64,000 nucleotides of DNA, taken from the NCBI GenBank assembly GCA_938006875.1, contig CALLMJ010000055.1, positions 918-64,917 on the forward strand, read 5' to 3'. A program made the translations under genes and the position numbers. Below are positions 1-64,000 of this stretch, piece after piece. The notes under the pieces were generated by a model, which searched no databases, was not told the origin of the DNA, and saw only the letters and a program-made list of their open reading frames with translations. The stretch comes from an uncultured Bacteroidia bacterium. GTDB lineage: Bacteria; Bacteroidota; Bacteroidia; J057; CALLMJ01. Every line of letters starts with the position of its first letter. Positions within the stretch are counted from its first letter, which is position 1.

Positions 1-1
1 A

Positions 2-3000
2 ATACAAGTAAAAAAAGAGTATGATATTTCATTTATATCCAATATTCAAGATGCAGGTGATTGTTATGAAATCGTAGAAAAACTAGGAGAAAATTATAAA
101 TTATCCACTTTAACGGTTGTACCAGAACAAGAATTAGACTACAGGGCAGAAGCCATTAAGATGCTTCGTAAAGCTAAAATGACAATAGTTTTCTTTAAGG
201 AAAGTTCTGATTGGGCTTTAGCATTTGTGAAACAAGTTTGGAAATTATCAGGTGGCGCTTCAAATAACACCCCAATATTACTAATTGGTGAAGATGAGCC
301 TAGAAGAAATCGATTTATAAGATTTAAAGCTCCCCAGTTGCTGCTTTCAGTATTAAAGAAAGATGAAATTTATTCCAAAATATTAGAAGTTTACAACAAA
401 GTAAGTGTTTCTGGTAAAATTATTGAAGAAACTTTTTCTCCTTACACTGGTTTAAGACCATTCAATGAAAATGAATCTATCTATTTCAAAGGAAGAGATA
501 AGCATATTGACTCTGTCATTCAAATGTTAGAGAGTAATAAGTATGTAATGGTTACGGGTGCTTCTGGCGACGGTAAATCCTCTTTGATTTATGCAGGTGT
601 AATTCCCAATGCAAAAGCTGGTTTTTTAAAAGGTTTATTTACAAAATGGACTGTCGTTGATTTTAAACCAGAAAGAACTCCTTTAAGAAATTTGGCTGCC
701 GCACTATCGCAAGGTTTAAGATTAAAAAATGTGGACGATGTAGAACTTCAGTTGGGATATGGTTTTTCTGCATTAGTGGATATTTATAAAAAATCTGATG
801 CCTATTGTGATATGACTTCTATAGAATGGGCTGATGCAGATGAAGAAACTCGTCGTTCTATGAAAAGAAAGGCATCAAATCTTTTAATTCTTGTTGACCA
901 ATCTGAAGAGTTTTTTACTAATTCAGAAAATTATAGAGATGGTGTAGCTTCTCCTGTATCTCAAATTACTATTAATGTTTTACAGGAGACCATTAAATTA
1001 GCAAGAGAAGAACAACTTCCTATTTATGTGGTTTTTACTATGCGTTCCGATTATATTGGTCAATGTGTTGCATTTAGAGGATTTGCTGAACTAATTGGGA
1101 ATTCTACTTACTTTGTTCCAAGATTAAAACGTGAAGAAATTCAAGAAGTAATCCAAGCTCCAGCTATATTAAATGGCGATAAAATTTCTTTAAGATTAAC
1201 TCAAAGGATTTTGAATGATTTGGGTGATGGAATTGACCAATTGCCTGTTCTACAGCATGCATTGTATCAGATGTGGAAAGAAGCTAATTACAAAAAAGAA
1301 GAAATTGATATTATTCATTATGCTAAAGTAGGTGGTATTGCTATTAACAAACTTCCCGCATCAATTCAACCAGAGTTTGAAATTTTTCTTAATCATTTAC
1401 CTGAAGAAAAAAAGTATCTTTTTGAAAAACCTCGCTTAAGAAACGTTCTTAGTAAACATGCTAATGAACTTTTTGAAACCGCTCATGAAATTTACAATCA
1501 AAGATACCAAGATAATATTTCTAAAGAACAAGCTCAAAGAATAATTAAAATTACTTTTACATGTTTGACCAAAATTGATGAAAACCGTGCGGTCAGAAAT
1601 CGTATGAGTTTAATGGAAATTTACGCAATTTATGGTTCCAATGAAATTACTATGGAAAAATTTGTTAAAGTAATTAACATTTTCCGTGAAACAGGCAATT
1701 CTTTTATTCAACCATTTATTACCGATGATGAGGCATCTAAAGAACTTTCTCCTGATACAGTTCTAGATATTACCCATGAATCATTAATTAGAAACTGGGA
1801 TTTACTCGTTGAATGGGCAGAAGAAGAACATAAATCGGTTTCAATTTTCCGTGATTTTAAGGTACAAGTTAATCAATGGCTAGAAAATGAAAAAGACCCC
1901 AAATATCTACTAAATTCTGGTCTTTATACTTATTTTAGTAATTGGTGGGAAAAAGCTAGTCCAAATGCTTCTTGGATTTTGAGATACATGAATCCAGAGG
2001 AAATCAATCCTATTATGGAGCCTGCTGAACAAGCTGAAATTTACCATGAAGACTGTGAAGAATTTTTATTTTTATCAAAACAAAAAATTGATAGAAATAG
2101 GAGATTAGTTTTATTTGCTATTTCTTTGATTTCTACACTTTTGGTTGTATCTTTAATTGCTGCTTGGATGGCATTACAGTCTAAGTATGAAGCTGACCAA
2201 CAACGTGAAATTGCTATTGAAAAATCAGAATATGCAGAAATACAAAGAGATTTAGCTATAAAAAAAGAAAAAGAGGCTGAATTTCAAAGAATGGTAACAG
2301 AAACAGAAAAATTAAAAGCTGAAACTCAAGCTATTATTGCAGAAAATCAGAAAAAAATTGCGGAAGGAGAAAAAATCAAAGCTGAGGAGCAACGTAAAAT
2401 TGCAGAAAACCAGAAAAAAATTGCAGAAAATGAGCGTAAAATAGCTGAGCAACAAAGAAAAATTGCAGAAGAAAACGAAAAAGAAGCTAAAAAACAAACT
2501 AAAATTGCAGAAGAAAAAACCAAATTAGCTCTTGAAAAAGAAGAAGAAGCAAGAAAACAAGCTGAAATTGCTAAAAAACAACGTAATAATGCACTAATTA
2601 CCCAGTCTTTATTCTTGGCTTCTCAAGCTGAACAACAAGTTGATGAAAATAGACCCGATATTGGTATTTTATTAGCAAGAGAAGCCTTACCCAAAAATTT
2701 AGAGGATCCGGATAGACCTTATGTTGAAGAAGCTGAAGCGGCTTTATACTATTCCATCAATAAAATTGCTAACAAAGACCCTTTATTAACTTTAAATGGT
2801 CATAAAAATAAAATGATTTATAATTTGTTTTCTCCTGATGGAAAGCGTTTAGTATCAACTTCTTGGGATAAAACTGCACGTTTATGGGATGTTGAAACAG
2901 GTCGTCAATTGGGTATTTTACAGGGTCATAATCATATTGTTGAAGCGGCTAAATTTTCAAAAGATGGTAAAACGCTTGCGACTCTTGCTGATGACTTTAC

Positions 3001-4186
3001 TGCTCGCTTATGGGACTTCCAAAGATTTAATTTGGTGGCTGTTTTTAGAGGTCATAAAAATACTTTAACCTCCGTGGATATTAGTAACGATGGCAAAAAG
3101 GTTGCTACATCTTCTATTGACAAAACTGCCAGAATTTGGGACTCTGCTTCTGGTGATGTCCAATTTATTTTAGAAGGTCATACAGGGCATGTACTTTACA
3201 CTGCATTTAGTAATAATTCAGACTTATTAATTACTACCTCCGCAGACTCTACCTCTAAATTATGGGATGTGAAATCAGGTAAACTGATAAATACATTAGT
3301 TGGGCATCAAGGTGCCGTAAAGTACGCAACATTTAGCCCTGATGATAAGTACATTGCTACGGTCTCAAAAGATTTTACTTGTAGATTATGGGACGGTAAA
3401 ACGGGTAAATTTATTAAAACTTTTAAAGGGCATTTAGATGTCGTAAACCATGTAGCTTTTAGTCATAATGGTGCTTTAATTGTTACTTCTAGTAAAGATT
3501 CTACTGCAAAAGTTTGGAATGTTGCAAGCGGTGAACAAGTTGGAAATTTAAAAGGTCATTTAGATAATGTTTATAAGGCATCATTTAGTCCTGATGATAA
3601 AAGAATTGTAACTAATTCAGATGATAAATCTGCAAGACTTTGGGATGGTAAATCCTTTTTAAGGTTAGCAGTATTTAAGGGTTCTCCTGGGCTTGGCTAT
3701 GCTTGTGCTTTTAGTCCTGATTCAAAAAGAATGGCTATGGCAGGTCCTCATTTTTCTATTGAAATTTATAGAATATTTCCTAACCTTCAAGAATTAATTG
3801 ATTACTCTGAAAATTTTGCTAATCGTCCTTTAACTGATGAAGAGAAAAAACGTTTCTTTGTTTCGGATTTTAGAGTTCGTAAGGAAATAGTAGATGAAAT
3901 TAAAAAGAATGAAAACTACCAAAACAATTTAGATAAATTCGACCTTAAAAATGCACCTCAAAATATTGAATTAAACGAAAAAAAAGAAATTAAACCTAAT
4001 GAAAATAAAAATTCTTCAACATCTGATGTGAAAACGAATATAAAACCTTCTTTTTATACTGTAAGACCTAATCAGACTTTGTCTGAAATTGCAAAAAAAT
4101 TTAACGTTACTGAACAATACTTAATGCAAATTAATAATTTGGATAATCCTAAAATTGAAGCTGGGCAAATTTTAAAAATTAAGTAA
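2..4186 (+). CDS. STAND (nSTAND/NACHT-like) P-loop NTPase with TIR-like N-terminus, one TM helix, coiled coil, WD40 propeller and C-terminal LysM; 5' end lies outside the window
   Basis: Frame 2 has no stop from nt 2 to the ATG at 161, so the gene starts upstream of the window. The read-through N-terminus (KEYDISFIS...AKMTIVFFKESSDWA...PILLIGEDEP) has an alternating beta/alpha, TIR-like pattern. NTPase motifs: PYTGLRPF...YFKGRD, Walker A GASGDGKS (557-580), Walker B LILVDQSEEFF. Hydrophobic helix LVLFAISLISTLLVVSLIAAWMAL (2105-2176). K/E/Q coiled coil (about 2185-2610). Eight GH...(L/I)WD units (2798-3777). LysM YTVRPNQTLSEIAKKF...GQILKIK (4055-4183). Confidence 0.8.
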   Translation: MQVKKEYDISFISNIQDAGDCYEIVEKLGENYKLSTLTVVPEQELDYRAEAIKMLRKAKMTIVFFKESSDWALAFVKQVWKLSGGASNNTPILLIGEDEPRRNRFIRFKAPQLLLSVLKKDEIYSKILEVYNKVSVSGKIIEETFSPYTGLRPFNENESIYFKGRDKHIDSVIQMLESNKYVMVTGASGDGKSSLIYAGVIPNAKAGFLKGLFTKWTVVDFKPERTPLRNLAAALSQGLRLKNVDDVELQLGYGFSALVDIYKKSDAYCDMTSIEWADADEETRRSMKRKASNLLILVDQSEEFFTNSENYRDGVASPVSQITINVLQETIKLAREEQLPIYVVFTMRSDYIGQCVAFRGFAELIGNSTYFVPRLKREEIQEVIQAPAILNGDKISLRLTQRILNDLGDGIDQLPVLQHALYQMWKEANYKKEEIDIIHYAKVGGIAINKLPASIQPEFEIFLNHLPEEKKYLFEKPRLRNVLSKHANELFETAHEIYNQRYQDNISKEQAQRIIKITFTCLTKIDENRAVRNRMSLMEIYAIYGSNEITMEKFVKVINIFRETGNSFIQPFITDDEASKELSPDTVLDITHESLIRNWDLLVEWAEEEHKSVSIFRDFKVQVNQWLENEKDPKYLLNSGLYTYFSNWWEKASPNASWILRYMNPEEINPIMEPAEQAEIYHEDCEEFLFLSKQKIDRNRRLVLFAISLISTLLVVSLIAAWMALQSKYEADQQREIAIEKSEYAEIQRDLAIKKEKEAEFQRMVTETEKLKAETQAIIAENQKKIAEGEKIKAEEQRKIAENQKKIAENERKIAEQQRKIAEENEKEAKKQTKIAEEKTKLALEKEEEARKQAEIAKKQRNNALITQSLFLASQAEQQVDENRPDIGILLAREALPKNLEDPDRPYVEEAEAALYYSINKIANKDPLLTLNGHKNKMIYNLFSPDGKRLVSTSWDKTARLWDVETGRQLGILQGHNHIVEAAKFSKDGKTLATLADDFTARLWDFQRFNLVAVFRGHKNTLTSVDISNDGKKVATSSIDKTARIWDSASGDVQFILEGHTGHVLYTAFSNNSDLLITTSADSTSKLWDVKSGKLINTLVGHQGAVKYATFSPDDKYIATVSKDFTCRLWDGKTGKFIKTFKGHLDVVNHVAFSHNGALIVTSSKDSTAKVWNVASGEQVGNLKGHLDNVYKASFSPDDKRIVTNSDDKSARLWDGKSFLRLAVFKGSPGLGYACAFSPDSKRMAMAGPHFSIEIYRIFPNLQELIDYSENFANRPLTDEEKKRFFVSDFRVRKEIVDEIKKNENYQNNLDKFDLKNAPQNIELNEKKEIKPNENKNSSTSDVKTNIKPSFYTVRPNQTLSEIAKKFNVTEQYLMQINNLDNPKIEAGQILKIK

Positions 4187-4830
4187 TGGATAGACTAAAC
4201 GAATATTTATTTGCTTCTCGTAAAGATTACGAAAAAAATGAATTACAAGAAAGTAGTGTTGATTCTAACCCATTTAAACAATTTGAATTTTGGTTTGAAG
4301 AAGTTAAAAATTCACCTATTGAAGAGCCCTATGCTTTTACTTTAGCAACCTGCAATAAACAAGGAAAACCCTCTGCACGTATCCTTTTGTTAAGAAAAAT
4401 GACAGAGATTGATGGTTTTGTTTTTTATACAAATTATTTAAGTAGAAAAGGAAATGAAATTGCTGAAAATCCTTATGGAGCTATGCTTTTTTATTGGCAT
4501 GAATTAGAAAGACAAGTTAGAGTTGAAGGTAAAATTCAAAAAATTGATAAAAAAACTTCTGATGAATATTTCTCTTCAAGACCAAGACTTTCTCAAATAA
4601 GTGCTATAATTTCCCCTCAAAGTAAAAAAATTCCTAATAGGGAGTTTCTTGAAAATGCAGTAAAAGAATGGGAAAATAAAACGGAACTTCAAAGACCTGA
4701 ATTTTGGGGTGGTTATCAATTAATTCCTAATTATTTTGAATTTTGGCAAGGAAGAAAAAGTCGTTTGCACGATAGAATTGTTTATGAATTGGTAGAAAAT
4801 AAGTGGATTATAAATAGGTTGGCTCCATGA
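4186..4830 (+). CDS. pdxH: pyridoxamine 5'-phosphate oxidase
   Basis: Collinear with E. coli PdxH along its length: LLRK...GFVFYTNYLSRKG, YWHELERQVRVEG, FWGGY, EFWQGRKSRLHDR, C-terminal RLAP. The start overlaps the upstream stop as TAATG. Confidence 0.9.
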   Translation: MDRLNEYLFASRKDYEKNELQESSVDSNPFKQFEFWFEEVKNSPIEEPYAFTLATCNKQGKPSARILLLRKMTEIDGFVFYTNYLSRKGNEIAENPYGAMLFYWHELERQVRVEGKIQKIDKKTSDEYFSSRPRLSQISAIISPQSKKIPNREFLENAVKEWENKTELQRPEFWGGYQLIPNYFEFWQGRKSRLHDRIVYELVENKWIINRLAP

Positions 4831-5168
4831 TAAGAAAATTTTTATTTTTTTTGTTTGCATTTTTACTTCTGTTTTTAATTTTTAAAGGAATTATTAGAAG
4901 TTTTGCTTGGATTTACATAATCATTGTGAATGTGGTTGCTCTTGGTTATATGTTTTATGATAAACTATTAGCAAGTTTAGGAAAATCAAAATCCAGAGTA
5001 TCTGAAAATAAATTATTGAGTATAGCACTTTTGGGCGGCGCTCCTTTTATGCTTTTGTCTATGTTTATTTTTAGACATAAACTCCTGAAACCAAAGTTTT
5101 TCATTGGTGTGCCTATAATTTTCATTCTGAATTTGATAGTTTATTATTTCATTTTGAGAATGTTTTAA
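4827..5168 (+). CDS. DUF1294-like small membrane protein
   Basis: YDKLLA...SRVSENKLLSIALLGGAPFMLLSMFIFRHKLLKPKF matches the DUF1294 signature (RIpE..L..ll.GG..G......RHKt.K). 4-nt ATGA overlap with pdxH. Confidence 0.6.
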   Translation: MIRKFLFFLFAFLLLFLIFKGIIRSFAWIYIIIVNVVALGYMFYDKLLASLGKSKSRVSENKLLSIALLGGAPFMLLSMFIFRHKLLKPKFFIGVPIIFILNLIVYYFILRMF

Positions 5169-5327
5169 TTGATAATATTTTCAAGAGTTATTGCTTTTCA
5201 ATAAGTAAATTTTTATTTATAACGTCTTTAAAAGAGACACATAAAGGTGAAAACACATCATTCATATATCTTTTTTATAGTGAAAAGAATGTTACAAAGT
5301 TCAGAATAAAATTCTAAACTAAAATTA

Positions 5328-5891
5328 TTAATCCTCAAATTCTGGAAGTGAGTTCTCTTCTGGCAATGCTGAAGCAAATGCTATATAGAAAATCAAAACA
5401 AATCCACCTGAAACAAAAAGTAAAGAAACAGCGATAAGCCTTAAAATCCATGCTGGAATTCCTGTATATTTAGCCATACCTCCAAAAACACCAAATATCA
5501 TTCTATCAGTTTTTGATCGAGCAACTTGTTTCATTGTAGGTTTTCTTAAGCCTTGTGAAAGACTTTTTTGGAATTTTTGTAATCTTTTTTTTATAGATTT
5601 ATCTGGTTGATGGTTTAAAGATTGTAAAAAAAGCGGAATTGATATTGCTAATCCTATAATTAATGGGACCAAACTAATTTCTTGAAAGAAAATGGAGATT
5701 ACTCCAACAGTCATCATGATAGTTCCCATTGTTAATAGAAAATTGGATTGCTTGGTGACAAATTTTTTGTTATTATAATCAGCAGAATGAGCCTCCAAAA
5801 CTAAGTCTTTTGCATCAGAAAATTCATTTTGTGGATTGTTAATATTTAAATTATCAAAGAATGAATTAGATAAAAACTGATGCTCAGTCAT
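5328..5891 (-). CDS. PspC-domain membrane protein
   Basis: C-terminal RSKTDRMIFGVFGGMAKYTGIPAWILRLIAV is a PspC-type domain, followed by a TM segment. I moved the start to Met21 (ATG at 5891) because the longer track ORF runs through the tRNA gene. Confidence 0.65.
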   Translation of the reverse strand: MTEHQFLSNSFFDNLNINNPQNEFSDAKDLVLEAHSADYNNKKFVTKQSNFLLTMGTIMMTVGVISIFFQEISLVPLIIGLAISIPLFLQSLNHQPDKSIKKRLQKFQKSLSQGLRKPTMKQVARSKTDRMIFGVFGGMAKYTGIPAWILRLIAVSLLFVSGGFVLIFYIAFASALPEENSLPEFED

Positions 5892-5909
5892 AGATATAAG
5901 AATTTTTAG

Positions 5910-5983
5910 TGGAGCATAACGGATTCGAACCGATGACCTCTTCAATGCCATTGAAGCGCTCTAGCCAACTGAGCTAATGCCCC
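5910..5983 (-). tRNA. tRNA-Ala (anticodon GGC)
   Basis: The reverse complement GGGGCATTAGCTCAGTTGGCTAGAGCGCTTCAATGGCATTGAAGAGGTCATCGGTTCGAATCCGTTATGCTCCA folds as a cloverleaf. It has a 7-bp acceptor stem with the G3:U70 alanine identity pair, anticodon loop AT-GGC-AT and a GGTTCGAATCC T-arm. CCA is not encoded. Confidence 0.9.
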
Positions 5984-6028
5984 TAACAATTATGCAAATA
6001 TAATAAAATTATAATTTCAAATAATTTA

Positions 6029-7006
6029 TTATGAACTTTTTTTCATTTTTCTATCAAAACTAAAGTTTCTAGAAAGACAAAAACTAAATTTTAGTTGTCT
6101 TTTTGCCCATGAATCAGTTGTGGTAGTATAAAAATTATTTTCTAAAATAGCGCTATTGTTAGCAAAAAATAAAGTAAATATATGACCACCTGTTTCTACT
6201 TCATATCCAATAGCAAGAGGATTTTTTAATTCAGGATGATTACGATAAAATGGATGAAAATTATAATAATAATCAGCAATAATTGCCATTCTGTCAGTAA
6301 ATTTAAATCGGAATGCGCCCCCTAAAATGAAATAATTATTACTATCCCACTTTTGGTTATTTGGATTTTGTTTTTGAACTATAAAATTTCTGTGAAACCA
6401 TGTAGGCATCAATTGCAAAGATAATTTATTAGTAAATTTTGAAGCAATCAATAATTGGTTGAAATAGTTAATTCTATGGCTCTCGCGAGTTTTAAAGTCT
6501 TTGTTTTGGACTTCTGAATATAAACGATTGGTATTCATTGCTGAGTATCCTAAACTACTCAATAAAGAAATAGAAATAGGCACTTTGAAATCTTTAGTTT
6601 GACGTAATAGAGCATATTTAACAGACAAATCTATCATTTCTTTCATTCTACTTCTTCCAATACCTACGCTTAAATTATCTAAAATACCATAATCGAATGC
6701 AATTCTTATATCACTAGCATTATCTAAACCAAAAGCAGTATGAGCGATTTGATTAAAGCTTGTTTGTGAATTGGTAATATTACCAAAACGGTGTAAAATC
6801 CTATATTCTAAATGATTTTTTTTGATGGTTTCTGTTGTCTGTGTATTGGCCAGTCTAATGCTTTTCCAAGTAGCGGTTACCAATTCTTTGGATTGAGTTT
6901 GATTAGAGTCTAGTGAAAGCAAATTCAATAGTTCCTCTTGTGAAAAAGCAAACTGATATATAAAAAATAATATAAATAACAAAAATTTACTGTGGCATTC
7001 CATCAT
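6029..7006 (-). CDS. predicted outer-membrane beta-barrel protein (DUF5777-like)
   Basis: N-terminal signal peptide (FLLFILFFIYQFAFSQ). Alternating hydrophobic/aromatic beta-strand pattern throughout. 20-nt overlap with the upstream cytochrome gene. The family name is from memory, not a search. Confidence 0.45.
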   Translation of the reverse strand: MMECHSKFLLFILFFIYQFAFSQEELLNLLSLDSNQTQSKELVTATWKSIRLANTQTTETIKKNHLEYRILHRFGNITNSQTSFNQIAHTAFGLDNASDIRIAFDYGILDNLSVGIGRSRMKEMIDLSVKYALLRQTKDFKVPISISLLSSLGYSAMNTNRLYSEVQNKDFKTRESHRINYFNQLLIASKFTNKLSLQLMPTWFHRNFIVQKQNPNNQKWDSNNYFILGGAFRFKFTDRMAIIADYYYNFHPFYRNHPELKNPLAIGYEVETGGHIFTLFFANNSAILENNFYTTTTDSWAKRQLKFSFCLSRNFSFDRKMKKSS

Positions 7007-7613
7007 GAATCCATTTTTTAATTGTTAAAATTTCACAATTGGGAATTTTAGGTGCAAAAAGAGGCATTTTTGAGTATCCAGGTAGCCAATCAATTGCTCC
7101 TATTAGATGCCCAGAATTTACCGATGCTTTTACATCATCATAATTATCTAAATTCCAACCTCCAGAAGTATTATTTCTATTGTGGCAACCAGTGCAATGT
7201 GAATCTAAAATATTTTTTATATCACTATAAAAAAAAGTTTTATTGGTATCACATAAATTGATATTCGAACAGCTGGTATTTTTAGCACCAAATTGAATCC
7301 AACTTTTTATGGTTAATTTTTCTTTGTCGGTGAGAGCAAGAGAATTTTTAGGAGGCATCTTACCAAATTTGATTTGAAGCCATAATTCAGAGGAATTAAT
7401 TTGATTAGGTTTAATTGCTTGCATTACTCCTTCGTAATTAGTAAAATCATAACCTTCTTTTTTATCAGTAGGATTATGGCAACCTGAATTGCCACATTTA
7501 TTCACTAAAATCGGTAAAACTTTTTGTTCAAAACAATTATCAGGAAGATACTGGTCGTTTCTACAGCCTATCAAAAAAAGAAAAGTAAGAAATATCGGCA
7601 CTAAAAATCTCAT
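6987..7613 (-). CDS. lipoprotein with two class-I-like c-type haem-binding modules
   Basis: Lipobox FLFLIGC. Two similar modules, ILVNKCGNSGCHNP...GKMPP (a CX4CH variant, 7476-7496) and ILDSHCTGCHNR...SKMP (CXXCH, 7182-7196). Each has a downstream Met-Pro that could supply the axial ligand. Confidence 0.55.
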   Translation of the reverse strand: MRFLVPIFLTFLFLIGCRNDQYLPDNCFEQKVLPILVNKCGNSGCHNPTDKKEGYDFTNYEGVMQAIKPNQINSSELWLQIKFGKMPPKNSLALTDKEKLTIKSWIQFGAKNTSCSNINLCDTNKTFFYSDIKNILDSHCTGCHNRNNTSGGWNLDNYDDVKASVNSGHLIGAIDWLPGYSKMPLFAPKIPNCEILTIKKWIHDGMPQ

Positions 7614-8422
7614 GGATTTACATAAATTTTTTGATAATGAATGTTTTGATTTTTTGTTTTTATTTGAACTAAATAAAATCCAGTAGTTAATAATTCATTA
7701 ATCGTTACTTTATATTTGCCATTTAGATTTTGAAATGTATTGGAATAGGATTTTCCAGTAATATCAAAAATTAATAAATTTTGAATTTGTTCATGGGTTT
7801 GAATGAAAAACTCATTTTTTACAGGATTAGGATAAATAATAAAATTTTGTTTATCAATGAATTTTGAATTTGAGCTAGTTGTTGATGAAGTTAAGGTCAA
7901 TGAAGTGTTAGTAGGGCTATCCCCTGATGTGCTTCCATTATTATTGACTGCATTTGCACCCACATAAATAGTTGCAGCACCTGAATCAGGAGATGTCCAG
8001 TCAAATTCAAAAGTTGCTGAACCTGAACCTGTTTTAATAGAATTGTGAGTGGCATTTTTTCTCTGTCCTAAATTTACTAATTGAACTCCTGAACCTGGAT
8101 TAGAAATAGTTCCTGCATTGGTATTAGATGAATTTAAGATTTCACATGCAAAACCATAGCCATTCAAATTAGGGTTAGAAACCACTATTTGCATTCTATA
8201 TAAAGTATTGGGTTGATATTCAGTATTATTCATGGGTGGAATTGATTGTATAACTACATTTGTTGAACCAGAACCACCTGAATGACAATTTGCACAAGTG
8301 CCTAATGAGCCGGGTGAACCTGTATAACCTGCTTTTCCTCCTGAATTTAATACAGAAAAACCCATTAAAAAAACAAAAAGCAAAGAAATAAATACAATTT
8401 TATTATACACTGAAAGTTTCAT
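7610..8422 (-). CDS. secreted T9SS (type A CTD) cargo with one CXXCH motif
   Basis: Signal peptide. GTCANCHSGGSGS (CANCH at 8282-8296). C-terminal IIYPNPVKNEFFIQ...GFYLVQIKTKNQNIHYQKIYV is a typical Por/T9SS sorting domain. 4-nt overlap with the next gene. Confidence 0.55.
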   Translation of the reverse strand: MKLSVYNKIVFISLLFVFLMGFSVLNSGGKAGYTGSPGSLGTCANCHSGGSGSTNVVIQSIPPMNNTEYQPNTLYRMQIVVSNPNLNGYGFACEILNSSNTNAGTISNPGSGVQLVNLGQRKNATHNSIKTGSGSATFEFDWTSPDSGAATIYVGANAVNNNGSTSGDSPTNTSLTLTSSTTSSNSKFIDKQNFIIYPNPVKNEFFIQTHEQIQNLLIFDITGKSYSNTFQNLNGKYKVTINELLTTGFYLVQIKTKNQNIHYQKIYVNP

Positions 8423-8475
8423 AACTGAATTATAATGACAAAATTATGGAAAAAATTTTAAAATTTATAAAAAAA

Positions 8476-9072
8476 CTAAAAAATAATACATAGCCAAGAA
8501 CCATCATCTTGTTTTTCATACTCAATTTCCACCTCTTCTAACTCATAACCTAAAAAATCTTTTACAAAATCTTCCACAGATTGTTTATTTTGAGTGAAAT
8601 AATAATAACCTCTAAATTCTAATTCTGCTTGTAAAAAATATTCAGAACCATTATTTAGTTGAGCTTGTATTGTACAAGGAATTTGGTTGGTTTCAATTTC
8701 ATACTCTTCAAATGAAATAGAAATTATATCAGAAACCTGTTCTGCTAAATCTCCTTCATAATTAACCAAATCTAGTAGTTCATCTTCTTCCTCTTCTAAG
8801 ATGGTATTACTTATTTCTTCAATATTATAACCCTCAGGAATAATAATATCATTAAAAGCCTCAAAAATTTCGTCATCGGATTCTACTTGTGCTTCTACAG
8901 TCCATGCTATTTGTTCATATTCATTTTCAACAAATATTCCAATTATGTAAGCATCTGAGATATTATATTCATTTTCACCAATTTTTAAAAAGGAAACAAC
9001 TGTTTGGTGTTTTTCGTGATTAGAGTCTGGGTTTTCAAACTCTTCATTGTCATTAACTATTCTTATAGGCAT
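8476..9072 (-). CDS. hypothetical, extremely acidic cytoplasmic protein
   Basis: 198-aa ORF, co-directional with its neighbours, with no signal peptide or TM segment. Very rich in E and D (EEEEDELLDL, EEVEIEYEKQDD). No motif recognised. Confidence 0.5.
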   Translation of the reverse strand: MPIRIVNDNEEFENPDSNHEKHQTVVSFLKIGENEYNISDAYIIGIFVENEYEQIAWTVEAQVESDDEIFEAFNDIIIPEGYNIEEISNTILEEEEDELLDLVNYEGDLAEQVSDIISISFEEYEIETNQIPCTIQAQLNNGSEYFLQAELEFRGYYYFTQNKQSVEDFVKDFLGYELEEVEIEYEKQDDGSWLCIIF

Positions 9073-9139
9073 GAGAAATAAATTTACAAATTTAAGAATT
9101 CATTTTGAATAAAAAACAATTTTGAGATTTAGATTTTTT

Positions 9140-11473
9140 TTAGAGAATTGCAATTTTTTGAATATTAGTATTTTTCCCTTGTTCATCTGAAATGAGGATT
9201 AAATAAATGCCGGGTTCTACTTTTTTTCCGAGAATATCTCTTCTATCCCAAATGGCTTGACCTCCTAGCGAACGTAATTCTTTCACTAATCTACCATCTA
9301 TTGTAGTAATTTTAATTACGGAGTTGTTCACTACATTTCTAATAGTAACTTCACCATCAAATTCCCTTTTGACCGGATTAGGAAAAACAATCGCTTCATC
9401 AGCATTATCTTTACTAACAGTAGCATCACCCATATAACTCACTATTCCTTGGCTAGTAGCAAAAAATACTTCTCCCGTGTTAGGTTCTATGGTTATATCA
9501 TTGATAACATTAGAAATTAAGGGACTATTCGATTCATTAAAGTGAAGTAAAAGTTCTGTACCATCTTTATTGACTAAAAAGACACCGTTGTTAGTACCAA
9601 TCCATTTTCTATTGGCTCCATCAATGGCAATAGCTTTAACGGTTTCATCTCTCAATAAACAAAACCCTTCAATAATAGGACAGACGGCATCTGATAAATT
9701 GGTATTATCAAAAATATTGCCGGGATTATAAAAAACATTAATACCTTTATTGGTTCCAACCCAAATATTACCCGTCAAATCTTTTGCCATAGAAAATACA
9801 TAATCACTAGAAATATTTCCTCTACCAAAACCAGTGCCTATAAAGCGAACTCTATCATCATTGGGGTTATCGGGGGTGTTTTTGTCATTAAAAACATAAA
9901 TGCCATGTCCGTCTACTAAAATCCATTTTTGATTAAAATCATCAATAATCAATTCAGAAATTTTGGTTTGATTTCCAAAGAGAGATTGAGGGAAAGTAAA
10001 CCAACGGTTGTCAGTGGTCAGAACTGCTAAGGGTCTAGAAGCCAAATAAGTAGTAAACCAAGTATTTCCATTTTTATCTTTCGCAATACCAGATACACGT
10101 ATATCAGTATAACCATCATTGGTTAAGGTTGTGCCCACCAAACCTGTATTATCGTTATAAAAGGCACCCGTTAATTTGCCATTTTTTAAAGTGGAATAAC
10201 CTTGCCCCCAAGAACCCATATAAGCTGTTCTATCAGATGGGTCATAAAAAGCTACACAAATATCTCTGTTCCCTCTGAGAGTATCTAAACCCCCATTAAA
10301 ACGATTTAAGATTTTCCATTTCCTTTCCGTTAAATCCATGTAATAAACACCATCATTTGAATATTTAGGGATTTTGGCATCTCCATAACCCACTGGAGCA
10401 ACGTAAAGCTCGTTAGGACCAGCCACTATTTGATTACAGTAATTATTCGGTGGAGATTCTGGGGTAATAAAAAAAACATTCCATTCATTTAATAACAATA
10501 AACCTTGATTAGCATCTACTTGAACCACAAAATATAAATCTTCAGTGGAATGGGTTGCTACGACGGCGTCCCCATATCTTTCTCCATGTAATGTATCATT
10601 AACATATATATATGCGTTACCAGAAGTTTCCCCTGAAATAGTAGATTGAGTGGAAACATGTAGTTTATTTCTATCTCCCTTTATTCTAGTAATTTTTTTT
10701 ATAGCAAATTTTGCGCTGTCTAATTTGAAATATTGACCATTCTCCTCATAAAAAATTACATTACTCAGGGATATGTAGAGCCTCTGGTTTCCATTTTCAC
10801 TTTTTGTGATTTCTATACCATTTATTTTTGAACTCGGAATTTGATTTACTAATTGCCATGCAGAAGGGTCAGCCAAATTAGGGTGATTTTCATCAGCAAA
10901 GTAAAGACCGTTCGCCATGCCTACAAAAATTTTTCCATTATAAAAATCTATACTAAAAACGGGCAAATTAGAATTATTTTGAGCAATTTTGGTGTAAGTA
11001 AAACGTGTTTCTAGCTTTTTTAAATCATAAACCACAATTCCAAAATCTGTACAAATGTACATTCTTCCATTTTTAAATTTCATTTGGTAAATGGTTTTAC
11101 TTAAATAATTACGGTTAAGAAATATATCACGAATAGACCATATTTTTTTTTCAGGATTTTGGAAAAAATCAATGATTCCACTTTTGTAACCTATAAAAAC
11201 ATAATCCGTTTCAGGGTCATGAGCTATGCAACTGGGTTGAATGTCTGAAAGACCCTTGGTTTTCGTGTATTCTTTTATAGACCATTCATTCATATCAAAT
11301 TGCACTAACCCCGAAGTTGTTACCATAAATACATCATTTCTTCTCACCAATCCATCAACACCTGTTTTAATACTTAAATAAGAAGTCCATCTTCCTAATT
11401 GATTGGACTGTTGAGCTTTAGCAAGAAATAAGGTAAAATTTATAATAGCAAAAAATTGCAAAAGTCTAAACAT
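9140..11473 (-). CDS. beta-propeller (two-component-regulator-propeller type) protein with T9SS CTD; PorZ-like
   Basis: Signal peptide. Repeated G...WIGT/WFTT/WVGTNKG propeller-blade motifs. C-terminal VFPNPVKREFDGEVTI...GIYLILISDEQGKNTNIQKIAIL sorting domain. Size (777 aa) and architecture resemble PorZ. Confidence 0.6.
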   Translation of the reverse strand: MFRLLQFFAIINFTLFLAKAQQSNQLGRWTSYLSIKTGVDGLVRRNDVFMVTTSGLVQFDMNEWSIKEYTKTKGLSDIQPSCIAHDPETDYVFIGYKSGIIDFFQNPEKKIWSIRDIFLNRNYLSKTIYQMKFKNGRMYICTDFGIVVYDLKKLETRFTYTKIAQNNSNLPVFSIDFYNGKIFVGMANGLYFADENHPNLADPSAWQLVNQIPSSKINGIEITKSENGNQRLYISLSNVIFYEENGQYFKLDSAKFAIKKITRIKGDRNKLHVSTQSTISGETSGNAYIYVNDTLHGERYGDAVVATHSTEDLYFVVQVDANQGLLLLNEWNVFFITPESPPNNYCNQIVAGPNELYVAPVGYGDAKIPKYSNDGVYYMDLTERKWKILNRFNGGLDTLRGNRDICVAFYDPSDRTAYMGSWGQGYSTLKNGKLTGAFYNDNTGLVGTTLTNDGYTDIRVSGIAKDKNGNTWFTTYLASRPLAVLTTDNRWFTFPQSLFGNQTKISELIIDDFNQKWILVDGHGIYVFNDKNTPDNPNDDRVRFIGTGFGRGNISSDYVFSMAKDLTGNIWVGTNKGINVFYNPGNIFDNTNLSDAVCPIIEGFCLLRDETVKAIAIDGANRKWIGTNNGVFLVNKDGTELLLHFNESNSPLISNVINDITIEPNTGEVFFATSQGIVSYMGDATVSKDNADEAIVFPNPVKREFDGEVTIRNVVNNSVIKITTIDGRLVKELRSLGGQAIWDRRDILGKKVEPGIYLILISDEQGKNTNIQKIAIL

Positions 11474-11542
11474 GATTTTTATAACGTATTTTAAACCTAA
11501 AATATTGGTACAAAATTAAAAATTTCTATCAATGAATGGTAT

Positions 11543-12685
11543 TTATTTACTGAGGAAAATGTAATATAGACCTACAGAAAATCTAAATTCTTGGTGTTTG
11601 GCTTCTAATTTTGAAATATTATTTAAAGCATATTGAGCATTCATTCTAAGCATAAATTGTTGATAATGTGATTGAAATGAAATACTTAATTGCGATCTTG
11701 TGGTTTTAAGTTCTTGTTTTTGTTCTTCATTTAAGAAAAAATATTCATAAACGAAGCCTGCAGCAAAAGACTGTCTATTCCATTGTAATCCAGTTTCTAA
11801 CGGGAAATGAAATGCCAATGGTTGTGATTTTTTATTATTCAAACTCAAATGACTTCCATAACTTATTTGTGGTAAAGTTTGTGCAAAAAGCAATGGACCA
11901 AATGGATATTGCATAAAACTGGAAATCCACTGTCTGAAATATAAATCTTCTTTTTGTGTATATTTACTTCCAAAAACTCCACCACCTAAACCGAAACTCC
12001 AATTCTTTTCAAAATAATTTTTTTTCTGATTTTTTTGAAGTTCTTTATTTATGAAAATTAATTCCTGTTTGCTTTCTAAGGCAATTAAATTTTTAGTATT
12101 AATCCATTCTAATTTTTTATTTAACTCATCAGCATTTTTAATGGGTATATAATTTTGAGCTTCTTTTTTTAAAGCTTTGTATATCAAAATAGTACGGCTA
12201 ATTGCTGATACTTTTTCACTTAATATTTGCAACTGGGCAGAACGTTTACGTTTATTAGGTTCACTATTAAATTGAATATGATTTTTCTGAGTATTGTTGC
12301 TAAATTTATTTTTAATTGTGTAATAATAATTTTCAACCTTTTGATTTTTAATTTTTTGATTAGTAATTTGTTGCTTTTTATGAGCAGTTTTATTATCCTC
12401 AAATGGATTTTCATAAGTAATATTTTCAAAAGTTTTTAAACTACCGGCCTTTTGAACAATATTAATTTTATGTTCAGGTTTATAAAAATGATATCCAAGA
12501 GTTATAAATAAGAGAATTAAAGCCAAGATTCCCATACCCCAAAACCAAAAGGAATTGTTTTTTTTGTGTTTTTGTGGAAGTTGTTTTTGGAGTTGTTCCC
12601 AGTATTTATCATCATAAGGGAACTCAAATTCCTCCACTTTTGATTTTAGAAATTTTACCCATTCATTATCATTCATGTAACTCAT
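11543..12685 (-). CDS. membrane protein in the anti-sigma position (one TM helix, low-complexity linker, beta-rich C-terminus)
   Basis: ATGA overlap with the upstream ECF sigma gene. Short cytoplasmic N-terminus, TM helix FWFWGMGILALILLFITLGYHFY, then an N/K/Q low-complexity region. The role is inferred from position only. Confidence 0.45.
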   Translation of the reverse strand: MSYMNDNEWVKFLKSKVEEFEFPYDDKYWEQLQKQLPQKHKKNNSFWFWGMGILALILLFITLGYHFYKPEHKINIVQKAGSLKTFENITYENPFEDNKTAHKKQQITNQKIKNQKVENYYYTIKNKFSNNTQKNHIQFNSEPNKRKRSAQLQILSEKVSAISRTILIYKALKKEAQNYIPIKNADELNKKLEWINTKNLIALESKQELIFINKELQKNQKKNYFEKNWSFGLGGGVFGSKYTQKEDLYFRQWISSFMQYPFGPLLFAQTLPQISYGSHLSLNNKKSQPLAFHFPLETGLQWNRQSFAAGFVYEYFFLNEEQKQELKTTRSQLSISFQSHYQQFMLRMNAQYALNNISKLEAKHQEFRFSVGLYYIFLSK

Positions 12686-13242
12686 ATGGCTTCTAAGTTA
12701 AAAAAAAAGGTTTTTAATTGTATTTTGAGCATATTTTTTACTTTATGTAAGTGCCACCTAGAATTTTCTTCTGAGATGCCTAATGTTTCGGCGATTTCTT
12801 TATGTGTAAACCCTTCAAAAACATGTAAGTTAAGAATGGTTTTACCCGGTTCAGGCAAATTTTGCAATAAATCCATAATTTCTTGGCTGGTTAATTCTTG
12901 ATTGGTAAAAGCATCTAAATGCTGATCTTTTAAAATATTTTCGTAATTATCTAAACATTCCATTCTTTTTCTCCATGATTTATCATTGTTTAAGTCATTT
13001 AGCACACTGTTTACAGTAATTTTTTTAGCCCAAGCATCAAAAGAAAATTCTGAATTATACAGTGGTAGTTTTTCTATAATCCTAAGAAAAGCATTATTCA
13101 AATAAATAACAGCATCATCTTTGCAAGTAGCATAACGATAGCATATTTTCATTAAAGGAGAAAATAAAAGTTTGTATAACTGATTAATCTTTTGTTGATT
13201 GCCAGCAATACATTCTTTTATGATTTCATTAGGAATATTCAT
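12682..13242 (-). CDS. RNA polymerase sigma-70 family ECF sigma factor
   Basis: Region 2-like segment (CYRYATCKDDAV...FLRIIEKL) and a region 4 HTH (FEGFTHKEIAETLGISEENSRWHLHKVKNMLK). Size is typical at 186 aa. Confidence 0.8.
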   Translation of the reverse strand: MNIPNEIIKECIAGNQQKINQLYKLLFSPLMKICYRYATCKDDAVIYLNNAFLRIIEKLPLYNSEFSFDAWAKKITVNSVLNDLNNDKSWRKRMECLDNYENILKDQHLDAFTNQELTSQEIMDLLQNLPEPGKTILNLHVFEGFTHKEIAETLGISEENSRWHLHKVKNMLKIQLKTFFFNLEAI

Positions 13243-13410
13243 AAGATGCTCATTGTATTTTAATACAGTTAGAAACTTATATTTCGTTAGTAAAATTAGA
13301 AAAAATGTTTGTATTGGAAATTCATTTAAAAATATTAGTTTTTTAACAATTGCAATTGAACTTAATAAACTATTTACAAGTTATTAAATTGATTTTGAAT
13401 AAAAAAACAT

Positions 13411-15513
13411 ATGTTGAGAGCTTTAAAAAATCTTATCGCTGGTGTAGATGTAGATGAAATGAGATTACTTTCCATTATCGCTGAAAAAACAGATAATGCA
13501 GTAATTATTACTGATGAAAACGGTTTAATAATTTGGGCAAACCAAGCTTTTACGGATTTAACAGGATATACATTAGAAGAAGTAAAAAGGAAAAAACCTG
13601 GTCACGTGCTTCAAGGTAAAGATACAGACCCTGCAACGGTTCAACGTATTCGAGAATATATAGCAAGAAAACAATCGTTCAGAGAAAATATATTGAACTA
13701 TGACAAAGAGGGTACTCCTTACTGGATTCAACTTAACGTAACTCCTGTTTTCAACGATTTGGGTATCCTTACAAATTTTATTGCCTTTGAATTAGATGTT
13801 ACCGATGAAGTTAATAGACAGAAAGAATTAGAGCAAGCTAAAATACAAATTGAACAGCAACTTTCTCAAATTCAAGCTTATAATCAAGCTATCAATATTC
13901 GTTTGGGTTTTATGGAAATTGGTTTGGATAATAAAATAATTCAAATCAATGATAAATTAGCCAATCTTTTAGGTTATTCAAATCAAGAACTAATTGGTAA
14001 AAAACACAGAGATTTAGTAGGAAACTTGAAAACTGATGAGCAATATAAAAGGGATTGGGAAGAATTACTCAGAGAAGGTAAATTTGAAGGTGAAATTCAA
14101 CGATATAAGAAGAATGGTGAAGTAGTTTGGTTACAAGCTATATACATGGTTGTAAAAGATACTAAAACACAACAACCCAAATCTATAATAAAATTAGCGA
14201 TTGATATAACGGAAAAAAAACTTCAGGAAAAGGATTTATATGAAAAAAATCAAGAACTTTTAGCTTCCAAAGAAGAATTAAGAATGGCACAAGAAGAATT
14301 AAATGCCATTAATGAAGATTTAAAATCCAAAGCAGATGAATTAGAATCTAACTTAAAAGCTTTACAAAATGCTCAAGAGCAACTTCGTTCTCTTTCTTTA
14401 GTTGCTTCTAATACAGATAATGCTGTTATTATTACCAATGCAAACCAAGAAATTGAGTGGGTTAACCCTGGTTTCACGAGAATTTCTGGTTATACTTTAG
14501 AGGAAGTAAAAGGAAAAATTCCAGGTAGGATTCTTCAAGGTAAAGATACAGACCCTCAAACGGTTCAAAGGATACGTGAAAAACTTTTATTGAAAACGTC
14601 TTTTCAAGAAGAAATTCTTAACTATTCAAAAGATGGTCGTCCTTACTGGTTAAGTTTAAGCATCACACCTATTTTAAATGAAGTGGGAGATGTAAGTAAA
14701 TTTATAGCTATTGAAATGGACGTCACCGAAAAAAAAGAAAAAGAAAAGCTAATCAATGAAAGAAATAAAGATTTTGAGAATAGTTTGAAATATGCAAAAA
14801 CTATTCAAAAAGCTTTGCTTCCTGATTCTGATGTATTAAAAACTTATTGTAATGATTATTTCATTTATTTCCAACCCAAAGATGAAATTGGAGGGGATTT
14901 TTATTGGTTCCAAAAATATCAAGAGGTTTTATATGTAGTTACTGCTGATTGTACAGGGCATGGAGTACCTGGTGCATTGTTATCTATGTACTTCCAACAA
15001 TATTTGAATACGCTTGCAATTCAATATGCTCATGCTACATTAGACGAAAAATTAAAGGCTCTGCAAGAAGGTATTCTTAAACTTCAAAATGATCAAGGTA
15101 TTCAAGATGCTTTTGAAATGAGCATGGCAATGATCGATAAAGAAAAAATACATTTATTTACAACTTCCGCTCAACCTATCATCATTCAAAAATCTGATAA
15201 TCAAATAGAAATTTTAAAATCTGATAATTATCTTGGTAAACATCCCTTAAAGAATGGAAACTATTCATTGGATTTTTTTGTTATTTATAAAGTTCAAGTT
15301 AAAAGATTGTTCTTAATGTCTGATGGTATGATTGACCAATTCGGTGGACCCGATAATAAAAAGTTTGGGCTCACAAGATTAAAATCCTTATTAGCTACAA
15401 ACATTGAAAATAACCTCTCTCAAACCATCAAAGAATTAAAGTTTTCTTTAAATACTTGGTTCAATGGTCAAGAACAAACCGACGACTTTTTAATGATTGG
15501 ATTGGATTTATAA
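13411..15513 (+). CDS. LOV-like PAS / PAS / coiled coil / LOV-like PAS / PP2C (SpoIIE, RsbU-type) phosphatase, paralog 1
   Basis: PAS1 and PAS3 carry ...GYTLEEVK..PG(H/R)(V/I)LQGKDTDP.TVQRIRE...ILNY.K(E/D)G.PYW...(E/M)(L/M)DVT. The C-terminus has GGDFYWF...TADCTGHGVPGALLSM...MSDGMIDQFGG...EQTDDFLMIG, which are PP2C/SpoIIE motifs. Confidence 0.8.
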   Translation: MLRALKNLIAGVDVDEMRLLSIIAEKTDNAVIITDENGLIIWANQAFTDLTGYTLEEVKRKKPGHVLQGKDTDPATVQRIREYIARKQSFRENILNYDKEGTPYWIQLNVTPVFNDLGILTNFIAFELDVTDEVNRQKELEQAKIQIEQQLSQIQAYNQAINIRLGFMEIGLDNKIIQINDKLANLLGYSNQELIGKKHRDLVGNLKTDEQYKRDWEELLREGKFEGEIQRYKKNGEVVWLQAIYMVVKDTKTQQPKSIIKLAIDITEKKLQEKDLYEKNQELLASKEELRMAQEELNAINEDLKSKADELESNLKALQNAQEQLRSLSLVASNTDNAVIITNANQEIEWVNPGFTRISGYTLEEVKGKIPGRILQGKDTDPQTVQRIREKLLLKTSFQEEILNYSKDGRPYWLSLSITPILNEVGDVSKFIAIEMDVTEKKEKEKLINERNKDFENSLKYAKTIQKALLPDSDVLKTYCNDYFIYFQPKDEIGGDFYWFQKYQEVLYVVTADCTGHGVPGALLSMYFQQYLNTLAIQYAHATLDEKLKALQEGILKLQNDQGIQDAFEMSMAMIDKEKIHLFTTSAQPIIIQKSDNQIEILKSDNYLGKHPLKNGNYSLDFFVIYKVQVKRLFLMSDGMIDQFGGPDNKKFGLTRLKSLLATNIENNLSQTIKELKFSLNTWFNGQEQTDDFLMIGLDL

Positions 15514-15517
15514 TCAT

Positions 15518-15566
15518 ATATAACCCAATTAACAAAGCAAGTTTAATCGTTTCATATGTAATGAGG
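15518..15566 (+). repeat. 49-nt conserved 3' flank, copy 1 (copy 2 at 17752-17800)
   Basis: ATATAACCCAATTAACAAAGCAAGTTTAATCGTTTCATATGTAATGAGG matches the copy at 17752-17800 at 47 of 49 positions in my manual alignment. Confidence 0.85.
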
Positions 15567-15595
15567 TTGCGAATTTTTTCGCAATCTTTTTTTTT
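15567..15595 (+). terminator. intrinsic terminator after PP2C paralog 1
   Basis: TTGCGAA-tttt-TTCGCAA gives a 7-bp perfect stem (15567-15584), followed by a T-run (tcttttttttt). Confidence 0.6.
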
Positions 15596-15601
15596 ATTTT
15601 T

Positions 15602-15632
15602 TTGTAAAATAGAATTCATAATAATAAATTTG
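15602..15632 (+). promoter_or_regulatory. putative Bacteroidota sigma-A promoter for PP2C paralog 2
   Basis: TTG (15602-15604), 20 nt, then TAAATTTG (15625-15632, TAnnTTTG). The box ends 27 nt upstream of the ATG. Confidence 0.35.
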
Positions 15633-15659
15633 CATGTAATTTATAAAATATAAAATGAC

Positions 15660-17750
15660 ATGCTAAAAGCCTTTAAAAATTTTTTTTATACTAATAATAA
15701 CCACATCCATGTCAATGAAGAAAAATTATTTTCCATTATAATTGAAAAATCGGACAATGTGGTTATTATAACTGATGCTAACGGAATGATAATTTCGGTT
15801 AATCAGGCTTTTACCGATTTAACTGGTTTTAGTTTTGATGAAATAAAAGGCAATAAATTTTGGAATTTATTACAAAACCAAGCTACAGATATTGATGCAT
15901 TAGGAAGTATTCTTGAAAAGCTGACCCGAAAAGAATCCTTTAGAGAGATAGTTTTGAATTATGATAAAGAAGGGATCCCTTATTGGATGCAAATCAATGT
16001 AAATCCTGTACTGGATGACAAAGGAGAACTTTCAAATTTTGTTATTTTAGGTTTAGATGTTACTGAGCAGATAATCAACCAACAAAAATTTGAACACCAA
16101 CTTGCTCAATTACAAGCCTATAATGAAGCCATCAATATGCGTATGGGTTTTATTGAATTTGATTTGAATAGGAATATTTTGCAAGTAAATGAAAAGTTAG
16201 CTACTTTATTAGGATATACGCCTCAAGATTTGCTTGGAAAAAACCATAGAGAATTAGTAGGGGACTTGATGACGGACGAATCGTATGAAGGTTTCTGGAA
16301 TACGCTAATAAAGGAAGGTAAAGCCGAAGGTGAATTTCAAAGAAAACATAGAAATGGGCAAATAATATGGCTACAAGCAGTTTATATGTTAGTGAAAGAT
16401 ATAAATCACCAACCTAAATCGGTAATCAAATTAGCGATTGATATTACAGAACGCAAAAAGCAAGAACAAGAACTCTATGAAAAAAATGAAGAGCTTTTAG
16501 CTTCTGATGAAGAATTGAGAATGGCTCAAGAAGAGCTTAATGTTATTAATGAAGATTTAAAACTTAAAGCGGAAGCTTTAGAGAAAAGCTTAAAAAATAT
16601 TCGCACTGCGCAGGAACAACTTCGTTTACTTTCTATGGTTTCTACAAAAACGGACAATGCAGTAATCATTACCAATGCAAATAGAGAAATTGAGTGGGTA
16701 AATCCTGGTTTCACGAGAATTTCTGGTTATACTTTAGAAGAAGTAAAAGGGAAAGTTCCTGGTAGAATTCTTCAAGGTAAAGATACTGACCCTCAAACGG
16801 TTCAAAGAATACGTGAACAACTCCAATTAAAAACATCATTCCAAGAAGAAATTTTGGATTATAGAAAAGACGGTAAACCATACTGGATTAATCTCAATAT
16901 CACACCTATATTAAATGAATTAGGGGAAGTAGAGAAATATATTGCTATTGAAATGGATATTACCGAAAAAAAAGAAAAAGAAAAGCTAATCAACGAAAGA
17001 AATAAAGATTTGGAAGATAGTTTAAAATACGCCAAAACTATACAAAAAGCTTTGCTTCCTGATATGGGTATATTAAAAACTGGCTGTAAAGATTCATTCA
17101 TTTATTTCCAACCTAAAGAAGAAATTGGAGGAGATTTTTATTGGTTCAAGAAGAATGGAGAGGTTTTATACGTGGTTGCGGCAGACTGTACGGGGCATGG
17201 TGTCCCAGGTGCTTTACTATCTATTTACTTCCTGCAATATTTTAATAACATTACCACACAATATGCTAATGCAACATTCCATGAAAAATTGAATTCACTT
17301 CAAGAAGGGATTTTAAAACTTCAAAATGAACAAAGTATTCAAGATGCTTTTGAATTGAGTATGGCAATGATAGAAACTGACAGAATTCATTTATTTACTA
17401 CCACCGCTCAGCCCATTATTATTCAAAAAACTAACCATCAAATTGAAATCTTAAAATCTGATAACTATCTAGGAAAACATCCTTTAAGAAAAGAAAATAA
17501 ACCTTTTGAATTTTACGAATTTGATAAAAAAGAAATTCAAAGATTATTTCTTATGTCTGATGGAATTATAGACCAATTCGGTGGACCAGATAATAAAAAG
17601 TTTGGATTACCACGTTTAAAATCTATAATTACTGCTAATGTTGAAGAGAGTTTATCTCAAAGTTTTAAAGAAATAAAATTTTCTTTGAATACTTGGTTCA
17701 ATGGTCAAGAACAAACCGATGATTTTTTAATGATTGGATTGGATTTTTGA
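15660..17750 (+). CDS. PAS / PAS / coiled coil / LOV-like PAS / PP2C phosphatase, paralog 2 (tandem duplicate)
   Basis: Same architecture as the preceding gene. The C-terminal roughly 370 aa are near-identical (for example NPGFTRISGYTLEEVKGK.PGRILQGKDTDPQTVQRIRE), while the N-terminal PAS is much more diverged. Confidence 0.8.
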   Translation: MLKAFKNFFYTNNNHIHVNEEKLFSIIIEKSDNVVIITDANGMIISVNQAFTDLTGFSFDEIKGNKFWNLLQNQATDIDALGSILEKLTRKESFREIVLNYDKEGIPYWMQINVNPVLDDKGELSNFVILGLDVTEQIINQQKFEHQLAQLQAYNEAINMRMGFIEFDLNRNILQVNEKLATLLGYTPQDLLGKNHRELVGDLMTDESYEGFWNTLIKEGKAEGEFQRKHRNGQIIWLQAVYMLVKDINHQPKSVIKLAIDITERKKQEQELYEKNEELLASDEELRMAQEELNVINEDLKLKAEALEKSLKNIRTAQEQLRLLSMVSTKTDNAVIITNANREIEWVNPGFTRISGYTLEEVKGKVPGRILQGKDTDPQTVQRIREQLQLKTSFQEEILDYRKDGKPYWINLNITPILNELGEVEKYIAIEMDITEKKEKEKLINERNKDLEDSLKYAKTIQKALLPDMGILKTGCKDSFIYFQPKEEIGGDFYWFKKNGEVLYVVAADCTGHGVPGALLSIYFLQYFNNITTQYANATFHEKLNSLQEGILKLQNEQSIQDAFELSMAMIETDRIHLFTTTAQPIIIQKTNHQIEILKSDNYLGKHPLRKENKPFEFYEFDKKEIQRLFLMSDGIIDQFGGPDNKKFGLPRLKSIITANVEESLSQSFKEIKFSLNTWFNGQEQTDDFLMIGLDF

Positions 17751-17751
17751 A

Positions 17752-17800
17752 ATATAACCCAATTAACAAAACAATTTTAATCGTTTCATATGTAATGAGG
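17752..17800 (+). repeat. 49-nt conserved 3' flank, copy 2
   Basis: ATATAACCCAATTAACAAAACAATTTTAATCGTTTCATATGTAATGAGG starts directly after the stop of paralog 2. Confidence 0.85.
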
Positions 17801-17867
17801 CTATGTTTAATGACGTAGTTTATTCTATATAATAATTCTTTGAAAATTGGTGTTTAGAAATTCAAAA

Positions 17868-18836
17868 TCACTGAACAAACCAATAATAAATAGGCATTCC
17901 AATTGTAATATTAACGGGAAAAGTTACTGCCAAAGCCATTGGTAAAAATAAACCTGGATTTGCTTTAGGAACAGATATTTTCATGGCAGCAGGAACTGCA
18001 ATATAAGAAGCACTGGCTGCTAAAATTGCAAATAAAAAACGATTACTTACTTGGTCTGTTACTAATTTGCTTAAAAGCCCAAAAAGGCATCCATTAAGAA
18101 TAGGTATTAATGCTGCAAATAAAAATGGAAACCAACCCAATTCAAAAAAACTTTTAAGATTTTTTCCGCTTGTTATTCCCATATCTAATAAAAATATTGC
18201 AAGAAAACCTTTAAATAAATCGGTAGTAAAAGGTTTTATACCTTCAGCATGTTTATCACTAGCTAAATAACCAATCATTAAACTACCAATAATTAAAATT
18301 ACACTTCCATTAGTAAAAGAATGTTTAATTACCGTTCTTTTTTTGATTTTATTTTCTTGATTTTCTTGAGAATAATAATTGATTAATAATAACCCCATAA
18401 TTATAGCTGGTGATTCCATCATAGCCAAAATTGCTACCATAAAACCATTAAAATGCAAACTTTTAGCTTCTAAAAATGAAACTGCTGTTACAAATGTTAC
18501 TGCACTTACAGAGCCATAAGCGGCTGCTATGGTTCCTGAATCAAATATATTAAGTTTTTTCTTCAATATATGAAAAGTATAAAATGGAATTAAAATAGAA
18601 CTAAAAACTCCTAAAAAAATAGACCAAACAATTTCCATTCTAAAAGGTTCGTGAGCCAATTCTTGTCCCCCTTTAAATCCTATAGCAAACAGTAAATATA
18701 AAGAAATAAATTTTGATGAATTAGCAGGAATTTCTAAATCACTACCTAAATAAACCGACATCAATCCCAGTACAAAAAAGAGTAAAGCTGGATTTGTCAG
18801 GTTTTCAATTAATAAGTTTATATCCATAAAACGCAA
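17868..18836 (-). CDS. sodium-dependent bicarbonate transport family (Sbt_1-like) permease
   Basis: Polytopic membrane protein. The N-terminus NPALLFFVLGLMSVYLGSDLEIPANSSKFISLYLLFAIGFKGGQEL matches my memory of the Sbt_1 family signature. The start could be Met4 (18827). Confidence 0.5.
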   Translation of the reverse strand: MRFMDINLLIENLTNPALLFFVLGLMSVYLGSDLEIPANSSKFISLYLLFAIGFKGGQELAHEPFRMEIVWSIFLGVFSSILIPFYTFHILKKKLNIFDSGTIAAAYGSVSAVTFVTAVSFLEAKSLHFNGFMVAILAMMESPAIIMGLLLINYYSQENQENKIKKRTVIKHSFTNGSVILIIGSLMIGYLASDKHAEGIKPFTTDLFKGFLAIFLLDMGITSGKNLKSFFELGWFPFLFAALIPILNGCLFGLLSKLVTDQVSNRFLFAILAASASYIAVPAAMKISVPKANPGLFLPMALAVTFPVNITIGMPIYYWFVQ

Positions 18837-18961
18837 ATTTACTCAAATATTTTAGATTAAATCCAATAGATTGTTTTTATATTCCTTGATAAAATTCAGA
18901 TTTTGAAGCAAAGAATTTACAAAATACCCTATCAAAATTCTTGAAAGAAATTTGATAAATA

Positions 18962-21022
18962 CTATAATTCACAGGTAGCTATTTTAATACCATTAACTAC
19001 CATAATATTAGCAATTTTTCCATTAATCATACATTCATTCCAGTCTTGAGGAATTTTTATCCATATTTTTTGTATTTTCATTTTGGGATTAATAGAAATC
19101 GTAATAGACTGATAATCAAAATCAGTGGCAATGGCTTCAATTTCTTTCCCTGGTAGTATATATCCTATTGAACCGACAAAACTTATATCTTGTTCTGCAT
19201 CAATTATTTGTAATAAAACACAATCTGCATGTTTTAATTCTATTTCGTCGCCTTTTTTCAATATTCTATGATTTACACCCTCAAAAACTAAGCTATCTTT
19301 TATTTCTAAATAAAACTTTTTTTTGTTCGTATTAACCACAAACAAATATTCATTGTTTAAACGAATAAAGTATAAACCTTCATTTTCTTTCCAATCTGTA
19401 ACTTTTAAAGGTTGATGGGGAAAAATTGTTTGATAGATTTTTAAGATAGAGTCAGTCCATTCTGAGGGGTTATCAGAAATAAAATTAAGATTTCCTAAAA
19501 GATGGTTTACATAGAACAAAGTTTTTTTTTGATGGGGTTTTAATCGGTTATTTGAAGTTCTTAAAATAGAAACGTCGGGGTCATTTCCAAAAGCAATACC
19601 ATTAAAAAATGCTCTATTAATGGTGTTATGAATAGCATTCATAGTAGAAATACGCTCTAAATTTTTGAGTTTTTTCATCCATTTAGTATCCCAATTTAAA
19701 CCCATATCAGGACCAATTCTACAGTAATCAAATTTATTAAAAGCGGGGGAAAGAGGCACACCGCAGCCCAGTAATTTTGCATTTCCTTTCCAAGTATTGA
19801 GTAATTTAAGAGCTTCATTCATAATCATTGCACGTGTTTTTCCGTTCCTAGGTATTAATGCTACGGCATATAAAAAATCAAGTTTCAGCAAATCAAATTG
19901 CCATTTATATATAGCTTTTTTAAATAGATTTCTTAAATAAATTTGAACTTCTGGGTGATAAATGTCTAAAGTATAAAATGCAGGAGAAAAAAAACCAGAC
20001 CATAAGGGATTAAATCCCACTTTAAGTAATTTTTCTGAATTAGGTTTTAACACTAACCAGTCTTTTCTTTCTTTAAAAATAGAAGATTTTTTTTCGACAA
20101 TAAAAGGTGCAATCCAAAGACCAGCTTGAAATTTACGTTTATGAATGTCATCTGTTAAATCTTTTAAATTTTGAGAAAATTTACCATTAGGTATCCAGTC
20201 CCCAACTTTTTGTTGCCAACCATCATCAATTTGAATATAATCTATTGGTAACCGATTATAATAAAATCCATCTAAATTTTCTAAAATGATATTTTCATTA
20301 ATTTTGGTATAATGATTGTACCAAGATGTCCAACCTGTTACAGGTGGTTCAGGATTTCTATTAAATAAATTTTCAAAATAGTTTTGAATATCTTCTAATT
20401 GAACATTTTTTTTGTATAAAATTTGACAAATTTCAAAAGGTTTATTGACCTCCATTCCCTCTACATCTTTATGGATTATTAATTGTTCAAGATGAGTATT
20501 TTCAAAAATTGTGTAAGCAAAATCATCGTTTAAAGAGGAATAAAAATCTCTTTTTCCATTAGATTTTTCTAAAATAGTAAAGAAATAGCTTCTAGGATTT
20601 TTTTTATTTTGAGCAATTGAATACCAAAAACTATAGTCTCCATAAGGTTTTACTAATTTACCAAAAGGGAAACCTATTTTTTTTACTTTTTCATTTTGTT
20701 TATACCACTTGGTTAATGTCCAAGATTGAAAGCCATTAGAAAAAAATTTATGATATTCACCAGTTTGAATTTGAATAGAAAATTTTAAAAGAGTTAATGG
20801 AACGTGTGGTTGAAGTTTTATGGAAAGTGTACTATCCGTCTGTATAATTTTTAATTTCAAATGTTCATTATGAGGATTTTCTATTGTCAAATTTTTAACT
20901 TCAAAAATCGTATTTTCTAATTCATAAGAAATATAAAAAGATAAAATTTTAGGGGTAGATTGAAGACTGAAATTTTCCAAAAATAAGTAACTGATAAATA
21001 ATAACTTGAAAAATTGTTTCAT
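18962..21022 (-). CDS. alpha-galactosidase-like glycoside hydrolase (GH36/melibiase type)
   Basis: YIQIDDGWQ and LLKLDFLY motifs are characteristic of the GH27/GH36 alpha-galactosidase catalytic barrel. N-terminal signal-like segment. Confidence 0.55.
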   Translation of the reverse strand: MKQFFKLLFISYLFLENFSLQSTPKILSFYISYELENTIFEVKNLTIENPHNEHLKLKIIQTDSTLSIKLQPHVPLTLLKFSIQIQTGEYHKFFSNGFQSWTLTKWYKQNEKVKKIGFPFGKLVKPYGDYSFWYSIAQNKKNPRSYFFTILEKSNGKRDFYSSLNDDFAYTIFENTHLEQLIIHKDVEGMEVNKPFEICQILYKKNVQLEDIQNYFENLFNRNPEPPVTGWTSWYNHYTKINENIILENLDGFYYNRLPIDYIQIDDGWQQKVGDWIPNGKFSQNLKDLTDDIHKRKFQAGLWIAPFIVEKKSSIFKERKDWLVLKPNSEKLLKVGFNPLWSGFFSPAFYTLDIYHPEVQIYLRNLFKKAIYKWQFDLLKLDFLYAVALIPRNGKTRAMIMNEALKLLNTWKGNAKLLGCGVPLSPAFNKFDYCRIGPDMGLNWDTKWMKKLKNLERISTMNAIHNTINRAFFNGIAFGNDPDVSILRTSNNRLKPHQKKTLFYVNHLLGNLNFISDNPSEWTDSILKIYQTIFPHQPLKVTDWKENEGLYFIRLNNEYLFVVNTNKKKFYLEIKDSLVFEGVNHRILKKGDEIELKHADCVLLQIIDAEQDISFVGSIGYILPGKEIEAIATDFDYQSITISINPKMKIQKIWIKIPQDWNECMINGKIANIMVVNGIKIATCEL

Positions 21023-21046
21023 TGGATTTGATGTATTTTTTACAAA

Positions 21047-22003
21047 TTAAAAATAATTGTTGATATTTATGTTTAGCATTTCTTCAATATCTTTATCCGA
21101 AAATTCTTTATTTCTTAAAGTTTCAATCATATTTCTAATACGTTGTTTTTCATTCATAAGCATAATATTTTTCTCATCGGCTCGTTTTTTTTCTTCATCG
21201 GCTCGTTTTTTTTCTTCATCGGCTCGTTTTTTTTCTTCATCGGTTCGTTTTTTTTCTTCAATCAGTCTTATTTGTAATTCTTCATAAGATTCTTCTCTTA
21301 TTCTTAATTCATCTAAAAAATCATCCTCAATATCCATTAATTTTCTGGTTTCTGTATCTTGGGATATTTTTAGCAAACGTTTTAACAAACTATAATGGCT
21401 AACAGGAAAGTCTTTTTCATCAAATTCAATAAAACGCATCATTGCTACATCAAAAATGCTTAATATTTTTTCTAAATCGGTTTTTTTACCTTTTTTCTTT
21501 TTAATAGCAGGTATTTGAATAACAATAGCATCATGAGTAATTCCTTCAATAAATGGTTCTTTGTCTTTTAATATTTCTTGAGTTCCATGAACCAAATATT
21601 GCCTTTTTACTCGTATAATAGGTATATTTTCATGTACCTGCAAATGATGACCCAATAAATAAATCGTAATTATGGGAATAGGAACATTTCCATTCATGTT
21701 ATCTTTATTAGCATATTGATTGCCTATATACCTTCTAAAGCGAAAATTTTGATTATAAAACTTAATTTTCTGTAATTCTATTAATACAATTAAATGTGAA
21801 TTCTCTTCAATTTTAATTTTTGCTTTGAAATCTACACGATAAATAGAAAATAAATCTACTTCACTAAGATATTCATGAGGCTTAAACTCTAATTCTAAAA
21901 CCTCCATTTCTAAAATGGCTGAAATTAGAAGTTTAGCAGATTCTAAATCTTGCATCAATCCTTTAAAAACTACATCATAAAGTGGATTGGCTATGTAAAT
22001 CAT
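21047..22003 (-). CDS. PD-(D/E)XK nuclease, Rpn / PDDEXK_2 family (putative transposase-like), with repeat-encoded K/E tail
   Basis: The N-terminus IANPLYDVVFKGLM..., YRVDFKAKIKI and LIVLIELQK (D...E.Q/K core) are typical of the Rpn/PDDEXK_2 family. The C-terminal DEEKKRA x4 is encoded by a 21-bp tandem repeat. Confidence 0.65.
   Translation of the reverse strand: MIYIANPLYDVVFKGLMQDLESAKLLISAILEMEVLELEFKPHEYLSEVDLFSIYRVDFKAKIKIEENSHLIVLIELQKIKFYNQNFRFRRYIGNQYANKDNMNGNVPIPIITIYLLGHHLQVHENIPIIRVKRQYLVHGTQEILKDKEPFIEGITHDAIVIQIPAIKKKKGKKTDLEKILSIFDVAMMRFIEFDEKDFPVSHYSLLKRLLKISQDTETRKLMDIEDDFLDELRIREESYEELQIRLIEEKKRTDEEKKRADEEKKRADEEKKRADEKNIMLMNEKQRIRNMIETLRNKEFSDKDIEEMLNININNYF
21174..21257. 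repeat. 21-bp tandem repeat x4 (in-frame, encodes DEEKKRA x4 on the minus strand)
   Basis: TCATCGGCTCGTTTTTTTTCT occurs at 21174, 21195, 21216 and 21237. The fourth copy has one C>T change. Confidence 0.9.
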
Positions 22004-22018
22004 AAATTCTCTATAAAT

Positions 22019-24253
22019 TTAATTAATCACTTTTAATTTAGCAAATTTTAACATTAAAGTTTTTTGACCCGCACTATCAAAATTAACAATTGCTTTCTTT
22101 TCTTCATTTTTTCCTTCTAGATTGATTACTATTCCTTTTCCAAATTTGAAATGTTCTACTCTACAACCTATCTGAATGGCATCAATAGGGTCAGCTTGAA
22201 AATCATTTTTATTGGCGATATTTGCTGTATTAGGTTGAAGTTGTTTTAGTTTAACCAAATTAATACCAGTAAACTTATTATTTTCGTTAATATTTTGAGA
22301 ATTTATGGGCGTCATTCTTTGAGATGGCATTTCAATAAATTGACTGTCAATTTCATAAATAAAACGGGAAGTATCTGTTCTATCTAAATTTCCGTAGCGT
22401 AAACGATTTTTGGCGTAAGTTAATGCTAAATGTTTTTTTGCTCTTGTAACAGCCACATAAAAAAGTCTTCTTTCTTCTTCTAAATTTTTTTGGTCAAGCT
22501 TATACATTACGTTAGGAAATAAACCTTCCTCTAAACCTGCAATTACGACAGAAGTAAATTCAAGCCCTTTCGCAGCATGAATGGTCATTAAGGTAACTTT
22601 ATCGGTATTGCCATCATCTTGTTCGTCTTGGTCCGTAAATAAAGATGCTTCTTGCAAAAAGTAAGACAAAGAATTTTCATTTTCATTAACTCTATTCATA
22701 AATTCTTGAGCGGCATTCATTAACTCAATAACGTTTTCCCAACGTGCATGGTCTTGAGGGTCATCACTATTTTTTAATTCATTTAAAATTCCTGAATTTT
22801 TTATTACCATTTGAGCCGCTTCATAAGCATTCATTGTCTGAACATTTTGATAATTATAAGCAATTAATTTTGCAAAATTTTCAACGGCTACTGTAAAACG
22901 ATTTAGACCAAATTGACGTATGTTATATATCACGTCCCAAAGTCTAATGTTATTTTCTGAAGCAAATTGTAATAATTTTTCAAGAGTGGTATCACCAATC
23001 CCTCTAGCAGGATAATTAATGACCCTTTTGATAGCTTCTTCATCATAAGGATTGACGGCTAATTTTAAATAAGCTAAAGCATCTTTTACTTCTTTTCTTC
23101 TATAAAAAGATAAACCGCCATAAATTCTGTAAGGTATTCCAACTTTTCTTAAAGCATCTTCTAATAAACGTGATTGAGCGTTGGTTCTATATAAAATAGC
23201 AAAATCTTCATTCAAATAACCATAACGAACTTTTTGTTCTCTTATATAGTTAGCAATTTTTTGACTTTCCTCTACATCATTAAAATTTTCAATAATTTTA
23301 ATTTTTTCACCTTCTTCATTGATAGTAAAACAATTTTTTTCTAATTGATATTCGTTGTTGGCTATAATATTATTTGCTGCGTTAACTATGGTTGATGTAG
23401 AACGATAATTTAATTCTAGTTTAAAAGTTTTAGATTGAGGATAATCTTTTTGAAAGTTTAGAATGTTTTGAATATCAGCACCTCTAAAACCATAAATGCT
23501 TTGAGCATCATCACCTACAACACAAATATTTTGATGTCCTTCTGCTAACATTCTAGAAATTAAATATTGAACATGGTTGGTATCTTGATACTCATCAATT
23601 AAAATATATTTAAATTTTTGTTGATATTTTGCTAAAACTTCAGGAAAATTTTGGAATAATATACAAGTATAAACTAGCAAGTCATCAAAATCCATAGCAT
23701 TTGCATCTTTGCAACGCTTTTCATAAACTTTAAAAATTATGCTAACTTGTTCAGTAAAAACATTATTATTTGCATAAATTTCTTCAAATTTAGATGCATC
23801 AATAAGTTTATTTTTAGAAGAAGAGATAGTTTTATATACAGCAGCAGGTTTTATTTTAGTAGTGTCCATATTGAGTTCTTTCATTATGGTTTTGATTAGG
23901 GATTGGGCGTCATCAGTGTCATAAATAGTAAAAGAATGAGAAAAACCTAATAAATGGCTTTCGAATCGTAGAATTTTAGAAAAAATAGAGTGAAAAGTAC
24001 CCATCCATAAAGAATGAGCTTGTGAACCTACCAATTTTTCAATTCTAAGCTTCATTTCTTTAGCGGCTTTATTAGTAAATGTTAATGCTAAGATTTCATA
24101 GGGTTTCGCTAAATTTTGAGATAAAATATAAGATATGCGTTTAGTTAGAACGGTTGTTTTGCCTGAACCAGCTCCTGCTATTATCATAACTGGGCCCTCG
24201 GTGTGCATGACTGCATTTTTTTGCTCATCATTTAACGAATTTAAAAAATCCAT
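22019..24253 (-). CDS. uvrD: ATP-dependent DNA helicase, UvrD/PcrA/Rep family
   Basis: Complete SF1 motif set: AGAGSGKTTVLTKRI, LTFTNKAA, ILIDEYQDTN, VVGDDAQSIYGFRGA, YRSTS, TIHAAKGLEF, YVAVTRAK. Small C-terminal domain (HFKFGKGIVI...). Confidence 0.9.
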   Translation of the reverse strand: MDFLNSLNDEQKNAVMHTEGPVMIIAGAGSGKTTVLTKRISYILSQNLAKPYEILALTFTNKAAKEMKLRIEKLVGSQAHSLWMGTFHSIFSKILRFESHLLGFSHSFTIYDTDDAQSLIKTIMKELNMDTTKIKPAAVYKTISSSKNKLIDASKFEEIYANNNVFTEQVSIIFKVYEKRCKDANAMDFDDLLVYTCILFQNFPEVLAKYQQKFKYILIDEYQDTNHVQYLISRMLAEGHQNICVVGDDAQSIYGFRGADIQNILNFQKDYPQSKTFKLELNYRSTSTIVNAANNIIANNEYQLEKNCFTINEEGEKIKIIENFNDVEESQKIANYIREQKVRYGYLNEDFAILYRTNAQSRLLEDALRKVGIPYRIYGGLSFYRRKEVKDALAYLKLAVNPYDEEAIKRVINYPARGIGDTTLEKLLQFASENNIRLWDVIYNIRQFGLNRFTVAVENFAKLIAYNYQNVQTMNAYEAAQMVIKNSGILNELKNSDDPQDHARWENVIELMNAAQEFMNRVNENENSLSYFLQEASLFTDQDEQDDGNTDKVTLMTIHAAKGLEFTSVVIAGLEEGLFPNVMYKLDQKNLEEERRLFYVAVTRAKKHLALTYAKNRLRYGNLDRTDTSRFIYEIDSQFIEMPSQRMTPINSQNINENNKFTGINLVKLKQLQPNTANIANKNDFQADPIDAIQIGCRVEHFKFGKGIVINLEGKNEEKKAIVNFDSAGQKTLMLKFAKLKVIN

Positions 24254-24402
24254 CTTGCAAAATTATTTCAATTTATTGTATTTAACAAAAATGAAAATCA
24301 TTTGATAATAAAAATCTATAAATCAATTTTTTAAATAAAGATTTTATTTTTTTGATGGTAATTTCATAAGTTAATCTTAATTTTACGGTTTATAACAAAG
24401 GC

Positions 24403-24894
24403 ATGAAATACACGATAGATAAATTACCAAGCTATGCATTGGTAAAATTAGAAGAAAAAAAAGTGGATACTAGAATCTCTCCCGAACTAAAACAACTTTT
24501 TGTTTTAATGAATACAGAAGGTATTAATAACATTATATTGGATTTATCCTCAACTGATTATATTGACTCCTCTGGATTAAGTTCTATTTTGGTTGCTAAC
24601 AGATTATGCAATAACTCTAATGGTTATTTGGTTTTAACAGGTTTAAATCCGAATGTAAGCAAAATGTTAGAAATCTCTCAATTGATTGATAAGCTCAATA
24701 TTGCTGATACTGTTGATGATGCAATAGAAGCTATTCATTTGGCTGAAATTGAAAATTTTGATGAAAATTTCAATATTAATGATTTTGATGATGATGATTT
24801 TGATGATGATGATTTTGAAACCGTTGAGATTGACGATAATTTTGATATAGATTTTGAAGAGGATAATCTTGATGATTTTTATAGAGGAATTTGA
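24403..24894 (+). CDS. STAS-domain anti-sigma-factor antagonist (SpoIIAA/RsbV-like) with poly-acidic tail
   Basis: LDLSSTDYIDSSGLSSIL contains the DSSGL phospho-serine motif of SpoIIAA-type STAS proteins. The last roughly 45 aa are D/E/F/N only. Confidence 0.75.
   Translation: MKYTIDKLPSYALVKLEEKKVDTRISPELKQLFVLMNTEGINNIILDLSSTDYIDSSGLSSILVANRLCNNSNGYLVLTGLNPNVSKMLEISQLIDKLNIADTVDDAIEAIHLAEIENFDENFNINDFDDDDFDDDDFETVEIDDNFDIDFEEDNLDDFYRGI
24781..24810. repeat. 15-bp tandem repeat x2 (encodes DFDDD DFDDD)
   Basis: GATTTTGATGATGAT at 24781-24795 and 24796-24810, followed by GATTTTGAA. Confidence 0.85.
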
Positions 24895-24970
24895 AGAGTT
24901 ACTAATTGAAGAAGAATTTCGTAATGATTATGATTATTAATTACCAAATGAATTTATAAAGTTCTTAAAC

Positions 24971-25903
24971 ATGTTTAAAGTTTGTGTTTTGGGTAGCAGT
25001 GCTGCTATTCCTATGTTTAATAGAGGTCTATCAGGGCAAATTATTATTCATGATTCAGGAACTTATTTAATTGATTGTGGCGAAGGTACTCAATTTCAAA
25101 TTCAAAAGTTTAAAATTAAACTAAAAAATTTAAAAGCTATTTTTATTTCTCATAACCACGGCGACCATATTCTAGGTTTACCTGGTCTATTATCAACTTT
25201 GAGTATGTTAGAAAGAACCGAACCTCTGTATATTTTTGGTCCTGAAGGTTTAAAAGACTGGGTTTTACAGTTTCTAAATTTATCTCAATCTGTTTTAAAA
25301 TATGAAGTAATTTGGACAGAACTTCCTCAATTACAAGAAAAAAAATTAATCTATGAAGTGGATAAATTATCCATTTATGCTTTCCCATTAGTTCATAGAG
25401 TTGCTTGTAATGGTTTTTATTTTTTAGAAAAAAACAAATCTTTAAGATTAGACATCCAAAAACTTAAAGAAAAAAAACTACCCAAAGAATATTATCCCAT
25501 TTTGAAATCTGCTCAAGACGTTGAATTTGAAAATGAATGGTATTTTTACAAAGATTATACTCTTCCACCAAACCCACCTTTGAGTTATGCTTATGCTTCT
25601 GACACTTTATATCAAGAAAGTATTAGTAAAAATTTTGAAAATACGCATTTCCTTTATCATGAAGCAACATTTTTAGTGAATGAAGCTGAAAAAGCTCAAA
25701 TTACTTATCACAGTACTGCTAAACAAGCGGCTTTACAAGCTCTTAATTCTCATGCTAAATATTTAATGCTTGGACATTTCTCCGCTAGATATTTTGATTT
25801 GAAAGATTTACTATTAGAAGCCAAACAAATTTTCCCTAATTCTTTTTTGGCTTTTGATGGAAAATTTTATGATTTGAATCATTTAGATGAAAATGTTTCG
25901 TAA
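24971..25903 (+). CDS. rnz: ribonuclease Z (tRNA 3' endonuclease)
   Basis: Metallo-beta-lactamase fold with SHNHGDHILGLPGLLST (HxHxDH). N-terminus VLGSSAAIP...R..S. C-terminal LGHFSARY. Length is typical at 310 aa. Confidence 0.85.
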   Translation: MFKVCVLGSSAAIPMFNRGLSGQIIIHDSGTYLIDCGEGTQFQIQKFKIKLKNLKAIFISHNHGDHILGLPGLLSTLSMLERTEPLYIFGPEGLKDWVLQFLNLSQSVLKYEVIWTELPQLQEKKLIYEVDKLSIYAFPLVHRVACNGFYFLEKNKSLRLDIQKLKEKKLPKEYYPILKSAQDVEFENEWYFYKDYTLPPNPPLSYAYASDTLYQESISKNFENTHFLYHEATFLVNEAEKAQITYHSTAKQAALQALNSHAKYLMLGHFSARYFDLKDLLLEAKQIFPNSFLAFDGKFYDLNHLDENVS

Positions 25904-26131
25904 AATTTATCTTAAATCAATTATTTAAGTATAAACACAAAAATCCATTCCTAAATTTATTAGAGATTTTGAACAGAATTTTCGTTTAGGATATAACTAA
26001 TTGTTTTTAAATTAATTATGTAAGAGATATTGACATTTTGAAACCTATTTACAAAGGTTTGTAGTTTCATTTATCTAAATGTTAAAAATTTATTTTCTGA
26101 TGTTTAGTCAGGATTATTTTAAGGATTGGTC

Positions 26132-26182
26132 ATTGAGTAGGCGTAGCCGTACCTGTAGTAATTGAGTAGGCGTAGCCATACC
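26132..26182. repeat. 22-nt direct repeat x2 with 29-nt period in a GC-rich intergenic island
   Basis: ATTGAGTAGGCGTAGCC(G/A)TACC at 26132-26153 and 26161-26182, with one mismatch. Confidence 0.85.
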
Positions 26183-26251
26183 GAAATGACCATTTTTCGT
26201 GGAAAATCGGTTGTTTCGGTATGTTCGCTTCACTCACTACTTAACAACCGA
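26177..26251. repeat. two overlapping inverted repeats (alternative hairpins)
   Basis: CATACCGAAA (26177-26186) pairs with TTTCGGTATG (26214-26223). TCGGTTGTT (26207-26215) pairs with AACAACCGA (26243-26251). The 3' arm of the first shares 2 nt with the 5' arm of the second. Confidence 0.8.
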
Positions 26252-26440
26252 ATATATACCTAATGTTTTAAATTAACTTATTAATCGCTAACAATTAACT
26301 GGTAAACCATTTTTAATGAATTGTTCATAAACTCTATTATTTGGGCGTGTCTCTTGCTATTCTTTTGACACATTTTTCAAAAGTTTCAAAAGGGTCTCCT
26401 TCGTTCAATTCATAACAATTATGAAAATATAAAAAAATTA

Positions 26441-26448
26441 TATTTTTG
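26441..26448 (+). promoter_or_regulatory. -7 box TATTTTTG upstream of the 26467 gene
   Basis: Exact TAnnTTTG match ending 18 nt before ATG 26467. I saw no clear -33 TTG. Confidence 0.3.
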
Positions 26449-26466
26449 CAAAAAATCAAAATATTC

Positions 26467-27966
26467 ATGGAAAACTTGCCGGATTTAGTAGAAAATTTAG
26501 AAAAAAACGAAAAAACTCAATTTAAAAAATATCTATCTCTACACTCAGAAAAAGACAGTAAATATCTTCAACTCTTTGAATTAGTTGAAAAAAAACCAGA
26601 AATTACCAATGAAGAAGCCATGAAAAAATTATACGGCAAAAGCACAAAATCCTATTTTATGCTAAAAAGCCGATTAGTAGATAAAATATTAGATTTTCTA
26701 ACCCTAGATAACAATCTTGAAATTGACGATGAACGCCTCACGGTAAGTTATCAATCCATTATTTTACGTAAAAAATTTATAAAAGCTCAAATTTTATGGG
26801 AAAGGGGCATTAGAAGTGATATTCTTGAAGAAATTTTATTAGAAATTTTAGAACAAACTTTAGATATTTATGCTCATGATATTGCTTTAGAAGCTGCTTT
26901 ATATCTTAGAAGAATCAATTTTAATTATCAAAGCAAAGGAAAAAATATTAACGATATTATCAATGAATTACGTAAAGCTTATAATGCAGAAATTTTAGCG
27001 GGTGAAGTTTTTTCTTTTTATGCTCAAAATGCAGAAAAATTATCATCAGTTCAAGAAATTAAAAATCATTTTGATAGGCTTATGCCCGAACTCCATCAAG
27101 CTATTCAAGGTGTCAATAGCCCAAGAGCTGAATGGATTTATTTCTATACCGTTTCAGAGGAACAAAGAGTAAGCCACCAATTTAAAAATGCTTATGAAAG
27201 CATAATGAAATGTATTCAAATTGCAGAACAACACCCCAAAGTGGTTTCTCATCTACAGTTTGGGAATTTTTATTACCGTAAAGCCGTAATTCTATATCAA
27301 AATTTACAATTAGAAGAAGCGAAAATAGATTTCCAAAAAGCATTTAATTTATATCCTGCCAAAAGAATGAATTCCTACATCGTCAAAAAATATTTGGCCA
27401 TCATAGAACTTTTACAAGGAAATCTCCAAATTGCAAAACAAATTTTACAAGAACTCATAAACCCTGAATCCGAAAAAATGATGCCTTATCATACCAACCT
27501 TTGTAAAATTTACTTGGCAGTAGCTTATTTCATGGAAAAAGATTACAAAAAAGCTTGGTTTATTTTACCTGAATTAGATTTTCTTTTAGAAGATAAGGGC
27601 GGTTTTCATGGTTTTATTAGAATTTTAGAATTAATTTTACTCATTGAAAAAGAAGATTTTGAAATGGTCAATTTAAAATTGGATAGTTTTAGAAAATATT
27701 TAAAAAAATACAACCAAAACCATGACTATTTTAATTTGGTTTATCAAGTTTTTAATAAATTAAATGGAATTTCCTATGATTATAAAGCATTTAAAAAAGA
27801 TGATTTATTTCAAATGTTATCCAATAGTTACTGGGACCCCTTAGATTATGAACCTATTCAATTGTATTCTTGGCTCTTAAGCAAACAAATTCAAAAAGAC
27901 TATTTTACTGTATGGAAGGATACCTTAAAAACCTTATCAGAACAAAAGAGAACTTTATTTTTCTGA
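26467..27966 (+). CDS. hypothetical helical-repeat (TPR-like) protein; distant paralog of 46995-48389
   Basis: All-alpha, K/E/L-rich, with several TPR-like A...Y...A pairs. I start it at ATG 26467 because the track's TTG at 26446 lies inside a TATTTTTG -7 box. Confidence 0.5.
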   Translation: MENLPDLVENLEKNEKTQFKKYLSLHSEKDSKYLQLFELVEKKPEITNEEAMKKLYGKSTKSYFMLKSRLVDKILDFLTLDNNLEIDDERLTVSYQSIILRKKFIKAQILWERGIRSDILEEILLEILEQTLDIYAHDIALEAALYLRRINFNYQSKGKNINDIINELRKAYNAEILAGEVFSFYAQNAEKLSSVQEIKNHFDRLMPELHQAIQGVNSPRAEWIYFYTVSEEQRVSHQFKNAYESIMKCIQIAEQHPKVVSHLQFGNFYYRKAVILYQNLQLEEAKIDFQKAFNLYPAKRMNSYIVKKYLAIIELLQGNLQIAKQILQELINPESEKMMPYHTNLCKIYLAVAYFMEKDYKKAWFILPELDFLLEDKGGFHGFIRILELILLIEKEDFEMVNLKLDSFRKYLKKYNQNHDYFNLVYQVFNKLNGISYDYKAFKKDDLFQMLSNSYWDPLDYEPIQLYSWLLSKQIQKDYFTVWKDTLKTLSEQKRTLFF

Positions 27967-30176
27967 CCTCTTTTTACCTTGTCTCTGCTTTATTTGCTTT
28001 TCTTATCATAAAAAATGTAGGAAAACCTAGTATTTTGCCAGTTTTAGAAAATACGATTTTAATTCCATCTGATGATGGTTTAGTATGGAAAAATACTCAT
28101 AAAGGTCTTGTTTTACAAGAAATTCATAATCCTTATGTAAATCAATTAGAAATTGGAGATATTCTCATCAAAATTGACCAACAACCTATTTTTTTTACAG
28201 AATCTTTAACTGAAATTTTAAAAAGTTTACCGCCAGGAAGTGTAATGATGTACCAAGTAAAAAGACCTTCTGCTAACAATGATTTGATACAAGTTTTAGT
28301 ACGAACCTACCCTAAAGTCATTTTCAAGCCAGAAACTAATCTTTTTCAGTGGATATATCAAATATTGAATTTAGCCTGTTTATTTTCAGGAATTTTCTTG
28401 TCCCTTTTAGTATATCCTTTCATTAATAGAGGAATTGAATCCCTTAAACTTTACATATTCGTAATTTTTACCATTTTATTTAACCTTTTGTATCTTCTTT
28501 TAGATTTTCAACCTACCATTTACCAAGAAAATACCGAAATTTATTTCAATTATTTAGGCTGGATTTTTTCTGTATTATTTTTATTAGCAGCAGCATTTTC
28601 TTTACGATGGAAATCTTTTTATTGGGATCTACCGTTAGACATTTTATTATCATTTGTGATTTTATATTTTGTAATTTTACAAAAGAATTTAATCTCTTAT
28701 CAAAATGAAATCTTAATTCTTACCTCAGTAATTTTTGTAAAATCCTTATGGTTAAATCTTCATTATGAAAATAATCATAATCCTATCATACACTCTGGAA
28801 TCACAAGCATATGTATTCTAGGACTTATTTTTTTCCCTAATGATTATACATTTACTTTTTTATGGATTTACTTACTGGCATTTAAAATCTATTGGATTTA
28901 CCGTTATCTAAAAATTAGTAAAGTAAATTTAGTTGCTCAACAATTCATACTCATCATAGTTCTTGTTGCAGTATTTAGTATTAGTTACTCATTATCAGGG
29001 TTAGTTTCTAAACAGTTTCCTTATGATTTTCAGAACATTATTAAAATTATTTTAAGTTTAACAGTGAGTTTATTGGTCGTTTATGTTTTATTTATAAACA
29101 AAAATTGGTGGAAAAAATGGCTTTTTTTTTCATTTGAAAACCGTGTAGAAAAACTCCAAAAATTTCAAATTTCTATGACTAACTACCTTCACAAAGAACA
29201 ACTATTACAAGATTTTCATAAAGAAATTGATGATTTTTTAGGTGAAGTTAAGTTGGAAATTTATTTAGAAATTGATGAAAAAAACCCTTATTATTCCTTA
29301 TTACCTTATTTAAATTCCAACACCTTCTGGTCAAAATCAAAAGAATTGATTAAAAATCCTATCAATATACCTGAAAATTTGACTCCCATAATAGATTCCG
29401 ATATAGAATTAATATTCCCTTTGATATTCTCTAACGAAAAAAAAGGGCTCGTTTTAATTGGTAAGAAAAAAGATGGATATTACAACTTAGAAGAAGCTGA
29501 AATTTTACAAAGAACTATTATTCAATTATCCTTGATAATCAATCTTTTAAGTTTATTAGAAAAAGAAAAACTTTTAATGCAAAAAACCTTAGAAGCAAAC
29601 CTAACTGCATTGCGTTCTCAAATCAACCCACATTTTTTGTTCAATACTTTAAATACCATTTCTTCCTTAATTCATGATTCACCTGATTTAGCAGAAGAAG
29701 CCGTAGAACATTTAGCATTTATTTTTAGATATACTTTAAAAACCTCCAACGAACAATTTGCTACATTAAAAGATGAAATGCAACTTATTCAGCATTATTT
29801 GGATATTGAAAAAATACGATTTGGAAAAAGATTAAATATAGAAATTCAAATTGAAGAATGTTGCTTGGAATATTTAATTCCGTCATTAGTCATACAAACC
29901 CTCGTAGAAAACTGCATTAAACATGGTATCAGTAAACTCACAAAAGATGGTATCATCAAAATACAATTTTACAAAGAAAACCATTTTTTAACGGGGATTA
30001 TTTATGATAACGGACCAGGAATAAAAATGGAAAACATCTATAAAGGTACGGGTCTTAGCAATATTCTAACCCGTTTAGATCAAATTTATGAAAAAAAGCA
30101 TGAAATACATTTAGAAAATACAGGAAATGGAACCCAAATAACCATCAAAATACCCATCCATACAATACTTATTTGA
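27912..30176 (+). CDS. membrane sensor histidine kinase, LytS/YehU type, with N-terminal PDZ-like domain
   Basis: LRSQINPHFLFNTLNTISSLI (His_kinase PF06580-type H box) and an HATPase (ENCIKHG...DNGPGI...GTGLSNILTRL). About 8 TM helices. The extracytoplasmic segment EIGDILIKIDQQPI...PPGSVMMYQVKR is PDZ-like. The start is uncertain: ATG 27912 overlaps the upstream gene by 55 nt. Confidence 0.75.
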   Translation: MEGYLKNLIRTKENFIFLTSFYLVSALFAFLIIKNVGKPSILPVLENTILIPSDDGLVWKNTHKGLVLQEIHNPYVNQLEIGDILIKIDQQPIFFTESLTEILKSLPPGSVMMYQVKRPSANNDLIQVLVRTYPKVIFKPETNLFQWIYQILNLACLFSGIFLSLLVYPFINRGIESLKLYIFVIFTILFNLLYLLLDFQPTIYQENTEIYFNYLGWIFSVLFLLAAAFSLRWKSFYWDLPLDILLSFVILYFVILQKNLISYQNEILILTSVIFVKSLWLNLHYENNHNPIIHSGITSICILGLIFFPNDYTFTFLWIYLLAFKIYWIYRYLKISKVNLVAQQFILIIVLVAVFSISYSLSGLVSKQFPYDFQNIIKIILSLTVSLLVVYVLFINKNWWKKWLFFSFENRVEKLQKFQISMTNYLHKEQLLQDFHKEIDDFLGEVKLEIYLEIDEKNPYYSLLPYLNSNTFWSKSKELIKNPINIPENLTPIIDSDIELIFPLIFSNEKKGLVLIGKKKDGYYNLEEAEILQRTIIQLSLIINLLSLLEKEKLLMQKTLEANLTALRSQINPHFLFNTLNTISSLIHDSPDLAEEAVEHLAFIFRYTLKTSNEQFATLKDEMQLIQHYLDIEKIRFGKRLNIEIQIEECCLEYLIPSLVIQTLVENCIKHGISKLTKDGIIKIQFYKENHFLTGIIYDNGPGIKMENIYKGTGLSNILTRLDQIYEKKHEIHLENTGNGTQITIKIPIHTILI

Positions 30177-30282
30177 ACTCAATATATCACAATCCTTTTT
30201 TTGCATCGGTAAACTCAGCATCAAAAGTCAGTGCCACTACATGCTTTTCAAATCTCTAACGTTTAATAATGAAATAAATTTC

Positions 30283-31239
30283 TTATTCCGTCTCTAACTT
30301 GGATTGAGAAAGTAAATAAAAATAACCTATTGCTCCCGTGATAATTAAAATAATTAACTGGGGAGTATGGATAATCAAAGCCAAAGCTTCACCATCTGAT
30401 TTAGCATAACCAAATGCTACCATGGTCCAAATTACAGCGTTATGAAAAGGACCCAATCCACCGGGAACGGGAATAGTCATTCCAATTCCTCCCATAATGG
30501 TAATAATAAAAGCTAATTGAAAACCAATTGATTGTGTATTTGGCAAAATGAGTGTTCCAAAATAGGTTGAGAGGACATAAAAAAACCAAATTAGACCTGT
30601 ACTCAGCAAAAATAAAAAAGGACTTTTTAAGTTTTTGATGCTCATTGCTGACGTTAAAATAGTACTTACAAATTCAAGAATTTTGTTCAAAATGGAAATT
30701 TTACGCCAAGAATTTTGAGTTTTCCAAACCAAAACCCAACCTGCTAAACCTAATAAAACAAAAATAAGGAAATAAAAAAAAGAAAAACTTGGCATATACT
30801 GAACAAAGTAACCCACTAATTTTTGATATTCTAAAACAAAAGCCAGAATAATTAACAAACCTAAGCTCAAAACATCAATAGCCCTTTCCGTAAAAACAGT
30901 ACCAGCTAAAGTAGCAAAAGGTGCTTGGGTTTTAGTAGTTAAAACGGTACATCTAGCCACTTCACCCATTCTTGGAGCTCCAGCATTTGCCATATAACCC
31001 ACCAAAACTGCTGCAAAAGCATCAAAGGTTTTAATAGGTTTCCCTGCGGCTTCTATTAGCATTTTCCATCTCCATGCTCGTACATAATGTGAAGAAAGAG
31101 ATACCAATAAACTCATCAATAACCACCAATAATTACCATTTGCTAGATTTTCTTGAAGCAACTGATAATTCATATCTTTGAATGCAAAATATAATAATGC
31201 TATTCCTAGAAAAGCTCCAAGAACATACTTCCAGTTCAT
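30283..31239 (-). CDS. UPF0104 / lysyl-phosphatidylglycerol-synthase-TM-like (flippase-like) membrane protein
   Basis: Polytopic. The N-terminus LLYFAFKDMNYQLL...WWLLMSLLVSLSSHYVRAWRWKMLI is typical of this family (from memory). Confidence 0.55.
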   Translation of the reverse strand: MNWKYVLGAFLGIALLYFAFKDMNYQLLQENLANGNYWWLLMSLLVSLSSHYVRAWRWKMLIEAAGKPIKTFDAFAAVLVGYMANAGAPRMGEVARCTVLTTKTQAPFATLAGTVFTERAIDVLSLGLLIILAFVLEYQKLVGYFVQYMPSFSFFYFLIFVLLGLAGWVLVWKTQNSWRKISILNKILEFVSTILTSAMSIKNLKSPFLFLLSTGLIWFFYVLSTYFGTLILPNTQSIGFQLAFIITIMGGIGMTIPVPGGLGPFHNAVIWTMVAFGYAKSDGEALALIIHTPQLIILIITGAIGYFYLLSQSKLETE

Positions 31240-31303
31240 TCTGCAAAGTTATATATAATAAAGTTTATAACTTACAAAATTTCAAAAAAAATTGAAACAA
31301 CAA

Positions 31304-32695
31304 TTAATAACTAAAAAATGAATAATTACCTCTTGAACCATCTTTATTAAAACCCTCTATCATAACCCTTCCACGCTGATTAATAGCATTTTCTAACTCC
31401 TCAATAGAATGAATAAGTTGGTTATTGACTCTATAAATGATAAAACCTTCAGGCAAACGCATTTGTGCCAACCTACCTTGACCTAAACTAATAATTTTAA
31501 AGCCCCCTTCAATTTTTAGTTTATTTTTTTCAAATTTGGTAATAGGTTGCAATTCAGCTCCTAAAGTTTTAGAAAAAATAGAAGTTTTTTTTACAATTTT
31601 AGTTTCTCCATCTTCATTTTGTAATGTTAGATTAACTTCCAAAATTTTATTTTTTCTTTGAACTTGTAACTTTACAACATCACCGGGTCTTGTTAATGCA
31701 ATAGATTCATAAAAATCAGCTTTTGATAAAATTTCTTTTTGATTAACTTTTGTAATTATATCACCTAATTCTAACTTCGCTTTATCAAAACTTCCTTCAG
31801 GATAAATTTCTGAAATATAAACCCCAAAATAACTTTCAAGTTGCTGAGATTTTGCAAAATTTTCTTCAATGTCTTCCACAGTCCCACCATAAAAGCTTCT
31901 TTGAACTACCTGATATTCATATAAATCTCTTACTACTTTTTTTACAATATTCACAGGGATTGCAAAGCCATATCCATTATAAGCACCAGAATTAGACATA
32001 ATTGCAGTATTAATACCCACTAATTCTCCTTTTGTATTTATTAAAGGACCTCCAGAATTCCCCGGATTAATAGCGGCATCAGTTTGAATAAAAGATTCAA
32101 TAGGAAACTGAGATTTTACTACATTAATATTACGACCTTTTGCACTTACTATACCTGCTGTAACAGTAGAAGTAAGTTCAAAAGGATTTCCAATTGCTAG
32201 GACCCACTCCCCAATGAGTAAATCATCAGAATTTCCTAATGCAATAGGCTTTAAATTATTGGCTTGAATTTTTAAAATGGCTAAATCTGAGCTTGGGTCA
32301 GTACCTAAAACTTGAGCCTTATATGAGCGTTTATTAGGTAAAGTAACCGTAATTTCATCAGCATTTTCAATTACATGAAAATTCGTTACAATGATACCGT
32401 CGGCAGAATAAATTACTCCTGTTCCGGCATTAGTAGCTTCCCTTTGATTACCCCAAAAATCCCAAAAATCCCAAAAATTATTTCTAACAACTCTCTGTGA
32501 CCTTGACTTAATAGAAACAACAGATTGCTTGCCAATAATTGAAGGCTTTGTAAAATCAATTACATTTTCAAATTTTTCATAATCAACAGGTTTAATTATA
32601 GGATTAGAATAATTAGTAAAATTCCAAAAATGATATATTCCCAAAACCATTAACCCGCCCAAAATTCCACCTAAAAAAGATTGAAAACGCTGCAT
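31304..32695 (-). CDS. htrA: HtrA/DegP/DegQ-family periplasmic serine protease with PDZ domains
   Basis: Catalytic triad context TNFHVI (His), SDLAILKI (Asp), GNSGGPLIN (Ser). PDZ-like [12 protein letters not shown] follows. N-terminal anchor. Confidence 0.85.
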
Positions 32696-32719
32696 AATTC
32701 AAATTCAATCACAAAAATA

Positions 32720-32750
32720 AAAAACCGCCTTAAAAAAAGACGGTTTTTTT
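32720..32750 (-). terminator. weak hairpin with T-run between the OmpA-family gene and htrA
   Basis: AAAAACCG...CGGTTTTT is an 8-bp stem with only 3 G:C pairs and a 13-nt loop. T-runs are present on both strands. Confidence 0.35.
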
Positions 32751-32767
32751 GAAAAATTTAAGAAATC

Positions 32768-34780
32768 TTATTTTTTGGGTTTATAATTGAAAGTATTAAT
32801 TCTAAATTCAGTTCTTCTGTTTGCTTGCTCGTCAGCGTCTGATAATTCAGGATAAACAGCGGGTTGAGATTCCCCAAAACCAAAAGAATCTAATCTATCT
32901 TTGTCAATACCCGCTTGGATTAAATAATCAACCACTGATTTTGCTCTTCTTTGAGAAAGCTTAATATTATATTTTTCGGAACCGTTGGTATCTGTATGAG
33001 AACCAATTTGAATAGTAATACCAGGATTATCATTGAGTAATTTCACTAATTTATCCAATTCTACTTTAGATTCTGGTCTTAAATCTGATTTATCAAAATC
33101 ATAGTAAATATTTTGTAAAACAATAGGTTTACCTAACTCAATTCTTTCTAAGAAGATGTCAATATCTTTTTCAAGATCTGTAGTAACTTTTATACCTTTA
33201 GTAGAAACAAACTCTTCATTTGCTAAATATTCGGGCGCATTACCCACCACTTTGTAATCAGATTCTTTTTCTAAGGGGAATTTATAAGCAGCGGTTTGGT
33301 CAGTTTTAAAGGTATCAATAGGAATTAAATTACCCTCTTGAATTCTAAAAAGAGTTACAGTAGCAAAAGGAATAGGTTGTTTGGTTTTTTTGTCTCTCAC
33401 TACACCATGAACAGATAATTCAATGGGAGGTCTATAAATAAATCTCATTAAGTAGATGTCATCTGAACCCTTTCCAGGTCTATTGGAAGCAAAATAACCT
33501 AATGAATCTTGGAATAACCAATAAACACTAAAATCATCATCAGCAGAATTGGGACCGTAACCTAAATCTTTGGGTTCGTTCCAAGTACTTAAAGCTCCCT
33601 CCGCATAATAAATATCATAACCACCAAAACCTAATCTACCATCAGAAGAAAAATACATAGTTTTTCCATCTTTTGCTATATGCGGGTGTGTTTCATTAAA
33701 TGGTGTATTGATGGATTTACCACAATTTACAGGGGTACTCCAAGCATTACCAATTTTTTGCGAATACCAAATATCTAATTCACCTTCACCGCCGGGTCTA
33801 TCAGAAACAAAATACATTGTAGAACCGTCAGGAGAGAGAGTAGGTTGAGCATCATAAGTAGGAACTTTTTTGACTTTTCCTCTTGAGTTCACAACCACTT
33901 CATGCTGCCCATTAATACCTTCTACTAATGAACCTTTGCCCCAAGTTTTGGATTCTGGATTGAAGGTTGATTGATAGATACTACAACCATGATGTTTTCC
34001 TTGTTTTCCTTTGCCACAAATCGTAAAATATAGAGTTTTCCCGTCAGGAGCAATTACACCATTTCCATCATTTGCTTTTGTATTAATGCGTTTGCCAAGA
34101 TTTTCTACTTTACTAAATGTAGAATCTGTTTCTCTTTTCGCAATAAATAAATCAGAAAAACGTTCTTCACCATTTTCACGGAATTTGTCTTTACCACCTT
34201 TAACACCTTTTCTATGGGAAGTAAAAATCATAAAAGAATCCCCTTTTACAGAATAAATAATAGGACTAAAATCCCCTGAACCAGAATTAATATTAATTTC
34301 TGTTATAGTATATTTTGGATCTTGTTTTTTGGCAACATCAGCATAATCGCAACCCTTAATTTCTAATTCCGCATGTTCACGGAAATAATCATTATGGTCA
34401 TACTTTTCTAAAAATGTTTGAAAAGCTGATTTTGCTTCTGCATAACGCTCTTCTCTTTTTAAAGCAAGACCCAAATCAAAATAAGTAGTATCATTGTGTT
34501 CAGGATCTTGATTAATCACAGCTTCATACCATTTAATACAATCATCTAATTGATGTAAATACCAATAACATCTAGCAATTTTACGCATTGCATAGGTATT
34601 ATTAGGGTCTAATTTTAAAACTTCTTTATAAATTTCAGCAGCTTCAGCACTATGACGACGCATAAATAGATGATCTGCTTTTTTCATAAGGTGTTTGACC
34701 TTGTGATTTTGCTGCGCAAACAACTCAGGTTGTATGGTACTAAACGCAATAACTAGTATTAAAAATATTCTCTTCAACAT
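32768..34780 (-). CDS. OmpA-family protein with TPR, TolB-like (PD40) propeller and CarboxypepD_reg-like regions
   Basis: The C-terminus NIYYDFDKSDLRPES...IQIGSHTDTNGSEKYNIKLSQRRAKSVVDYL is the OmpA_C peptidoglycan-binding domain. Upstream are DG.T.YF(T/S/V)S repeats. The start is moved to Met37 (34780), which gives the signal peptide MLKRIFLILVIAFS. Confidence 0.8.
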   Translation of the reverse strand: MLKRIFLILVIAFSTIQPELFAQQNHKVKHLMKKADHLFMRRHSAEAAEIYKEVLKLDPNNTYAMRKIARCYWYLHQLDDCIKWYEAVINQDPEHNDTTYFDLGLALKREERYAEAKSAFQTFLEKYDHNDYFREHAELEIKGCDYADVAKKQDPKYTITEININSGSGDFSPIIYSVKGDSFMIFTSHRKGVKGGKDKFRENGEERFSDLFIAKRETDSTFSKVENLGKRINTKANDGNGVIAPDGKTLYFTICGKGKQGKHHGCSIYQSTFNPESKTWGKGSLVEGINGQHEVVVNSRGKVKKVPTYDAQPTLSPDGSTMYFVSDRPGGEGELDIWYSQKIGNAWSTPVNCGKSINTPFNETHPHIAKDGKTMYFSSDGRLGFGGYDIYYAEGALSTWNEPKDLGYGPNSADDDFSVYWLFQDSLGYFASNRPGKGSDDIYLMRFIYRPPIELSVHGVVRDKKTKQPIPFATVTLFRIQEGNLIPIDTFKTDQTAAYKFPLEKESDYKVVGNAPEYLANEEFVSTKGIKVTTDLEKDIDIFLERIELGKPIVLQNIYYDFDKSDLRPESKVELDKLVKLLNDNPGITIQIGSHTDTNGSEKYNIKLSQRRAKSVVDYLIQAGIDKDRLDSFGFGESQPAVYPELSDADEQANRRTEFRINTFNYKPKK

Positions 34781-34973
34781 TGGACAAACGAATTTACGGG
34801 TATATTCCAATTTCACTTTAAAATTAACTGCAAACTTAAATAATTTACTTTTAATGATACAAAAATTTTTCAAAAAATTTTTAAACAATTTTTATAAAGA
34901 CCAATCTTTATGCGATTTTGGCAATTATTTTTTTACTTATTCTCAAAAAAATACATTTAGCATAATCATTCGT

Positions 34974-35666
34974 TCAGAATCCATTCTTAGATAAATAATC
35001 CGCTAATATCAAATCTATGATTGTAGTAATTTTGATATTTTCAGGTATATAATTTATATGATAAACAGGTTTTTGGAAATAGCTTTCATACAATGAAGCG
35101 TCATCAGTAAAATTTTGAGATGTGTGAATATAAGCTTCATAAATATCTGAAAATAAAAACCCTTGAGGAGTTTGTACTTCTAGATAATCAGCTCTATCTA
35201 CTACATGAGTACCTTTTTCAGTAATTTTTCTTAATGAATTTTTTACTGGGCAAGTAGTTATTAAATTTTGGGATTCTTTTAATTTAAAAATAAATTTCTC
35301 TAAAAATTCTTTTGAAACAAATGGACGAACCGCATCATGAATTAAAACTAAACCTGAATAGTTCGGTTCTGTATTTTGAATTGCTTGAAGCCCATTTCTT
35401 ACAGAATCCGTCCTATGCTCACCTCCATAAGCAATTTTAATTCCTTGAATATCGTATTCTTGAAGTAAAGAATTTAACTTAGAAAGTTGTTCTTCTTTAA
35501 CAGTAATCACTATGTCTTTGGGATTACAAACCTCTAAAAATCTTTGAATAGTATGGATAATAATAGGTTTTTGATTGATGAGTAAAAACTGTTTTGCTAT
35601 ATTTTTACCCATTCTTTTTCCAACACCACCAGCAACAATTATAACTTTAATATTATCAAAAATCAT
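34974..35666 (-). CDS. ispD: 2-C-methyl-D-erythritol 4-phosphate cytidylyltransferase
   Basis: VIIVAGGVGKRMG, HDAVRPF and EVQTPQGF motifs. 230 aa. Confidence 0.85.
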   Translation of the reverse strand: MIFDNIKVIIVAGGVGKRMGKNIAKQFLLINQKPIIIHTIQRFLEVCNPKDIVITVKEEQLSKLNSLLQEYDIQGIKIAYGGEHRTDSVRNGLQAIQNTEPNYSGLVLIHDAVRPFVSKEFLEKFIFKLKESQNLITTCPVKNSLRKITEKGTHVVDRADYLEVQTPQGFLFSDIYEAYIHTSQNFTDDASLYESYFQKPVYHINYIPENIKITTIIDLILADYLSKNGF

Positions 35667-35687
35667 GGAATATTTTTGTTTACAAAT

Positions 35688-36737
35688 TTATAAAATTAGC
35701 ATGGCATCACCATAACAAAAGAAACGATATTTTTCTTTAATTGCTTCATTGTAAACATGCATACAAAATTCATGCTCCATAAAAGCCGAAACCATCATTA
35801 GCATAGTAGATTTAGGGGGATGAAATTGGGTTACCATAGAATTAGCTATATTAAAATCGTAAGGAGGAAAAATAAATTTATCTGACCATCCTTTACCAGG
35901 TTTTAACAATTTTGAAGCAGATACATTAGACTCTAATGCTCTTATTACAGTAGTACCCACAGCACAAACTTTCTTTTTATCAAGTTTAGCTTTATTTACG
36001 CTTTCAGCCACTTCAATGGGAATATCATAATATTCAGAATCCATTTTATGTTTAGATAAATCTTCAACTTCAACATCTCTAAAACTAGCATAGCCGGTAT
36101 GCAAAGTAATATTATGTTTTTCTACTCCTTTAATATCTAAACGTACTAAAATTTCTCGGGTAAAATAAAAACCTGCAGAAGGTGCTGCAACAGATCCTTT
36201 ATTTTTAGCAAACAAGGTTTGATAATATTTTCTATCTAAATCATTGGGTTTACGAACAATGTAATTAGGTAAAGGCATAACACCAAGATTATCAATGATT
36301 TGTTCAAATTGATTATAATCTCCTTCAAATAAAAAACGAATAGTTCTACCTTTTGCTGTTGTATTATCCACCACCTCAGCCACTAACTCATTTTTATTTC
36401 CAAAATATAATTTATTTCCTACCCTAATTTTTCTTGCTGGATCTACCACTACATCCCAAAGGCGTGTCTCTCTGTTTAATTCTCTCAAAAGAAAAACTTC
36501 AATTTTAGCTCCAGTTCTTTCTTTTTTACCATAAAGACGCGCAGGAAATACTTTTGAATCATTTAAGATGATAACGTCTCCTTCATCAAAATATTGTATA
36601 ATATCCTTAAATTGTTTGTGTTCTATAGTTTTATTTTTCCTATTTACCACTAATAGCCTTGCCTCATCTCTATTTTCTAAAGGGGTTTGAGCAATTAATT
36701 CATCAGGAATTTCATAATTAAAATCCGACAACTTCAT
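35688..36737 (-). CDS. queA: S-adenosylmethionine:tRNA ribosyltransferase-isomerase
   Basis: [31 protein letters not shown] and [25 protein letters not shown]-terminal [10 protein letters not shown]. Canonical QueA. Confidence 0.9.
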
Positions 36738-36817
36738 ATTTCAAAAAATGTTACGCAAGTTATAACTTTAAAAATGCGTTTGTCAATAGTTTAATTAAAA
36801 AATTTGAAAATGTATCA

Positions 36818-37585
36818 TCATTTATTTACAAACTCAATTACAGCTATGTAAAACTCTTTAGGTTTTTCTGCATGAACCCAGTGTCCAGCACCATGAATAA
36901 CCTTTAATTCAGCATTAGGAAATAAACTTTTAATTTCTGACCAACGTTCTTCTATTATATATTTAGAATTTTCACCTTTAATAAAACAAGTTGGTTTTTC
37001 AAATATTTTTCCATTTACAGGTTTTAGAATCTGTTCATAATTATCTAACAAAGACTCCAAATAAAAACGCCATTGATATTTTTCATTTTCATAAAACAAA
37101 CTTTTCATAATAAACTGACGAGTATCCCATTCTTGAATATATTTTTTTAAAGCTTCATCTATTTCTTCCCTTTTGGTATAATTATTTAATTGAATATTTT
37201 GAAGCGCCTCTAGAACGATTTGATGATGATGATTGTAAGCATAAGGAGCCATATCCGCTACTATTAACTTACTCACTAAATTTGGATAATACATTGCAAA
37301 TTGCATTACCACTTTACCACCCATAGAATGACCCAATAGAATAGCTTCCTCAATTTTATGGTAATCCATAAATTCATATAAATCATCTACCAAAATATCA
37401 TAATTAAACTCATAAGCATGAGGTGAACGACCATGATTTCTTTGGTCTATTGTCCATACATAAAAATATTCTGAAAATTGTTTTGCTAAGGTATGCCAAT
37501 TATCTGCTGAACCCAAAAATCCATGTAAAATTATTAAATCAGGATTTTTAGAATCCCCATAAGTTTTATAATTTAAAGCTAACAT
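36818..37585 (-). CDS. alpha/beta-fold hydrolase (YbfF-like esterase)
   Basis: HGFLGS, nucleophile elbow GHSMGG, C-terminal GAGHWVHAE. Confidence 0.75.
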   Translation of the reverse strand: MLALNYKTYGDSKNPDLIILHGFLGSADNWHTLAKQFSEYFYVWTIDQRNHGRSPHAYEFNYDILVDDLYEFMDYHKIEEAILLGHSMGGKVVMQFAMYYPNLVSKLIVADMAPYAYNHHHQIVLEALQNIQLNNYTKREEIDEALKKYIQEWDTRQFIMKSLFYENEKYQWRFYLESLLDNYEQILKPVNGKIFEKPTCFIKGENSKYIIEERWSEIKSLFPNAELKVIHGAGHWVHAEKPKEFYIAVIEFVNK

Positions 37586-37693
37586 GTAAAATCTAATTAC
37601 GCAAAACTACAAATTATTCAGAAAGAAATAAGTATTTGATTGGCTTCCTTAAAAGGACGAACTTTAACGCACTAACTATCAAAAGACCGCTAC

Positions 37694-38944
37694 CTAACTA
37701 ATCAAAACGGTTTCTTTTACAACTTTATATAGCTTATCATTGGTTCTTACTTTTTCTGGGAGTTTTATAGAAAAAATATCTCCTTTTTTTACTTCTTGAA
37801 CTTGTAAGTCTTCTAAACGAATTTCTTCTACTTTTGTTTTTACTAAACCTGTTTTGGGTCCTGTAATAATAATATCATCATTCAATTTTAATTGATGGGT
37901 TTCAAGTTCAACTTCTGCTACAGATATTTTGTCAAAGAAATTACGAATTTTACCAAGATAAACTTTTTTAGTTGTAGCGGAAGACCCATGATTTTTACTC
38001 CATTCTCCAATTTTTCTACCTAAGTAATAACCATCCCAAAAACCTCTATTATAAACAGTTGCTAAACGTTCTTTCCATTCTGCAATTTTTTCTTCATTAT
38101 AATTACCTTCATAAATACTATCAATAGCTTCACGGTAACATTTTGTGGTTTCATACACATAGTCTGCGGAACGCCCTCTACCTTCAATTTTTAAAACACT
38201 TACTCCAGCCTTAATAATTTTATCCAGAAAATCTATTGTACATAAATCTTTTGCAGACATAATGTATTCATTATCAATTTCTAATTCATAGCCTTCTTCT
38301 TTATCAATTACAATATAACTTCTTCTACAATTTTGAATGCAAGCACCACGATTTGCTGAAGCATTATGAGAATGTAAACTTAAATAGCATTTCCCAGAAA
38401 CTGCCATACATAAAGCACCATGTCCAAAAATTTCGATTCTTACCAATTCTCCCGAAGGTCCACGAACGTCTCTTCTTTCAATTTCCTTTACTATGTCTTC
38501 CACCTGACTTAAACTTAATTCACGAGATAATACTATAACATCTGCATAATTAGCATAAAATTCTACGCTATCAATATTCGTAACATTAGATTGGGTTGAA
38601 ATATGAATTGGCATGCCTATTCTTTTAGCATAATTCATTACTGCATGGTCAGATGCAATAATAGCATCAATACCACTTTCTTTTGCTGTACTCACAATAT
38701 CTTTCATGAGTTTTAAATCATGGTCATAAACGATGGTATTTAAAGTTATGTAGGTTTTTATATGATTTTCTTTTGCAATTTCTGCAATTTCTTTAAGGTC
38801 TTCTAAAGTAAAATTAATAGAAGAACGAGCACGCATATTTAATTGTTCTACTCCAAAATAAACTGAATCACAACCTGCTTTGATAGCAGCCATAAATGCC
38901 TCAAAACTTCCACATGGAGACATTAATTCAAATTTTTTTTGCAT
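37694..38944 (-). CDS. peptidase U32 family protein
   Basis: The N-terminus ELMSPCGSFEAFMAAIKAGCDSVYFG...LNMRA and the E(I)FGHGALC...SGKCYLS cysteine cluster are typical of U32. Confidence 0.8.
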   Translation of the reverse strand: MQKKFELMSPCGSFEAFMAAIKAGCDSVYFGVEQLNMRARSSINFTLEDLKEIAEIAKENHIKTYITLNTIVYDHDLKLMKDIVSTAKESGIDAIIASDHAVMNYAKRIGMPIHISTQSNVTNIDSVEFYANYADVIVLSRELSLSQVEDIVKEIERRDVRGPSGELVRIEIFGHGALCMAVSGKCYLSLHSHNASANRGACIQNCRRSYIVIDKEEGYELEIDNEYIMSAKDLCTIDFLDKIIKAGVSVLKIEGRGRSADYVYETTKCYREAIDSIYEGNYNEEKIAEWKERLATVYNRGFWDGYYLGRKIGEWSKNHGSSATTKKVYLGKIRNFFDKISVAEVELETHQLKLNDDIIITGPKTGLVKTKVEEIRLEDLQVQEVKKGDIFSIKLPEKVRTNDKLYKVVKETVLIS

Positions 38945-39036
38945 CGCCTTGATTTTTACTGTAAAAATATGAAACTTTTTAATTCCTTTGAAAGTTCAAA
39001 TAAAATCAAAAATAGGTTCTTAATCATAAAAAAATT

Positions 39037-40086
39037 TTATTGCTTTTTTATCTTAAAAACTCTATCCCCTTGTATTTTTTGTAAAAATTCTACGTTTGTT
39101 TCAAGATATTTAGGAGCATAAACAGGTTTGGCAGTTTGAATAACTCTTTGATTTTTAATAATGTAGGTAGTATCCCAAATTTTTGACTGTAAAATATTAT
39201 TAATTGCTTTAGAACCACCTTCTACCAAAATACTTCCAATTTTATATTCAGTATAAAGTTTATTGACATAATCTTTCCATGAGAAAATATCCTCTACTTT
39301 AAAATATTTCCAATTTCCTTCATTACTTTGAAATTTTTGGTTAATAATGATACCTTCACGATTGGGAAAATATTTTTCAGGGTCAATTTCTGAATGAGTA
39401 TCCAGAATGATTATGATAGGATTTTTTCCGTAGGAATATCTTAAATTCAGTTGAGGGTTATCTAAAAGAACCGTTTTTTTTCCTATTAAAATAGCTTGAT
39501 GTTGTGCTCTTAATGCATGAGAAAAAAATTGGGTATAAGGGTGGGAAATCATAATCCTTTTTTGTTCATCTCCTATAATTTTATTTTGAGATTCTGCCCA
39601 TTTTAAAGTGATGTAGGGTCTTTGGTAAAGTTGATTAACGTAAAATGAAAAATTAATTTCTTGTTGTTTTTTAATAAAATGCTCATGATATAAAGTGACT
39701 TCAACACCTGCTTGTTTTAAGGTTTCTATACCTTTGCTTTGGACTTGTGGATTAGGGTCTAAGGTAGCAACCACAACTTTAGGTATTTTTTTTTCTATAA
39801 TTAGAGTAGTACAAGGTGGAGTTTTTTTATGGATGTGGCAACAAGGTTCTAAACTCACAAATAAAGTACAATGAGCAAAGTCAAAATTATGAGGAAGATT
39901 TTGAATAGCATGAACTTCTGCATGAGCTTCGCCGTATTTTTTATGCCAACCTTCTGAGATGATTTCTCCAAATTGGTTAATAATTAAAGCTCCAACTTTA
40001 GGGTTGGGTTGAGTAAAATTAAAAGCCCTTAAAGCTAATGTAAAACAGCGATTTAAAAAGAAAAAATCATTTTCCAATGAATTCAT
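39037..40086 (-). CDS. ribD: bifunctional riboflavin biosynthesis deaminase/reductase
   Basis: Deaminase zinc motifs HAEVHAI and LEPCCH...PPC. Reductase half with ITLKWAES and ILVEGG. Confidence 0.85.
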   Translation of the reverse strand: MNSLENDFFFLNRCFTLALRAFNFTQPNPKVGALIINQFGEIISEGWHKKYGEAHAEVHAIQNLPHNFDFAHCTLFVSLEPCCHIHKKTPPCTTLIIEKKIPKVVVATLDPNPQVQSKGIETLKQAGVEVTLYHEHFIKKQQEINFSFYVNQLYQRPYITLKWAESQNKIIGDEQKRIMISHPYTQFFSHALRAQHQAILIGKKTVLLDNPQLNLRYSYGKNPIIIILDTHSEIDPEKYFPNREGIIINQKFQSNEGNWKYFKVEDIFSWKDYVNKLYTEYKIGSILVEGGSKAINNILQSKIWDTTYIIKNQRVIQTAKPVYAPKYLETNVEFLQKIQGDRVFKIKKQ

Positions 40087-40952
40087 AAATTTAAAGTGGA
40101 TTTTTGTAAAATTTTTAAGGCTTCATGAGAAATTCTTATACCCTCTAAAAGTCCTCTACCTCCAACACCATTTAAATATAAATAATTTTTTTGTTTAAGG
40201 CAAAATGCACGACCTGTCAAAGAAAAGGGCTTAATTCCTTTCAAAGTTTTTACAATTTTATATTCTTCTTGAAAAGTTTTATCAAAAATTTCTAGAGCTT
40301 CTTGATTAGGACCTACCCAGTATTCCAAAGGATTCAAAGTAGGAGTTAAGAAAAACTGTTTCCAAAAAATATGAGGGGCTAAGGTTTTTTTTAATTGAAT
40401 TTTAAAAATTTGACTTTCAGTAGGATAAATCGGTAAATTAGATTGGTCTTTCAAAGCATCTATTCCCCCCGCATGAATAAAAAAAGAAATTTCAGAATTA
40501 TCATTTATAGAACTACAAACCCTTTGATAATTAGAAAATTTTAAAAACTTATGATTTAAAATATCCCAAACTTTTTTTACTTGTAACCAACCAGATTTAG
40601 GAAAAAATATTCCATTATCTTTTGGCTGAATATAATCAGGAAATCTTTCAGATAATACAGACCAATCATTCCATAAACCTTGCTCTTCACAAGCATAGAA
40701 TAATCCTGTATTATGAAAATAATCTTTTAAACCCCAATTTTCCAAGAATTGAAGTAATTCATAATAGCTATTAAAACCAAACTTTTTCCAAGAAGCAGTT
40801 TTAAAATTAAAAGGATGAACAATCCCCGCCGAAAACCATGAATGCGGAACAGCCGAAGGATTAACAGCTTGGATTACATCAAAACCATTTTTTAATAAAA
40901 GCCCTACTATAAAAGTAGCGGTCATTCCATTTCCAATAACACCAATTTTCAA
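40083..40952 (-). CDS. short FAD/NAD(P)-binding oxidoreductase-like protein (function unknown)
   Basis: The N-terminus MKIGVIGNGMTATFIVGLLLKNGFDV is Rossmann-like. The C-terminus GVGGRGLLEG resembles the DAO-family tail. 4-nt overlaps with both neighbours. Confidence 0.35.
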   Translation of the reverse strand: MKIGVIGNGMTATFIVGLLLKNGFDVIQAVNPSAVPHSWFSAGIVHPFNFKTASWKKFGFNSYYELLQFLENWGLKDYFHNTGLFYACEEQGLWNDWSVLSERFPDYIQPKDNGIFFPKSGWLQVKKVWDILNHKFLKFSNYQRVCSSINDNSEISFFIHAGGIDALKDQSNLPIYPTESQIFKIQLKKTLAPHIFWKQFFLTPTLNPLEYWVGPNQEALEIFDKTFQEEYKIVKTLKGIKPFSLTGRAFCLKQKNYLYLNGVGGRGLLEGIRISHEALKILQKSTLNL

Positions 40953-42223
40953 GATTTTATAATTAAATGATAATTTTTCTTACCTTTTTGAATAAGCACA
41001 AATTTATTCATAATCCAATCGTTTTCCAAAAATTGATAATCCACAGAAATTTTCATTTTATTCACTTTGACAGCCCCAGCTTGTAATGCTTTTTTAGCTT
41101 CTGATTTTGAAGGATAAATTTGTAATTCTGATAAAATAGTTACAGCATCTTTAGGTTGATAAAAATATTCATTATTTACTTGAGAATACGGAACACCTTC
41201 AAAAATTTCTTGAAGTTCATGCCAATCAAATTTTAAAAAATTATCTTTTGAAGATTCACCAAATAATAATTGAGTTGCTTCAATAGCTTTTTCTAAATCT
41301 TCTTTTGAATGAACCAAAGTTGTAACATATTCAGCTAGTCTTTTCTGAGCGTATCGTAAATGAGGTTCATTAAAATGTTTTATTAAAATATTTTCAATTT
41401 CTTCTTTTGAAAGGAATGTAAAAACTTTTAATAATTTTTCAACGTCGTTATCAGAAATGTTAATCCAAAATTGATAAAACTTATAAGGGGAAGTTTTTTT
41501 GGGGTCTAACCAAATATTACCAGATTCTGATTTTCCAAATTTAGTTCCATCGGCTTTAGTTAATAATGGAGCAGTAATAGCTTCAGCTTGACCATTAATA
41601 ATTCTTCTAATCAATTCAATACCGGTAGTAATATTTCCCCATTGGTCTGCACCACCCATTTGAATTTTGCAGTTATAATTTTGGTATAAATAAAGGAAGT
41701 CATAAGCTTGCAAAAGTTGATAAGAAAATTCAGTAAAAGAAATACCTGTTTCAATTCTATTCTGTACAGATTCTTTTGCTATCATATAATTAATGGAGAT
41801 ATGTTTTCCTATTGTTCTTAAAAAATCTAAAAAATTAAAATCCTTGAACCAATCATAATTATTCAAAATTAAAGCAGAATTGGGAATATTAGGAGAAAAA
41901 TCTAAAAATTTCTCTAATTGATTTTGAATACACTTTTGGTTGTGAAACAAAGTATCCATATCCAATAAATTTCTTTCTTTTGATTTACCAGAAGGATCAC
42001 CAATCATACCTGTAGCGCCACCCACTAATGCGATAGGTCTATGACCATATTTTTGGAATAGGGATAATAACATAATTTGCATTAAATTTCCTACATGCAA
42101 GGAATCAGAAGTTGGATCAAAACCTATATAAACGGATTGAGAATTTTGTTCAATTAAAAAATTCACATCAGGAGTATAATTTTGAACAAATCCACGCCAA
42201 TTCAGTTCATCAAATAATTTCAT
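40949..42223 (-). CDS. tyrS: tyrosine--tRNA ligase
   Basis: GFDPTSDSLHVGNL (HIGH), KFGKS (KMSKS), C-terminal S4-like domain. The start is moved to Met31 (MKLFDELNWRGF), the usual TyrS N-terminus. Confidence 0.9.
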   Translation of the reverse strand: MKLFDELNWRGFVQNYTPDVNFLIEQNSQSVYIGFDPTSDSLHVGNLMQIMLLSLFQKYGHRPIALVGGATGMIGDPSGKSKERNLLDMDTLFHNQKCIQNQLEKFLDFSPNIPNSALILNNYDWFKDFNFLDFLRTIGKHISINYMIAKESVQNRIETGISFTEFSYQLLQAYDFLYLYQNYNCKIQMGGADQWGNITTGIELIRRIINGQAEAITAPLLTKADGTKFGKSESGNIWLDPKKTSPYKFYQFWINISDNDVEKLLKVFTFLSKEEIENILIKHFNEPHLRYAQKRLAEYVTTLVHSKEDLEKAIEATQLLFGESSKDNFLKFDWHELQEIFEGVPYSQVNNEYFYQPKDAVTILSELQIYPSKSEAKKALQAGAVKVNKMKISVDYQFLENDWIMNKFVLIQKGKKNYHLIIKS

Positions 42224-42472
42224 GTTCAAATAAAATTTTAATTTTTTTTTGTGATTAAAAAATAATGTTGTATATTTGTTGCAAAGTTGGTGAATAGGAT
42301 TGTAATAAAGCAACTTTTTTTAAAAAAAATCAAGAATGATTTTTGAATTAGAAAATTTACTTTATTTGCAGTCCGAAAAAGCTAAAAAAAAAGAAAAAAT
42401 AAGTACTTAAAAACTAATAGATTAGAGTTTATGGAATATATTTGTAAATCAATTTTAAAAAATAACTTAAAC

Positions 42473-43804
42473 ATGAATAAGATAGGCAAAAAACTTATTG
42501 CTTTGATGGTACCGTTCATGCTTATTGCTTTTTATGGAAATGCTCAAACAGGTCCTGGAAAAAATGCGTATAAGCAAGGAGAAGCGTATCGTAAAAATAA
42601 GCAATTCATTGAAGCTGTGCAAAAATATGATGAGGCAATAAAATTAGAGCCCGCTAATGCACGTTATTATTACAAAAAAGGATACTGTCAAATTAGACAA
42701 AATCCACCAAATGTTGATGGCGCAATTGAATCTTTTAATCAAGCTACAAATAATAAAAAAGATTATTCTGAAGCTTATGCTGCATTAGGAAGAATTTATT
42801 ATAATGATAAGCTCGGTAAAAAAGATATTTCTCGTGCTATTCAAAACTTTAATTCTGCTTTTCAATATGAGCAAGACAACAACAAAAAGGTTAACTACAA
42901 GTTAATGGTAGTTAAAATTTTAATGAAAGAAGGGAGATTTTCTGAAGCTCGCGGAGAATTACAACAAGCTAAATCTTTAACTCCAGATGACCCTAATATA
43001 TTATTATATGAAGGTCAAATTGCTGGTGGTTTAGGAAATTGGAGTGAAGCTTTGAGCGTTTATAGTAGAGCCGTTGAAAGAGTAAAAGGTTTACCTGCTA
43101 CTGAAACAGATAAATACTATTTTGCTCTCGGTGAAGCACAATGGAGAACAGGTGATACAAAAAGTGCTGAAGAGTCTTGGAAACAAGTTCAATCACCCAA
43201 TTACCAAAATAAAATCAAAAAAGTTAAAAATAGTAATAACCCTGCAGGTCCTTTCCGTATAGCAATGGGATATTTTAAAGTAGAAGAAATGGATGAAGCT
43301 ATGACTTACTTGAAAAAATCTTTAGAATTATCTCAGACTTATGCTCCTGCACATCAATTAATGGGAATGATTTATTATAAGAAAGGTCAAAATAGTTTAG
43401 CTATTCAAAGTTTAATGAAAGCTGTTGAAAACCAAACTGACGAAAACAAAAAATCTAAATTGTACAATACAATGGTAAAAATTCAAATGAATTCTGGTGA
43501 TTACAGTGGTGCTTTATCAACCGCTAATAAAATCTTAGAAAAAACGAATAATAATACCATACGTTTCTTGAAAGCTAAAGCGGAATATAAATTAGGTCAG
43601 TATCCACAAGCTATTACTACATTAGAAGCCTTGCTACCTAACGAAGCAGACCCTAACAAAAAAGCTCCTTATAATTTTGTTATTGGTTTAGCGGCTAAAA
43701 AATCAGGAAATATGGATAAAGCCGCAAAAGCATTCAAAGATGCTCAATATGGTTCGTTTAAAGCTGCTGCTAAAAAAGAATTAGAAAATATTTCAAAAAA
43801 ATAA
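42473..43804 (+). CDS. secreted tetratricopeptide-repeat protein
   Basis: Signal peptide MNKIGKKLIALMVPFMLIAFYGNAQ. Multiple TPR units (A..Y..AI.L.P.NA.YY...G). Followed by a strong intrinsic terminator. Confidence 0.7.
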   Translation: MNKIGKKLIALMVPFMLIAFYGNAQTGPGKNAYKQGEAYRKNKQFIEAVQKYDEAIKLEPANARYYYKKGYCQIRQNPPNVDGAIESFNQATNNKKDYSEAYAALGRIYYNDKLGKKDISRAIQNFNSAFQYEQDNNKKVNYKLMVVKILMKEGRFSEARGELQQAKSLTPDDPNILLYEGQIAGGLGNWSEALSVYSRAVERVKGLPATETDKYYFALGEAQWRTGDTKSAEESWKQVQSPNYQNKIKKVKNSNNPAGPFRIAMGYFKVEEMDEAMTYLKKSLELSQTYAPAHQLMGMIYYKKGQNSLAIQSLMKAVENQTDENKKSKLYNTMVKIQMNSGDYSGALSTANKILEKTNNNTIRFLKAKAEYKLGQYPQAITTLEALLPNEADPNKKAPYNFVIGLAAKKSGNMDKAAKAFKDAQYGSFKAAAKKELENISKK

Positions 43805-43831
43805 TAATTAATAATTTTTTTGAAAATACCA

Positions 43832-43870
43832 AAAAGACTGTCTAGATATTGGCAGTCTTTTTTGTTTTTT
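43832..43870 (+). terminator. intrinsic terminator after the TPR gene
   Basis: AAAAGACTGTC / GGCAGTCTTTT is an 11-bp stem with one G:U pair and an 8-nt loop, followed by TTTTGTTTTTT. Confidence 0.75.
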
Positions 43871-43892
43871 ACAAGTTTTTGTAATACTTTTG
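43862..43892 (+). promoter_or_regulatory. putative promoter for phoD
   Basis: TTG (43862-43864), 20 nt, then TACTTTTG (43885-43892). The ATG is 14 nt downstream. Confidence 0.35.
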
Positions 43893-43906
43893 CAAAAAAA
43901 ATCTTT

Positions 43907-45751
43907 ATGGAAAAAAATTTTTTATTTATAGTGGTATTATTTGCTTACTTTGTAAATACCCACGCACAGGAAAAACGAGTTACATTAGACCCTCTTTATG
44001 CTCCATTTTATCATGGTGTTGCATCAGGAGACCCATTACCGGATAGAGTAATCATATGGACACGTGTTACACCAGATTCTAATTTTACAGGTAATATAAC
44101 CGTAAACTGGAAGATGGCAACTGATACCTTGTTATCTAATGTAGTGCAACAAGGAAGTTTTGTAACCAATGAGGATAGAGATTTTACGGTTAAAGTAGAT
44201 GTTACAGGGCTACAACCCAATACTTGGTATTATTATGAATTTGAAACCAATGGAAGAAAGTCTTTAATTGGAAGGACAAGAACAGCTCCAACAGGAAATG
44301 TAGATTCTTTAAGGTTTGCTATAGTATCTTGTTCTAGTTGGGATTATGGATTTTTTAATTCTTATGGAAGAATTGAAGAAAGAAATGATGTAGATGCAGT
44401 TATCCATCTAGGTGACTATATTTATGAATATCCTGTTAATCCTAGTAGAACTAGGCTACACGAACCTTCTAATGAAATTTTAACTTTATCAGATTATAGA
44501 ATACGTCATTCTCAATATAAATTAGATCCTCAGTTGAGAAAATTACATCAACAGTTCCCTTTTATTACCGTATGGGATGACCATGAAACAGCTAATGATT
44601 CTTATAGAGATGGAGCAGAAAACCACACGCCTGCTACCGAGGGGGATTGGTATGTTAGAAAAAATAACGGAGTAAGAGCTTATAAAGAATGGTTGCCTAT
44701 TAGAGAACCTGATGTTAATGATACCATAAGAATTTGGAGACAATTTAGTTGGGGCAACTTGATGAATTTAATGATGATTGATACCCGTTTATATGATAGA
44801 GATCAACAAGTTACTACTAATTCTCCTAATTTGAATGATAGCACTAGGGTGATGATTGGTAATACTCAAAGAGCTTGGTTAGAAACCCAGTTATCCAATA
44901 GTACCCAAAAATGGAACGTAATTGGACAGCAAGTGATGTTTGCTCCTTTAAAAGCTTTTGGACAAATTGTTAATGCAGACCAATGGGACGGTTATCCCGC
45001 AGAAAGAAAAAGAGTAATGGATTATATCATGAATAATAGTATCCCTAACCCTGTTATCTTAACAGGCGATATTCACACTTCGTGGGCTAATGATATACCT
45101 TATCAAAATTATAATGGGACAACCGGTGCAGGCTCTATGGGTGTTGAATTTGTGGCAACTTCTGTTACTTCCCCCGGTGCTGATTTTTTATCCTCACTTA
45201 CAGGATTAGGAATACCTCTAATTAAAAACCAAAATCCCCATATGAAATTTATTGATTTGACAAGAAGGGGATACGTAATACTTGATTTAAACCAGCAAAG
45301 AGTACAAGGTGATTTTTACTTTGTTAATCGTGTTGATCAGGTTTCAAATCAAGAAACTTTTGCAGAAGGTTGGTATTGTGAGGATGGTACGAGAAGACTA
45401 CAAAAAGCGAATTCCGCATCAGTTAAATCCGGTCCATTGCCCATAAAAGCACCTGCACTTCCTAATAATCCTGTAAATCGTTCAAAAGAAACTAATTTCT
45501 TTGGAATTTCTTCGTACCCTAATCCTTATCAAAATGTTTTTAATTTACAGTTTTATACTTACAAGCCTGCTATCATAAATGTAAAAATTCTAGATTTACA
45601 AGGGAAAGTAGTCAAAAATTATCCATCGTTCCAATCTGTAAGTGGTTTAAACCACTATAACATTGAAACTCCCAATGTGAGTTCAGGTACTTATATCCTT
45701 TTAATGGAATCACAAGGAGAAATTTTCCAAAAAACGATTATCAAAAATTAA
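43907..45751 (+). CDS. phoD: PhoD-family alkaline phosphatase with T9SS type A C-terminal domain
   Basis: FYHGVASGDP, HLGDYIYE, VWDDHE, GDIHTSWA motifs. C-terminal SSYPNPYQNVFNLQFY...GTYILLMESQGEIFQKTIIK. The start is set at ATG 43907 because the track's TTG extension contains the upstream terminator. Confidence 0.8.
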   Translation: MEKNFLFIVVLFAYFVNTHAQEKRVTLDPLYAPFYHGVASGDPLPDRVIIWTRVTPDSNFTGNITVNWKMATDTLLSNVVQQGSFVTNEDRDFTVKVDVTGLQPNTWYYYEFETNGRKSLIGRTRTAPTGNVDSLRFAIVSCSSWDYGFFNSYGRIEERNDVDAVIHLGDYIYEYPVNPSRTRLHEPSNEILTLSDYRIRHSQYKLDPQLRKLHQQFPFITVWDDHETANDSYRDGAENHTPATEGDWYVRKNNGVRAYKEWLPIREPDVNDTIRIWRQFSWGNLMNLMMIDTRLYDRDQQVTTNSPNLNDSTRVMIGNTQRAWLETQLSNSTQKWNVIGQQVMFAPLKAFGQIVNADQWDGYPAERKRVMDYIMNNSIPNPVILTGDIHTSWANDIPYQNYNGTTGAGSMGVEFVATSVTSPGADFLSSLTGLGIPLIKNQNPHMKFIDLTRRGYVILDLNQQRVQGDFYFVNRVDQVSNQETFAEGWYCEDGTRRLQKANSASVKSGPLPIKAPALPNNPVNRSKETNFFGISSYPNPYQNVFNLQFYTYKPAIINVKILDLQGKVVKNYPSFQSVSGLNHYNIETPNVSSGTYILLMESQGEIFQKTIIKN

Positions 45752-45771
45752 GTAGAAATACTTTTAGCAAT

Positions 45772-45803
45772 AAAAATACTGCTTTTCATTAAGCAGTATT
45801 TTT
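45772..45803. terminator. bidirectional intrinsic terminator between convergent phoD and patatin genes
   Basis: AAAAATACTGCTT-ttcatt-AAGCAGTATTTTT is a 13-bp perfect stem flanked by an A-run and a T-run. Confidence 0.75.
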
Positions 45804-45838
45804 TATTTAGTATAGCTCAAACTTGATAAAACAACTAA

Positions 45839-46849
45839 TTATAAAAATACTTTTTCTATGTCTATGCTATCTTTAACGCCAATTAAATCGTAGCTTTCTT
45901 GAAGCCATTCAGAAGCGTAACGTTTACCAATATCATGTAAGTAGATAATAAAATCCCAAGAGGCATTGAGTTTAGAGGAGATACTAAACTCTTCAAGTGC
46001 TTCATCTGCACTAATGGCATGAAAACGAATTTTTCTACAACCTTCTAATGCAACGCCTTTATCAAGGAGTTTATTGATAAAATGAATCATTTTCATTTCA
46101 GCCATGAGGCTAGCATTAAAAGAAATTTCATTGATACGGTCTTCAATGTCTTTGGCAGTTTTAGGGATTTCTTTGATTTTGATGGGGTTAATTTTAAGGA
46201 TGAGAATATCATCTACATCTGTATTTTTGATTAACGGAAATATAGGCGGGTTCCCCATGTAACCACCATCCCAATAAGCATTGTAATCAATTTCTACGGC
46301 TTGAAACATAAAAGGTAAACAGGCAGAAGCCATACAAGCATCAGCAGATAATTCTTCACCCATAAAAACTTTAGGTTTACAAGTGAGTACATTCGTTGCA
46401 CACAAAAATAATTTGGTTTTTGTTGCTTTTTTTAATACTTCAAAGTCAATAACTTCTTCTAATACCTCTTTCAAAGGGTTTATATTTAGAGGATTTAATT
46501 GGTAAGGGGAGAAGATATGAGTCATCATACTAAAAAGATTATACCCTGGCGATAAATCCATATCTCCTTTATGCATCATTAAATCTAATAAGGAAGGTTT
46601 GAGTATAGAATACTTTGATTTTTGAGAAATTTTTTTCCAAAAATTGCTTAGAACTTCTTTTGCTTTTTCTGGACCTCCTACATTTAGACCATAAGATAAA
46701 GCGGAAGCATTCATTGCACCAGCACTGGTTCCCACTACTCCAACAATTTCTAAATCAGGTAAATCTAGTAGTTTTTCTAATATTCCCCAAGTGAACGCTC
46801 CATGAGCACCACCACCCTGTATAGCAATTCCAATTCTTTTCTTTTTCAT
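45839..46849 (-). CDS. patatin-like phospholipase
   Basis: GGGAHGAFTWG oxyanion motif, GTSAGA nucleophile elbow, DGG catalytic Asp motif. Confidence 0.8.
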   Translation of the reverse strand: MKKKRIGIAIQGGGAHGAFTWGILEKLLDLPDLEIVGVVGTSAGAMNASALSYGLNVGGPEKAKEVLSNFWKKISQKSKYSILKPSLLDLMMHKGDMDLSPGYNLFSMMTHIFSPYQLNPLNINPLKEVLEEVIDFEVLKKATKTKLFLCATNVLTCKPKVFMGEELSADACMASACLPFMFQAVEIDYNAYWDGGYMGNPPIFPLIKNTDVDDILILKINPIKIKEIPKTAKDIEDRINEISFNASLMAEMKMIHFINKLLDKGVALEGCRKIRFHAISADEALEEFSISSKLNASWDFIIYLHDIGKRYASEWLQESYDLIGVKDSIDIEKVFL

Positions 46850-46944
46850 GGTGTTAATTTAAAATGCAAATAAGTATAATTTTTTTTGATTGTCAAATTT
46901 TTTTATACTTTAAAATTTGTTTACTAAAAGAATTTTTTTTTATT

Positions 46945-46975
46945 TTGTTGATATTCAAAATTTATCATATTTTTG
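46945..46975 (+). promoter_or_regulatory. putative promoter for the 46995 gene
   Basis: TTGTTG (46945-46950), then TATTTTTG (46968-46975). The ATG is 19 nt downstream. Confidence 0.35.
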
Positions 46976-46994
46976 CTTTGTGTAAATAACTTAA

Positions 46995-48389
46995 ATGTTA
47001 GCACTTTTTAATCTTATAAAAACTTTATCCAAAGAAGAAAAAAGACTTTATAGTACTTATGGCAACGATTGTCGTTACATGAGTATTTATCAAAGTTATT
47101 CCAAATCCAATGATTATAACAAATCTCTGGATAATGAAATCTATGAAAAATATTATTCTGAGAACACAAAAGCTTATTATTCTATGCAGAAAAAGGAATT
47201 ATATGAGAACATTCTCAGTGTGCTTTTGGAGCATTCTAATTCTCAAAATCCTGTATATTTATTTTATAAATCCATTGCAAAAATGGGAATATTAATTCAA
47301 AGAAATCTTTTTGAAGAAGCAAAAGAATATAGCAAATCTATTAAATTTGATATTTCACAATTTTCTGATTCTCACCAAAAAATTTTTTATGAATTATTAT
47401 TTTCAGCGTATGAAAACTCTTCCCAGTCTTCGTTTTTAGAATTTATTGAATTTTTAAAATCTAATTCTTTTGAGTGGGATAAACAAAGAGTTCTTTTAAC
47501 AAAAATAAAATTATTAAATTTGAATTTAGATCAATTAGATATTCAAAAAATTCAGACCTTTGCAATTGAAATTCATCAAGAAATAAAAAAAATACCCGAA
47601 CCTAATTTTATTATCAAAATGGCAAGTATTCAAGCATTAACTCTACAACAAGATTATGAAAATGCTCATAAAGAACTTACTCATATTTATATGAGCCATT
47701 TTAAAGATGTTTTAAATCAAAAACAGGCGTTAGAATGTTTATCTCAACTAATGGAATCCTGTATAAAAAATGGGGATTTTCTTTTGATGAATTCTATTCT
47801 ATATAAAACAGAATCAAAAATTTATACCATTCCTGAAGAATTAAGAACAGAATTTTTGCTTTCTTATTATGAATACGCTTCTCTTTTTCATTTTTATGAA
47901 AATGACCTGCCTACCGCTTTAAAAGAAATTCAATTTGTTATTAACCATTCCAAAGACTATGAAAATATTGAAAAGTGTATTTGCTATCGCATGGCTATGT
48001 TAGTTGCTGGAGATTTACAATATCAACTGACCCAGGAATTATCAGAATATGCAATAAAATATCCTCAAATTCTTAATAACCCATATATTATTATCTGTGA
48101 TATTTTAGCCTCTATAAATAACCAACTTCCTAAAAACGAATTACATAAAAAAATTGAAAGGTTAGAGTTTATCGCAAAATTAAATAATCACAAAGATATT
48201 TTATTAACTGCCAAATCCCTCAACGATTTTATTTACAAGAAAAAAAATTCAGAAATTGAAATGAGAATTTTTCCTACAAGTTGGGAGCCCATTTTATTAG
48301 TTCATCTTTGGATAAAAGCAAAAATAGAAAGAATTTTCTATTACAACTTAGTGATTGAAGAATGGCTGAAGAAAAGAAAAGTTTTTTAA
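46995..48389 (+). CDS. hypothetical helical-repeat protein; distant paralog of 26467-27966
   Basis: All-alpha. The N-terminal LSKEEKRLYSTY...NTKAYYSMQKKELYENILSVL parallels LEKNEKTQFKKYL...STKSYFMLKSRLVDKILDFL in the other gene. Confidence 0.5.
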   Translation: MLALFNLIKTLSKEEKRLYSTYGNDCRYMSIYQSYSKSNDYNKSLDNEIYEKYYSENTKAYYSMQKKELYENILSVLLEHSNSQNPVYLFYKSIAKMGILIQRNLFEEAKEYSKSIKFDISQFSDSHQKIFYELLFSAYENSSQSSFLEFIEFLKSNSFEWDKQRVLLTKIKLLNLNLDQLDIQKIQTFAIEIHQEIKKIPEPNFIIKMASIQALTLQQDYENAHKELTHIYMSHFKDVLNQKQALECLSQLMESCIKNGDFLLMNSILYKTESKIYTIPEELRTEFLLSYYEYASLFHFYENDLPTALKEIQFVINHSKDYENIEKCICYRMAMLVAGDLQYQLTQELSEYAIKYPQILNNPYIIICDILASINNQLPKNELHKKIERLEFIAKLNNHKDILLTAKSLNDFIYKKKNSEIEMRIFPTSWEPILLVHLWIKAKIERIFYYNLVIEEWLKKRKVF

Positions 48390-48391
48390 TT

Positions 48392-49864
48392 ATGAACAAT
48401 ATCAATATAAAAATCACAAATCAATTACCACAATCCTTAGAAAAAAGCTTGATTGTATTAGGAGTTACCTCCGATAATTTAGAAATTTTAAAAAATCAAT
48501 TTGGGAATAATTTTCCTCAAAATCCGGATTTAGTTACTAAAGAAAAATCTATTTCTATTCAACCGAATGAAAATGAATGTTGGTTATTTCAAGGTTATCA
48601 TCTTTTTAAAGATTTAGAACCTGAAAAATTTAGAGGGCATATCCATCAATGGGTTTCTATATTAAATAAAATGGAATTTCAAAATCTTTATATTCTTTTT
48701 CCTGGAATAGAAAATCATCATCAATCCCAATTGCTTATTCGTTCTATTGGAGAGGTACCTATTTTATCGAATTATAAATATAATTACCTCAAAACCCAAA
48801 AGGAGCAAAATAGCCTACAAAATGTATATTTTGTAACAGAAAATTCTAAACATGAAAATGAATTAAAAATTGCTCAAAATGTTGCTAATGCAACTTGTAT
48901 TGCAAGAGATTTAGTCAATGACCCACCCAATTTATTAGATTCCGTAGTTTTATCACAAAAAGCGGTTGAGTTAGGTAAGCAATATGGTTTTAGGGTAGAG
49001 GTATTTGAGAAATCCCGAATAGAAAGTTTAAAAATGGGAGGTTTATTAAGTGTAAATAAAGGTTCAAAAACCCCCCCAACTTTTTCTGTTTTAGAATGGA
49101 AACCCGAGCATTGCAAAAATGATAAACCCATTGTTTTAGTAGGAAAGGGAGTTACTTTTGATACAGGGGGATTAAGTTTAAAACCTTTTGATGCAATGTC
49201 CACTATGAAGTGTGATATGTCAGGAGCAGCAGCAGTTTTGGCTACTATGTGTGCAATCAGTGCAAACCAGTTACCTTATCATGTCATTGCTTTAATTCCT
49301 TCTACCGATAACCGCCCAGGTGAAGATGCTTATACACCCAATGATGTGATTACTATGTATGATGGAACAACTGTTGAAGTCCTTAACACAGATGCAGAAG
49401 GAAGGCTTATTTTAGCAGATGCTTTAGCTTTTGCTAATCAATATGAACCCGAATTAATCATTGATTTAGCTACACTTACAGGAGCTGCTGTGATTGCTGT
49501 AGGAGATATGGGAATTGCTATGATGTCAACGGCTAATCCTGATGTAAATCAACAAATTATTCAAGCAGGTTATGATGTGCATGAGCGTTTAGTTCAGTTT
49601 CCTTTATGGGAAGAATTTAAAGACTTAATTAAATCGGATATAGCTGATTTAAAAAATGTAGGTCCTAGAAGTGGTGGAGCAATAACTGCTGCCAAATTTT
49701 TACAACATTTCGTTAAACATCCTTGGATACATTTAGATATTGCTGGTCCTGCATTTTTAAATAGTCCAGATTCTTACAGAGGTAAAAATGGTACAGGTGT
49801 TGGGGTTAGGCTTTTATTTAACTTCTTAGAGTCTTATGAACACTGGAACAAACCCAAAAATTAA
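48392..49864 (+). CDS. pepA: leucyl aminopeptidase (M17)
   Basis: VGKGVTFDTGG, NTDAEGRLILADAL, LATLTGA motifs. The start is set at ATG 48392, immediately after the upstream stop. Confidence 0.85.
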   Translation: MNNINIKITNQLPQSLEKSLIVLGVTSDNLEILKNQFGNNFPQNPDLVTKEKSISIQPNENECWLFQGYHLFKDLEPEKFRGHIHQWVSILNKMEFQNLYILFPGIENHHQSQLLIRSIGEVPILSNYKYNYLKTQKEQNSLQNVYFVTENSKHENELKIAQNVANATCIARDLVNDPPNLLDSVVLSQKAVELGKQYGFRVEVFEKSRIESLKMGGLLSVNKGSKTPPTFSVLEWKPEHCKNDKPIVLVGKGVTFDTGGLSLKPFDAMSTMKCDMSGAAAVLATMCAISANQLPYHVIALIPSTDNRPGEDAYTPNDVITMYDGTTVEVLNTDAEGRLILADALAFANQYEPELIIDLATLTGAAVIAVGDMGIAMMSTANPDVNQQIIQAGYDVHERLVQFPLWEEFKDLIKSDIADLKNVGPRSGGAITAAKFLQHFVKHPWIHLDIAGPAFLNSPDSYRGKNGTGVGVRLLFNFLESYEHWNKPKN

Positions 49865-50933
49865 GGTTGGTATTACCATGGGGGACGTTAATGGCATCGG
49901 ACCCGAATTGATTTTAAAAACTTTTGAAGATTTAGCCATTACTAATTTATTTACACCTGTTATTTTTGGTTCAGGTAAAGCACTATATTTTTTTAAACAG
50001 CAATTAGGTTACTCCAAGTTTAATTATAAAGGCATTCAAGATGCTAATCAAATTCAAGATGGAAGAATCAATTTTATTGAATGTTCTCATAAATTAGAAA
50101 AAGTGAAAATGGGAATCCCCACAGAAGAAAGTGGAGAAGCCGCTTATTTAGCATTAAAAAAAGCTGCTCAGCAATTACTAGAAGAAAAAATTGACGTTTT
50201 AGTTACCCTACCTATTAATAAAAAAAATATTCAAAATTCTGAATTTCAATTTCCTGGTCATACAGAATACTTCGCAAGTTTGTTCGGACAAGAACAATAT
50301 TTGATGTTCATGGTTCATGAAGATTTACCTTTAAGAGTAGCCGTTGCAACAGGACATATTCCTATTTCAAAAGTCTCTCAATCTTTATCTATTGAAAAAA
50401 TCTATGAAAAAATTCAAATTATGGATTTGTCTTTAAAGATTGATTTTAGCATTGAAAGACCCAAAATAGCCGTTTTAGGATTAAATCCCCATGCAGGTGA
50501 TGACGGTCTTATTGGAAATGAAGACCAAAATATCATTCTACCAGCTATTCAAAAAGCTTTAGACAATCAAATGATTGTTATGGGTCCTTATTCTGCTGAT
50601 GGATTCTTTGCTAAAGGTATGTGGAAAAAATTTGATGGTATTTTAGCCATGTATCATGACCAAGGTTTAATCCCATTTAAAACATTATCTCAGATGGACG
50701 GTGTAAATTTTACCACGGGTCTTCCTATAATAAGAACTTCTCCTGACCATGGACCTGCTTTTGATATTGCGGGAAAAAATATTGCTGACGCTACCAGCTT
50801 TAAAAATGCTATCTATCTTGCTATTGACGTATTTAAAAGAAGGTTAGAAAATATTCATCTAATTGAAAATAAACTTCAAACGGTCGTTCCAAAAGAAACT
50901 CAATTAGATGATGAAAAAATTGTTTTAGAATAA
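49836..50933 (+). CDS. pdxA: 4-hydroxythreonine-4-phosphate dehydrogenase
   Basis: GITMGDVNGIGPE, FPGHTEY, LNPHAGDDG, MYHDQGLIPFK, IRTSPDHGPAFDIAG. A start at 49836 overlaps pepA by 29 nt. Confidence 0.85.
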   Translation: MNTGTNPKIKVGITMGDVNGIGPELILKTFEDLAITNLFTPVIFGSGKALYFFKQQLGYSKFNYKGIQDANQIQDGRINFIECSHKLEKVKMGIPTEESGEAAYLALKKAAQQLLEEKIDVLVTLPINKKNIQNSEFQFPGHTEYFASLFGQEQYLMFMVHEDLPLRVAVATGHIPISKVSQSLSIEKIYEKIQIMDLSLKIDFSIERPKIAVLGLNPHAGDDGLIGNEDQNIILPAIQKALDNQMIVMGPYSADGFFAKGMWKKFDGILAMYHDQGLIPFKTLSQMDGVNFTTGLPIIRTSPDHGPAFDIAGKNIADATSFKNAIYLAIDVFKRRLENIHLIENKLQTVVPKETQLDDEKIVLE

Positions 50934-50962
50934 TCTTTTAAAGTTTATTGGTTCATTTGAGC

Positions 50963-50990
50963 AGTCCCCTTAACTTTTGCATAGGGGACT
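50963..50990 (+). terminator. GC-rich hairpin 30 nt after the pdxA stop (possible terminator)
   Basis: AGTCCCCT-12 nt-AGGGGACT is an 8-bp perfect stem. It is followed by TTCGCTT, which is a poor U-tract. Confidence 0.4.
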
Positions 50991-51128
50991 TTCGCTTAAT
51001 CAGTCTGAACTTCATTTTTTAATGAATCTTTAATTTTGTTTTATAGAGGTTTTTGAGCTTTATTTTTAATTTCAGTGATTTCTTTTTTTTATCTTTGCTT
51101 TGAGCATTTTTTTTAACATTCTTTTGCA

Positions 51129-51158
51129 TTGACTTTTGAAAATGCTATTGTATATTTG
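51129..51158 (+). promoter_or_regulatory. putative promoter for the 989-aa T9SS cargo gene
   Basis: TTGAC (51129-51133), 19 nt after the TTG, then TATATTTG (51151-51158). The ATG is 35 nt downstream. Confidence 0.35.
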
Positions 51159-51193
51159 TAAAACCAAATTAGAGACTAAACTGTTAATCCCTG

Positions 51194-54163
51194 ATGAAAA
51201 AACTCGTATTTTTATTTTTATGGATATTGCTTGCTTCCAATTCCAAAGCTACTCACATCGTTGGAGCAGATTTATACTATACATGTTTAGGAAATCATTT
51301 GTATGAAATTACTTTAAAAATGTTCCGTGATTGTAAAGCAGGTGAAGCCCCTTATGATAGACCCATCAGTTTGTTTATTTTTCAAAATTCTAATCCTCAA
51401 AATTATACCATTTATGAAGTTTATCCTGATACTGTTCCGGTAGCTTTACAATGGCAAGGCTGTATGGATACTCCCCCAAATTTATGTATTTCTGAAGGTA
51501 CTTATAAATTAAGGGTTTATTTACCTCCTCGAATTAGAGGTTATGATATAGCATGGGCAAGGTGTTGTAGAAATTACAACATTACCAATTTAGCCAATCC
51601 CTTAGAACGTGGTATTTCTTATTTAGCAACCATTCCCGGAGTAGAAGTTCTTAACCAAAGTTTTTGCAACTCTATGCCTGTTTTTAAAAATAGACCTTCT
51701 GCTTTTATTTGTGTAAACCAAGATTATTATTTTGATCATAGTGCTACTGACCCTGACGGAGATTCTCTTGTTTATGAAATATCCAATCCTTACGATGGTA
51801 TGAATTTTAATGGTCAAGGGGTATTTAATCCTATGGTTTATCCTGGAACCACTCCGGTAGTCAATGTTAATAATCCCATGGGCTATAAACCTTATAGAAA
51901 TGTACCATTTGCACCTGGATTTTCATATTTGAATCCTTTTGGAAATAACCAAATTTCTATTGATTCTCAAACAGGATTGTTAAGAATACGACCCGGGCTA
52001 CCCGGTATTTTTGTAATGGCAATCTCTGTGAAAGAATATAGAAACGGCGTTTTACTCAGTGAAAATAAAAGAGACATTCAAATTCATGTTTTAAATTGTA
52101 AACAACCAGACCCCCCTCCTTTTATTGCTCATGACTTTGGAAATTTACTTCATAATGGTGATACGCTTTTCGTGAATGCAAATCAGAATTTTTGTTATGA
52201 TGTAATCGTTTCAGATACAGGAATAAACCCTATTTTAGAAGCTTTTGCAGCGAATAATGCATTTGGTGGTTCTGGATTTATACCTCCCTATGCTACTTTA
52301 AGTATTTCGGGTTCTAATCCTTTGATAGCAAAAGTTTGTTGGAAACCTAATTGTTCTTATAATAACCAAATTATTCCGTTGGTTGTTGGTGCAAAAGATA
52401 AAAATGAATGTTTAAATCACAATCCCATTTTTGATACAGTTTTTGTAAAAATTTCAGCACCTACTCTTCCTCCTCCAACTGTAACCTTTGATTTGAATGG
52501 AACTTCATATTCTAATGATACTATTCTCGCTTGGTTAGATGAAAATCTATGTTTCCGATTTAACATCATAAATCCTCCCAACGCAGGAAATTCTAACATT
52601 ACTTATGATTACGAATTTTCTAATTATGGAGATACACCTCCTACTGTATCCAATATCATAAGAACCGGTGATACTTTAAGTGGAAGAATGTGTTGGACAC
52701 CAGATTGCAATGTATTAGAAGATACGGTAATAGTTACAGTTATTGGCAAAAATCAAGATTTATGTCCTCCCAATAATCAATCTCAAAATAAAATTTATGT
52801 TATTGTAAATCAACCTTTTAATCCACCACCCATTTTATCTCATGATTATACCAGCTTAATACTCATTGGGGATACTATTCAAACTAAATTGGATTCTACG
52901 ATTTGTTTTACATTTACTTTAAGAGATACTTTACCTGCCTCCAAATTGAGCGTTAGCGTTCGTGCAGAATTATTCAATAATCAAATTTTAAATGCTCCGA
53001 TTTTACAAATAATAGAAAATAAAGATACGCTTATAGTAGGAAAAATATGTTGGAAACCCGGTTGTGAAGCTGTGGAACAAAAAGTTCGTATTATAGTTAC
53101 CGGTATTGATTCTTCTTTGTGTTTAGAAGATTATCGTTTGATAGATACTACTTATGTTTATGTAAAAGGGCCTATTCATTTTCCACCGGTTATTACTTAT
53201 GATTTTCCCAATCAAGTTTTTCATAATGATACATTAATATTGAATGTCAAACAAAATGGTTGTTTTGAGGTAACTTTAACCGACGTTCAACTAGATGCGA
53301 TAGGAACTTTAAAAATTCAAACTCAAAATTCTTTAGGAATTAATTTGCAAATTCTTAACAATCAAAATGGAGTGTTAAAAGCCCGAGGATGCTTTACACC
53401 CAATTGTGAGTTATTAAATGGAATTTATAAAATACCTTTGATTGGAAGCAAAGAATTTGAATGTGCTCCTACTTTATATGATTTTGATAGTTTGTATATT
53501 CAAGTTATTGAACCTGAGAATAATCCTCCTGTAATTAGGCATATTTTCCAGACAACCGAAGTAGCACCCAATACGATTTCTGTTGAGCCGGGTCAAAAAA
53601 TTTGTTATACAATAGAAATTACTGACCCCGACAGCTTTGCTTCTTTTGATATAAAAGGGCTTACCCCAATGTTTGAAAATAATTATGGTTTTGGTGGTAA
53701 TGCCGTATTTTTAGATACTGTTATTACTCCTAATCAATTGATTGTAAATATTTGTATGACACCTAATTGTTATTCTCGTAAAATCACTGAAACCTTAGTG
53801 GTTTGTGGGTATGATACAATAACTTGTACGGAGCAATTTGTAGTTTGTGATACTGTAATTTTACAAATTCGCGACTGTCTATTAAGTTTTCCTAATGTTT
53901 TTACACCTAATGGTGACGGAATCAATGATTATTTTCAACCTTTTGCTTTGGAAGGAATTTTAAAGTATGAAATGAAAATTTATGACCGTTGGGGTCAGTT
54001 ACAATATGAAACCAAAGATTCAGGTAAATGGAACGGTAATAGACCCAATGGAAAACCTTGTGTTGAAGGTGTGTATTTCTTTGTTTTAGATTTTACTTTA
54101 CACCATGGAACTGGAGAACCCATAAAAGGAAGGTTTTATAATCATTTTACTTTATTGAGATAA
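51194..54163 (+). CDS. large secreted protein with five tandem Cys-containing Ig-like modules and a gliding-motility-associated (T9SS type B) C-terminal domain
   Basis: Signal peptide, then ATHIVGADLYYTC...FRDC N-domain. Modules start at 52112, 52469, 52823, 53183 and 53525. C-terminal FPNVFTPNGDGINDYF...IYDRWGQ...GKWNG...GVYFF. Confidence 0.75.
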   Translation: MKKLVFLFLWILLASNSKATHIVGADLYYTCLGNHLYEITLKMFRDCKAGEAPYDRPISLFIFQNSNPQNYTIYEVYPDTVPVALQWQGCMDTPPNLCISEGTYKLRVYLPPRIRGYDIAWARCCRNYNITNLANPLERGISYLATIPGVEVLNQSFCNSMPVFKNRPSAFICVNQDYYFDHSATDPDGDSLVYEISNPYDGMNFNGQGVFNPMVYPGTTPVVNVNNPMGYKPYRNVPFAPGFSYLNPFGNNQISIDSQTGLLRIRPGLPGIFVMAISVKEYRNGVLLSENKRDIQIHVLNCKQPDPPPFIAHDFGNLLHNGDTLFVNANQNFCYDVIVSDTGINPILEAFAANNAFGGSGFIPPYATLSISGSNPLIAKVCWKPNCSYNNQIIPLVVGAKDKNECLNHNPIFDTVFVKISAPTLPPPTVTFDLNGTSYSNDTILAWLDENLCFRFNIINPPNAGNSNITYDYEFSNYGDTPPTVSNIIRTGDTLSGRMCWTPDCNVLEDTVIVTVIGKNQDLCPPNNQSQNKIYVIVNQPFNPPPILSHDYTSLILIGDTIQTKLDSTICFTFTLRDTLPASKLSVSVRAELFNNQILNAPILQIIENKDTLIVGKICWKPGCEAVEQKVRIIVTGIDSSLCLEDYRLIDTTYVYVKGPIHFPPVITYDFPNQVFHNDTLILNVKQNGCFEVTLTDVQLDAIGTLKIQTQNSLGINLQILNNQNGVLKARGCFTPNCELLNGIYKIPLIGSKEFECAPTLYDFDSLYIQVIEPENNPPVIRHIFQTTEVAPNTISVEPGQKICYTIEITDPDSFASFDIKGLTPMFENNYGFGGNAVFLDTVITPNQLIVNICMTPNCYSRKITETLVVCGYDTITCTEQFVVCDTVILQIRDCLLSFPNVFTPNGDGINDYFQPFALEGILKYEMKIYDRWGQLQYETKDSGKWNGNRPNGKPCVEGVYFFVLDFTLHHGTGEPIKGRFYNHFTLLR

Positions 54164-54285
54164 ACGCAAAAGTGTCTGAAACACAATAGAAAATTATGAA
54201 TTATTCAGCGAATTTAAAAGGTGTTATTGATAAAAAATTTTTCTTATTCAGATTAACTAAACTTCTTTTACGTGTCCCAATTTTT

Positions 54286-55569
54286 TCAGTTTCTTTTCAT
54301 TAGAAATAAAAAATCTTGGATACGGTTATCTACAATCACATCACGATTGGTAATGGGTTTTAATAGATGTATTCCTTCTAAAGTTTTACAACGGCTTAAA
54401 GCAACGTAAAGTTGCCCGTGAGCAAAAGCGCCGCGTCCTGTGTCTATTACTACTTTATCAAAAGTTAGTCCTTGTGATTTATGAATGGTAATTGCCCAGG
54501 CTAATTTTAAAGGTATTTGTTCATAACTTCCTGTAACTTTTTCTTTGAGTTCGCCGGTTTCTTCATCTACAACCCATTCATATTGTTCCCACTTCATAGG
54601 TTCAACATCAATAATGCTATTATCTTCCAAAAGAACTAGAATTTTTTCATGATTTACATCATAAATTTTACCAATTGTTCCATTGACAAATTTTCCTTCT
54701 GGATCATTTTTAGTAAAAATGATTTGTGCATTTTTTTTGAGAGTAATTGATAAATCAGAAGGTAAATATTGAGTATCAAATTTTCCAGAAATTTTACCCA
54801 AAAAAGTAAAATCCTCGCCCCTTAAATCTTTTAGACGAGTAGAATTTATTTGTTCAGAAATTTGGTTGGTAGTAGTTAAAGTAAGAAAATAATCGTTAGG
54901 TTTATAATGAAAATGAGATTGAAAACGAGAATTTAATAGTTCAAAGTCTTCATATTCTAATTCTGAGTTACGAATTTTATTGAGTAAAGAAATAAAAGTT
55001 TTGGAGGCTTGCCTGTAAATGGTTTTTAATTCTATAAAATGCAATTCAATTTCTTTAAAAACTTTTGCATCAAAAAAGTATTCACTTTTATAATTGGCAT
55101 AATAATCAATTTTTTCTTGATTAGTAATTACAGGTGGTAATTGGAACAAATCTCCAATAAAAATCATTTGAACGCCTCCAAATGGAATATTTTTTTTGCG
55201 ATTAATTCGGAAAGTATAATCTATATAGTCTAATAAATCTGACCTAAGCATAGAAACTTCATCAATAATTAAAGTTTGTATCGCATTAAGTAGTTTTTTT
55301 TGCATAGGAATACGACTAGGCTGTAAGTTTTCTTTTTTTGTATTCACACCAAAATGAAAAAACTTATGGATAGTAGAACCATTCACATTTAAAGCCGCTA
55401 AACCTGTTGGTGCAACGACAGCAATATTTTTTTTTGATTTTGATTTGATATATTTTAATAAGGTAGATTTCCCTGTTCCTGCGTTTCCTGTTATAAAAAA
55501 ATGATTTTTAGAATTTTCAATTTCTTGAAATATTTCTTCAAATTCTGAATGGATATTTTTTGTTTTCAT
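54286..55569 (-). CDS. Pif1/RecD-like SF1B DNA helicase
   Basis: GNAGTGKST Walker A, LIIDEVSM Walker B, GDLFQLPPV, WAITIHKSQGLTFD, LYVALSR. The start is moved to Met14 because a TAnnTTTG box lies inside the longer ORF. Confidence 0.75.
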   Translation of the reverse strand: MKTKNIHSEFEEIFQEIENSKNHFFITGNAGTGKSTLLKYIKSKSKKNIAVVAPTGLAALNVNGSTIHKFFHFGVNTKKENLQPSRIPMQKKLLNAIQTLIIDEVSMLRSDLLDYIDYTFRINRKKNIPFGGVQMIFIGDLFQLPPVITNQEKIDYYANYKSEYFFDAKVFKEIELHFIELKTIYRQASKTFISLLNKIRNSELEYEDFELLNSRFQSHFHYKPNDYFLTLTTTNQISEQINSTRLKDLRGEDFTFLGKISGKFDTQYLPSDLSITLKKNAQIIFTKNDPEGKFVNGTIGKIYDVNHEKILVLLEDNSIIDVEPMKWEQYEWVVDEETGELKEKVTGSYEQIPLKLAWAITIHKSQGLTFDKVVIDTGRGAFAHGQLYVALSRCKTLEGIHLLKPITNRDVIVDNRIQDFLFLMKRN

Positions 55570-55588
55570 AAACTTTTTTATTATATTA

Positions 55589-55596
55589 CAAAGATA
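55589..55596 (-). promoter_or_regulatory. -7 box TATCTTTG upstream of the Pif1-like helicase gene
   Basis: The reverse complement of 55589-55596 is TATCTTTG, 19 nt upstream of ATG 55569. Confidence 0.3.
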
Positions 55597-55650
55597 AGAG
55601 ATTTTCAAATTATTGAGGATTTTGGAATATTCATATTCTCAATATGAATT

Positions 55651-56781
55651 TTATTGAATTAGCTTAACTACTTTTTCCGCAGCAGTTGAGGCTAATGCTA
55701 CTCCCATACCGCTAAATTTTACAGCTATATGTAAAGTTGGACGCAGGCTTTTGATAATGGGTAGTTTACTTTCTCCAAAACCCATAATTCCTGACCAACT
55801 ATCCGTAATTTGAACGGTTTTTCCATTCAAAATGATTTCTTTTAAAAAGTTTTTTAAATATTCTAATATTTCCGTTGTAGCATGAATATCTTGTGTTTTT
55901 TCTTTTTCATAAAATAAGTTTCTTGCTCCTCCTAATAAAATACGATTTTGAAGATTCCGGAAATAAATATAACCTTCATCATAATGAAAAGTACCTTTGA
56001 ACGGTAAATTTTGAATGGGTTCTGTAACAACAACTTGCCCCCTGCCAGACTCAATGTTTAATTCAGGTAATAAATTACTTGCAAATGCGTTATTACAGAC
56101 TATAACATGCTGCGTAGTAAATATTAAAGGATTACGCCACGCTTCATTTTCTACGATAACATGCTCATTTTCATTATTTTTTTCTATACGAGAAACATTG
56201 GCTCCTGTAATGATTTCAATTTCTTTTGAGTAAGCTATTTCTTTTAATCTTTGCATCAAAAAGCCTGAATGTATTTGAGCTTCCAATGGATTGTAAACTA
56301 AGTTTTTAATAATTTGTTCGTTAAATCCAAAATGCTTTATTTTTTTAGTTACATCATTAAAAATACGAATTTTGAATAAACCATAGAGTTTATCGTTGAC
56401 TTCTTCTAGATGCTCAAAGGCTATTTGATGTTTTTGATTAATAACATCATAACCACCAAATGCCTCATAATGAATTTTTTTTTTGCCTGTAATTTGAATA
56501 AGTTTTTGTAAACCTCTGTAACGTTGTTCTACTAAATCTAAAACTTTGGTTTCTCCTTCTCTTTGAAAATCGTAGTATAATTCGGAAAGGCTACCAAAAC
56601 AAGCAAAACCAGCATTTCGGGTAGTTGCGCCAATTGGTAAAATACCTCTTTCTAATACTACAATTTTTTTTTGTGGAAACTTTTTTGAAAGTTCAATGGC
56701 AGTAAGTAAGCCCGTGATTCCTCCGCCAATAATGATAAAATCTTTGGATAATAAAGCCGTTTTCTCCCAAAATGAAATCAT
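55651..56781 (-). CDS. FAD-dependent oxidoreductase (DAO family)
   Basis: DFIIIGGGITGLLTAIEL dinucleotide-binding motif. C-terminal FSGMGVALA. Confidence 0.7.
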   Translation of the reverse strand: MISFWEKTALLSKDFIIIGGGITGLLTAIELSKKFPQKKIVVLERGILPIGATTRNAGFACFGSLSELYYDFQREGETKVLDLVEQRYRGLQKLIQITGKKKIHYEAFGGYDVINQKHQIAFEHLEEVNDKLYGLFKIRIFNDVTKKIKHFGFNEQIIKNLVYNPLEAQIHSGFLMQRLKEIAYSKEIEIITGANVSRIEKNNENEHVIVENEAWRNPLIFTTQHVIVCNNAFASNLLPELNIESGRGQVVVTEPIQNLPFKGTFHYDEGYIYFRNLQNRILLGGARNLFYEKEKTQDIHATTEILEYLKNFLKEIILNGKTVQITDSWSGIMGFGESKLPIIKSLRPTLHIAVKFSGMGVALASTAAEKVVKLIQ

Positions 56782-56782
56782 A

Positions 56783-58627
56783 TTACATTCTGTTAATTAC
56801 ACCAATTCCCAGTAAATTTAAAGCTGTTTTTAAGGTTCTCGCTACTTGGTAACTCAAAAATAACTGAAAGTCTTTTTTGGGGTTATCATCAGCTAAAATT
56901 TTATGATTTTGGTAGAACGTACCATAAAATTGAGCCAATTCTAATGCGTAATTAGCTATTATTGAAGGATTGTATTGTTCAGCAGATAGAAAAACAGTGT
57001 TTTCCCATTTGGAAAGTTGAACACACAAAGCTTTTTCAGTAGAATGTAAAGAAGTAATATCAGCAAAATTTTTCCATTGAATATTCATGGAATCCGCTTT
57101 AGAGAGTAAACTTTGAATTCTTGCATAAGTATATTGAATAAAAGGAGCGGTATTTCCTGTAAAATTGATGGATTCTTTGGGGTCAAAGAGGATTTTTTTG
57201 GTGGGTTCAATTTTGAGTAAAAAATATTTTAAAGCACCTAACCCAAGGGTTTCATAAAGGTTATGAAGCTCATCGGCAGGTAAACCTTCTGTTTTTCCGA
57301 GTTCTTCGGAGGTATCTTTGGCTATATCGTACATTTCTTGCACCAAATCATCAGCATCAACAACTGTACCTTCACGAGATTTCATTTTTCCTGTTGGTAG
57401 TTCTACCATTCCATAAGATAAATGATACATTCCGTCCGCATGAGGAATGCCTAATTTCTTACAAATAGAAATCAGTACTTTCATGTGGTAGTCTTGTTCA
57501 TTACCAATGACATAAACAGAACGGTGCATGTTATATTCATGAGCTTTGAGGTAGGCAGTACCAATATCTTGAGTTACATAAACGGAAGTTCCATCAGAAC
57601 GTAACACAACTTTATGGTCTAACCCTTCGGAAGTTAAATTTATCCAAATAGAACCATCAGGTTTTTGATAAAAAACACCTTTTTCAAGTCCTTTTAAAAC
57701 CCATTCTTTGCCCAGCAAGTAAGTTTGAGATTCATAGTAAAATTTATCAAAATGAATATGAAGACGCTTATAAGTTTGTTCAAAACCTTCATAAACCCAT
57801 TGGTTCATCATTTTCCATAGTTGAATAGTTTCAGGGTCATTTTGTTCCCATTTTTGGAGTAACTCACGGGCTTGTTTTCCAAGTTCACTATAAAGATTAA
57901 AATATTGGTCTTTATATTCTTTAAAAAAAGCTTGTTTTTCTAAATTAGGGTTTTTGGTAGCGGCTTGTAGGAAAATAGCTTCAGCGTTAGAGGATTGTTG
58001 CCATTCTTGATATTCTTTTTGAAAATGTTTTTCAAATTCAACATAATATTTCCCCACGAAATGGTCTCCTTTTATTTTGGTACTTTGAGGAGTTTCTCCG
58101 TTACCATAAAGTTTCCATGCTAACATGGATTTACATATGTGGATACCTCTATCGTTTACTAAACAAGCTTTGATAACTTGATGCCCCAAAAAATCATAAA
58201 TACGACTGACGGAATCTCCAAGAAAAATATTTCTTAAATGCCCTAAATGCAAAGGTTTATTGGTATTTGGGGAAGAATACTCAATCATAATAGTTTGTTT
58301 TTCTTGGGCTTGTATCGTATCAGGAGATAAGTTTTGAAGAAAATTTAGCCAATAATTAGTTTTTAAGGTTAAATTTAAAAATCCTTTAATGATTTCAAAA
58401 CTTTCAAAAATTTCTTTTTTTTCTATGAGATAATTTCCGATAGTATTACCAATTTCTTGAGGATTACCGATTTTTAGTTTTAAAAATGGAAACAAAATGA
58501 CAGTAAAATCACCGGGATGGTCAGGGTTTGTGTATTCAACGGAAATACTCTGTGGTTCAATAGATTTTTCATAAATTAAATGAACAATTTCTGATACCCA
58601 ATGTTGTAATTGCGTTTTTAATAACAT
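56783..58627 (-). CDS. argS: arginine--tRNA ligase
   Basis: SSPNTNKPLHLGHLRN (HIGH region), class I core, C-terminal anticodon-binding domain ending in M. Confidence 0.9.
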   Translation of the reverse strand: MLLKTQLQHWVSEIVHLIYEKSIEPQSISVEYTNPDHPGDFTVILFPFLKLKIGNPQEIGNTIGNYLIEKKEIFESFEIIKGFLNLTLKTNYWLNFLQNLSPDTIQAQEKQTIMIEYSSPNTNKPLHLGHLRNIFLGDSVSRIYDFLGHQVIKACLVNDRGIHICKSMLAWKLYGNGETPQSTKIKGDHFVGKYYVEFEKHFQKEYQEWQQSSNAEAIFLQAATKNPNLEKQAFFKEYKDQYFNLYSELGKQARELLQKWEQNDPETIQLWKMMNQWVYEGFEQTYKRLHIHFDKFYYESQTYLLGKEWVLKGLEKGVFYQKPDGSIWINLTSEGLDHKVVLRSDGTSVYVTQDIGTAYLKAHEYNMHRSVYVIGNEQDYHMKVLISICKKLGIPHADGMYHLSYGMVELPTGKMKSREGTVVDADDLVQEMYDIAKDTSEELGKTEGLPADELHNLYETLGLGALKYFLLKIEPTKKILFDPKESINFTGNTAPFIQYTYARIQSLLSKADSMNIQWKNFADITSLHSTEKALCVQLSKWENTVFLSAEQYNPSIIANYALELAQFYGTFYQNHKILADDNPKKDFQLFLSYQVARTLKTALNLLGIGVINRM

Positions 58628-58972
58628 TCAAAAAAGAATTTGTTGAAGGCAAAATTACAAAATAATTGGAAATGTTAGATGATATACAATTTTGGGGTGT
58701 TTCCTTTGCTTCGCTACGAGTCGGGCTTGCTTTGGATTACTAATTAGCAATTTTTACAAAGTTTTTCTAACGCTTCAAATATTCTCAATTTTCTTTCTAT
58801 TGCATAATCTATGTTTAATGTTCAGAGATAATTTAAGATGTTTTAACTAAAATTTTTGCTTAGTCTCCAACTTTTTTACGTGTCCCTATTCAATACATAC
58901 TTTCTGGAATTGAACGGCTCAACCTTGACAGAAGTAGATGAAAATTAAGCGAATTTGAGGAAGTTCAATAAT

Positions 58973-60073
58973 TTATCCTAAATGAACACTACCTAAAATA
59001 CAATTTTTGCCTCCCGTTATATTTTCTAAAGTTTCATGTTTTTTACCTAATAAAGTTTTTAATCCTAAATAAGCAAAAATTACACTTTCCTTAAAATCAA
59101 TTAATTTTTCGTTGGTATCCACAAAATTTATAGTTTTTGCTAATTGTTGTTTTATATTTTGAATAAGAAATAAGTTTTTTGCACCTCCACCCGTGATTAA
59201 AACTTCTTGATTTTCAAATTTATGGAGTTGCTTTGTAATTTGAATAGTAATGTGTTCTACCCAAGTTCTTAGTAATGAGGGATAGCCAATTTTTGTTGCA
59301 TAATCATCTAATAAAGGGAAAATATATTTTTCTAACCATTCATTACCAAGACTTTTAGGTGGGTTTTGTTCAAAATATGGAATTTTATGAATTTTATAAA
59401 GTAACTCCTCCGAAACGAATCCTTGTGAAGCAATAATTCCATCTTTATCAAAAGGTTGATGATTATATTTCCAAGTATAGAAATTTAAAACACGATTACA
59501 AGCAGTTATATCAAATCCTAAAACATGATTTTTTTGATATATAGAAATATTGGCAAAACCACCTAAATTGATAAATAAATGAATATTAGGAAAAAGTTCT
59601 TGTTCAACTAATGGGACTAAAGGTGCACCTTGACCTCCATTGGCTAAATCTTTTGTACGAAAATCATTAACCAAAGGACACTTTAAATAGCTAGAAATAG
59701 TTTGTCCACAGCCTACTTGAAAAGTAAATTGTTTATCAGGTTGGTGATAAATAGTATGACCGTGAGATGAAACAAATTCAGGTTTTATTTTATAGGTTTT
59801 ACAAAACTCAATAATTTTTTTCCCTATAAAATGACCATAAAAAACATGAGTTTTTGCAAAATCCAATGCACTTGCAGAGGCTAAATTTTCTAATCTAGAA
59901 ATCCATTTTTCATCATATTCATAAGTAAATGCCTCAATAATTTCAAATTTTTTGATTTTTGGATTATTTAGATAAAATTTTACAGCTGCAATGTCTAAAC
60001 CATCTAACGAACTTCCAGACATTAACCCTAACCCAAGATGGGTCTCTTTGGGATGTAAAAAAGAATATTTCAT
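58973..60073 (-). CDS. anmK: anhydro-N-acetylmuramic acid kinase
   Basis: GLMSGSSLDGLDIA N-terminal motif, NLGGFANI, ITGGGAKN. Confidence 0.85.
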   Translation of the reverse strand: MKYSFLHPKETHLGLGLMSGSSLDGLDIAAVKFYLNNPKIKKFEIIEAFTYEYDEKWISRLENLASASALDFAKTHVFYGHFIGKKIIEFCKTYKIKPEFVSSHGHTIYHQPDKQFTFQVGCGQTISSYLKCPLVNDFRTKDLANGGQGAPLVPLVEQELFPNIHLFINLGGFANISIYQKNHVLGFDITACNRVLNFYTWKYNHQPFDKDGIIASQGFVSEELLYKIHKIPYFEQNPPKSLGNEWLEKYIFPLLDDYATKIGYPSLLRTWVEHITIQITKQLHKFENQEVLITGGGAKNLFLIQNIKQQLAKTINFVDTNEKLIDFKESVIFAYLGLKTLLGKKHETLENITGGKNCILGSVHLG

Positions 60074-60110
60074 AGAATTATGGATTCATTAGCTAAAATG
60101 TCTCCAGAAT

Positions 60111-63100
60111 CTACCTCATCAACGTAAAGCTACCGTTTTGTAAGTTTTCACCAATTTTGAGATTATAGAAATACACACCATCAGTTGCTTCTTTACCGTT
60201 AGGCATTAAACCATTCCAGCCTCTATCTTGAGGGTTATTGGTGATATATAAACGAGTACCCCATCTATCATAAACACTAAATTCATAACTATCATGACCA
60301 TCATAAGGTAAACGGAAAAAATCATTCACTCCATCTCCGTTGGGTGTAAATACATTATAAATTTTGGTAATAGGTTCTGTAATGATATAAGGACCTTTAG
60401 CGTAACTTGCTACACAACCATTGGTATCTATGACCTGTAAATTTACGAAAAATTGACCTGCGGTTAAATATTGATGCTTAGGGTTTTGTTCAATAGAGCT
60501 ATAACCATCTCCAAAGTCCCAGAACCATGCAACTGCGTTTTGAGAAGAATCTATAAATTGAACAAAAGTTTGAGGTAAAATCATGGTAATCGGTGCATTG
60601 GGTTCAGAAATAAATAACGCTTTAATTCCTTCTTTAACGGTAAAGGTTTGGTTATAAATAGAGGAATCTGCACAAGAACCTAAACCTCTTATTCTTAATG
60701 TTACAGTGTAGGAGCCCGGTTGAGTATAAGTATGAGTAGGATTTTTTACATTCACTAACGATGTACCATCTCCAAAATCCCACATCCAAGCAACTGCATG
60801 TTCGCTTATATCACTAAAACTAACTTCTAAACTATTACAACTTTCATTAAAGCCTGCTCGGAATTGTGCTTTGGGTTGTGGATATACCACCACTTGTATA
60901 GAATCCCAATATTCACAAACTTCATAGACCACATAAATTAAATACGTAGTATTCACTTCTGGATTGATGAAAAGTATGCTATCATTTGAAATTAGAGAAC
61001 TATCCGCAGAATTTAACCACATCACAGTAGCACCTGCGGGAATATTACCCACACCAACAGGAATTTCTGTTCCTTTACAAACAATGGCTTCACCTTCAGG
61101 GAATTTTTTGATTTCTAATTTTGGTGTAACTTTAATATAAACGGAATCTAAATTGGATGTACAATCTCCAGCAACAGCTTGTAAATAGTAAGTTCCTGAA
61201 ACTTGTGGAACTACAAATGGATTAGCAACCATAGTATCACTTAACCATTGAGTATGGTTAGAATCTTTTCCCCACCATCTTATAACAACAGGTTGAAGAA
61301 TACTGGTTACTTTACCGGGCATTTTTACGGTATCCCCTTGACAAATATGGTATTCACTATCGGTAGTATCTGCATCAACAATAGGAGCGGGTTTTACATA
61401 AACTGTAACGGAATCTATATTTCCTTCACAGCCTTGTGCAGAAGCATAAACGTAATATTTAGTAGTTACAGAAGGCGAAGCAATTGGATTTTGAGCATTA
61501 GGATTATCTAAACCCGTAGTTGGGGACCAAGTATAATTAAAGGGTCCTGGTACGCCACCAGCATTGGCTTGTAATTGGACTGGGGAGCCAGGGCAAGTTT
61601 CCAACGAATCTCCTGCATCTACTGTCGGTCTTCCCAAAACTATGATAGTAACATCATCTACGGCAGATAAACACCCATTTTCTGAATATTGCAAGGTATA
61701 AGTTGTAGTAAAGGCAGGGTTTGCAATAGGATTTGAAAGGTTTGGATTACTCAATCCAGTTGAAGGAGACCAGAAGTATTGTCTTCCAGGTACGGGTGCA
61801 GAACCAATTTGTATTGAATTGCCTACACATATTGAGGTATCATTTCCTGCAAATTGAGCTTCTAAATCTAAAACTAAAATCGTTACTGAATCTATATTGG
61901 ATTGGCAACCCGTAACATTGGAAGTAACTTGCAAATAATAAGTAGTAGTTTGAGTAGGAATAGCAAATGGATTTGCAATATTCGGATTGCTTAAACCCGT
62001 TGATGGAGACCATTGGTAAGTAAATCCGCCGTTTCCTACCACAGTAGGTTGCAAGAAAGTTCCTTGTCCTTTACATAAAGTATCATTTTCTCCTGCATCT
62101 AAAATAGGAGAAGGATTTACCGTAACTTGTGCTATTAAAGTATCAGAGAAGCAATTTACACTATCCTTTACCACTAAACGATAAGTTGTATTTACAGAAG
62201 GAAATACTCTTGGATTGGGTATTGTAGCATTGGAGAGTCCAGCGGAGGGAATCCATTGGTAAGTAAAAGGAGAATTTCCAGAGATTACATGGGTATTAAA
62301 TTGAGCAGTATCACCTGAACATAAATTCAATAAAGGATTGGTAATTTGAGCAACGGGTCTTGGGTTTACAAAAACGGTTACACTATCCACAGTGGAGGTG
62401 CAGTTATTACAAATGGAATAAAAATAATAGGTAGTAGTAGTGTCCGGAAAAGCATTTGGGTTTAGGGCATTAGGATTATCTAACCCATAACTTGGAGACC
62501 AGAAATATTGGCAGCTCGTTCCTGCTAAAATTTGACCTTTCAAAGTATAGATACTAGTTCCTTTACATATAGTAGTATCGGGACCTGCTGAAATTATAGG
62601 AGTAGGATTAATAAATATCTGTTGAGTATCACGAACTATACAACCTTTATCGTTCAAAACCAAAACAATAAATTGAGTTCCGACGCTATCAAAAGCAACT
62701 GTAATAGTATCTGTGCCTTGTCCAGTTAGTATGGTTCCATGGGTTATGTTCCAAGAAAATTGAGCTAATGAACTAGCATTTCCTAAATAGTTAATCGTAA
62801 CAATTTCTTGCTGGCAAGCTACTAATTTACTTCTCTGAATTTGAATGGTAGGAACTGGGTTCACCACAACAGTAAAGGAATCAGGTAAACCGGCACAACC
62901 TGAGTTCGTCGTATTCACCCAATAGTTAGTTGTAGTGGTAGGTTTTACCCAAATAGACTGAGTCGTTGCTCCATTAGACCATAAATAAGTAGTAGAGGAA
63001 GAACAAGTTAGCAAAGTAGAATCCCCTAAACAAATAGTATCTATACCAGTAATTTCTGCTTGAATAGGAGGAACTACATTGATGGTTAAAGTGGCTGGTG

Positions 63101-64000
63101 TTGTAGGGCAACCTTCAAAATCTGTTGTAATTAAGGTATAAGTAGTAGTATCGGTTGGTCCAACTTTAATTACTTGAACAGAATCGCCTGTTGACCATGA
63201 ATAAGAAGCACTTAAAGGAGCTGTTAAGGTAGCACTATCCCCCAAACATAAAGTTGACGGACCTGCAATAAAAGTCGTAATTTCAGGTTTGACAGTTATA
63301 TTCACAAAATCTGTTGCAGAACAACCCGTTAGGGTGTCAGTAGCAATGACTTGATAAGAAACCGTTACAGGATTAGCATTGGTATTTAAGAAATTCAGAG
63401 TAGGTTGAGCAGCCGTAGAATCCGATAAGAAGCTACCAGGTCTCCAACGATAACGATAATTGGGTAAAGATGGGCTTCCCAGAACTAAGGGTACATTATT
63501 ACATATTGTAGTATCGGGACCTGCATTAGCAATAGAAGCATTAATAATGGTAACTGAATCTGCAATAATTTCTTTACAACCCAGAGCATCGGTTACAGTT
63601 AAGGTATAATAATAAGTTCCTGGTCCTGGATAACTATGCGTAAATGTAGAATCAAAGCGGAATATATTAAAGTTTAAATTTCCATCTCCATTCCACTCGT
63701 AAGTAAAGGGGGCAACACCACCAGAAATCAATTCAGCCGCAAAAGTAACATCATTACAAACTAAACTTATAATAGAATCTTTTGCAGTAAAAGGACCTCC
63801 CTGTACATACAAAAGAAAAGTATAATCTCTGTATCCGTTGATAGGGCAGTAATCATCTTGCACCCTTACTGTAAAGGTATAAGGCTGATTACTTGCAATA
63901 GGATTGTTCCAAGTAAAAGTACCAAAAGCATTAAAACCTGGAGTTGAAGAAAAATTCGCTGTAGGGATACCGTTATTCCATGTTAAAGTTAAAAATTGAC
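60111..64000 (-). CDS. giant surface protein (repeated Ig-like modules, 2 PKD domains, T9SS type B CTD); N-terminus outside the window
   Basis: The frame stays open from 63863 to the window end (I translated 63864-63998 with no stop). It has a series of Ig-like modules, six of them with the W.PS.GLSNPN..NP...P...TTY signature, and two WDFGDG PKD domains. C-terminal VFTPNGDGVNDFF...VYDRWG...GWNG...GVYFY. Confidence 0.8.
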   Translation of the reverse strand, partial: QFLTLTWNNGIPTANFSSTPGFNAFGTFTWNNPIASNQPYTFTVRVQDDYCPINGYRDYTFLLYVQGGPFTAKDSIISLVCNDVTFAAELISGGVAPFTYEWNGDGNLNFNIFRFDSTFTHSYPGPGTYYYTLTVTDALGCKEIIADSVTIINASIANAGPDTTICNNVPLVLGSPSLPNYRYRWRPGSFLSDSTAAQPTLNFLNTNANPVTVSYQVIATDTLTGCSATDFVNITVKPEITTFIAGPSTLCLGDSATLTAPLSASYSWSTGDSVQVIKVGPTDTTTYTLITTDFEGCPTTPATLTINVVPPIQAEITGIDTICLGDSTLLTCSSSTTYLWSNGATTQSIWVKPTTTTNYWVNTTNSGCAGLPDSFTVVVNPVPTIQIQRSKLVACQQEIVTINYLGNASSLAQFSWNITHGTILTGQGTDTITVAFDSVGTQFIVLVLNDKGCIVRDTQQIFINPTPIISAGPDTTICKGTSIYTLKGQILAGTSCQYFWSPSYGLDNPNALNPNAFPDTTTTYYFYSICNNCTSTVDSVTVFVNPRPVAQITNPLLNLCSGDTAQFNTHVISGNSPFTYQWIPSAGLSNATIPNPRVFPSVNTTYRLVVKDSVNCFSDTLIAQVTVNPSPILDAGENDTLCKGQGTFLQPTVVGNGGFTYQWSPSTGLSNPNIANPFAIPTQTTTYYLQVTSNVTGCQSNIDSVTILVLDLEAQFAGNDTSICVGNSIQIGSAPVPGRQYFWSPSTGLSNPNLSNPIANPAFTTTYTLQYSENGCLSAVDDVTIIVLGRPTVDAGDSLETCPGSPVQLQANAGGVPGPFNYTWSPTTGLDNPNAQNPIASPSVTTKYYVYASAQGCEGNIDSVTVYVKPAPIVDADTTDSEYHICQGDTVKMPGKVTSILQPVVIRWWGKDSNHTQWLSDTMVANPFVVPQVSGTYYLQAVAGDCTSNLDSVYIKVTPKLEIKKFPEGEAIVCKGTEIPVGVGNIPAGATVMWLNSADSSLISNDSILFINPEVNTTYLIYVVYEVCEYWDSIQVVVYPQPKAQFRAGFNESCNSLEVSFSDISEHAVAWMWDFGDGTSLVNVKNPTHTYTQPGSYTVTLRIRGLGSCADSSIYNQTFTVKEGIKALFISEPNAPITMILPQTFVQFIDSSQNAVAWFWDFGDGYSSIEQNPKHQYLTAGQFFVNLQVIDTNGCVASYAKGPYIITEPITKIYNVFTPNGDGVNDFFRLPYDGHDSYEFSVYDRWGTRLYITNNPQDRGWNGLMPNGKEATDGVYFYNLKIGENLQNGSFTLMR

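Follow-up and report, generated by a model that had tools for sequence, protein, structure and literature searches.

The nSTAND1 NTPases were defined in conflict systems (Kaur, Burroughs, Iyer, Aravind, eLife 2021). Figure 2-source data 1 of that paper gives the architecture "nSTAND1+TM" 412 times, "nSTAND1+TM+BetaPropeller" 278 times, "TIR+nSTAND1+TM+BetaPropeller" 16 times, with a Cytophagales protein among the latter, and "nSTAND1+BetaPropeller" without a TM segment 427 times. LysM has no occurrence in this catalogue, and the main text of the paper is silent on the TM helix and its topology. A periplasmic sensor was predicted for a NACHT-type DGR target by Doré et al. (bioRxiv 10.1101/2023.09.22.558884). 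In TEP1 and NWD1, the domain fused to NACHT-WD40 is DUF4062, a TIR-like NADase (bioRxiv 10.64898/2026.05.01.722283).

The window analysed here, a stretch of 64,000 nucleotides from an uncultured Bacteroidia bacterium, opens with a reading frame (2..4186, forward strand) of 1394 open codons. Its left part is cut by the window edge, and its modules follow in the order D2, nSTAND1, one TM helix, a 20-heptad stalk, a WD40 propeller and a terminal LysM. Full-length orthologues have 1500–1620 aa and supply 181 residues upstream of the truncated N-terminus, a DUF4062/TIR-like domain (D1) among them, while the window's own copy stays cut, with the start codon and D1 lying upstream of the window. The features are as follows.

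14..421, forward strand: D2, second N-terminal alpha/beta domain (aa 5–140; AF2 fold, Foldseek, conservation)
440..1900, forward strand: nSTAND1 NTPase module (aa 147–633; Pfam PF20703)
902..904, forward strand: Ser codon TCT in place of the family's Phe codon TTT, next after Asp-Gln of Walker B
1901..2104, forward strand: juxtamembrane segment, helical and conserved, with the basic cluster KQKIDRNRR at its end
2105..2173, forward strand: single TM helix LVLFAISLISTLLVVSLIAAWMA (aa 702–724; hydropathy, insertion energy, family conservation)
2174..2617, forward strand: charged helical stalk (148 aa, 20 heptads)
2618..2776, forward strand: conserved pre-propeller linker (aa 873–925)
2777..3787, forward strand: WD40 beta-propeller (seven GH...WD repeats of canonical form, closed by a degenerate unit)
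3788..4048, forward strand: poorly conserved N/K/E-rich low-complexity linker
4049..4183, forward strand: C-terminal LysM domain (Pfam PF01476, E 1e-14)
4184–4186, forward strand: TAA stop, sharing one base with the ATG of the downstream pdxH-like gene

Every part of the anatomy listed in the first-pass annotation was found in or near its proposed place by profile searches and motif positions. The full architecture is kept in about 40 orthologue clusters at 40–96% identity and 100% coverage, and such conservation in sequence indicates that it is not due to chance. The catalogued "TIR+nSTAND1+TM+BetaPropeller" proteins, with examples from the Bacteroidetes/Cytophagales, belong to the same PF20703 family and have the same module order; however, the window protein has LysM, and the catalogue describes neither the 20-heptad stalk nor the D1-D2 pair (Kaur et al. 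2021). The architecture had at first been regarded as exceptional. This was not supported, since 222 of 227 relatives carry the helix in the corresponding place, TM+BetaPropeller layouts were already in Kaur et al. 2021, and a periplasmic sensor was also predicted by Doré et al. The layout is common in the family and was catalogued before, only the LysM version being new. On the other hand, the earlier remark that no characterised example is known was correct, as no characterised transmembrane STAND receptor with such a layout was found in the searchable literature. To our knowledge, no member of the catalogued TIR-bearing group has been tested experimentally.

D2 carries the invariant motifs DWA, WK, GG.S and GEDEPRRNRF (the last at nt 287–316). 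Its AF2 model (pLDDT 90.4, pTM 0.86) is a beta-alpha fold with five strands, and the best PDB structures retrieved by Foldseek are DNPH1/NDT, PdTIR, TcpB and AbTIR (E 2e-3 to 2e-2, TM 0.5–0.6), whereas neither Pfam nor PDB gave a sequence match. The model suggests, at a weak fold level, a TIR/NDT-class domain. The initial description of this domain as TIR-like is weakly supported by the fold (TM about 0.55) and not by the sequence or the catalytic Glu. The N-terminal domain with detectable DUF4062/TIR sequence similarity is instead D1, which lies outside the window, within the 181 upstream residues of the orthologues. In these it exceeds the Pfam DUF4062 threshold, and its profile finds the KpSwz DUF4062 first in PDB (E 4.4e-4), then bacterial TIRs. 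The protein resembles other DUF4062 proteins (bacterial Swarozyc KpSwz; human TEP1, NWD1, NWD2) in its DUF4062-like D1 and, as regards TEP1 and NWD1, in the order DUF4062-STAND-WD40; it differs from them in the replaced E97 equivalent, the extra D2, nSTAND1 instead of NACHT, the TM helix and LysM. As the KpSwz E97 position is occupied by L, H, R, Y or W in 17 of 17 orthologues, NADase activity of D1 is doubtful. The catalytic Glu of DUF4062/TIR is missing from both D1 and D2 in all orthologues, and relatives place a canonical TIR ahead of D1-D2 in a separate gene; hence the D1-D2 module is more likely to be an adaptor or scaffold than an enzyme itself.

In the latter relatives (loci L015 and L016), two tandem nSTAND1-TM genes are overlapped at their start by the gene for a 532-aa TIR_2+D1+D2 protein, and next to them is encoded a TPR-S protein (hhalign probability 100%, E 2e-58). 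The window's D2 shares 40% identity with that of the split-operon protein of L015. At the level of gene sequence, D1-D2 is linked to nSTAND1-TM genes in fused or split form (Rosetta-stone). In one more locus, L014, four nSTAND1-TM-WD40 paralogues stand in tandem.

The region described earlier as a K/E coiled coil of about 140 aa is indeed a charged heptad helix, with a length of 148 aa. It contains no Pro and consists of 20 heptads that follow E-x-x-x-K-[ILV]-A without interruption, their register being unbroken from the membrane exit. However, the label of canonical coiled coil is not retained: since the period-7 power is 2.39 and the period-3.5 power is 0.44, "heptad-periodic helical stalk" seems the safer term. 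If the helix is continuous, its length would come to about 22 nm. The stalk is partly encoded by 21- and 63-nt tandem repeats (nt 2336–2517), and throughout the clade the TM helix and the propeller keep a constant spacing of 192–217 aa. The pre-propeller linker (mean column identity 0.56) is more conserved than the propeller, whose value of 0.45 is similar to the rest of the protein, that is, the propeller is not hypervariable. The propeller (Pfam E 8.3e-65) has seven matched stretches with a GH...WD period of 42; of the eight units proposed, seven are canonical and the eighth is a degenerate closing unit. The linker at 3788..4048 has mean column identity 0.28 and occupancy 0.72. The terminal LysM, also proposed at the outset, covers the final 43 aa (54.6 bits against the cut-off of 20.9) and matches, in addition, NCBIfam models over the LysM regions of MltD and others.

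The clade with LysM is restricted to some uncultured Bacteroidia. Its gene is single-copy and situated among housekeeping genes that differ between genomes, no neighbour being conserved across the orthologue loci. In the window, the junction with the pdxH-like gene reads TAATG, and no terminator-like site was found downstream of the STAND gene. There is no defence-island context at the window locus or the orthologue loci, no PADLOC model matches, no canonical TIR is encoded within the window or the orthologue flanks, and no DGR is present near the window gene. The same genome encodes another propeller and peptidoglycan-binding envelope protein, PD40+OmpA (window 32768–34888).

We give about an even chance to the reading of this protein as a conflict-type single-pass (type II, N-in/C-out) inner-membrane nSTAND1 receptor, predicted from sequence to read the periplasm or cell wall. 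Counted for the conflict role are the tandem paralogues, the TIR and TPR-S partners and the listing in the conflict-system catalogue of Kaur et al. Counted against it are the lack of a PADLOC match, the single-copy clade amid housekeeping genes, the propeller that is not hypervariable, the catalytic Glu missing from D1 and D2, the lack of a nearby canonical TIR and the Phe to Ser change beside Walker B.

Because of the single-copy conservation amid housekeeping genes, the same topology might instead serve envelope homeostasis: driven or gated by its NTPase, the protein would monitor or tether the envelope or peptidoglycan, and in growth or division it would signal or adjust the state of the cell wall rather than sense invaders. 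We consider this less likely. In its favour, single-copy orthologues retain all modules at the identities given above, their neighbours are housekeeping genes varying by genome, the overlap with pdxH has no terminator in between, the propeller is not hypervariable, both TIR-class domains are without the catalytic Glu, the stalk has a fixed length, as a spacer would have, and a PD40+OmpA protein occurs in the same genome. By analogy, it could be a one-polypeptide counterpart of TolA (anchor and long helical domain), TolB (propeller) and Pal (wall binding), given the inner-membrane anchor, the long charged helical periplasmic domain, the propeller and the peptidoglycan-binding module. However, there is no TolQR partner and no TolA domain III here, the WD40 propeller is not of the TolB type, LysM is not OmpA-like, and the weak NCBIfam TolA match over the stalk (13.5 bits against the cut-off of 59.45) is compositional. 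Moreover, nSTAND1 relatives form tandem paralogue arrays and have TIR/TPR-S partners typical of conflict systems, division and cell-wall genes are not consistently adjacent at the orthologue loci, and the clade is restricted to some uncultured Bacteroidia, unlike a core function.

The topology itself depends on the helix. The proposal of a single membrane-spanning helix was correct: there is exactly one hydrophobic helix in the protein, with the Kyte-Doolittle 19-mer mean of 2.75 and the summed Hessa-type insertion energy of −3.1 kcal/mol, while the next best segment has +8.5. It is directly preceded by DRNRR, and the juxtamembrane segment has mean column identity 0.53 in 36 orthologues. In the 222 relatives that keep it, with or without LysM, the single hydrophobic span lies 512±23 aa after Walker A, and the helix is the rule in this nSTAND1 branch. 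The earlier argument from the positive-inside rule and LysM was strengthened, as the charge bias is family-wide: family means are 5.3 K+R per 15 aa upstream of the helix versus 3.0 downstream, with net charge +4.3 before and +0.6 after, and the upstream flank is the richer in 198 proteins versus 7. LysM is a peptidoglycan-binding module, mostly extracytoplasmic; it is found only C-terminal to the helix and, within the clade, the same chassis occurs both with and without it. Hence the N-in/C-out topology, with the NTPase inside and the WD40/LysM half outside the cytoplasm, is a well-supported in silico prediction.

Alternatively, the helix might be a membrane anchor or buried, with the WD40/LysM half cytoplasmic in a conventional cytosolic STAND sensor whose LysM target is other than the mature cell wall, e.g. 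cytoplasmic muropeptides or precursors. E. coli Kbp/YgaU is reportedly a cytoplasmic LysM protein, so that LysM is no absolute extracytoplasmic marker, and we know of no characterised STAND protein whose WD40 propeller is not cytosolic. Two relatives (P0080 and P0086) lack the TM helix, as do the 427 entries of Kaur et al. mentioned above. Still, this is improbable: one uncharged span of 19–26 aa cannot bring the chain back to the same side of the membrane, membrane insertion of this span is strongly favoured in energy, as for no other segment of the protein, the charge bias places the NTPase inside, and the NTPase requires cytoplasmic nucleotide.

The claim of a STAND NTPase can be made more specific, the family being nSTAND1. 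The PF20703 match covers aa 147–447 (E 1.8e-66, 225.7 bits against the cut-off of 27.1), and the C-terminal part extends to about aa 633 (E 3.6e-10). The motifs are PYTGLRPF (nt 440–463), FKGRD (485–499), Walker A GASGDGKS (557–580) and Walker B LILVDQSEE (884–910), and the region is the best conserved in the orthologues, with mean column identity 0.69. Where the window protein has Ser, directly behind Asp-Gln of Walker B, 237 of 240 relatives have F and the other three M; the codon there is TTT in the relatives L008 (96% identical) and L001 (93% identical). An artefact (chimeric assembly, two-gene read-through or decaying pseudogene) is hardly credible in spite of this change and of the source being probably a metagenome-assembled genome, as are all relatives, since the frame is intact over the whole length and the same full-length architecture with 100% coverage recurs in dozens of independent assemblies (NCBI, JGI, ENA, Logan), which refutes fusion or chimerism.

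The predicted inner-membrane receptor can also be compared with known systems. Like Toll-like receptors, whose cytoplasmic signalling domain is TIR, and plant LysM receptor kinases (CERK1/LYK) and bacterial PASTA kinases (PknB/PrkC), whose LysM or PASTA domains read cell-wall glycans, it would cross the membrane once, with repeats or a glycan-binding domain outside and the signalling domain in the cytoplasm. This is no more than an analogy in function: the signalling core is non-homologous, the orientation inverted (type II), and the engine a STAND NTPase, not a kinase or TIR alone. The antiphage STAND proteins Avs (AVAST) and bNACHT share with it an N-terminal effector or adaptor, a STAND NTPase, a C-terminal repeat sensor and oligomerisation-driven output; however, they are soluble, their sensor touching phage proteins in the cytoplasm, whereas here the membrane is predicted between sensor and NTPase, and neither a PADLOC match nor a defence island is seen. 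The DGR-diversified NACHT/nSTAND1-CLec targets of Doré et al. likewise have a STAND NTPase, TM segments and a predicted periplasmic sensor, but theirs is a hypervariable, retroelement-diversified C-type lectin fold, in contrast to the conserved WD40 and LysM here.

On the cytoplasmic side, the tandem TIR-class pair of D1 and D2 would be followed by the P-loop NTPase switch; on the periplasmic side, a rigid stalk would run straight on from the membrane helix to the eight-unit propeller, with the flexible linker and LysM tethering the far end to peptidoglycan. A periplasmic or cell-wall cue would alter the packing or clustering of propeller and stalk; possible cues are a protein that binds to the propeller and an alteration of the peptidoglycan to which LysM is attached. 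The signal would then cross the helix to the NTPase and cause nucleotide-dependent oligomerisation, like that of other STAND proteins, which would gather the D1-D2 modules into an output platform. With the membrane between sensor and NTPase, autoinhibition by fold-back would be impossible, and hence the canonical STAND activation mechanism would not apply as such.

The reading frame at 2–4186 (+), which encodes the STAND protein, is open for 1394 codons and extends beyond the left end of the window; translation does not begin at its first in-frame ATG (161). The missing upstream part, left to be recovered by the first-pass annotation, is revealed by the closest full-length relatives, P0001 (1575 aa, 93% identical) and the protein of locus L008 (96% identical): comparison with them shows that 181 N-terminal residues are absent from the window. 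The protein contains three Pfam domain families. These are nSTAND1 (PF20703, aa 147–447, E 1.8e-66, 225.7 bits against a threshold of 27.1, the C-terminal part of the model producing a separate match, E 3.6e-10, that reaches approximately aa 633), WD40 (aa 926–1262, E 8e-65) and LysM (PF01476, the last 43 aa, 54.6 bits against 20.9, E 1e-14, C-terminal to the transmembrane helix). The motifs of the NTPase region are as follows.

nt 440–463 (+), PYTGLRPF, nSTAND1 motif
nt 485–499 (+), FKGRD, nSTAND1 motif
nt 557–580 (+), GASGDGKS, Walker A of the NTPase
nt 884–910 (+), LILVDQSEE, Walker B of the NTPase

The N-terminal arrangement PYxGLxPF ... F(F/K)GR(D/E) followed by Walker A GxxGxGKS is the one seen in the nSTAND1 alignment of Kaur et al. 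(eLife 2021), PYVGLRPFR..FFGRDEQ..VGSSGSGKSS. Exactly one strongly hydrophobic segment is present, aa 702–724 (nt 2105–2173), and it is followed by a stalk of 148 residues, a conserved linker, the WD40 units, a low-complexity linker and LysM. The propeller features seven canonical GH...WD units with a period of 42 and a degenerate eighth. Since the domains, motifs, single helix, stalk, propeller and LysM have all been located, the anatomy described by the first-pass annotation, with its nSTAND-type NTPase, single helix and terminal LysM, is confirmed; the eight WD40 units proposed there should be counted as seven canonical ones and a degenerate one.

The Walker B motif of this copy differs from that of its relatives. 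The residue following Asp-Gln is Phe in 237 of 240 relatives and Met in the other three, and Ser (TCT, nt 902–904) in the window, while the 93%- and 96%-identical loci (L001 and L008) have TTT at this codon. Thus, in the motif hhhhDQFEE, Asp-Gln and Glu-Glu are retained and F is replaced by S in the window copy only. This could be a single T-to-C assembly error, or else a real change that weakens, and possibly inactivates, the NTPase.

The hydrophobic segment has a mean Kyte-Doolittle score of 2.75, and its summed insertion energy, on a position-independent Hessa-type scale, is −3.1 kcal/mol, compared to +8.5 kcal/mol for the next best segment. To survey the helix, we considered the 120 best full-length matches and 150 best representatives from a search of 1.84 billion proteins, of which 227 were long enough to judge (the NTPase region alone yields 30,122 clusters at E≤1e-3). 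One uncharged span of 19–26 residues, 512±23 residues past Walker A, is present in 222 of the 227, from Bacteroidia, Cytophagales, cyanobacteria, Gammaproteobacteria and Acidobacteria, and is followed by WD40 repeats, divergent propellers or unassigned sequence. Hence the helix is a family trait, not a peculiarity of this locus.

The 15 residues preceding the span contain 5.3 K/R on average (net charge +4.3), and the 15 residues following it, 3.0 (+0.6); the upstream side exceeds the downstream side in 198 proteins, the reverse being true in seven. The positive-inside argument, initially made for one protein, therefore holds family-wide. This bias, the need of the NTPase for nucleotide, and LysM together point to a predicted N-in/C-out topology, and it is likely that the protein spans the membrane in this way. 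A PA14 domain in a relative, P0068, was considered as a second extracytoplasmic marker and dropped, since the WD40 coverage of that protein leaves no space for it.

Kaur et al. (eLife 2021) introduced the nSTAND1 family as a clade of STAND proteins from bacterial conflict systems. A membrane helix in such proteins goes unmentioned in the main text of that paper, while its source data list "nSTAND1+TM" 412 times, "nSTAND1+TM+BetaPropeller" 278 times, "TIR+nSTAND1+TM+BetaPropeller" 16 times (including a 1414-aa Cytophagales protein), "nSTAND1+BetaPropeller" without TM 427 times, and "LysM" zero times. As in the catalogued TIR-containing proteins, the STAND protein has one helix after the NTPase, and then the propeller. 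The view that this architecture is exceptional, taken in the first-pass annotation, is thus not supported, given both the catalogue and the survey. A transmembrane STAND protein with WD40 or LysM is described in the literature searched by the catalogue entries only, apart from Doré et al. (bioRxiv 10.1101/2023.09.22.558884), who predicted, for one NACHT-type DGR target, a lectin-fold sensor located in the periplasm. The orthologs are named by NCBI "LysM peptidoglycan-binding domain-containing protein" or "nSTAND1 domain-containing NTPase". No experimental work on a membrane-spanning STAND protein was found in the literature searched, which lies mostly outside the subscription journals, in agreement with the earlier remark that no characterised example was known. 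The membrane-spanning layout is real and already catalogued, although undiscussed; the new elements here are the LysM-tethered variant, the heptad stalk of fixed length, the adaptor reading of the N-terminal domains and the family-wide charge bias as evidence for topology.

The stalk lacks proline and runs through 20 heptads E-x-x-x-K-[ILV]-A without interruption. Imperfect tandem repeats of 21 nt and 63 nt encode part of it (window 2336–2517, heptads of the KIAENQK type), which suggests that it grew through repeat expansion, its total length nevertheless remaining constant across orthologs: the helix-to-propeller distance is 192–217 residues throughout the approximately 40 clusters that share the full chassis of two N-terminal domains, nSTAND1, helix, stalk and WD40. 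Homology of the stalk to TolA was rejected, as the score is 13.5 bits against a model threshold of 59.45, the match is compositional and, unlike the situation expected for TolA, no tolQR genes adjoin the STAND gene at any locus examined.

In these clusters LysM is present where the tail after the propeller is at least 90 residues long and absent where it is 25–47 residues long. Conservation is moderate in all regions: the mean column identity is 0.69 in the NTPase core, 0.46 in the second N-terminal domain and 0.45 in both WD40 and LysM, and the propeller is not hypervariable. The LysM clade is so far represented by uncultured Bacteroidia MAGs alone.

Two alpha/beta domains, D1 and D2, precede the NTPase, as seen from the alignment of 17 ortholog N-termini and an AlphaFold model (pLDDT 86). 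D1, which lies upstream of the window, exceeds the Pfam DUF4062 threshold of 24.7 bits in two orthologs, P0006 and P0016 (27.8 and 36 bits), while in P0001 it has no Pfam DUF4062 or TIR match. The best PDB match of the D1 profile is DUF4062 of the bacterial protein KpSwz (E 4.4e-4), with bacterial TIR domains ranking next. A 2026 preprint identifies DUF4062 as a TIR-like NADase whose catalytic residue is Glu (E97 in KpSwz, E1008 in human TEP1), and places it ahead of NACHT-WD40 in human TEP1 and NWD1 (bioRxiv 10.64898/2026.05.01.722283). In D1 the catalytic Glu is missing: in a gapless HMM alignment, this residue of KpSwz (chain position 82, SFTE) falls in the column after S102, and in all 17 orthologs that column is occupied by L, H, I, Q, R, Y or W.

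D2 lies within the window (aa 5–140) and is very well conserved, with motifs DWA, WK, GG.S and GEDEPRRNRF. It has no Pfam sequence match, and neither its profile nor the single N-terminal sequence retrieves anything from PDB; a protein search with the D2 profile was uninformative, as it returned one 101-aa fragment and missed the known orthologs. Since a Foldseek search with the D1-D2 model was swamped by spurious two-domain matches (rmsd 15–22 Å), D2 was modelled alone (pLDDT 90). The nearest structures are then DNPH1/NDT and bacterial TIRs (E 2e-3 to 2e-2, TM about 0.55). The catalytic Glu is missing here as well, the W+4 position being F, Y, V, I or L. A duplication origin of D1 and D2 is not claimed, as the profile comparison yields a probability of 5.5%, below significance. 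Overall, D1 is assigned to the TIR class by profile and D2, weakly, by Foldseek. As the structural matches are weak and Glu is absent at the TIR position, the label "TIR-like" given to the N-terminus earlier appears valid for the fold class and not as a predicted NADase.

More distant relatives show a different gene arrangement. Loci L015 and L016 contain two tandem nSTAND1-TM genes whose start is overlapped by a 532-aa gene. The first 150 residues of the protein it encodes form a canonical TIR_2 domain (E 3.6e-6), and the 300 C-terminal residues show homology to D1-D2 (hhalign probability 100%, E 2e-58). Immediately upstream lies the gene for a TPR-S/MAP3K_TRAF_bd protein. Together with a 268-aa protein that has no match, these genes form a candidate five-gene conflict operon (L015 4537–16868, also in L016); the two nSTAND1-TM proteins of L015 are about 1345 aa each, with 750-aa post-helix regions lacking Pfam matches. 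Comparison of this split gene with the fused form of the LysM clade indicates that D1-D2 is tied to nSTAND1-TM by fusion or operon, the separate form carrying a true TIR ahead. The canonical TIR is missing from the LysM clade, either through loss or because it was never there, and tblastn of the window and the ortholog flanks finds none in trans. With a real TIR on the split form and none in or near the LysM clade, the data fit D1-D2 being an adaptor or scaffold rather than an enzyme, and the fused/split relation suggests that it is an adaptor, not named before, linking TIR effectors to nSTAND1. On a Cytophagaceae contig, four nSTAND1-TM-WD40 paralogs are arranged in tandem. Such tandem paralogs are typical of diversifying receptor families.

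In the LysM clade the STAND gene is single-copy and its neighbours vary between genomes: pdxH and DUF1294 in the window and L001, gyrB, a GH3-beta-lactamase fusion and htpG in L002, and different genes again in L004 and L006. No conserved operon partners are seen among these loci. The TAA stop of the STAND gene overlaps the pdxH ATG by one base, and no terminator-like site follows the stop in the window. The fusion of GH3 (NagZ-like) with a beta-lactamase fold, about 950–985 aa, is found next to or near the STAND gene in L001 (10453–13407) and L002 (12524–15370), a linkage not kept in L004 and L006; it may be a cell-wall recycling enzyme. Unlike the antiphage Avs/bNACHT systems, the STAND protein matches no family in the PADLOC-DB scan and has no defence-island or mobile-element context, its neighbours being pdxH, DUF1294, PspC, gyrB, htpG, UvrD, ArgRS and similar genes. 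However, the more distant nSTAND1-TM relatives do occur in arrays or in operons with TIR and TPR-S.

The remainder of the window has ordinary chromosomal content (UvrD, ArgRS, PorZ, T9SS cargo). One block of five genes is inverted relative to L001, where it occupies 6571–10274 (+), pdxH and DUF1294 staying in place; the correspondence is based on gene order and sizes alone.

Window 5328–9072 (−), inverted block: PspC-like, DUF5777-like, dihaem cytochrome-c-like, Por_Secre_tail, and a 198-aa acidic protein

Two tandem paralogs of about 700 aa (13411–15513 and 15660–17750, +) each have three PAS domains and a C-terminal SpoIIE/PP2C phosphatase, Pfam having been applied to the first only. A small sigma-70/ECF-like protein (12682–13242, −) and a 380-aa protein with one hydrophobic helix (11543–12685, −), identified by eye, are likely a sigma/anti-sigma pair with overlapping stop and start. 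The 706-aa protein at 32768–34888 (−), with TPR, PD40 beta-propeller, CarboxypepD_reg and OmpA, is a second envelope protein of this genome pairing a propeller with a peptidoglycan-binding module. The T9SS signature (9140–11473, −; 43820–45751, +; 51194–54163, +; 60111–63863, −) includes a PorZ-like protein, a PhoD phosphatase with Por_Secre_tail and two large CHU_C proteins, one with PKD repeats, and thus confirms a Bacteroidota chromosome.

The following model may be proposed. The protein would be a type II single-pass receptor, with the predicted LysM tether holding the propeller at the cell wall and a rigid heptad stalk, its register continuous with the membrane helix, carrying it. The signal would be a periplasmic cue bound by the propeller, or a wall change that it registers; altered packing of stalk or helix, or clustering, would then allow nucleotide-dependent oligomerisation of the NTPase, which would bring the D1-D2 modules together into an output platform. 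A transmembrane conflict-type STAND receptor reading the periplasm or wall is our best explanation of the whole, with about even confidence; the TIR partners, TPR-S and paralog arrays of the family argue for the conflict or immune role. The single-copy, conserved gene of the LysM clade, its housekeeping neighbours, the non-variable propeller, the absent catalytic Glu and the lack of a PADLOC match argue against that role and keep alive an envelope-homeostasis (housekeeping) role with the same topology; set against that family context, it seems rather unlikely. A cytoplasmic WD40/LysM half, at odds with the charge bias and with LysM, is improbable, and an artefactual architecture, with the frame intact and the full-length layout present in dozens of independent assemblies, is scarcely credible.

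The importance of this protein is tempered by the presence of its architecture in published source data and by the predicted status of its topology and function. To our knowledge, every STAND/NLR protein that is understood from experiments, whether of bacteria or of eukaryotes, detects its ligand in the cytosol and is kept off by its own repeat domain. The LysM clade is the cleanest handle on the topology question, since it combines an independent compartment marker, a fixed-length stalk and a single-copy conserved gene. More tentatively, the nSTAND1-TM-propeller branch, with its thousands of clusters, may consist of transmembrane immune or surveillance receptors whose periplasmic repeat sensors signal inward to TIR-class modules, a hybrid of TLR and NLR logic. 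The LysM clade of the Bacteroidia would be its wall-docked version, sensing wall breach or a periplasmic invader protein, with activation without sensor fold-back, which would be new for the STAND class. If the propeller is truly outside the inner membrane, then bacteria would possess NLR-type switches that survey the periplasm or cell wall, and activation would have to pass through a single helix, a mechanism undescribed for this class.

Follow-up and report, generated by a model that had tools for sequence, protein, structure and literature searches.

Many PAS domains are cofactor-free. The FAD-binding redox PAS domains (NifL PAS1, MmoS PAS-A, Aer/AerC) are dark redox sensors, and in NifL an acidic residue by the flavin N5, Glu70, works as a redox relay. 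Natural LOV-like domains without the adduct cysteine (BAT-LOV, HsuLOV and Amb2291; the 'LOV*' set of Yee et al. 2015) are flavin-bound and respond to chemical reduction or photoreduction; they keep essentially all other LOV residues, Gln123 and Asn104 included, having been selected on this basis (PMC4682037), and the collections published so far are small, at about 70 entries.

On the output side, RsbP of Bacillus subtilis, RsbU, and SiaA of Pseudomonas aeruginosa join an N-terminal sensor through a helical linker to a PF07228 PP2C, the layout of RsbP being PAS-coiled coil-PPM (PMC3183031). In the LOV-SpoIIE photoreceptors known from bacterial LOV surveys, a canonical, cysteine-containing LOV domain stands directly upstream of SpoIIE/PP2C (PMC4844311).

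The tandem genes and their surroundings

The window (the whole stretch of DNA analysed, 64 000 nucleotides from an uncultured Bacteroidia bacterium) carries on its + strand two tandem paralogs, paralog 1 (13411-15513, 700 aa) and paralog 2 (15660-17750, 696 aa), with 68% identity over their full length. Pfam finds three PAS domains and a SpoIIE/PP2C domain in each (in paralog 1, PAS_9 covers 3 stretches at 2.4e-55, and SpoIIE has 7.9e-14), and both open reading frames have the layout PAS1-PAS2-coiled coil-PAS3-helical linker-PP2C.

In paralog 1, PAS1 (aa 15-147; 13453-13851) shows the motifs KRKKPGHVLQG, YWI and FIAFELD in the alignment. PAS2 (aa 150-268; 13858-14214), with a Pfam PAS_3 match at aa 177-254, is an ordinary PAS domain of PAS_3 type, not LOV-like. 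It is followed by a coiled-coil-like connector (aa 269-322; 14215-14376), read from the sequence as heptad-like and E/K/L/Q-rich and 70% identical between the paralogs, and by PAS3 (aa 323-440; 14377-14730) with motifs GKIPGRILQG, ILNYSKDGRPYWL and FIAIEMD. A Jα-like helical linker (aa 441-470; 14731-14820; helix 117-132 of the AlphaFold model) leads to the phosphatase domain (14821-15510; Pfam SpoIIE 52.5 bits, cutoff 25; NCBIfam SiaA 1.7e-30), where the metal-binding motifs GGDFYW, ADCTGHG, SDG and TDD are all present.

Paralog 2 repeats this order with PAS1 (aa 19-151; 15714-16112), an ordinary PAS_3-type PAS2 (16113-16451; Pfam PAS_3 at aa 174-257), PAS3 (aa 319-436; 16614-16967; motifs GKVPGRILQG, ILDYRKDGKPYWI with Asn94 changed to Asp, and YIAIEMD) and a phosphatase domain with its motifs present (17058-17747; SpoIIE 53.3 bits). 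Among the modules the linker is the most similar between the two proteins (93% identity), with PAS3 at 83% and PAS1 at 53%. A terminator-like hairpin with an 11-bp stem and a T-run, recognized by consensus scan only, lies between the genes on the + strand (15563-15588) and suggests that they are transcribed separately; the same scan found 4 such hairpins in the region against 1.6 expected. The two genes arose by tandem duplication, are probably transcribed separately, and encode cytoplasmic serine phosphatases of the SpoIIE/SiaA/RsbU superfamily.

An output of RsbU/RsbP type had been proposed in the preliminary description; the PP2C/SpoIIE domain is indeed directly downstream of the sensor, but the nearest solved structure is that of SiaA (PDB 6k4e, E 5.5e-21). 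The STAS antagonist reported 7 kb away is also present: a gene for 163 aa at 24403-24894 on the + strand (Pfam STAS 7.9e-14; TIGR00377 54.5 bits, cutoff 53.45), whose product carries the phospho-site motif DSSGL, has a poly-acidic tail and is 33% identical to the STAS protein adjoining the ortholog pair at another locus (L001). Four unrelated genes on the opposite strand lie between it and the pair, and no RsbW-type kinase was found within the window. Its link to the pair is conjecture; by inference only, it is a candidate substrate of the phosphatases. At an ortholog locus with 84% identity, genes for an RsbW-like kinase, a STAS protein and one further SpoIIE phosphatase come after the pair. 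Such partner-switching synteny occurs in a minority of loci only, and none was seen within the window.

The KPG clade and its relation to LOV

PAS1 and PAS3 can be aligned with LOV domains, as had been claimed, with a similarity far above chance: for both domains of paralog 1 the best phmmer matches among PDB sequences were all LOV domains (E 1e-24 to 1e-14). The CagFbFP matches reach 3.8e-24 for PAS3 and 1.3e-21 for PAS1, with YtvA (7e-20) and phototropins among the further matches; the best NCBIfam families, YtvA_fam and blue-light histidine kinase, both score under their full-length cutoffs. The AlphaFold (AF2) model of paralog 1 PAS3, with pLDDT of 92.7, matches LOV structures in Foldseek at TM 0.92 and rmsd 1.0-1.3 Å. 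By sequence and predicted fold, LOV domains are the nearest known relatives of these domains, which share with LOV the fold and most of the hydrophobic residues that line the pocket.

The two domains belong to a large, previously uncharacterised PAS clade, which we call the KPG clade after the motif G[KR]xPGxxLQGxxTD. Residues, in YtvA numbering, were counted in 174 domains that come from the 120 proteins matching best in the database. At the cysteine site the clade has Pro in 168/174 and Gly in 154/173 domains; position 104 is Leu, Ile or Val in 167 of 173, Gly121 is changed to Ala or Ser, and position 123 is Glu in 101 domains and Gln in 56. Retained are Gln66 (155 domains), Arg79 (141) and Asn94 (163), as well as a Tyr by the pocket (YW, 146/173). 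At the Arg63 site roughly one domain in three has an acidic residue (Asp or Glu), and the site covaries with position 123, a basic residue going with Glu and an acidic one with Gln. Almost all domains scoring at least 160 bits against the clade profile carry PGxxLQG; canonical NCRFLQG LOV domains of the same proteins score only 44-112 bits. Variants exist: P0155 has Asn104 and Gln123 intact, and some members lack the insertion (GKNPRVLQG).

The clade is found in Bacteroidota, Alpha-, Beta- and Gammaproteobacteria, Chloroflexus, Planctomycetes, cyanobacteria and Syntrophobacteraceae, in tandem arrays of up to 7 domains per protein and in fusions with PP2C, kinase, chemoreceptor and GAF modules. 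No solved structure or published biochemistry for any member was found in the PDB and literature searched. A bootstrapped neighbour-joining tree on 132 columns places the KPG clade (85%) as sister to canonical LOV (84.5%), not nested within it, the union of the two having 98%; paralog 1 PAS1 falls inside the KPG clade and PAS2 outside the joint group. This placement does not support the earlier suggestion that the domains may be LOV-derived. The idea that they are LOV domains with sporadic loss of the cysteine was rejected, since the clade is discrete, extends over several phyla and is marked by indels and residues of its own.

At the level of single motifs the preliminary description was accurate. 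PGRILQG lies at 14521-14541 and 16758-16778 and PGHVLQG at 13597-13617, and a motif check located ILNYSKDGRPYW at 14614-14649 and FIAIEMDVTEKKEKEKL at 14701-14751 exactly. The alignment also agrees on the substitutions of Cys by Gly, of the Asn of FWN by Leu or Ile, and of the Iβ Gln by Glu. The cysteine is gone as stated, but by more than a point substitution, a Pro residue being inserted as well; the 2-3-residue LOV hairpin insertion between Aβ and Bβ is missing from the window domains. In paralog 1 PAS1, His replaces the Arg after the cysteine site, and the motif Gly59 is Arg. The Arg, Gln, Arg and Asn contacts said to be retained in PAS3 are so in paralog 1 only, since the Asn equivalent to N482 is Asp in paralog 2 (ILDY, 16851-16886). 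As a family feature the retention holds only in part: the Arg63 position is variable and often acidic across the clade, while the other contacts are kept.

PAS1 of paralog 2 had been left out of the list of LOV-like domains, and rightly, since it is degenerate. Its motif FWNLLQN (15858-15878), within GNKFWNLLQN, carries Phe-Trp where Pro-Gly would stand; Leu replaces Arg79, and Gly replaces the Iβ Glu. With the clade profile the domain reaches 123 bits, compared with 180-200 for typical members. PAS1 is degenerate in the same way in the ortholog P0007. It has decayed and has probably lost ligand binding; the combination of a Trp at the Gly site with loss of Arg79 would be the pattern expected of an abandoned cavity that was once occupied.

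What the sensor may bind

As judged from the aligned residues, the edge facing flavin N5, C4a and O4 is rebuilt: Gly preceded by Pro replaces Cys, Asn104 becomes Leu, Ile or Val, Gly121 becomes Ala or Ser, and position 123 has Glu or Gln. LOV signalling is defined by a Cys-flavin photoadduct, which is therefore impossible here. Our best reading, a tentative one, is a putative sensor of flavin type, incapable of adduct formation, that responds to redox state or photoreduction and drives a SiaA/RsbU-type phosphatase. The pocket would still hold a flavin, most likely FMN because the Fα residue is Arg and not the Trp typical of FAD-binding PAS domains. Reduction, either chemical, reporting the redox or energy state of the cell, or by light if the cell is lit, would protonate N5; the Iβ Glu may sense N5-H as the LOV Gln or NifL Glu70 do. 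The signal could then pass from the Iβ strand through the highly conserved helical linker to alter PP2C activity in a dimer, with PAS3 as the principal, constrained input, and the phosphatase would dephosphorylate a partner-switching protein, phospho-STAS or SiaC-type, whose gene lies elsewhere.

For a retained flavin we counted the conservation of two of the three FMN determinants (Arg, Cys and Asn) in Xing et al. (PMC10468136), the lack of Trp on Fα, and the hydrophobic Val that FAD-binding MmoS PAS-A has at the Asn104 site. CagFbFP Q148E still binds FMN (PDB 6ywi; bioRxiv 10.1101/2021.02.05.429969), and BAT-LOV binds flavin despite Pro at the cysteine site (PMC4682037). The P0155 and GKNPRVLQG variants were also counted in favour, as was the pattern of decay in PAS1 of paralog 2. 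On the other side, four or five polar flavin contacts are changed at once; LOV domains tolerate single substitutions of this kind, while KPG domains combine several. The second phosphate-binding Arg (Arg63) is unconserved in the clade, and natural LOV receptors without the Gln seldom have a charge at the Gln123 site (PMC9098866). The covariation of positions 63 and 123 could also reflect pairing of the two residues in an empty pocket.

The same residues bear on the other explanations. Flavin may have been lost or never bound, some other small molecule in the LOV-shaped pocket (a metabolite, for instance, or a hydrophobic heterocycle resembling flavin) regulating PP2C; we see this as a possible, somewhat doubtful explanation. 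It accounts for replacement of the entire reactive-edge set (Asn61, Cys62, Asn104, Gly121, Gln123) with a variable or acidic Arg63, agrees with the occurrence of the clade in soluble chemoreceptors and in the Syntrophobacteraceae, which are strict anaerobes, and has a precedent in the KCNH PAS domain, which belongs to the LOV cluster and lost flavin binding (PMC10468136). Moreover, to pass the filter by which natural Cys-less LOV-like domains were selected, a domain must have 9 or more of 10 conserved residues (PMC4682037); the window domains, with 3-5 of the 9 listed, fall short of it. However, the readers of the flavin pyrimidine and phosphate, Gln66, Arg79 and Asn94, are near-invariant across phyla, while in flavin-less KCNH these polar residues turned hydrophobic (PMC10468136); nor is there a conserved His, Cys, Met or aromatic residue pointing to an alternative ligand.

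That the proteins are true blue-light receptors, with light as the physiological signal and a neutral flavin semiquinone formed without Cys, appears unlikely. Semiquinone signalling has been shown for engineered and a few natural Cys-less LOV proteins, among them VVD, YF1 and BAT-LOV (PMC4682037). Photoreceptors built as LOV-SpoIIE phosphatases are known (PMC4844311), and the pocket-side Tyr could donate an electron. Natural Cys-less LOV domains, though, retain Gln and both Asn, which the window domains do not; the clade occurs in non-phototrophic strict anaerobes (the Syntrophobacteraceae) and groundwater MAGs, and no light-response genes (photolyase, carotenoid) were found nearby within the window. 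Still less probable is that the LOV-like domains bind nothing and only dimerise or relay, the real input being PAS2 or a protein partner. Such a role would fit with the many cofactor-free PAS domains, with arrays of up to 7 KPG domains and with the survival of the decayed PAS1 in paralog 2; the 63/123 covariation could be an internal salt bridge. Yet buried polar Gln66, Asn94, Arg79 and Glu/Gln123, and Gly at the cysteine site, are strongly conserved across phyla, which makes a ligand-free reading hard to sustain, and PAS3, the most conserved module, sits directly on the effector linker.

Comparison with known systems

The natural Cys-less LOV-like domains share with the window domains the lack of the adduct cysteine, and their response to reduction is the mechanism proposed here under the putative flavin reading; they differ in the residues kept around the pocket, and their published sets are small where the KPG clade is large. 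The FAD redox PAS domains resemble KPG domains in the short Aβ-Bβ hairpin, the missing Cys, the hydrophobic residue at the Asn104 site and, for the role proposed, in dark redox sensing. The conserved Fα Trp that they use for FAD (PMC10468136) corresponds to Arg in the KPG clade, the LQG motif is missing from them, and MmoS PAS-A is a much weaker match to the clade profile than LOV (64.7 versus 115 bits).

As with RsbP, RsbU and SiaA, a phosphorylated STAS or SiaC-type partner-switching protein would be the expected substrate. Compared with these, the window proteins have three PAS domains, two of them of LOV-sister type, and genes for a partner like RsbQ, for a kinase or for a substrate next to the pair were not found within the window; SiaA differs in being a membrane protein with another N-terminus. 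The LOV-SpoIIE photoreceptors have the same order of a LOV-type PAS directly before SpoIIE/PP2C, the window sensor being a KPG-clade domain instead of a canonical LOV.

Canonical LOV domains (YtvA, phototropin LOV1/2, Brucella LOV-HK, and Cagg_3753/CagFbFP of Chloroflexus aggregans) remain the best matches, with ~45% identity to CagFbFP. Common to both are flanking helices of A'α and Jα type, the motifs LQGxxTD, IR, NYxKxG and W, most of the hydrophobic residues of the pocket together with Gln66, Arg79 and Asn94, and an effector directly downstream via a helical linker. Unlike canonical LOV, KPG domains have Gly with an inserted Pro before it in place of the adduct Cys, replacements of Asn61, Asn104, Gly121 and Gln123, an unconserved Arg63 and an Aβ-Bβ hairpin shorter by 2-3 residues, and the two form separate clades in the tree.

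LOV-like fold and placement of the sensor domains

Two adjacent genes on the + strand, paralog 1 (13411-15513, 700 aa) and paralog 2 (15660-17750, 696 aa), are 68% identical end to end; each encodes a protein with three PAS domains followed by SpoIIE/PP2C at the C-terminus (Pfam). The preliminary description likened PAS1 and PAS3 of paralog 1 and PAS3 of paralog 2 to LOV domains. Every motif it quoted translates exactly where it was placed, and the likeness is real: the top PDB matches of paralog 1 PAS3 and PAS1 were LOV domains only. CagFbFP was the best match (phmmer against PDB sequences, E 3.8e-24 for PAS3 and 1.3e-21 for PAS1), with YtvA (7e-20) next, then phototropins and Brucella LOV-HK; in NCBIfam, the models for the blue-light histidine kinase and YtvA_fam ranked best. 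AlphaFold2, given 44 clade sequences, modelled PAS3 at pLDDT 92.7 with A'α and Jα-type helices; the model matched LOV structures with TM 0.92 and rmsd 1.0-1.3 Å (Foldseek). As modelled, the PAS3 fold is LOV-like, and it is to known LOV that this PAS fold is closest in both sequence and structure.

From the 120 best database proteins we then took a sample of 174 homologous domains. We characterized as KPG domains (after the motif G[KR]xPGxxLQGxxTD) those having this motif, a hydrophobic residue at site 104 (YtvA numbering), Glu or Gln at 123, a short hairpin and a clade-profile score of at least about 160 bits; paralog 1 PAS1, paralog 1 PAS3 and paralog 2 PAS3 have all these features. Domains scoring at least 160 bits with the profile (alignment A1) are almost all PGxxLQG domains; canonical NCRFLQG LOV domains score 44-112 bits, some of them residing in the same proteins as KPG domains. 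Neither the PDB profile search nor the literature yielded a solved structure or a characterised member of the clade: the best clade-profile score among PDB entries, 115 bits, belonged to canonical LOVs, and the literature searches returned no work on the KPG motif or on such a LOV-like PP2C. As to placement among LOV or non-LOV PAS domains, the profile favours LOV (115 bits versus 64.7 bits for MmoS PAS-A).

In a neighbour-joining (NJ) tree with 200 bootstraps, the KPG clade, which took in both PAS1 and both PAS3 domains of the window, was monophyletic in 85% of replicates, and canonical LOV was monophyletic in 84.5%. In 98% of replicates the two groups were united in one that also included a few GKNPRVLQG intermediates lacking the insertion; the PAS2 domains of the window and classical NPRILKSG PAS domains fell outside. 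These groupings make KPG a sister of LOV rather than a group nested in it. Alignment and tree show the KPG clade to be a discrete, conserved and phylum-spanning sister of LOV. The idea that the window domains are LOVs that lost the cysteine has to be given up, as both profile scores and tree assign them to a separate clade.

Forms intermediate between LOV and KPG occur in database proteins (P0155, P0253/P0232 and P0231). GKSLGQYLQG has kept Asn104 and Gln123; GKNPRVLQG has no insertion, yet carries Ile at 104 and Glu at 123; GKPCSILQG belongs to a Cys-containing LOV with Pro preceding the Cys. Such forms would be useful for reconstructing the change of the pocket.

The pocket and the question of flavin

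Across the clade sample, the residue inserted before the Cys site is Pro (168/174), and Cys62 is replaced by Gly (154/173). Site 104, Asn in LOV, is Leu, Ile or Val (167/173), Gly121 becomes Ala or Ser, and Gln123 is Glu in 101 domains and Gln in 56; the Arg63 site is variable (D 32, R 29, H 28, E 22, S 18, K 14). Conserved are Gln66 (155/173), Arg79 (141/173), Asn94 (163/173), Tyr95, Lys97, Trp103, the LQGxxTD stretch and the hydrophobic pocket (sites 28, 65, 75, 78, 82, 92, 106, 108 and 119). Judged by these columns, half of the flavin-contact set has been kept and the reactive edge has been rebuilt.

In place of the GXNCRFLQ motif with its adduct Cys, the three window domains have GKIPGRILQ, GKVPGRILQ and RKKPGHVLQ, i.e. 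an inserted Pro and Gly at the Cys site; all three have Leu or Ile at 104 and Glu at 123 at the flavin edge. A Cys-flavin adduct is impossible in KPG domains. In the alignment, the substitutions first described stand, bar two corrections: the Arg63 site (R451 of AsLOV2) is His in paralog 1 PAS1, and the contacts said to be retained in PAS3 are not all retained in paralog 2, where Asp occupies the Asn94 site (N482).

Several known types of sensor were ruled out. With the Cys, Asn104 and Gln123 missing, the domains are not true LOV photoreceptors. Natural Cys-less LOV-like domains (LOV*, Yee et al. 2015) were collected with a filter requiring at least 9 of 10 other LOV-conserved residues (PMC4682037); of the nine listed residues (G59, N61, R63, F64, L65, Q66, N94, N104 and Q123), paralog 1 PAS3 has five, paralog 2 PAS3 four and paralog 1 PAS1 three. 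In FAD-type PAS domains (NifL/MmoS/Aer clusters) the primary FAD determinant is a conserved Trp in Fα (PMC10468136); the Fα position here is Arg (RIRE), the sole conserved Trp being that of Hβ, and MmoS PAS-A scores 64.7 bits versus 115 for LOV. Because of the count of 3-5 of 9 and the missing Fα Trp, we placed the window domains neither in the published LOV* set nor among FAD-type NifL/MmoS domains. A heme, metal or Fe-S sensor is ruled out as well, with no His, Cys or Met among the invariant or near-invariant columns.

Does the KPG pocket still hold flavin? From sequence, we would put the chance slightly above even. Gln66, Arg79 and Asn94, which in LOV contact the pyrimidine ring and phosphate of flavin, are near-invariant across phyla, while in the KCNH PAS domains of the LOV cluster these polar residues turned hydrophobic when flavin was lost (PMC10468136). 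Also in favour of flavin, MmoS PAS-A binds FAD although its residue at the Asn104 site is Val, CagFbFP Q148E was purified with flavin bound, and BAT-LOV, with Pro at the Cys site, binds flavin (PMC4682037). A clade variant, P0155, has Asn104 and Gln123 intact. Against flavin speak the change of five contacts at once in KPG domains, the frequently acidic residue at the Arg63 site and the rarity of a charged residue at the Gln site among natural Gln-less LOVs, as well as covariation of sites 63 and 123: with a basic residue at 63, site 123 is Glu in 62 of 71 clade domains, whereas with an acidic one Gln is the commonest state (28/59). The two residues may pair with each other inside an empty pocket, or the covariation may simply come from two subclades.

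PAS1 of paralog 2 (15714-16112) also bears on retention of flavin. It is a degenerate KPG PAS, scoring 123 bits against the clade profile, in which Pro-Gly became Phe-Trp, Arg79 became Leu, the Iβ Glu became Gly and LQG became LQN; the same degenerate state is present in P0007, an ortholog from a related MAG. As a sensor this domain appears to have lost its ligand and yet to have been kept, and its decay, resembling the filling-in of a once-occupied cavity, counts in favour of flavin in the intact domains.

The phosphatase pair and its neighbourhood

The PP2C domains score 52.5 and 53.3 bits with the SpoIIE/PP2C profile PF07228 (curated cutoff 25), and inspection found the metal-binding acidic motifs IGGDFYW, ADCTGHGVPGA, LMSDG and QTDDF in both paralogs. 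By these motifs the catalytic set is intact in both. The closest solved PP2C is the SiaA domain of P. aeruginosa (6k4e, E 5.5e-21), and NCBIfam gives a SiaA match (1.7e-30). Between the paralogs lies a terminator-like hairpin (15563-15588), a match to the consensus only. Multi-PAS PP2C phosphatases are a common protein type; for the organism itself the pair has the more ordinary meaning of giving a PP2C phosphatase pathway two added sensory inputs.

The paralogs are 83% identical in PAS3, 93% in the linker and 53% in PAS1; PAS3 and its helical linker are the most constrained modules. Identity at third codon positions is 66-77% over PAS3 and linker (14377-14820 versus 16614-17057) and 48-61% elsewhere, which could be due to gene conversion or to stronger constraint. 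At L001, the locus of an 84%-identical relative, the ortholog of paralog 2 (12247-14796, 849 aa) carries an extra classical PAS (GKNHRILKSG) between PAS2 and PAS3; the number of PAS domains in the gene pair is therefore fluid. The nearest genomes are uncultured Bacteroidia MAGs (84% and 83% identity); an exact-sequence look-up of paralog 1 gave no match.

The STAS gene noted 7 kb from the pair (24403-24894) is a genuine one of anti-sigma-antagonist type (Pfam STAS 7.9e-14; TIGR00377 54.5 bits, cutoff 53.45) with a DSSGL motif. Its product ends in a poly-acidic tail of 50 residues, almost only Asp, Glu, Phe, Asn and Ile (DDDDFDDDDFETVEIDDNFDIDFEEDNLDDF), unusual for anti-sigma antagonists. Four unrelated opposite-strand genes lie between the STAS gene and the pair, and no RsbW-type (HATPase_c_2) kinase is encoded in the window. 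At L001, an RsbW-like kinase, a STAS protein and one more SpoIIE phosphatase are encoded directly after the tandem pair, supporting a partner-switching role in general; a kinase gene is near a few other orthologs too. Most of the other orthologs lack neighbours of this kind: at L083-L085 partner-switching genes are absent, the surrounding genes being unrelated housekeeping genes.

The neighbours of the pair (ECF sigma, bicarbonate transporter, glycosidase, UvrD) gave no hint of the signal or the substrate. The window itself is ordinary chromosomal DNA from an AT-rich member of the Bacteroidota, with type IX secretion and aminoacyl-tRNA synthetase genes, ribD and queA. The ECF sigma factor gene (12682-13242) and a gene overlapping it, both on the - strand within 11543-13242, are divergent from paralog 1, an adjacency not kept at L001; the overlapping gene encodes a 380-aa protein with no Pfam match, possibly an anti-sigma factor. 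Elsewhere, 161-4186 encodes a 1341-aa protein with nSTAND1 (a novel STAND NTPase) followed by WD40 propellers, an architecture typical of conflict or signalling NTPases. A 318-aa protein (21047-22003, - strand) with no Pfam match has four near-perfect EEKKRAD repeats at its C-terminus. At 26446-30176 (+ strand) two ORFs, both with TTG starts, overlap by ~100 nt, one with TPR and the other with LytS-type His_kinase and HATPase_c; they may be a single sensor kinase split by a frameshift, or their starts may be mis-called.

Possible signalling and comparison with known systems

The KPG clade extends over at least seven phyla. It occurs in Bacteroidota, in Alpha-, Beta- and Gammaproteobacteria, and in Chloroflexus, Planctomycetes, cyanobacteria and Syntrophobacteraceae; the outputs to which its domains are joined are PP2C, histidine kinase, chemoreceptor and GAF. 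The clade profile reached 16 379 clusters (50% identity, E<=1e-30), an upper bound, as multi-PAS proteins sum scores and those without the motif are included.

NifL Glu70 reads the state of its flavin. Our preferred reading is that flavin bound in a KPG domain would report reduction and N5 protonation, the reduction being chemical or, in a lit cell, light-driven; the Iβ Glu would read the N5 state by analogy with the LOV Gln and NifL Glu70. The signal would run via the Jα-like linker into the PP2C dimer as in RsbP/RsbU-type phosphatases (an analogy based on the RsbP layout, PMC3183031), and the substrate of the phosphatase would be a phospho-STAS or SiaC-type protein. That strict anaerobes have the clade too would argue against light as the general signal. 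We hold it possible, though rather doubtful, that the clade is a new and very widespread class of flavin sensors, sister to LOV or near its ancestor, with Cys-free signalling through N5 protonation read by the Iβ Glu or Gln, reporting redox and light (by photoreduction) to phosphatases, kinases and chemoreceptors. If so, its characterisation would put to a direct test the proposed origin of LOV photoreceptors in redox-active flavoproteins.

The preliminary description was thus confirmed as an observation and partly supported as an interpretation: the sensor domain belongs to a sister clade of LOV that is itself uncharacterised. Few photoreceptors are as well studied as LOV domains, which have a central place in optogenetics. 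Censuses of LOV exclude the KPG clade by construction, being filtered on the Cys and 8-10 conserved residues; in a large PAS survey, the Cys was found in only 57% of the LOV cluster, the remainder being unexplained (PMC10468136). In the clade, two questions gain a concrete experimental target: what the sensor that preceded LOV responded to, and whether a LOV scaffold can signal once Cys, Asn and Gln have given way to Gly, Leu and Glu. A demonstration that its domains bind flavin and signal independently of Cys would add to its importance. As for the known systems, the Aβ-Bβ hairpin of LOV is 2-3 residues longer than that of KPG domains, while the hairpin of MmoS has the same length as theirs.
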